Below, in pieces: positions 1 to 20,000 of a DNA stretch of 20,000 nucleotides. Each line of letters starts with the position of its first letter. Position 1 is the stretch's first letter. The stretch spans positions 303,106-323,105 of the forward strand of contig NZ_MWQY01000002.1 of NCBI RefSeq assembly GCF_002087085.1. Reading direction: 5' to 3'. The notes under the pieces are model-generated. The model worked only from the letters and a program-made list of their open reading frames with translations, searched no databases and was not told the DNA's origin. A program made the translations under genes and the position numbers.

Positions 1-19
1 AAAAAGAAAAGCCTTTCAC
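1..19 (-). CDS. Probable 5' end of a gene running off the left edge (GTG AAA GGC TTT TCT TTT = MKGFSF...), product unknown
   Basis: On the minus strand GAGGT (plus acctc 28-32) sits 8 nt before GTG (plus cac 17-19), downstream of a sigma-54 motif at 86-102. Only 6 codons are visible. Confidence 0.45.
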
Positions 20-85
20 GCTGCTTTACCTCACTCTTAGTTAAACTCTGCACTTTTCAGTCAAAGGGACTATATACACACATAG

Positions 86-102
86 TGCAGGTTTAGTGCC
101 AA
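86..102 (-). promoter_or_regulatory. Sigma-54 (-24/-12) promoter
   Basis: Minus strand reads TTGGCACTAAACCTGCA, with GG-N10-GC spacing matching TGGCAC-N5-TTGCW except C for the first T of the -12 box. It lies in intergenic DNA and points to the SD/GTG at 19. Confidence 0.7.
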
Positions 103-304
103 GTATCCATAATCCCTGAACCCGGATTACCCGATTGATCATATATTTTACATGATGTGCAATGGAGATATATAAAATCTTTCAAGAAAATAAGTTACGT
201 AGACATACATTCAGCAATGAGGATTGTTGCAGGGGAGGAATTGTAAAGCCGGAAAACGATCTTCAGTGATGAAACATGTAATTGGTGAGGATTTATCTAT
301 TAGC

Positions 305-319
305 GGTGATATTCTCTAC
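305..319. promoter_or_regulatory. Degenerate copy of the GGTGA-N5-TCACC element (candidate upstream activator site)
   Basis: ggtgatattctctac matches ggtgaaattatcacc (10260-10274) at 11/15 positions. Its centre is 225 bp upstream of the -12 C at 87. Confidence 0.35.
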
Positions 320-339
320 AGCTTTTACAGCATCATTCT

Positions 340-377
340 AAAAAACCCCTTGAATGAACTGGTATACATTCAAGGGG
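340..377 (-). terminator. Rho-independent terminator of the kinase...tctA operon
   Basis: Perfect 11-bp stem ccccttgaatg (346-356) / cattcaagggg (367-377), followed on the minus strand by TTTTTT (plus 340-345). It starts 27 nt after the tctA stop. Confidence 0.85.
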
Positions 378-404
378 CGGCTGTATGCTGATCAGGTTTG
401 CAGC

Positions 405-1910
405 CTACTCGGGCAAAACGGCAATCTCGCGCTTCAGGGTTGCCCGGATGTTAAGGGTAACGGTAACCGCTGTAATGGCAAGAAAAACAAGTGCTATTGG
501 CCGTGAGAAGAGAGAAAAAGCATCCATGGCAAACAGCTGAGACGATTTTCTAAGATTCATCTCGAACATGGGCCCGAGTATGAAACCGAGGATCATTGGC
601 GTCAACGGAACCCCGGCCTTGATAAGACCGTACCCGACAAGCCCGAACAGGAGGACACCCCAGACGTCGAAAATACTGTTACTGTCGCCGATGGCACCGA
701 CACAACAAAGAATCACTATCAGAGGAAACAGGTACTGCTTGGGAATTTTCAGGATCCGTATAAATACCCTCATTCCCCCGAACTCGAGAATAAGCATGGC
801 TACGGCAGCTATGACCATCGCGACAAAAATGCCATATACCACCGGTCCGTTCCTGTCGAAAATGAGCGGTCCCGGTGCGATATCATGAACCATGAGACCG
901 CCGAGCAGCATGGCAGTAACTGCATCACCGGGAATTCCCAGGGACAACAGTGGAATCATGGCACCCCCAATACTCGCATTATTCGCCGATTCCGATGCCA
1001 CAACACCATCCATTATACCAGTACCGAACTTGTCCGAATGTTTGGAGCTGTTTTTCGCGACCGTGTACGAAATCATACAGGCCGGACCACCGCCGATCCC
1101 GGGCAGAATCCCGATACCAACGCCGATCAGGGCTGAACGTATCGTGTTGAACCACTGGGAGAAGAATTCCTTCAAGGAAAAACCGAATCCTCTGATTTTG
1201 AAATCCTCATTTACTTCCGCTTCGTTATTGTTACGTACCTGTTCTGCATATTTTACCACTTCGGTTATTGCAAAGAGACCGATCAGAAAAACCAGCAGCT
1301 TGAATCCCGCAGTCAGGTTAACAGATCCGAAGGTAAAACGGGCTCTGGAGTCTATCGGCGATAGCCCTATAGTGGCGAACATGCAGCCGAGAATGGCGCT
1401 GATAAGACCTTTTACAATATCATCACCCGTTAATGCTATTACAAGGGAAAGGGAGAAGATTGCCAGCGCACAATATTCATATGCTCCGAATTTCAGTGCA
1501 AAACTCGCAACCTTCGGGGCCATAAACACCAGAATCCCGATTCCGATCAGGGTGCCGAAGAAGGAAAAAACAATTCCTGTACCAAGGGCTTTGCCGGCCA
1601 TACCATTCTTCGCCATGGGTGCCCCGTCAAAGCAGGTCGCAACAGACGAAGGTGTACCCGGAATATTGAGCAGAATAGCCGAGATAAGGCCTCCCGAAAT
1701 ACCGCCTATATACAGGGCCACAAGGGTTGAAATTCCCTGTATGGGGGTCATCGTATAGGTCATGGGAAGAAACATCACTATCGACATCGTGGCAGTAAGT
1801 CCCGGAACAGATCCGAAAACAATACCCACCCCGACTCCGGAAAAAATCAATAACAGGATAAACGGATTGAAGGCGACGTTCGTCAATCCTTCTATAAACG
1901 CAGAATACAT
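405..1910 (-). CDS. tctA: Tripartite tricarboxylate transporter (TTT) large permease TctA
   Basis: 501-aa polytopic membrane protein with the TctA signatures ILLNIPGTPSSVATCFDG and ASESANNASIGGAMIPLLSLGIPGD. AGGAGGAG SD upstream. Confidence 0.95.
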   Translation of the reverse strand: MYSAFIEGLTNVAFNPFILLLIFSGVGVGIVFGSVPGLTATMSIVMFLPMTYTMTPIQGISTLVALYIGGISGGLISAILLNIPGTPSSVATCFDGAPMAKNGMAGKALGTGIVFSFFGTLIGIGILVFMAPKVASFALKFGAYEYCALAIFSLSLVIALTGDDIVKGLISAILGCMFATIGLSPIDSRARFTFGSVNLTAGFKLLVFLIGLFAITEVVKYAEQVRNNNEAEVNEDFKIRGFGFSLKEFFSQWFNTIRSALIGVGIGILPGIGGGPACMISYTVAKNSSKHSDKFGTGIMDGVVASESANNASIGGAMIPLLSLGIPGDAVTAMLLGGLMVHDIAPGPLIFDRNGPVVYGIFVAMVIAAVAMLILEFGGMRVFIRILKIPKQYLFPLIVILCCVGAIGDSNSIFDVWGVLLFGLVGYGLIKAGVPLTPMILGFILGPMFEMNLRKSSQLFAMDAFSLFSRPIALVFLAITAVTVTLNIRATLKREIAVLPE

Positions 1911-1925
1911 TTGACGTCTCCTCCT

Positions 1926-2432
1926 TTAGAATCCGAGAATGCCCCTGGGCAGAAGAACAGATAACAATCTTACAAAGAGAAAATCGATCACCACAGAAGA
2001 AACGATCGCAATAATCGCTGCGGTCCTGTAATTCCTCTTACCTGGAGGTGTAAGTAATACTGATAAAAAGAAGATAAAAAGAATCGACATTATCGTGAAA
2101 CCGACATATCCCAATAAAGCGGTATATACCCCTAGACCGACAAAGGTCAGAATCACTTCGTAATTTCGGTTATAGAAATCTCTTAAGGTCAGTTTTTCTG
2201 TTGAAATATCCATGCCCTCTTTTATAGCAATCCTCCTGCCCCTGAACCCTCGCAATAAGAGACTGAGGCTCAACGCCAGAAGACAGATACCCCAAAATCT
2301 CGGAATGAATGTGGCATCCAGAGGAGTGGCCCCCAATCCAAGAAAAGGCACGATATCAAAAGAAAAATACAGATAGAGTACAGAAAAAATGGACAAGGAA
2401 CTGCCTGCCACAATGTTGGTTCGATAGGTCAA
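1926..2432 (-). CDS. tctB: TTT small membrane subunit TctB
   Basis: Several hydrophobic helices and C-terminal F..LLSVLLPRGILGF, directly upstream of tctA. Start moved from 2549 to the TTG at 2432, which follows AAGGAGGAAGG (168 aa). Confidence 0.88.
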   Translation of the reverse strand: MTYRTNIVAGSSLSIFSVLYLYFSFDIVPFLGLGATPLDATFIPRFWGICLLALSLSLLLRGFRGRRIAIKEGMDISTEKLTLRDFYNRNYEVILTFVGLGVYTALLGYVGFTIMSILFIFFLSVLLTPPGKRNYRTAAIIAIVSSVVIDFLFVRLLSVLLPRGILGF

Positions 2433-2638
2433 AACCTTCCTCCTTATGGATTTGAACTCACATAAAACCCGTACCGGTTCTCCAGGGCATCTCCAAAAAC
2501 TACTCTTTTTCCCATTTTCAGGGTCGTCAAGATTTCCCGCGGTCCTCAACTCATGTTATCACAAGAATTTGCGGTCCTTACAAAATCTTTCTTTCCTGAC
2601 TATGAAAAAACTACCACGTTCTTAGAGCTTCCCTCTAT

Positions 2639-3931
2639 TTAAACGAACTCCAGGAGATTCCCTTCGTTATCGAATTTCATTTTCCTGGCATTTTCCACTA
2701 TTTCTACCCCTTCAGTCTCCATAGCTTCCTGCTGCATCGCTTCAGATATATAGAGTTCGTCAAGACTCAGGGTATTTTTAATAAGGACGATTCTTACCGT
2801 CTTCTTTTCAATATTTGTACATGTTTTTATTGCCGCTTTAATAGCCAGTTCATCATCTTCCATTACCATCGCTATTTTTCCCGGCGTAATAACGGTGGAT
2901 GTAAGCATATTCGGATAAAGGGCAGTAAAATCGATCTTGTTAAACAGTCGCAGGGTAGTTACATCGGCCATCCCCACTCCCATTGCATTTCCATGGGATT
3001 TATCGGAGACATCGAGAACAACGGTCTTCTGCTTATAAATACCACCCGACCCATAGGGGGTTGCCCAGGTCCCGGTAACATTCGGATCCATACCACTCCC
3101 GGAAAAATTCTTCCCGATCTGGGTTACAACAAGTACATCCGTTTCGGGAAAAAGGATTCTTGGCATCCGCTTTTTGGCATACTCCAAAAGAGGAGGTTCC
3201 TTTTCCGCGATCTCCTCCCCTTTGATAACTTCAATACGGCAGGTCTGATCATAAGCGTTCTCAATGACACCGACACCGAAAACTACATTATTATTATTCA
3301 TTATGACGCGGGCAAACTCCGGGATTCTTTCCTTGAAGGCGCCGAATCCCGCGGCATGAAGGGAATCCGCTCCCTTCTGTTTGCCAAGTCCGATGCCGAG
3401 CATCTTAAATAGTCCGGACTCATAGGGACCGCGAAATGCCGTGTGGGCTTTTATGCGTCCCACCACAACGATTGAATCAGACTCAGCTGTAAATTTATCG
3501 AAATATACAGGCAAACCATCCGGGGTGTAACCGGTAACGACGGTATCCATTGAGGAGTGAATCGGACAGGCGCAGAATTCTTCTGTAATACCGTAGTCTT
3601 CCAGGATCTCTTTCTGTCCCTCTGCCGAAGAACCTCCATGACTGCCCATGGCAGGAACAATGTACGGATGGGCCCCACAGCTTGTAATAAATGCAGCCAG
3701 CTCCCGGAGAATCACGTTCATGTTCGCAATTTCACGACTGCTCCCGGTCAGGACCACCCTGTCACCCTGTCGTATCCTTGCACTCAGGGACTGTTCTTTG
3801 AGTTGAGTTCTGATTGTTCCAGGAATATCCTCAACTCTGCTTCCGTCGAAGTGCTGCCGAACCTTTATCACTCCCGGTATTGGTACATCTTTGAGAAGAT
3901 GTCGTATATTTGTCTGTTTCTTTATCTCCAT
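2639..3931 (-). CDS. LarA-superfamily (DUF2088 / lactate racemase domain) protein, putative nickel-pincer hydroxyacid racemase/epimerase
   Basis: 430 aa. Motifs IVPAMGSHGG, RIKAHTAF..YESGLFKM.GIGLGK and GADSLH resemble the LarA ATG.H, H...SGG.K and Ni-ligand His segments. AGGA SD present. Confidence 0.75.
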   Translation of the reverse strand: MEIKKQTNIRHLLKDVPIPGVIKVRQHFDGSRVEDIPGTIRTQLKEQSLSARIRQGDRVVLTGSSREIANMNVILRELAAFITSCGAHPYIVPAMGSHGGSSAEGQKEILEDYGITEEFCACPIHSSMDTVVTGYTPDGLPVYFDKFTAESDSIVVVGRIKAHTAFRGPYESGLFKMLGIGLGKQKGADSLHAAGFGAFKERIPEFARVIMNNNNVVFGVGVIENAYDQTCRIEVIKGEEIAEKEPPLLEYAKKRMPRILFPETDVLVVTQIGKNFSGSGMDPNVTGTWATPYGSGGIYKQKTVVLDVSDKSHGNAMGVGMADVTTLRLFNKIDFTALYPNMLTSTVITPGKIAMVMEDDELAIKAAIKTCTNIEKKTVRIVLIKNTLSLDELYISEAMQQEAMETEGVEIVENARKMKFDNEGNLLEFV

Positions 3932-3960
3932 AATTCCTGCTCAGCTCCGTGCATATAATT

Positions 3961-3990
3961 AACCCGAAAAGCCTTAAGGCTTTTCGGGTT
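3961..3990. repeat. Perfect 30-bp palindrome between tctC and the LarA-like gene (terminator/mRNA-stability hairpin)
   Basis: aacccgaaaagccttaaggcttttcgggtt is its own reverse complement and lies 17 nt after the tctC stop. Confidence 0.85.
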
Positions 3991-4007
3991 TTAACCTGTA
4001 TTTTCAG

Positions 4008-4985
4008 TTATCGCAGGTATTTGGAGAATTTCATGAAATGTTCACGCTGCTTCATCAGCTCCGCAATGGTGTCATCTACACTCAGAGCCCAGGGATCCTG
4101 CAGGTTGAATTTTCGACACTCTGCAGCGTATTCAGGGTCATTGTTGACAACATCCAGAATCGCTGCGTTCATCTGTTCAACGATCTCCCTGGGAGTTCCT
4201 TTAGGAGCAAGACACACATACATGGTGTCCATAACAAGATCAGGAACACCGGTCTTGCTGGCCGAAGGAACATTCTTGAGCAGTGAGGGAGAATCGCTCA
4301 GCAATGTAGCAAGGGTTCTGATCTGCCCTGATTCTATATACTGTTTCGCCGTCGCATAGGGAACGATAGTCGCATCAACATGTTTTCCCAGAAGAGCAGT
4401 CATCCGGGATGCACCGTCACCCTGATCCATGACCGCAAACTCCGCACCTGACTGAGCCAGTATGACCGAAGCGATATAAACACCACCGCCGGTGGATATT
4501 CCAAAGCGGATAGTATTCGGATTGGCTTTTGAAGCTTTTACCAGATCGTCAATGGACTGGTAGGGAGAATCGGCGGGAACGATAATGTTTTCGCCGGACT
4601 GCTTGCCGTAAATAGCGACCGGTTCAAAGGCATCCCATCCGAAAGAAGAAAGCCCGGTAGCCTCATTACCCATCACAGCCGTCGTATTGGTCATGATAAA
4701 GGTATATCCATCGGGTTTGGCATTCCGGTACTGTTCCATGGCGATATTACCGTTGCTTCCGGTAACGTTGGTGGGAACAAGGGAAACCCCAAGTTTCTTT
4801 TCCACAAACCGGCTGATCAGACGACCGTTATAATCCGTATCTCCACCGGCACCATGGGTACCGATAATGGTGATATTCTGCTTTGGCCATTCAGCGGCCC
4901 CACTGCCTGCACTTTCCGATTTCCCTTCGGAAAAAACTGAAACTGTAAACAATAATACAAGCGCAGCTACAAGAAATTTTTTCAT
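4008..4985 (-). CDS. tctC: TTT substrate-binding protein TctC (Bug family)
   Basis: Motifs WPKQNITII..HGAGGDTD, NVTG.NG.IA, KPDGYT and APKGTPREIV. Signal peptide MKKFLVAALVLLFTVSVFS starts at ATG 4985 after AAGGAGGGG, so the track's 5144 start is over-extended. Confidence 0.92.
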   Translation of the reverse strand: MKKFLVAALVLLFTVSVFSEGKSESAGSGAAEWPKQNITIIGTHGAGGDTDYNGRLISRFVEKKLGVSLVPTNVTGSNGNIAMEQYRNAKPDGYTFIMTNTTAVMGNEATGLSSFGWDAFEPVAIYGKQSGENIIVPADSPYQSIDDLVKASKANPNTIRFGISTGGGVYIASVILAQSGAEFAVMDQGDGASRMTALLGKHVDATIVPYATAKQYIESGQIRTLATLLSDSPSLLKNVPSASKTGVPDLVMDTMYVCLAPKGTPREIVEQMNAAILDVVNNDPEYAAECRKFNLQDPWALSVDDTIAELMKQREHFMKFSKYLR

Positions 4986-5037
4986 GTAACCCCTCCTTAA
5001 TAAATTATCCGATCCAGGACCGGATTGCGTAACATTG

Positions 5038-6015
5038 TCAAACACCCTTCCATTTCGGGTGCTCATAGACCTCCGGGTTGCATACATGAGGCCATTTTTC
5101 TCCCTCAATAACCGCGAGGGTTCCCTGTACAGCCATGGTGACAACGGCGCTTGTCGTCTCCCTGGTCTGAGCCGCCATATGCGGACTGACGATGAGGTTG
5201 CTCAGCTTCATTAAGGGGTGCTCAGCTTTCATGGGTTCATCGGCCAGCACGTCCACCGCCGCTCCGGCTATACTTTCGTTCTTCAGGGCTTCAAAGAGTG
5301 CCGTTTCATCGACTATATCGCCCCGTGCACAGTTTATGAGAAATGCACTCTTCTTCATTGCAGCGAGGATTTGACTATTGATCATGTTACGGGTTTCCGG
5401 CATGGACGGCATATGGAGGCTCACGTAATCCCCAGCCTCAACAGCCTGTTGCAGGTCCCCTGCATAGGTGTATCCCAGAGCTTCCACGTCTTTTCGGTCG
5501 AGGAAGGGATCGTAGGCGCATACTTTCATGCCCACACCGGCGCAGAGCTGCGCGACGGTCCTGCCGATATTTCCCAGGCCTATTACACTGACTGTTTTTC
5601 CCAGCAGTTCGACGGCGGCATACTTGTTGCGAATGCCGAAATTCCCTTTTCTCGTCTCGACATCGCTTTCCACAATATTTTTTGATATGCCGAAGATCAG
5701 GGCCAGAGTATGCTCGGCAACTGCCCGGGCATTGGCGGCGGGACAGATCACAACCGGAATACCCCGCTCCGTGGCGGCCTGAACATCAACATTATCAACA
5801 CCCACACCCGGACGGGTTATTACCTTGAGCTTTTCACAGGCATCAATAGCCTTACGATCGATCTTCCCAATTCGCAGAATGAAACCGTCGGCTTTTTTTA
5901 AATCCTCGATAATGATGTCACTGTCTCCATTATTCGGAATTATAAGATCTGCCTTACCGTTGATGGCATCCATCCCCGGTTTGTACAAGGGATGCGAGAT
6001 CAGGACAGTAATCAT
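5038..6015 (-). CDS. D-isomer-specific 2-hydroxyacid dehydrogenase (SerA-like catalytic core, no ACT domain)
   Basis: 325 aa with GVGVDNVD, GLGNIG (Rossmann), INCARG, DVLADEP and SPHMAA (Arg/Glu/His catalytic set). Confidence 0.92.
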   Translation of the reverse strand: MITVLISHPLYKPGMDAINGKADLIIPNNGDSDIIIEDLKKADGFILRIGKIDRKAIDACEKLKVITRPGVGVDNVDVQAATERGIPVVICPAANARAVAEHTLALIFGISKNIVESDVETRKGNFGIRNKYAAVELLGKTVSVIGLGNIGRTVAQLCAGVGMKVCAYDPFLDRKDVEALGYTYAGDLQQAVEAGDYVSLHMPSMPETRNMINSQILAAMKKSAFLINCARGDIVDETALFEALKNESIAGAAVDVLADEPMKAEHPLMKLSNLIVSPHMAAQTRETTSAVVTMAVQGTLAVIEGEKWPHVCNPEVYEHPKWKGV

Positions 6016-6019
6016 ATCT

Positions 6020-7045
6020 TTACACCATCCTCACGCCCATCTCGATGGCCTGCAGCATGCTCTCAGGATTTGCCCGGCCTTCGCCGGCCTTTCCGAAGGC
6101 GGTACCGTGGTCCACGGAGGAGCGGATAATCGGCAGCCCCAGGGTAATGTTGACCCCGGACATGGAGAGCCAGGTATTGGTGTTACGGTCGTAGTTGAAT
6201 CCCGCCAGCTTGGTGGGGATATGCCCCTGGTCGTGATACTGAACAACCACTATGTCGTACTGCCCGCCCTTCATTTTGGAAAAGACCGTATCCGGAGGGA
6301 TCGGTCCTTCCACCGTCATGCCTTCGGCAACAGCCTGCTCGATGGCGGGAATAATCTCATCGATCTCTTCCCGGCCGAACATGCCGTTTTCACCGGCGTG
6401 GGGATTCAGACCTGCCACGGCAATTCTGGGCTGTTCGATGCCCAGCCGCTTCAGGGCCTCGTCCGCCAGCTTGATAACCCGGTAAACCCGTTCCTTTTTG
6501 CAGCGGTTTATTGCCTCCTGCAGGGATACGTGGGTGGAGACATGGACAACCCGGAAGTCCCCTTCGGCGAGCATCATGGCGTAATCCCTGGTCCCGGTAA
6601 GACGGGCGTAGATCTCAGTGTGTCCGGCTTCCTTGATACCGGCGGAGTTAATGGCCTCCTTGTTTATGGGGCCGGTGATAGTCGCATCAACTTCTTTTGC
6701 AAGGGCGAGCTGGATAACCTTCTCGATATATTCATAGCTGGCCTTTCCGGTCATGGCGGAAACGGTTTTATATTTCAGCCTGCTCATGTCTATATTCTGC
6801 ATATCGAGCACGTCTATGGTTCCGAATTCGTACCTGCCCTCCGCCGGAGACGAAACGGCCCTGGTTTTCAGGGAAAGCCCGGAAAACTCAATGGCCGCTT
6901 CCATGACTTTCAGATCACAGACTGCCAGGGGCCTGCAGATATCGTATACGTGCTTTTCATTCAAGGCCTTGGCGGTAATCTCCGGTCCGATACCCGCCGG
7001 ATCGCCAACGCTGATTCCTAAAATTGGTCTCTTCTCAGTTTTCAT
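6020..7045 (-). CDS. pdxA: PdxA-family dehydrogenase, likely PdxA2 (4-phospho-threonate/erythronate dehydrogenase)
   Basis: Motifs GDPAGIGPEI, GHTE, THVSL, GLNPHAGE, YHDQGHIP and GLPIIRSSVDHGTAF. Adjacency to a DUF1537 kinase is the known PdxA2 context. Confidence 0.92.
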   Translation of the reverse strand: MKTEKRPILGISVGDPAGIGPEITAKALNEKHVYDICRPLAVCDLKVMEAAIEFSGLSLKTRAVSSPAEGRYEFGTIDVLDMQNIDMSRLKYKTVSAMTGKASYEYIEKVIQLALAKEVDATITGPINKEAINSAGIKEAGHTEIYARLTGTRDYAMMLAEGDFRVVHVSTHVSLQEAINRCKKERVYRVIKLADEALKRLGIEQPRIAVAGLNPHAGENGMFGREEIDEIIPAIEQAVAEGMTVEGPIPPDTVFSKMKGGQYDIVVVQYHDQGHIPTKLAGFNYDRNTNTWLSMSGVNITLGLPIIRSSVDHGTAFGKAGEGRANPESMLQAIEMGVRMV

Positions 7046-7067
7046 GGTCTGTTCCTTCTAGAAATAT

Positions 7068-8372
7068 TCATTTACGTTCCGGCTGCTGTTCCTGTCTGCC
7101 GGTAACGATTTTACACACCTGTGTCATTGCATTTTTCCTGCCGAAACCGCCGGCCTTTGAAATAAGGTAGACCGGCTTATCGGCATAGGGGGTATCAAAC
7201 CTTCCAATGGGGATGCCGGGCAGGATTTCGTCGAGTAATTCCACACCCTTGACTTTCAGTGACTCACTGACTCCGGCGGCAGTATTGCCCCCGGTAATAA
7301 ATACTGCTTCAATCTGGCGCTGCATAAAGATACGGGCAACCAGCCTTCCCAGGAAACTGGAAACCCGCTCTCCCAGCTCCTTCTCATTTATACCCAGTTC
7401 CGCTGCATATGCGATGTCGTTCTTGTATTCACAGTCACCATCGAAGGTTTTGATCAGCACCGGAACATCCTTCCTCGACTGAGAATCCTCATGCAGAAGA
7501 CGGGACAGTTCCTTTTCTTCGTCGTTAAGCAGGTTCTGCATGGCGACACAAAGGGATACAGGATCGATACTTTTTTCAAGTTCCGCCACCTGGGTTCTGG
7601 TAGTTTCCGTTACACTCCCTGCAACAAACAGCAGCTTCCCCTCATCGATAACGGGGAACTCCGGAGAGGACCCTTCCCCTGCGTCGGTGAGGGCTTCTGC
7701 AAGACCGGAGGCACCGGCAAACAGAACCGACTCATCTTCCCGGGCTGAAGCAAGGATCCGGAGGTCCTCCAGTGTTTCTGCATCGGCGACGATGGCCCGT
7801 GCGCCCTCCTGTCTCAGCTCTTTGAATCGTGTTAGAAAGGCATCCGAACCTTTGCGTATCGTTTCAAGATCGATATGCCCAACGCTGTTGCGAAACCACC
7901 GTTCAAGAAGTCCCGGGACAAATGCAGACGCAACAGGAGTGAAAGGATCGATCTGGTGTCCGTTCTCACCGATGGGCACCCCGTTTACCAGACAGTTGCC
8001 TGCCACAACAGTACGCCCGTTCTTGGGAGCCGAAGGGGCCACAAGGGCGCAATCAAAATCTCCGGCATCCATGACGGCGGCAATCTCTTCGGGAACATTT
8101 CCGCGAATGGTTGAATCGATTTTTTTGAAAAACTGCCGTACACCAAGTCTTCTGCAGGTTTCGACTACACTCCGCACCTTGTCATAGGAATCACTGGGAA
8201 GCATGAACCTGGATTCGGTACTGACGACAAGTACGTTATATAATTCAAGATCAACACCGGAATCCCAGTTCTGGAGGGCGAGAAACGGCGTATATCCGTT
8301 CTTTCTGAACTGTACGGCAGAATCGCCGGCTCCGGTAAAATCATCAGCTATTATGCAAAGTTTTAAACCCAT
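7068..8372 (-). CDS. Four-carbon acid sugar kinase family (DUF1537; DtnK/DenK-like)
   Basis: Motifs IIADDFTGAGD, STESR, KKIDSTIRGN, DAET.EDL, AGASGLA, TGGNTA and SKAGGFG. Confidence 0.92.
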   Translation of the reverse strand: MGLKLCIIADDFTGAGDSAVQFRKNGYTPFLALQNWDSGVDLELYNVLVVSTESRFMLPSDSYDKVRSVVETCRRLGVRQFFKKIDSTIRGNVPEEIAAVMDAGDFDCALVAPSAPKNGRTVVAGNCLVNGVPIGENGHQIDPFTPVASAFVPGLLERWFRNSVGHIDLETIRKGSDAFLTRFKELRQEGARAIVADAETLEDLRILASAREDESVLFAGASGLAEALTDAGEGSSPEFPVIDEGKLLFVAGSVTETTRTQVAELEKSIDPVSLCVAMQNLLNDEEKELSRLLHEDSQSRKDVPVLIKTFDGDCEYKNDIAYAAELGINEKELGERVSSFLGRLVARIFMQRQIEAVFITGGNTAAGVSESLKVKGVELLDEILPGIPIGRFDTPYADKPVYLISKAGGFGRKNAMTQVCKIVTGRQEQQPERK

Positions 8373-8386
8373 ACTTGGAAGTATTA

Positions 8387-8403
8387 AGCAATGAACGTGC
8401 CAA
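8387..8403 (-). promoter_or_regulatory. Sigma-54 (-24/-12) promoter of the kinase-pdxA-...-tctA operon
   Basis: Minus strand TTGGCACGTTCATTGCT is an exact match to TGGCACG-N4-TTGCW, immediately upstream of the first operon gene. Confidence 0.85.
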
Positions 8404-8587
8404 GGTCACAGGTTTTTCATTTTCATTTTTCCATTTTCTCCCCGTTATCCGTAACGGAGACAAAGCATCGTCCATACTCGTATCTAAGTCTTTACACTGA
8501 TGTACTTTAAGAAATTCCCCGAAACTGAAGGGCCGCACACCCGACGAAAAGTGTCTGAACCGGGATTATAGACTTTTGCGGAAAACA

Positions 8588-8620
8588 TCCGCTGGTGATG
8601 ATTATATCACCACCAGCGGA
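8588..8620. repeat. Inverted repeat (15-bp arms, 1 mismatch): terminator for the glpM-like gene and/or activator site
   Basis: tccgctggtgatgat-tat-atcaccaccagcgga, followed on the minus strand by TGTTTT. The core gatgattatatcacc resembles 10260-10274. Confidence 0.75.
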
Positions 8621-8640
8621 GTAAAATATCCACATTGGGA

Positions 8641-8991
8641 CTATCTAATATGGAGCAGATATTTATTTACGATAATTACCAGCAGTGCAATAATGAGCCA
8701 CACAAGAACAGATAACAGTATTGATGAACGATAGCTGTACCGGTTAAGAAAACAGTAAAAGGATATGAGAAAACCAAGGGTTGTCGGAAAGGATACGATA
8801 CTGAACAGGGCAATATTCTGCAGCTGCCGGGGAGAAGCACTTCTGCCTATGAAGAAAAATCCTATAACCGTCACTATTGGAAACAGGACCAGCAGGCCGG
8901 AGAGGTGGGGAAGCTTCGACTTTGAAACAAGGGAAACAAGAACGATGAGGCTTCCTCCCACAGTAAACCTGATCAGCATCTCCATCCACAT
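8641..8991 (-). CDS. GlpM/YdgC-like small membrane protein
   Basis: 116 aa, about 4 TM segments. RF..GG.LIVLVSLVSK...HLSGLLVLFP resembles the YdgC/GlpM N-terminus. Confidence 0.7.
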   Translation of the reverse strand: MWMEMLIRFTVGGSLIVLVSLVSKSKLPHLSGLLVLFPIVTVIGFFFIGRSASPRQLQNIALFSIVSFPTTLGFLISFYCFLNRYSYRSSILLSVLVWLIIALLVIIVNKYLLHIR

Positions 8992-9005
8992 ACCATACCC
9001 CGGAT

Positions 9006-10079
9006 TTACAGACTGAGAATACGGTGCTGTATATAGTCCCGCAGATATGAGTAGCTGATATGTATTCGACCGTCCCGCCCCTGAATGACGGAGGGATAGG
9101 AGTAATCACCGATAAAGGAACCTTTATGATCGTGCTCCGAACGCAGATTCGGATCCGATTCGACGACCAGCTCCTTTTTCCAGTTGAGTCCCAGATCATC
9201 GGAACTCGATATTACCAGCGGATTCCGCGGGACTCCCCATACGGCGCTCTTTTCAGTAATCCGGCACTGCCTGAGAAAATCCTCCTTATCCTGTATCCAG
9301 GGAGGAATTGAGCTTTCGCTTTTTCGTCCCCGGGCGGAATTCTCGTTATAGATAATCAGGATTCGATCATCCGACAGCAACCGTGCCTGAATTGAGGCAT
9401 TGTTGTTGGGAAGTTCGGTAGCTTCAGGTTTGGACCAGCTCAATCCATCGTCATCGGAAACACTGCGGTAGATTCTGTCCGATCTTCTGCTTCTGTAGAA
9501 AGCCGCCCTGCAATTTGACAGAATATTCATGTGAACACAGCCGTTGCTTTCAGGAACTTCGATGGTTTCCCAGCTTGAACCGCCGTCCCGGGAGACCATG
9601 ACCAGACTAGTATCATCCCCGAAGGCGTTTTTTATATTGCTGTGCCAGATTGGTACAAGAATATATCCCCTGGAGTTGACAACAGGAGTCTGCCTGATGA
9701 AGGTACCTTCCCCTGTAAAGAGGTCTTCGATTCCTTCCCAGGTTTTTCCACCGTCCCTGGAGCGACGACGCCGGACAATGGCCGTTCCCTGGTCCGTTTT
9801 CAATTGGGCGGTATAGAGAAGCCACAGCTCTTTCCCTGGGCTTGTAAAAATAACCGGATTCTGTTCCGACCGTGTGGGATCATCAGACATCTTCTCCGCC
9901 GGACTCCAGGTTTCACTGGAAGAATCGAAACGGGAAAGATAGATGCTTACGTCGGAGGATCCTTCCATACTGCCGCCGAACCAGGTGCACAGCAGATTTC
10001 CGTCCTCAAGCTCCAGCAGATTGGAGGCATGATTGCTTGTACAGGGTGTGGGTATTTTATGTGAACTGATAATCTTCAT
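9006..10079 (-). CDS. Sialidase-fold (BNR/Asp-box) beta-propeller protein, no signal peptide
   Basis: Asp-boxes SRDGGKTW, SRDGGSSW, SDDDGLSW and SDDLGLNW, plus C-terminal DYSYPS. Preferred start is ATG 10079 after AGGA; an alternative in-frame ATG is at 10124. Confidence 0.85.
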   Translation of the reverse strand: MKIISSHKIPTPCTSNHASNLLELEDGNLLCTWFGGSMEGSSDVSIYLSRFDSSSETWSPAEKMSDDPTRSEQNPVIFTSPGKELWLLYTAQLKTDQGTAIVRRRRSRDGGKTWEGIEDLFTGEGTFIRQTPVVNSRGYILVPIWHSNIKNAFGDDTSLVMVSRDGGSSWETIEVPESNGCVHMNILSNCRAAFYRSRRSDRIYRSVSDDDGLSWSKPEATELPNNNASIQARLLSDDRILIIYNENSARGRKSESSIPPWIQDKEDFLRQCRITEKSAVWGVPRNPLVISSSDDLGLNWKKELVVESDPNLRSEHDHKGSFIGDYSYPSVIQGRDGRIHISYSYLRDYIQHRILSL

Positions 10080-10138
10080 CTTTCTATCCTGTTTAATCTC
10101 AAGAATATAAAATATGCTGAGCATATTTCTGTTTTTCC

Positions 10139-10154
10139 TGCAGTTTTCATGCCA
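10139..10154 (-). promoter_or_regulatory. Sigma-54 (-24/-12) promoter of the sialidase-fold/glpM-like pair
   Basis: Minus strand TGGCATGAAAACTGCA, with GG-N10-GC spacing, intergenic and in the correct orientation. Confidence 0.65.
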
Positions 10155-10258
10155 TTATTCATTACCCGGAAGAGCTGAATCTAATTCTTGACTGTACAAA
10201 CAATTATTTACCGCCAGCAATACCGGATTATTGAGGAGAATTCAATGCTGCAGGATTA

Positions 10259-10281
10259 TGGTGAAATTATCACCACCAGCG
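10259..10281. promoter_or_regulatory. Palindrome TGGTGA-aatta-TCACCA with a ccagcg extension shared with 8605-8618
   Basis: Seen directly. Its centre is 127 bp upstream of the -12 C at 10140, and it abuts the GGDEF stop codon. Confidence 0.55.
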
Positions 10282-10282
10282 A

Positions 10283-11482
10283 CTAATTATTATCCATCTG
10301 ATGCAGGGCTTTTACCGCCCGATGGAGCAGTCCGGAGCCGACAATGGAGGTGGTATTCCGCCCCGCATGTTTTGAACGATATAGCGCGGTATCCGCGAGA
10401 TAGCAGAGATCCTCCCTGGAGATCGTATCGTCGCTGTTGAAAGCAACGCAGCCGATACTGGCGGTTACCCGGATTTCCTGGTTCATATAGAAAAACCGGC
10501 GGACCTCGATGGACCTGCGCAGACGCTCTGCAATTGAGTAGGCTGCACAGGCATCGGCATTGTGCAGGAGCACCATGAACTCTTCTCCCCCAAAACGAGC
10601 GGCCACGTCGCCTTCACGCACGGAGCTTCCGATCATGGAAGCCACCTCTTTTAACACGAGGTCCCCCGCCAGGTGACCGTATCTGTCGTTCAGACGCTTG
10701 AAATAGTCAAGGTCGATCATCAGGATGCTGAATACCCCGCCGTAGCGTTTTGTCCTGCTGATCTCCTCTTCCATCTCTGATTGAATAAAGGCGGTGTTGA
10801 AAAGCCGGGTCTTGGAGTCGGTTACGGAACTTGAATAATGGATGCTGTTCTGCATGGCGATGGATACGAAGCTCATCAGCCTGTCCACATACGCAAGTTC
10901 ACTTATGGAATAATCCCCCCCCACGATTTTGGATGAAATCACGACCATACCATAGAGACCTGTATGGCCTTTCACCGGGATTACAAGCTCCGGGTCCATA
11001 ATATTCAGATCTTCAAGTGCAACGGGATCCTGCAGCTTTACCTGCATATCGGAAAAGCGGACAAGACCGATGTTTTCAGAAAAAAAGCCGTCGAAGGGTG
11101 ATAAATCAATAAGATGGGTCTCAGGAGGATCTTCCTTCATATTCCGGAAGGAGAGGACCTTGACCTCCGGTCCGCCGTCCTGGGAGTAGATAAAGGAGAG
11201 ACGCCGGGGTATGAATTTATTCAGGAGAAATCCCGCGGCAGTGCGGGCTATTTCAGGGATCTCTGTCTGGGTAAATATGACAGTCGCTTCCCCCAGAAGA
11301 TCATTCCGTTCAATAACAAGACTTTTGAGGCGGTTAATTTCTTCGATTATACCCAGACGGTCGAGAAGATCGTAATGAGAAAGCACCTCAGGGGTGTTCA
11401 GAGCATCCGTCATTTCTTTTCCATCACGACCATTACCGTCGAACATGAAGACGATTGTAACCAAGAACCTTTTTCTCGACAA
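10283..11482 (-). CDS. Diguanylate cyclase (N-terminal GAF-like region + GGDEF domain)
   Basis: Motifs TDSKTRLFN, MIDLDYFKRLNDRYGHLAGD, I-site REGD and ARFGGEEF. Start uncertain (TTG 11482, ATG 11446 or ATG 11413). Confidence 0.9.
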   Translation of the reverse strand: MSRKRFLVTIVFMFDGNGRDGKEMTDALNTPEVLSHYDLLDRLGIIEEINRLKSLVIERNDLLGEATVIFTQTEIPEIARTAAGFLLNKFIPRRLSFIYSQDGGPEVKVLSFRNMKEDPPETHLIDLSPFDGFFSENIGLVRFSDMQVKLQDPVALEDLNIMDPELVIPVKGHTGLYGMVVISSKIVGGDYSISELAYVDRLMSFVSIAMQNSIHYSSSVTDSKTRLFNTAFIQSEMEEEISRTKRYGGVFSILMIDLDYFKRLNDRYGHLAGDLVLKEVASMIGSSVREGDVAARFGGEEFMVLLHNADACAAYSIAERLRRSIEVRRFFYMNQEIRVTASIGCVAFNSDDTISREDLCYLADTALYRSKHAGRNTTSIVGSGLLHRAVKALHQMDNN

Positions 11483-11509
11483 GACGGGCAGGAAGAAGAT
11501 AAAATATCT

Positions 11510-11539
11510 TTGTTATCAGCATGGTTTTTGGTATGCTGA
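11510..11539 (+). promoter_or_regulatory. Possible sigma-70 promoter for the DUF1761 gene, overlapped by an inverted repeat
   Basis: TTGTTA-N16-TATGCT with a TG extended -10. Inverted repeat tcagcat-N10-atgctga spans 11516-11539. Confidence 0.35.
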
Positions 11540-11590
11540 GCGGGGCGAACAGGCATTTTCCTTTTTAGTCGCCCTGACAAGGAGGACGGG

Positions 11591-11998
11591 ATGGACCAAT
11601 TTGAACTTAGTCTTCTGGGAATTCTGCTGGCAGTTGTCTATAATCTTGTGATCGGCAGTCTCTGGTACAGCCCAATGATGTTTGGAAACCGATGGACTGT
11701 GCTTGTAGGTCACCGGGAGGATGATCTTCAGGGAGGGATGACCCCTGGAATAATGCTGGGCGCCCTGGCGGTAGCGCTGGTTGAAGCCCTGGGTTTCAGC
11801 CTTCTCAAGAACTTTACCGGTATGGACGGTTTTTTTGGAGGACTTTTTCTGGGGCTTTTTATCTGGCTGGTTTTCCTCGTACCCCCCTTCTTTAATCGTG
11901 TTCTCTATGAAAAAGCACCCAGAGAACTTTATTTTATCAATGCCGGCACGAATATGGTCACCTTTGCCGGTATGGCCGCCATAATCGGAGCGGTATAA
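11591..11998 (+). CDS. DUF1761 family membrane protein
   Basis: 135 aa with IGSLWYSPMMFGNRW and 4 hydrophobic segments. AGGAGG SD present. Confidence 0.8.
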   Translation: MDQFELSLLGILLAVVYNLVIGSLWYSPMMFGNRWTVLVGHREDDLQGGMTPGIMLGALAVALVEALGFSLLKNFTGMDGFFGGLFLGLFIWLVFLVPPFFNRVLYEKAPRELYFINAGTNMVTFAGMAAIIGAV

Positions 11999-12008
11999 CA
12001 GGTTCGAC

Positions 12009-12050
12009 ACAAAAAAGAAAAGGACCGCCCGCCGGACGGTCCTTTTTTGT
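12009..12050. terminator. Bidirectional intrinsic terminator between the convergent DUF1761 and SDR genes
   Basis: aaaaggaccg...cggtcctttt GC stem flanked by an A-run on the left and a T-run on the right. Confidence 0.85.
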
Positions 12051-12069
12051 ACCTGTCTTTCTCGAACCC

Positions 12070-12831
12070 TTAATACGCAGTCAGGCCGCCGTCTACCGGC
12101 AGATTGACTCCATTCAGGAACGAAGCCTCTTCGGATGCAAGGTAGAGAAAAGCCTGGGCGACATCTTCCGAGGTGGCAAGACGGCCAAGGGGGATCTCTC
12201 CATATCGCTGTTCCCTCAGTACAGGATCTGTCAGAACCTTCTGCAGGCCCGGGGTATCCACGGTACTGGGATGAATACTGTTGCAGCGTACGTTGTCCTT
12301 CGCGTAACGGGAGGCAATTGATTTGGTCAGCAGGGTCAGCGCCCCTTTGCACATGGTATAGGTCTCATTGGTGAATTTGTGTCCCACAAGACCGCAGATG
12401 GATACCATGTTAAGAATGGAACCGCCACCGGAGTTTCTCATAAGCGGCAGGGCGTGTTTAATCCCCATAAAGGGGCCTTTGATATTGACAGAGAGCATGG
12501 TGTCCAGGTCAGCTTCGGGCATCTCTTCGATATCCTTACGGATATTGATTCCCGCATTATTCACCAGAACATCCAGCCGACCCCGGGAACCCCTGATGGT
12601 ATCCATGACTTGCTGCCAGTTGGCTTCTTTGGAAATATCCAGAAAAGCGAATTCGGCACCACCGGCCTCAGCCGGTTGAGGCGCGAGCTCTTTCGCAAGC
12701 GCCTCTCCGGCTTCCCGGTTCATATCGCAGATAAAGACATAGGCACCCTCTTTGCGAAAGGTCGCGGCAACTGCTGCGCCTATTCCCATGGCACCACCTG
12801 TGATAATACAGACTTTATCCCGCAGTTTCAT
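12070..12831 (-). CDS. Short-chain dehydrogenase/reductase (SDR)
   Basis: Motifs TGGAMGIG, NNAG, YTMCK (YxxxK) and PVDGG. Confidence 0.93.
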   Translation of the reverse strand: MKLRDKVCIITGGAMGIGAAVAATFRKEGAYVFICDMNREAGEALAKELAPQPAEAGGAEFAFLDISKEANWQQVMDTIRGSRGRLDVLVNNAGINIRKDIEEMPEADLDTMLSVNIKGPFMGIKHALPLMRNSGGGSILNMVSICGLVGHKFTNETYTMCKGALTLLTKSIASRYAKDNVRCNSIHPSTVDTPGLQKVLTDPVLREQRYGEIPLGRLATSEDVAQAFLYLASEEASFLNGVNLPVDGGLTAY

Positions 12832-12842
12832 GACGCCGGGCC

Positions 12843-13739
12843 TCAGGACTGTTTTCCGGCTCGGACCTTAACGCCCGCCAGCTTTTCATAGTACTGAATA
12901 ATTCCGCCGTGATCGTCCTTCTGCTTGCCGTCAACCTTGAGGGCCTGCATGATCTCCATGGACTGAGCAGTGAGGGGTACGGGTACTGAAAGCTCGTGAG
13001 CGGTATCCAGGGCATTCTGAATGTCCTTGATATGCAGCTCAATCCGGAAACCGGGCTTGTAGTTGCCTTCCAGGACCATGGGAGACTTGGCATTCAGAAC
13101 AGTGCTGCCGGCCAGTCCGCCCTTGATGGCGTTAAAGACCTTTTCCGGATCAACGCCGGCTTTGGTCGCGAGAACATAGGCCTCCGACATTGCCGAGATG
13201 TTCAGGGCGACAATAATCTGGTTGGCAAGCTTGGTGACGTTACCGGCGCCGATATCTCCGCAGAGAACAGCGGACGCACCCATTACAAGGAGTATGTCCT
13301 TAACTTTGTTGAATACCTCTTCCTTTCCACCGACCATGATTGCAAGACTTCCGTCAATCGCCTTGGGCTCTCCGCCGGAAACCGGAGCGTCAATCATTTC
13401 TATGCCTTTCTTGGCAAGCTCGGCAGCCACTTCCTGGGAAGCGAGGGGAGCAATGGAGCTCATATCCACTACAATGCTGCCGGACTTCGCACCCTCGATA
13501 ATGCCGCCTTCTCCAAGACATACAGCCTTGACGTGAGGAGAGTTGGGCAGCATGGTGATGATAATATCGGTCTTGCCGGCGACGTCCGCTGCGGAGGTTC
13601 CCGCTTCGGCTCCAGCCGCTACAACCTCATCCAGATTAGGCTTAACTACATCAAATGCAACAATCTCGTAACCTGCTTTAAGCAGATTCTTTGCCATGGG
13701 CTTACCCATGATTCCAAGACCAACAAATCCAAGTTTCAT
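12843..13739 (-). CDS. garR: 2-hydroxy-3-oxopropionate (tartronate semialdehyde) reductase
   Basis: GLGIMGKPM.KNLLKAGY, ITMLPNSPHVK, DMSSIAPLAS, DAPVSGGEPKAIDG, GAGNVTKLANQ and PGFRI.LHIKD closely follow E. coli GarR. Start is ATG 13739 after AAGGAG. Confidence 0.88.
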   Translation of the reverse strand: MKLGFVGLGIMGKPMAKNLLKAGYEIVAFDVVKPNLDEVVAAGAEAGTSAADVAGKTDIIITMLPNSPHVKAVCLGEGGIIEGAKSGSIVVDMSSIAPLASQEVAAELAKKGIEMIDAPVSGGEPKAIDGSLAIMVGGKEEVFNKVKDILLVMGASAVLCGDIGAGNVTKLANQIIVALNISAMSEAYVLATKAGVDPEKVFNAIKGGLAGSTVLNAKSPMVLEGNYKPGFRIELHIKDIQNALDTAHELSVPVPLTAQSMEIMQALKVDGKQKDDHGGIIQYYEKLAGVKVRAGKQS

Positions 13740-13833
13740 CTCAATACTCCTTAATAGATAAAATTTCCATAAAAAAATATGAATCTCCGGGCCGCAGATA
13801 CGGCCGGCGACTTCCATAACTCACACGCACTGA

Positions 13834-14547
13834 TCAGTCCCCGGTAAATCGCTTCTCTTCCCTGAGGCGGACAATAGTCCGGGTAACATGTTCCTCCATA
13901 AGCGCCTGTGCTGTCTGACTGTCCCTCTTCTTTATTGCATCAAGGATGCGCTTGTGAAAATCAAGTCCGTCCTGGGGGCCCAGCAGACTGACGATATTCT
14001 CCATGGAGGCACAGAGAATATCCTTTATGATGCTGTTCACCTTGAAAAAAACCTGGTTTTTGGTCGCCCCGGCCAAAGCAAGGTGAAAATCCAGGTCCGC
14101 ATGGGCAAACTCGGTGCTGTTCTCTTTACATTCCACCATCTTCTGATAGTAACTATCGAGGATTGCGATATCCGCTTTGGTGGCTTTTTCCACAACCAGG
14201 GCGACTATGCCCTTTTCCATGGTCTGCCGGTATTCAAGAACATCATAGATGCTGGTCCGGTCGAGGACCAACGCGGGAAGAAGATTGTTAATGTAACAGT
14301 CCGAGGAGGCGGAACAGACAAAACTCCCCTCGCCGTGTCGGGTTTCAAGCAGCCCCAGAGTAGCCAGTCTATGCAGGGCTTCACGTACAGAGACCCGGCT
14401 TACACCGAAGAGTTCGGATAATTCTCCCTCCGATGGGAGCTTCTCTCCGGCCTGCCAGACACCTTCTATGAGACGGGCTTTAAGCTGTTGAAAGACCTGG
14501 GCACTGACACGTTCGCGCCGTACCCGTTGTACCGTTACCTTGTTCAT
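13834..14547 (-). CDS. GntR family, FadR-subfamily transcriptional regulator
   Basis: wHTH KLPSEGELSELFGVSRVSVREAL..L...GLLETRHGEGSFV, with an FCD domain containing DLDFH..LA.AT.N and H.RILDAI. Confidence 0.93.
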   Translation of the reverse strand: MNKVTVQRVRRERVSAQVFQQLKARLIEGVWQAGEKLPSEGELSELFGVSRVSVREALHRLATLGLLETRHGEGSFVCSASSDCYINNLLPALVLDRTSIYDVLEYRQTMEKGIVALVVEKATKADIAILDSYYQKMVECKENSTEFAHADLDFHLALAGATKNQVFFKVNSIIKDILCASMENIVSLLGPQDGLDFHKRILDAIKKRDSQTAQALMEEHVTRTIVRLREEKRFTGD

Positions 14548-14560
14548 CCTCTCTGACCAC

Positions 14561-14594
14561 TTGTATGATAACTTACAATGTCGCCAGCTGTCAA
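14561..14594 (-). promoter_or_regulatory. Sigma-70-type promoter of the regulator overlapped by an operator-like palindrome
   Basis: Minus strand TTGACA-N18-TATCAT. The palindrome TTGTA-tgataact-TACAA at 14561-14578 covers the -10. Confidence 0.6.
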
Positions 14595-14598
14595 CGCA

Positions 14599-15435
14599 TC
14601 ACGATGGCCAGACCTGGCTGCCTCCGTCGACCCGAATGACCTCTCCGGTAATAAAACGGGAGGCATCGGTTGCCAGGAATTCCACCGCCGTAGCTACCTC
14701 CTCGGGCCAGCCGTACCGGTCCAGGGTCCCCTCATGGACCTTCCGGGAATCATCCGTCGGCCTTGAGGCAATATAACGCTCGGTGAGGGTATCCCCGGGG
14801 GCAATAACGTTGACATTGATGTCCCAGGGCCTCAGCTGAACTGCCAGACAGCGGGAGTACTCATGCACTGCGGCTTTTGAAGATGCGTAGATAGCCGCAC
14901 CGGGAAGACCTTTAAGCCCGGCGATGCTTCCGATATTGATTATCTTCCCGCTTTTCCTCTCCATCATCTCCGGGGCTACCGCCTTGCAGCTGTATACACA
15001 GGTCAGGAAGTTCCGATCCATAACGGTTTTTATGTCTTCCACGGATATGTTTGTCGCATCGTTGCCATCGGGTTTTCCCGCCATATCCGCCGCCACACCC
15101 TTCGTGCCGATATCACCCCCGGCATTGTTGACCAGAACATCGATGGCCCCGAGTTTCTGGTGGATCTCATCAACAATCCTCTGTACTGCCTTCCAGTCGG
15201 TAAGGTCTCCCGTTACCGCCAGACAGGTAACTCCGTATTTTTCGGCCACAGCCTTTGCGTTGCTTTCCAGGCTCTCCCCTTCGTTGAAGACTCTGGTGGA
15301 GTCCGGACGGCTGCCGTGTATAACCACGTTGGCCCCACAGGAAGCGAAGTGTTCAGCAATGGCTTTTCCAATACCCCGGGAAGAACCTGTTACCCAGACA
15401 TTCTTTCCGGAGAGGGAAAGATTTCTATTTTGCAT
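14599..15435 (-). CDS. Short-chain dehydrogenase/reductase (SDR)
   Basis: Motifs TGSSRGIG, NNAG, GSIAG, YASSK and RVDGG. AGGAG SD present. Confidence 0.93.
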   Translation of the reverse strand: MQNRNLSLSGKNVWVTGSSRGIGKAIAEHFASCGANVVIHGSRPDSTRVFNEGESLESNAKAVAEKYGVTCLAVTGDLTDWKAVQRIVDEIHQKLGAIDVLVNNAGGDIGTKGVAADMAGKPDGNDATNISVEDIKTVMDRNFLTCVYSCKAVAPEMMERKSGKIINIGSIAGLKGLPGAAIYASSKAAVHEYSRCLAVQLRPWDINVNVIAPGDTLTERYIASRPTDDSRKVHEGTLDRYGWPEEVATAVEFLATDASRFITGEVIRVDGGSQVWPS

Positions 15436-15450
15436 AGCTAACTCCTAGAT

Positions 15451-15498
15451 TAGTATGATATAATACAACATTATGTGGGGAAATGGACACAATCTCAA
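15451..15498 (-). promoter_or_regulatory. Sigma-70-type promoter of the SDR plus a second operator-like palindrome
   Basis: Minus strand TTGAGA-N17-CATAAT (15498-15470). TAGTA-tgatataa-TACAA at 15451-15468 covers the predicted +1. Confidence 0.55.
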
Positions 15499-15589
15499 GG
15501 GTAAATGCGGAAATTGCATTTTAATTTGATACCGCACCCCATACCCGCCGTATTCTGTACGGATAAATCTGCACCTTACGGAGAGAAGG

Positions 15590-16117
15590 ATGGAAAAGAA
15601 AACTGTCGAAAAGATAGCGAAGAAAGCCTACGATCTTGGTTTTAGCTTTGAAAAAGAGTATCGGGGCTGCGCCCAGTGCGCCATCGCGGCCCTGCAGGAT
15701 GCGCTGGAGGTACGGAACCCCGAGACCGACGCTATTTTTAAGGCGGCCACAGGAATGGCCGGGGGCGGAGCCAGGCAGATCGATGGAAACTGCGGCGCCT
15801 ATGCCGGAGGAACCATGATGATCGGCTACCATGTCGGCCGGGAGCGGGACAACTTCGCCGATCCTGAACAGATCAGGATGGAGAACTTCAGACTGGTCAA
15901 GAAGCTGCATCAGCGCTTCATCGACGAGTTCGGTACTGTCACCTGCAGCGAGATCCACACCCGCACCATGGGCCGCCCATTCTATATTGAAGATCCCGAC
16001 GAGTTCCAGAAATTCGAGAATGCCGGGGCTCACACCGACAAGTGCACCCGGGTCGTCGCCCTGGCGGCCAAATGGAGCACCGAGATCCTGGCGGAAGAGG
16101 GATACCTGGATAAATAA
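15590..16117 (+). CDS. C_GCAxxG_C_C family putative redox-active protein
   Basis: Cys pattern GCAQC ... GNCGAYAGG ... TCSEI ... KCTRVV. GGAG SD present. Confidence 0.85.
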   Translation: MEKKTVEKIAKKAYDLGFSFEKEYRGCAQCAIAALQDALEVRNPETDAIFKAATGMAGGGARQIDGNCGAYAGGTMMIGYHVGRERDNFADPEQIRMENFRLVKKLHQRFIDEFGTVTCSEIHTRTMGRPFYIEDPDEFQKFENAGAHTDKCTRVVALAAKWSTEILAEEGYLDK

Positions 16118-16129
16118 AAGCTCCGGGTA

Positions 16130-17035
16130 TCAGATCAGCGAAGCCAGCACAAAACTCAAAGGGATGGTAATAATGCCCAGGGCCGTGGTCAGTACCACGA
16201 TGCTCTGGGCATCCGATGAATCGATGCCGTAGCGGGCGGGCAGAACATAGGAGAAAACCGCAGACGGAAGCGCCGCGGCAACAAGGACCACCGTCCTGGT
16301 CAGGCCTTCCAGCCGGAAGAGATAGACCGCAGCGATACCCAGCAGAAACCCGACACCTATCCGCAGCAGGATTCCCCAGAACACCGCGGCATCGATTTTC
16401 GGCCTGCGCATGCTTAAGGAACCCCCCACAATAAAGGCCGCCAGGGGAGCGGCTGCGGCACCGGCGAAACGGCAGGTTTCCAGAATTGTCCCGGGAACCG
16501 GTATCCTGAACAGATGAAAAAGAAAGCCCAGAACTGCGGCTATCAGGATCGGGGACTTCAGGGAAAGCATAAGACCCTTGAGATTGAAGCCGCCGCCGAT
16601 TATCAGAAAACCGAAACTGAAGAGAAAGAGTCCGTAAATCTGGTCGAAGACTATAATGATGTTCAGGGCTTCGCTTCCGCTCCAGAGCTGCATCAGGGGA
16701 AAGCCGAGGAAGCCTGAATTCATGAAGATAACCGGCAGGGCCAGTCCCCGGATATCCCTGCCGGCAATCCGGCCGTAGACCACGACAATCAGGTAGGTAC
16801 TCAGCATCAGAAAGAGCACTGTGGCCAGCAGATCCCCCATATCATCCTGACTGACCGTGGATTCATAGAGACTGACAAAGACCAGCAGGGGCATGAAAAA
16901 ATCTACCAGCACCCGGGAAAGGGTATCCTCGCTGATGGGAGCGGCCGCGGACATCATCCAGCCGCCGGCTATAACGGCAAAAAGAGGGAGCAGCACACTG
17001 AGGGTATCAAGAAAGTAGCTGAGCATGGTGTACAT
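16130..17035 (-). CDS. AEC (auxin efflux carrier) family transporter
   Basis: About 10 TM segments with FFMPLLVF.SL, FMNSGFLGFPL, SPILIA and ALPSAV...VL.ARY. Confidence 0.88.
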   Translation of the reverse strand: MYTMLSYFLDTLSVLLPLFAVIAGGWMMSAAAPISEDTLSRVLVDFFMPLLVFVSLYESTVSQDDMGDLLATVLFLMLSTYLIVVVYGRIAGRDIRGLALPVIFMNSGFLGFPLMQLWSGSEALNIIIVFDQIYGLFLFSFGFLIIGGGFNLKGLMLSLKSPILIAAVLGFLFHLFRIPVPGTILETCRFAGAAAAPLAAFIVGGSLSMRRPKIDAAVFWGILLRIGVGFLLGIAAVYLFRLEGLTRTVVLVAAALPSAVFSYVLPARYGIDSSDAQSIVVLTTALGIITIPLSFVLASLI

Positions 17036-17056
17036 AAAGACCTTTCCTGTTTTGTT

Positions 17057-18586
17057 TTAGAGTTTTTTCAGAGGCTTCCTGCCGGAACTCAGATTCGCAA
17101 CAATCTTTCCGCTGAGGGCGGCGGTAATGACTCCACCGGGCCAGAGACTGTAGTGCCCGCAGGCCCGTAAATTCCTTAAAGGGGTGGAAAATAGATTGAG
17201 AAACGGGAACCGGTATACCGGGGACTCCCTGCCGTCATAGCACCAGCCTCCCGAGGACCCCCCTGTATTCAGGGAAAAACGTTCGCTGGAAATCGGCGTT
17301 CCCACATCGGTGTAGAGGACCCGGGATCCCAGACCAGGAACGAGGTTTTCCGCCAGGCCCGTGAGTTCTGCAGCTACCCGTTCCTTGAGCCGGGAATAGG
17401 CCTCCGGACGGGGACCCGCAGCCTGTCCGATTCCCCAGCAGTCCCGCCAGTCGTAAGAGCTGAAGGTCTGCAGGACAAGAGAAGACTGACCTGGCGCCGC
17501 CGCGTTGGGATTCTCTTTGCCGAAATGGTTCAGGGTAAGCCACATCCTGCCGTGAACATCCTCGGGGGATTCTGAGGATGGAAAAATGACATCGTAATTG
17601 GGAAAGTAGAATACATGCTGAGCCCCCAGACGCTCGTCAAGCTCTTCCGTCCCCGCGCTTACTCCCAGGTATACGTTCACCAGAGATTCGGTCAGCTTTG
17701 CCCCTTCAATTTTTTTTACAAAGGAGGGCTTGAAAACCTCCGGCCCGAGAATGCTGCCGACCAGGCGTTTGTAGTCCCCTGCATAGATAAAGCTGTCACC
17801 GTAAAAGACTTCCCCTTTTTCGGTACGTACGGACCGGGCCCTGGAGCCCTGGTGCTCGATTTTTTCCACCCGGGTATTGCAGCGCAGATCCCCTCCGAGT
17901 TGCGTGAAATTCTCCGCCAGAAGATCATGAAAGGCCTGCATACCCCCTTCGGGATACCAGTAGTCCTTCATCCAGAGGTGCCAGAACCCGGCGAAAAAGA
18001 TAAAGGGCATATGATAATAGCCGATCTGGGTGAACCATTTTTGCAGACCAGGGTCACGGATAACCGAACAGGCCTTGACCCGGTAATCGAAGCTTAGCCA
18101 GCGCCGGAGCTTCGGAAGCCAGGGCAGCATCGAGGCGAGTCCGGAAATGGAAAAATTGTGCAGAAGGGGGAAACTCCAGGGATCCATCTTGCTCTCGATA
18201 AAACGGGAGACCTCCCGGACCTCCCGGAACAGTACAGGTATTCCCTTCTCCCCGGGAAAAGCAGTCTGAAGCGCTTCCTCCACCTCCTGGAAGGAGTCCA
18301 CACGGAAGTCGAAATCCGGGGATACCATCCTGAAGCGGGCTTTGTGCCAGCGCAGCTTATCGAGAAGTCCGAGTTCGTCCAGAATGGGAAAAACAATACC
18401 GAGACTTTCGAAAGACTGGTCTCCGCCGTCAAAGTAGAAACCTTTTCGCCGGAAGCCGGACATGTTGCCGCCGGTATGGTGGTTCTGCTCAAGAACCAGG
18501 GTTTTGAGTCCCCGTTTTGCACAGGCATTGGCCGCGGTCATACCGCCCATGCCGCCGCCGATAATAATGATATCGTACTTTTCCAT
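17057..18586 (-). CDS. Phytoene desaturase-family NAD(P)/FAD-dependent oxidoreductase (substrate unknown)
   Basis: N-terminal IIIGGGMGG..AA...LEQN...GG....R.GFYFD.G, plus YPEGGMQ, TP.S.ERF and a C-terminal G....PGGV..A.LSG. Confidence 0.85.
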   Translation of the reverse strand: MEKYDIIIIGGGMGGMTAANACAKRGLKTLVLEQNHHTGGNMSGFRRKGFYFDGGDQSFESLGIVFPILDELGLLDKLRWHKARFRMVSPDFDFRVDSFQEVEEALQTAFPGEKGIPVLFREVREVSRFIESKMDPWSFPLLHNFSISGLASMLPWLPKLRRWLSFDYRVKACSVIRDPGLQKWFTQIGYYHMPFIFFAGFWHLWMKDYWYPEGGMQAFHDLLAENFTQLGGDLRCNTRVEKIEHQGSRARSVRTEKGEVFYGDSFIYAGDYKRLVGSILGPEVFKPSFVKKIEGAKLTESLVNVYLGVSAGTEELDERLGAQHVFYFPNYDVIFPSSESPEDVHGRMWLTLNHFGKENPNAAAPGQSSLVLQTFSSYDWRDCWGIGQAAGPRPEAYSRLKERVAAELTGLAENLVPGLGSRVLYTDVGTPISSERFSLNTGGSSGGWCYDGRESPVYRFPFLNLFSTPLRNLRACGHYSLWPGGVITAALSGKIVANLSSGRKPLKKL

Positions 18587-18640
18587 CTTTTTATTGTAGT
18601 GTATCCGCTTTTCTAAAATCCATACTGCTGAGAAAAATTA

Positions 18641-19702
18641 TCATGAAGAAATTGCCCGGGAGGCATCCACCATGGCCTTCAGGTTCTCCGCCGCTGTTCC
18701 CGGCACAACCTCGCAGCCCGAGCCCAGGATGAATCCGCCCTCGAGTCCCTTAACCGATTCAATACAGCGTACCGATTCTTTCCTGACGAGTTCCGGGTTT
18801 CCCTGAAAGAGAACCGTGGTCGGCTCCAGGTTGCCCATGAGGCTTATGTCGGGTCCTGCAAGTTCCCGGGCATCAGCCAGCTCGACCTTTGCATCGATTT
18901 CCAGGACATCGGCCCCTGTCTTTGCCATAAGGGGAAGGATTTTCCGGGTATCCCCGCAGATATGGAGGATTGTCACTGCAGCCTTTTCACGCGCCGCCGG
19001 TGCAAGGGCGGAAAAAACCTTTACCTCCCAGGGATAAACGTACTTCTCGTAGATAGCCGGGGAGATCATGCTCAGGGAGGCCAGGGAGTCTCCGGCCTGG
19101 GCGGTGTCCGAACCCGTATCCAGGGCCGCTTTGAGAAAGAGGATAAGGGCGTCCGAGGAGAGTTCCATAACCCTGAAGATCTGCTCCTCCTTCTCGCGGT
19201 CCTCGTCGGCCTCACAAAGGGCAATCTGGGTCAGGAACTCGGTGGTTCCTCCCACCAGGTAACTCGCCAGGGAGAAAGGACCCGTTCCCGGGGCGCGTAC
19301 GGCAACTTCGTTGCCGAAGTGCTCACGCAGAAGGGCGACGGCCTCCAGGTAAACCGGCATACGGCCGTCCTTCCAGGGATCCGGAACCTTCAGGCGATCG
19401 ACCTGATCGAGACTCTCCACTGCAGGAGCCGTGAGGTTCGGGGTTGTGTTCACCGGCTGGTTTATTTGGCAGCCGAAGCCCTCGGCAATGTAGTAGTTAT
19501 CCGACTGGGCGACCACCACATCCTGGCCCACGGCCTCCCAGGCGCGGATCTGGGCTTCCGCCATCTTTTTGGGGTCCGTATTGTAGACGGATATGGGGAT
19601 TCCAGCCAGCACAGCCCCGAAATTGCCGCAGTAGGGGGCCACCGGAACCCTGTCCAGGCTGCCCCCCCGAACCGCCGCGAGAAAACGTTCCCTGGAGGTC
19701 AC
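18641..19702 (-). CDS. Uroporphyrinogen decarboxylase superfamily, MtaA/CmuA-like methyltransferase
   Basis: Motifs TSRERFLAA.RG..DRVPV, AEGFG, GPFSLA, LHICG, GNLEP and GSGCEV (H-x-C...C Zn-type ligands). The GTG at 19702 overlaps the upstream TGA (GTGA) and has GGAG 8 nt upstream; an alternative GTG is at 19708. Confidence 0.85.
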   Translation of the reverse strand: MTSRERFLAAVRGGSLDRVPVAPYCGNFGAVLAGIPISVYNTDPKKMAEAQIRAWEAVGQDVVVAQSDNYYIAEGFGCQINQPVNTTPNLTAPAVESLDQVDRLKVPDPWKDGRMPVYLEAVALLREHFGNEVAVRAPGTGPFSLASYLVGGTTEFLTQIALCEADEDREKEEQIFRVMELSSDALILFLKAALDTGSDTAQAGDSLASLSMISPAIYEKYVYPWEVKVFSALAPAAREKAAVTILHICGDTRKILPLMAKTGADVLEIDAKVELADARELAGPDISLMGNLEPTTVLFQGNPELVRKESVRCIESVKGLEGGFILGSGCEVVPGTAAENLKAMVDASRAISS

Positions 19703-20000
19703 AGGCACAGCTCCATCAGCTGTCGGCTTAAAGGTACTGCGGACTCCGCATCGGGGGTGGAGGTCTGAATCATCACCCCCCGTCTGCCGAAATAATCGAG
19801 GATCTTCTTCGTATACGCTGCCAGGTCCACCTGAGCCTTGTCTCCGTGGTCCCAGTAAAAATGCCGCAGGCAGAGGGGAACCTTGCCGGCGGCGGCATCC
19901 CGGATTACCTCCCAGTTCGGGTTCTGGGGAATGGTAAAATCGAGTCCCTTGAGCCCCTCGGTCTCCATCATCGGTACAACGACGTTCTGCACATCCCCGC
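19699..20000 (-). CDS. 3' part of a gene entering from the right edge, probably another URO-D-superfamily TIM-barrel protein
   Basis: The frame is open to the edge. It begins xGDVQ (first codon xGC, consistent with a CGD motif) and is translationally coupled to the next gene. Confidence 0.55.
   Translation of the reverse strand, partial: GDVQNVVVPMMETEGLKGLDFTIPQNPNWEVIRDAAAGKVPLCLRHFYWDHGDKAQVDLAAYTKKILDYFGRRGVMIQTSTPDAESAVPLSRQLMELCL

What the first reader, a model, noticed from the sequence alone, without database searches (positions are those of the whole stretch)
405..8403. Candidate new acid-sugar pathway: DUF1537 kinase + PdxA2 + LarA-like (nickel-pincer) epimerase + TTT importer
Seen: seven co-oriented genes lie between one sigma-54 promoter and one terminator. 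Established: DUF1537 kinase plus PdxA2 convert D-threonate or D-erythronate to DHAP + CO2. LarA homologues invert C2 of alpha-hydroxy acids (lactate, malate and 2-hydroxyglutarate racemases; D-gluconate 2-epimerase), and D-erythronate and D-threonate are C2 epimers. Inference: the LarA-like protein may be a tetronate (or other aldonate) 2-epimerase funnelling both epimers imported by TctABC into one kinase/PdxA2 route. I know of no characterised pathway with this combination.
Basis: partly seen in the sequence, partly recalled or inferred. Interest (0 to 1): 0.72.

Follow-up and report, generated by a model that had tools for sequence, protein, structure and literature searches.

The report
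Acid-sugar operon with orphaned nickel-pincer epimerase
This is a sigma-54-controlled operon for importing and breaking down a small sugar acid, in which an uncharacterised nickel-cofactor epimerase is teamed with a known kinase/dehydrogenase pair, although this strain has lost the genes that make the nickel cofactor.

Summary
Seven minus-strand genes (405-8372) lie between an exact sigma-54 -24/-12 site (8387-8402) and a hairpin-U6 terminator (339-378): DUF1537 kinase, PdxA2-like dehydrogenase, D-2-hydroxyacid dehydrogenase, TctC, LarA homologue, TctB, TctA.

The LarA homologue belongs to Desguin's "group 22" (NCBIfam NF052515). It keeps both catalytic histidines and the cofactor-binding Arg/Lys/His, and its function is unknown in print.

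Linkage to kinase/PdxA is not a family-wide trait: 5 of 104 related loci have PdxA nearby. It does recur in at least three separate LarA lineages: the window's clade, a Spirochaetia locus and a congener. In two of these the same six enzymes travel together: kinase, Fe-ADH, DHDPS-type aldolase, PdxA, 2-hydroxyacid dehydrogenase, LarA homologue. In this genome the Fe-ADH and aldolase sit just downstream, behind a second sigma-54-like site.

larC-larE-larB is cleanly missing from a site where four congeners carry it, and no copy is found elsewhere in the 97%-complete assembly. Nine LarA-family genes are still present.

Verdict: partly supported; a new variant of a known kind; substrate unproven.

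The parts
8387..8402 (-). sigma-54 -24/-12 promoter element, TGGCAC-N5-TTGCT, about 14 nt before the kinase ATG
   Evidence: Exact consensus match and the only zero-mismatch hit in the window. Conserved upstream of the orthologous kinase in G002 and G004. rpoN is present.
7068..8372 (-). DUF1537-family acid-sugar kinase (434 aa)
   Evidence: PF07005 and PF17042. Best NCBIfam model is D-threonate kinase, 259 bits against a cut-off of 450; 3-oxo-tetronate kinase scores 179 against 350. Best PDB relatives are DUF1537 structures at 97-132 bits. Orthologues at 74-75% amino-acid identity in G002 and G004.
6020..7045 (-). PdxA2-type dehydrogenase (341 aa), predicted to oxidise the 3-hydroxyl and decarboxylate
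   Evidence: PF04166, 347 bits. PDB: 4JQP 290 bits, 2HI1 'PdxA 2' 279 bits and 6E85 'D-threonate 4-phosphate dehydrogenase' 265 bits, against E. coli PdxA at 180 bits and TphB at 144 bits. It carries an 11-residue insertion relative to PdxA2. No PdxJ in the genome.
5038..6015 (-). D-isomer-specific 2-hydroxyacid dehydrogenase (325 aa), PGDH/McyI-like
   Evidence: PF02826 and PF00389. Nearest solved relatives are McyI (220 bits) and 3-phosphoglycerate dehydrogenases. Adjacent to, or near, the LarA homologue in 7 of 7 members of its clade.
4008..4985 (-). TctC-family periplasmic solute-binding protein (325 aa from the ATG at 4985)
   Evidence: PF03401, 106 bits. Start, ribosome-binding site and signal peptide.
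2639..3931 (-). LarA-superfamily 'group 22' protein (P0001, 430 aa); candidate residues R66, H98, H163, K176, H192
   Evidence: NF052515, 518.7 bits against a cut-off of 400. Profile alignment to LarA 2YJG and Mar2 6D6Z places H98 = His108, H163 = His174, K176 = Lys184 and H192 = His200 (these are weak hits, E 0.1-1.5). R66, H98, H163, K176 and H192 are invariant in 103 of 103 family rows; that R66 corresponds to LarA Arg75 rests on my by-eye motif comparison, not on an alignment. AF2 model has pLDDT 79.8, and the top 17 listed Foldseek PDB hits are all LarA-family structures.
2484..2640 (-). ~155-nt structured interspersed repeat filling the LarAH-TctB intergenic space
   Evidence: 30 other copies in the genome at 72-86% identity, and dozens in congeners. 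Long hairpin, -54 kcal/mol. No Rfam match.
1926..2435 (-). TctB small membrane subunit (start approximate)
   Evidence: PF07331, 54 bits, from residue 55 of the 207-aa ORF.
405..1910 (-). TctA large membrane subunit (501 aa)
   Evidence: PF01970, 481.8 bits, full length.
339..378 (-). intrinsic terminator (12-bp stem, 10-nt loop, U6)
   Evidence: Sequence and fold at -27.6 kcal/mol, z = -3.24.
86..101 (-). second sigma-54-like site (TGGCACTAAACCTGCA, 1 mismatch) ahead of the downstream Fe-ADH / DHDPS-aldolase unit, which starts near window position 19 and runs off the window
   Evidence: Downstream genes identified in L107.
8641..10124 (-). GlpM-like membrane protein (8641-8991) and sialidase-like BNR_2 protein (9006-10124). 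Both are present here but not at this position in G002 or G004
   Evidence: In G002 and G004 the GGDEF gene directly precedes the kinase.

Best explanation
The region is a sigma-54-dependent operon for uptake and catabolism of a small hydroxy-carboxylate (an acid sugar).

Shown:
- gene content and order, promoter and terminator;
- the LarA homologue has the LarA fold, the invariant cofactor-binding Arg, Lys and His, and both catalytic histidines;
- the PdxA homologue is of the catabolic PdxA2 kind.

Inferred mechanism:
1. TctCBA imports the acid.
2. The DUF1537 kinase phosphorylates its terminal CH2OH.
3. The PdxA2-type enzyme oxidises the 3-hydroxyl and decarboxylates. For a C4 acid this gives DHAP + CO2, as in the D-threonate route.
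4. The group-22 LarA homologue inverts C2 by nickel-pincer hydride shuttling. The epimer that the kinase/PdxA2 pair does not accept is thereby funnelled in; D-erythronate <-> D-threonate is the leading candidate.
5. The PGDH/McyI-like D-2-hydroxyacid dehydrogenase interconverts a 2-hydroxy and a 2-oxo form of the same or a neighbouring intermediate.

The operon is a mosaic. Kinase, PdxA and promoter are native to the genus. HADH-TctC-LarAH-TctB-TctA is a lower-GC cassette inserted between PdxA and an Fe-ADH/DHDPS-aldolase unit that belongs to the same recurrent six-enzyme set.

In this particular strain the nickel-pincer cofactor genes larC-larE-larB have been lost. The epimerase is therefore most likely an apo-protein, and only the directly accepted epimer would be used.
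For: - Families and order.
- Promoter and terminator.
- LarA membership. Group 22 is listed as 'unknown function' with sugar-acid neighbours (SDR 45%, IlvD/EDD dehydratase 30%, LarE 30%, TRAP 30%, FGGY kinase 25%) in the Desguin 2020 supplement.
- My own context survey agrees. In L057, larE, larB and larC stand in one gene run with the LarAH (LarAH, SDR, LarE-like, FGGY kinase, LarB, LarC). L029, L020, L039 and L050 show pentonate, hexuronate and aldarate clusters.
- The PdxA homologue is PdxA2-like and not for PLP.
- Recurrent linkage:
  - A clade of 7 with SH-aLRT 100 holds the window plus L017, L018, L019 and L023, all PdxA-linked. L019 and L023 carry the contiguous set kinase, Fe-ADH, DHDPS, PdxA, HADH, LarAH. 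L017 and L018 are cut by the contig end just upstream of Fe-ADH.
  - L086, in a different starred clade, has kinase | LarAH-PdxA alone.
  - G002 has kinase, PdxA, Fe-ADH, HADH', DHDPS', TctC'B'A', LarAH'. Its LarAH' is only 49% identical to P0001 and lacks the clade's G63/M342 signature.
- Mosaic origin: only kinase+PdxA match congener DNA, at 77-80%. GC of the cassette is 0.42-0.52 against a genome value of 0.53.
- Position 342, equivalent to LarA Trp358, is Met/Leu in the clade (7 of 7) and Gly/Ala/Ser in most of the other 96 rows (82 of 96 by the counts shown). This is compatible with a smaller substrate (inference).
- LarC is present in 5 of 7 genomes that hold clade members or L086.
Against: - No larC by two HMMs. 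Only sub-threshold PurE-like and PP-loop hits for LarB and LarE. No tblastn hit with a congener's LarB/C/E, in a 97.2%-complete assembly without Ns.
- The larCEB island present in G001, G002, G004 and G005 is absent at the syntenic site inside contig C56. Contigs from two other public runs bridge the same island-less junction.
- Kinase and PdxA both score below the equivalog cut-offs for the D-threonate enzymes (259 against 450; 319 against 583). The kinase is only 26-30% identical to those of L019, L023 and L086.
- The tetronate model needs neither the 2-hydroxyacid dehydrogenase nor Fe-ADH/aldolase, yet these are the most constant partners. L035 and L021, in the same clade, have HADH, DHDPS and a transporter but no kinase or PdxA.
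- TTT and TRAP systems and a McyI-like dehydrogenase would equally fit a dicarboxylate.
- In G004 the kinase-PdxA pair exists without any group-22 LarAH.
- No sigma-54 activator gene lies in the window or in the 18 kb downstream. The six PrpR-type activators are elsewhere.
Confidence: 0.45

Rival explanations
1. Aldarate or other dicarboxylic sugar-acid route. The LarA homologue epimerises a tartrate, pentarate or hexarate imported by the TTT system. The D-2-hydroxyacid dehydrogenase and the DHDPS-type enzyme act on the resulting 2-hydroxy or 2-oxo diacid. The kinase/PdxA pair handles only a downstream fragment, or belongs to a separate pathway that happens to share the locus.
For: - TTT and TRAP transporters are typical for di- and tricarboxylates (general knowledge).
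- The nearest solved relative of the dehydrogenase is McyI, which acts on a malate-type diacid (the substrate is recalled).
- Family members L039 and L050 sit in aldarate clusters with a CdaR-type regulator, an enolase-superfamily dehydratase, GD_AH dehydratase, DHDPS and tartronate-semialdehyde reductase.
- Clade members L035 and L023 have a GD_AH dehydratase next door.
- A tartronate-semialdehyde reductase above its cut-off lies at 12843-13817.
- Other LarA homologues epimerise tartrates and pentarates (PMC11770544, abstract and Table 2 passages).
Against: - A diacid has no terminal CH2OH for a DUF1537 kinase, yet kinase+PdxA accompany the LarA homologue in three lineages. In L086 nothing else relevant is nearby.
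- There is no dehydratase in this operon or in the next unit.
Confidence: 0.15
2. C5/C6 aldonate route. The kinase makes an omega-phospho-pentonate or -hexonate. The PdxA-like enzyme decarboxylates it to a tetrulose or pentulose phosphate. The LarA homologue is an aldonate 2-epimerase like GntE.
For: - Most group-22 contexts are pentonate or hexonate clusters with FGGY kinases, IlvD/EDD dehydratases and UxuA/UxuB.
- Tetronate-pathway enzymes can process C5/C6 acids (PMC12994016, passages).
- The kinase and PdxA fall below the D-threonate equivalog cut-offs, and PdxA carries insertions.
Against: - The clade has Met/Leu where the pentonate- and hexonate-context relatives have Gly/Ala/Ser at the Trp358-equivalent position. 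This suggests a smaller pocket.
- The PdxA homologue is much closer to D-threonate-4-P dehydrogenase structures than to anything else solved.
Confidence: 0.15
3. Decaying or decoupled gene. In this strain the LarA homologue is a non-functional passenger. The cassette was acquired or retained for the transporter and dehydrogenase, and the epimerase has no role because no cofactor can be made. This rival concerns the strain and can hold together with any of the substrate models.
For: - Absence of larBCE.
- LarA made without LarE and LarC is not loaded with cofactor in E. coli (PMC11796402, passage).
- The exact cassette is not found in the five congeners.
Against: - All nine LarA-family reading frames are open. 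P0001 keeps every invariant residue.
- The canonical LarA 8 kb downstream shows branch omega about 0.05, the same as in congeners that have larBCE (dS is partly saturated, so the test is rough).
- This explains the strain, not the conserved module in other genomes.
Confidence: 0.5
4. Vitamin B6-related role. The kinase and PdxA salvage 4-hydroxy-L-threonine or 4-phosphoerythronate for PLP synthesis, with the dehydrogenase acting like PdxB.
For: - The dehydrogenase matches PdxB models weakly, and TIGR00557 'pdxA' scores 340 against a cut-off of 290.
- DUF1537/PdxA2 can recycle 4-hydroxythreonine (Thiaville 2016; seen only as a reference and one sentence in PMC9997740).
Against: - No PdxJ. PdxS is present, so PLP is made by the DXP-independent route.
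- The transporter, the sigma-54 control and the catabolic neighbours all argue for carbon catabolism.
Confidence: 0.03

Closest known systems
D-threonate catabolic pair DtnK (DUF1537 kinase) + PdxA2 (D-threonate 4-phosphate dehydrogenase), Zhang et al. PNAS 2016 (not held; recalled. The names are confirmed by the NCBIfam models NF047819 and NF002891 and by PDB 6E85)
   Same: Same two families, adjacent and in the same order of action. The PdxA homologue scores 265-290 bits against PdxA2-type structures. The genome lacks the PLP pathway that would need a true PdxA.
   Different: Both proteins fall below the equivalog cut-offs. PdxA has an 11-residue insertion. The pair is joined to a LarA homologue, a D-2-hydroxyacid dehydrogenase and a TTT importer, and is under sigma-54 control. 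None of these is part of the described pathway.
LarA superfamily, group 22 (Desguin et al. 2020, PMC7583248; NCBIfam NF052515 'nickel pincer cofactor-dependent isomerase, group 22')
   Same: Scores above the model's cut-off. Has both catalytic His and the Arg, Lys and His that bind NPN. Sits in a sugar-acid neighbourhood.
   Different: The published context table for group 22 lists SDR, IlvD/EDD dehydratase, LarE, TRAP, FGGY kinase, IclR, glucuronate isomerase and a ROK-type sugar kinase. It does not list PdxA, DUF1537, D-2-hydroxyacid dehydrogenase or TTT. The window's clade differs at two pocket positions (G63, M342). No member has an assigned reaction.
GntE (LarAH19/20), the NPN-dependent D-gluconate/D-mannonate 2-epimerase
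   Same: A LarA homologue placed in an acid-sugar catabolic cluster to invert C2 so that a downstream enzyme can act. This is the working model here.
   Different: A different LarA group: the Pfam Lar_N score here is only 34.9 bits, and a single-sequence search finds no PDB LarA. Different partners, and probably a shorter substrate.
L-threonate / D-erythronate routes via 2-oxo-tetronate (LtnD/DenD, OtnI, OtnK, OtnC; '3-step' 2OtnK/2OtnC), as summarised in PMC12994016
   Same: C4 acid sugars ending in DHAP. A DUF1537 kinase and a C2 dehydrogenase take part.
   Different: Those routes use a decarboxylase/aldolase-type OtnC and an isomerase, not PdxA2. Their C2 dehydrogenase is of another family. 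There is no epimerase.
Tripartite tricarboxylate transporter TctABC
   Same: All three subunits are present with full-length domain matches.
   Different: Gene order is split (TctC, then the LarA homologue and a repeat element, then TctB-TctA). The ligand is unknown.

Membership tests
LarA superfamily (NPN-dependent racemases/epimerases) | Lar_N domain / family model match | tested here: met
   PF09861 scores 34.9 bits against a cut-off of 23.3. NF052515 group 22 scores 518.7 against 400.
LarA superfamily (NPN-dependent racemases/epimerases) | LarA fold | tested here: met
   AF2 model has pLDDT 79.8, low in residues 275-353. The top 17 listed Foldseek PDB matches are all LarA-family entries, E 1e-11 to 1e-7, TM 0.38-0.49.
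LarA superfamily (NPN-dependent racemases/epimerases) | Cofactor-binding residues (LarA Lp Arg75, Lys184, His200) | tested here: met
   K176 and H192 align to the Lys and His of Mar2 6D6Z (a weak profile hit). R66, K176 and H192 are invariant in 103 of 103 family rows. The Desguin supplement lists R, K and H for group 22. R66 was matched to Arg75 by eye.
LarA superfamily (NPN-dependent racemases/epimerases) | Two catalytic histidines (His108, His174) | tested here: met
   H98 and H163 align to His108 and His174 of LarA 2YJG. Invariant in 103 of 103 rows.
LarA superfamily (NPN-dependent racemases/epimerases) | Cofactor biosynthesis genes larB, larC, larE in the same genome | tested here: not met
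   No LarC (TIGR00299, PF01969). LarB and LarE give only sub-cut-off hits (40.9 against 175; 29.5 against 150). tblastn with a congener's proteins finds nothing. The island is absent at the syntenic site. Assembly is 97.2% complete.
LarA superfamily (NPN-dependent racemases/epimerases) | Nickel- and NPN-dependent inversion of C2 of a 2-hydroxy acid | not testable with these tools
   Needs a reconstituted enzyme.
DUF1537 acid-sugar kinases (DtnK / OtnK / OiaK) | N-terminal sugar-binding and C-terminal nucleotide-binding domains | tested here: met
   PF07005 194.5 bits and PF17042 102.4 bits, both full length.
DUF1537 acid-sugar kinases (DtnK / OtnK / OiaK) | Equivalog-level match to a characterised specificity | tested here: not met
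   D-threonate kinase 259 against 450; 3-oxo-tetronate kinase 179 against 350; OiaK 51 against 700.
PdxA2 (D-threonate 4-phosphate dehydrogenase, decarboxylating) | PdxA fold family, closer to PdxA2 than to biosynthetic PdxA | tested here: met
   290, 279 and 265 bits to 4JQP, 2HI1 and 6E85, against 180 bits to E. coli PdxA.
PdxA2 (D-threonate 4-phosphate dehydrogenase, decarboxylating) | Equivalog cut-off of NF002891 | tested here: not met
   319 bits against 583.
PdxA2 (D-threonate 4-phosphate dehydrogenase, decarboxylating) | Not part of DXP-dependent PLP synthesis | tested here: met
   No PdxJ; PdxS scores 359 bits.
Tripartite tricarboxylate transporter | TctA, TctB and TctC all present | tested here: met
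   481.8, 54.2 and 106.3 bits.
sigma-54-dependent operon | -24 GG / -12 GC element, rpoN, and a cognate enhancer-binding protein | tested here: inconclusive
   Exact and conserved element. rpoN is present. Six PrpR-type activators are in the genome, but none is adjacent. Relatives L023, L035 and L039 do have one next to the cluster.

The most novel reading that the evidence does not exclude
[quoted passage not shown] Dha is the rare diacid of pectin RG-II and of prasinophyte algal scales.

Proposed steps:
1. A TTT or TRAP system imports the diacid.
2. The DapA/NanA-like DHDPS-family aldolase splits it into pyruvate plus a C4 aldehydo-acid.
3. The Fe-ADH reduces that aldehyde. By my hand-worked Fischer projection of the D-lyxo configuration, the product is exactly D-threonate.
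4. The DtnK-like kinase and PdxA2-like enzyme convert D-threonate to DHAP + CO2.
5. The LarA homologue and the D-2-hydroxyacid dehydrogenase adapt C2-epimeric or 2-hydroxy/2-oxo variants.

This would give D-threonate a natural source. It would also assign the first function to LarA group 22 and describe the first Dha catabolic route.
Probability: 0.15. Interest if true: 0.75.

Novelty: new variant of a known kind. Interest (0 to 1): 0.58.

Why it matters
- LarA group 22 is large and has no assigned reaction: more than 7,900 proteins at 90% clustering and more than 1,000 50%-clusters at E<=1e-30.
- The locus gives a concrete, testable substrate shortlist for one of its clades.
- It links nickel-pincer chemistry to the DUF1537/PdxA2 acid-sugar pathway for the first time, as far as my searches show.
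- It shows that the usual two-gene D-threonate module is often part of a six-enzyme set whose logic is not yet described.
- Separately, a strain that keeps nine intact LarA-family genes after a clean deletion of larC-larE-larB is a natural experiment. It can show whether these enzymes work without endogenous cofactor synthesis.

Tried and rejected
- A single-sequence PDB search with P0001 found no LarA; only a family profile did, and weakly.
- The metagenome scan with P0001 returned 24 loci, all distant (41-54% identity) and none from the close clade. It added nothing on linkage.
- A shared upstream activator site between the two sigma-54 regions: only a 13-nt near-match (AATCC[C/G]GGTTCAG) was found, too little to claim.
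- Rfam gave nothing in 1-9300 at E<=0.1.
- The BNR_2 protein resembles sialidases only at E about 1e-3, so it cannot be called a Dha or Kdo hydrolase.
- The dN/dS test for decay of the neighbouring canonical LarA showed no relaxation, but dS is 0.4-1.9 and partly saturated.
- A PLP role was rejected.
- My by-eye impression that the HTAFRGPYE loop is clade-specific was wrong: it is family-wide.
- The search of earlier findings was not open. The 2016 PNAS DUF1537 paper is not held.
- RNA runs held next to none of the words for the stretch I searched, which was the C56 junction and not the operon. Expression of the operon was therefore not examined.

Full report
WHAT IS THERE

The window is the last 20 kb of a 323-kb contig (C12) of a 4.2-Mb, 79-contig assembly. 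The assembly is 97.2% complete, has no Ns and a GC of 0.53.

Seven consecutive minus-strand ORFs occupy 405-8372. Pfam and NCBIfam give, in order of transcription:
1. DUF1537 kinase (7068-8372).
2. PdxA-family dehydrogenase (6020-7045).
3. D-isomer 2-hydroxyacid dehydrogenase (5038-6015).
4. TctC (true start is the ATG at 4985, with a ribosome-binding site and signal peptide).
5. LarA-like protein P0001 (2639-3931).
6. TctB (about 1926-2435).
7. TctA (405-1910).

An exact sigma-54 consensus, TGGCAC-N5-TTGCT, lies at 8387-8402. It is the only zero-mismatch hit in the window. It is conserved, at the same distance from the ATG, in two congeners whose surrounding upstream DNA has diverged. rpoN is present. 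The ATG follows about 14 nt after the -12 element, so the mRNA would be almost leaderless.

A 12-bp hairpin plus U6 follows the TctA stop. A strong terminator of the preceding gene lies at 8588-8620.

THE LarA-LIKE PROTEIN

Pfam sees it only weakly (34.9 bits), and a single-sequence PDB search finds no LarA. The NCBIfam equivalog 'nickel pincer cofactor-dependent isomerase, group 22' scores 518.7 against a cut-off of 400.

A profile of 20 homologues hits only LarA-family PDB entries, weakly (E 0.1-1.5). The alignments put H98 on His108, H163 on His174, K176 on Lys184 and H192 on His200. In my alignment of 103 family members these four residues and R66 never vary.

An AlphaFold model (pLDDT 79.8, poor in residues 275-353) matches LarA-family structures in its top 17 listed Foldseek hits. 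It is therefore a two-histidine enzyme of the classical proton-coupled hydride-transfer type. It is not one of the single-histidine homologues of PMC12611868 (sections 2.1, 2.5 and 2.6 read).

Desguin et al. 2020 defined group 22 from 20 sequences and list it as 'unknown function'. The listed neighbours are SDR, IlvD/EDD dehydratase, LarE, TRAP, FGGY kinase, IclR, glucuronate isomerase and a ROK-type sugar kinase (supplement tables). The 2024 follow-up (PMC11770544; abstract and sections 4 and 6 read) does not mention group 22, PdxA or tetronates. It reports only 4-deoxy-threonate/erythronate epimerisation by other LarA homologues.

The family is large: more than 7,900 hits, and 1,084 50%-clusters at E<=1e-30.

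IS THE LINKAGE CONSERVED?

I examined 80 species-level genome loci, the best of more than 570, and 24 metagenome loci. All ORFs were searched iteratively with the window's proteins.
- PdxA lies within 10 kb of the LarA homologue in 5 of 104 loci.
- A DUF1537 kinase does so in 3 of 104.

The family as a whole is not tied to this pair. Most members sit in pentonate, hexonate or aldarate clusters. In Neobacillus (L057) the LarA homologue heads a gene run that also holds larE, larB and larC (LarAH, SDR, LarE-like, FGGY kinase, LarB, LarC). That is direct support for cofactor dependence.

The tree had 104 rows. Four loci with LarA ORFs under 380 aa were dropped. It was a quick IQ-TREE search with SH-aLRT support only. 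It places P0001 in a clade of seven with support 100.
- Five of the seven are PdxA-linked: the window, L017, L018, L019 and L023.
- In L019 and L023 the genes kinase, Fe-ADH, DHDPS-type aldolase, PdxA, D-2-hydroxyacid dehydrogenase and LarA homologue are contiguous. L017 and L018 are cut by the contig end just upstream of the Fe-ADH.
- The other two members, L035 and L021, keep the dehydrogenase, the aldolase and a TTT or TRAP transporter, but have no kinase or PdxA.

L086 (Spirochaetia) lies in a different starred clade. It has just kinase | LarA homologue-PdxA among unrelated genes.

THE LOCUS WITHIN THE GENUS

Immediately downstream of the window's terminator there is a second sigma-54-like site (86-101, one mismatch). 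It is followed by an Fe-ADH, a DHDPS-type aldolase, an Opp-like ABC system, a canonical (malate-racemase-like) LarA, a TRAP system and an Ldh_2-family dehydrogenase. The same six enzymes are therefore present here, in two transcription units.

Only kinase+PdxA match congener DNA, at 77-80%.
- G004 has kinase-PdxA followed directly by the canonical LarA, TRAP and Ldh_2.
- G002 has kinase (74% amino-acid identity), PdxA (94%), Fe-ADH (87%), then a different dehydrogenase (47%), aldolase (36%), TctCBA and a group-22 LarA homologue. That homologue is only 49% identical to P0001 and lacks the clade's G63/M342 signature.

The locus is thus a cassette hot spot. The window's HADH-TctC-LarAH-TctB-TctA block has lower GC (0.42-0.52). 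It is an insertion relative to G002, and its nearest relatives are in Synergistaceae and Oscillospiraceae MAGs (58-61% identity).

Three non-orthologous LarA lineages have ended up with the same partners. This is the strongest evidence that the association is functional.

WHAT THE PARTNERS SAY ABOUT THE SUBSTRATE

- The PdxA homologue is far closer to PdxA2 / D-threonate-4-phosphate dehydrogenase structures (265-290 bits) than to E. coli PdxA (180 bits) or TphB (144 bits).
- The genome makes PLP through PdxS and has no PdxJ, so the enzyme is catabolic.
- The kinase's best model is D-threonate kinase, but at 259 against a cut-off of 450. PdxA scores 319 against 583 for the D-threonate enzyme. 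Specificity is therefore not established.
- The dehydrogenase is nearest to McyI and 3-phosphoglycerate dehydrogenases. Both act on D-2-hydroxy acids with a distal anionic group (recalled). That fits a phosphorylated acid or a diacid.
- At the Trp358-equivalent position the clade has Met/Leu, where most of the other 96 rows (82 of 96 by the counts shown) have Gly, Ala or Ser. This hints at a smaller substrate.

Taken together, a C4 acid sugar processed as in the D-threonate route is the best single guess, with the LarA homologue equilibrating C2 epimers. The 2-hydroxyacid dehydrogenase, the Fe-ADH and the aldolase are not explained by that minimal model.

[quoted passage not shown] Dha occurs in RG-II pectin and in prasinophyte scales and thecae (passages in PMC13501991 and PMC10762512). 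Aldol cleavage would give pyruvate plus a C4 aldehydo-acid. By my own Fischer-projection reasoning, its reduction product is D-threonate.

This would fit the diacid-type transporters. It would also fit the rumen and gut origin of the relatives (record titles) and the marine and sediment runs that hold this genome's DNA. No call tests it. No paper in the library joins 'heptulosaric' with DUF1537 or threonate.

THE COFACTOR PROBLEM

The genome has nine Lar_N-family reading frames, all open. Four of them are of group 22.
- No LarC is found with either of two models. LarB and LarE give only sub-cut-off hits. tblastn with a congener's LarB/C/E returns nothing but a PurE-like 38-bit match.
- All five congeners have LarC.
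- In G001, G002, G004 and G005, larC-larE-larB lie at one chromosomal site. Its flanks are adjacent to each other inside G000 contig C56, at about 138.85 and 138.96 kb.
- In Logan contigs of other public runs, one contig of run X1 spans the whole 5-kb junction stretch (82 differences) and one of X7 bridges it (22 differences). Contigs of X16 break at both edges with loose ends, as expected for an island-bearing relative. X1 may or may not be related to the source sample.

The absence is therefore real for this lineage, as far as an assembly can show. LarA made without LarE and LarC is not loaded with cofactor in E. coli (PMC11796402, passage). The epimerase here is thus probably inactive.

The neighbouring canonical LarA shows no relaxed constraint on this branch: omega about 0.05, as in congeners (this is rough because dS is high). 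That suggests a recent loss. LarC is present in 5 of 7 other genomes that carry the clade or L086 (completeness of those MAGs is unknown).

VERDICT

The protein is a genuine, uncharacterised NPN-type LarA homologue. Its association with DUF1537/PdxA2 is recurrent and, by my searches, undescribed.
- The tetronate assignment is unproven, and three co-conserved enzymes are unaccounted for.
- I rate it a new variant of a known kind, of moderate interest.

Noticed in passing
window 2484-2640 (and G000 C1:87990-88146, C79:6163-6320, C5:54093-54254 and others): A ~155-nt interspersed repeat has TIR-like ends (GGGCACCTCTAAAAAC ... GTTTTTAGAGGTGCCC) and a long conserved hairpin (-54 kcal/mol). There are 30 other copies in this genome at 72-86% identity, and dozens in congeners. 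It has no Rfam match. One copy fills the LarAH-TctB intergenic space inside the operon and creates a spurious N-terminal extension of the TctB ORF.
   Followed up: partly
G000 contig C56 about 138,850-138,960 (locus L143 positions 2454-2561): Clean absence of the ~9-13 kb island that carries larC-larE-larB (with Fe/B12-type ABC transporter genes) in four congeners. The island-less junction is also bridged by contigs of two other public runs. Nine LarA-family ORFs remain intact in the genome.
   Followed up: yes
window 8372-8402; L148 and L149 upstream of the kinase: The conserved sigma-54 -12 element ends only 14-16 nt before the kinase ATG and there is no Shine-Dalgarno sequence. This implies a nearly leaderless sigma-54 transcript.
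   Followed up: partly
L107 (G000 C12:285106-303105), L148 (G002), L149 (G004): The locus is a cassette hot spot between a conserved kinase-PdxA pair and a conserved canonical LarA / Ldh_2 end. G004 has none of the cassettes. G002 and G000 carry different, non-orthologous versions of dehydrogenase, aldolase, TTT and group-22 LarA. G000 additionally has an Opp-like ABC system and BNR_2 + GlpM genes.
   Followed up: partly
G000 C1:281611-282870 with C1:290695-291180; C79:137137-138402 with C79:130615-131079: Two other group-22 LarA paralogues of this genome each lie 6-8 kb from a PrpR-type sigma-54 activator gene. No such activator is near the window's operon.
   Followed up: no
window 12843-17035: A tartronate-semialdehyde reductase (492.8 bits against a cut-off of 397), a GntR/FCD regulator, two SDRs and an AEC-family permease form a conserved flank shared with G002 and G004. 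They may be a separate glycerate or aldarate-related unit.
   Followed up: no
L018:4445-5188 and the equivalent gap in L023 (9223-10001): An ORF of about 250 aa with no Pfam family sits between the dehydrogenase and the LarA homologue in two clade members. It is absent from the window.
   Followed up: no
window 119-132 and about 8554-8567: A 13-nt near-identical motif, AATCC[C/G]GGTTCAG, occurs upstream of both sigma-54-like sites. In the second case it is part of a TAATCC-N8-GGATTA palindrome. It could be an activator site, but the evidence is thin.
   Followed up: partly
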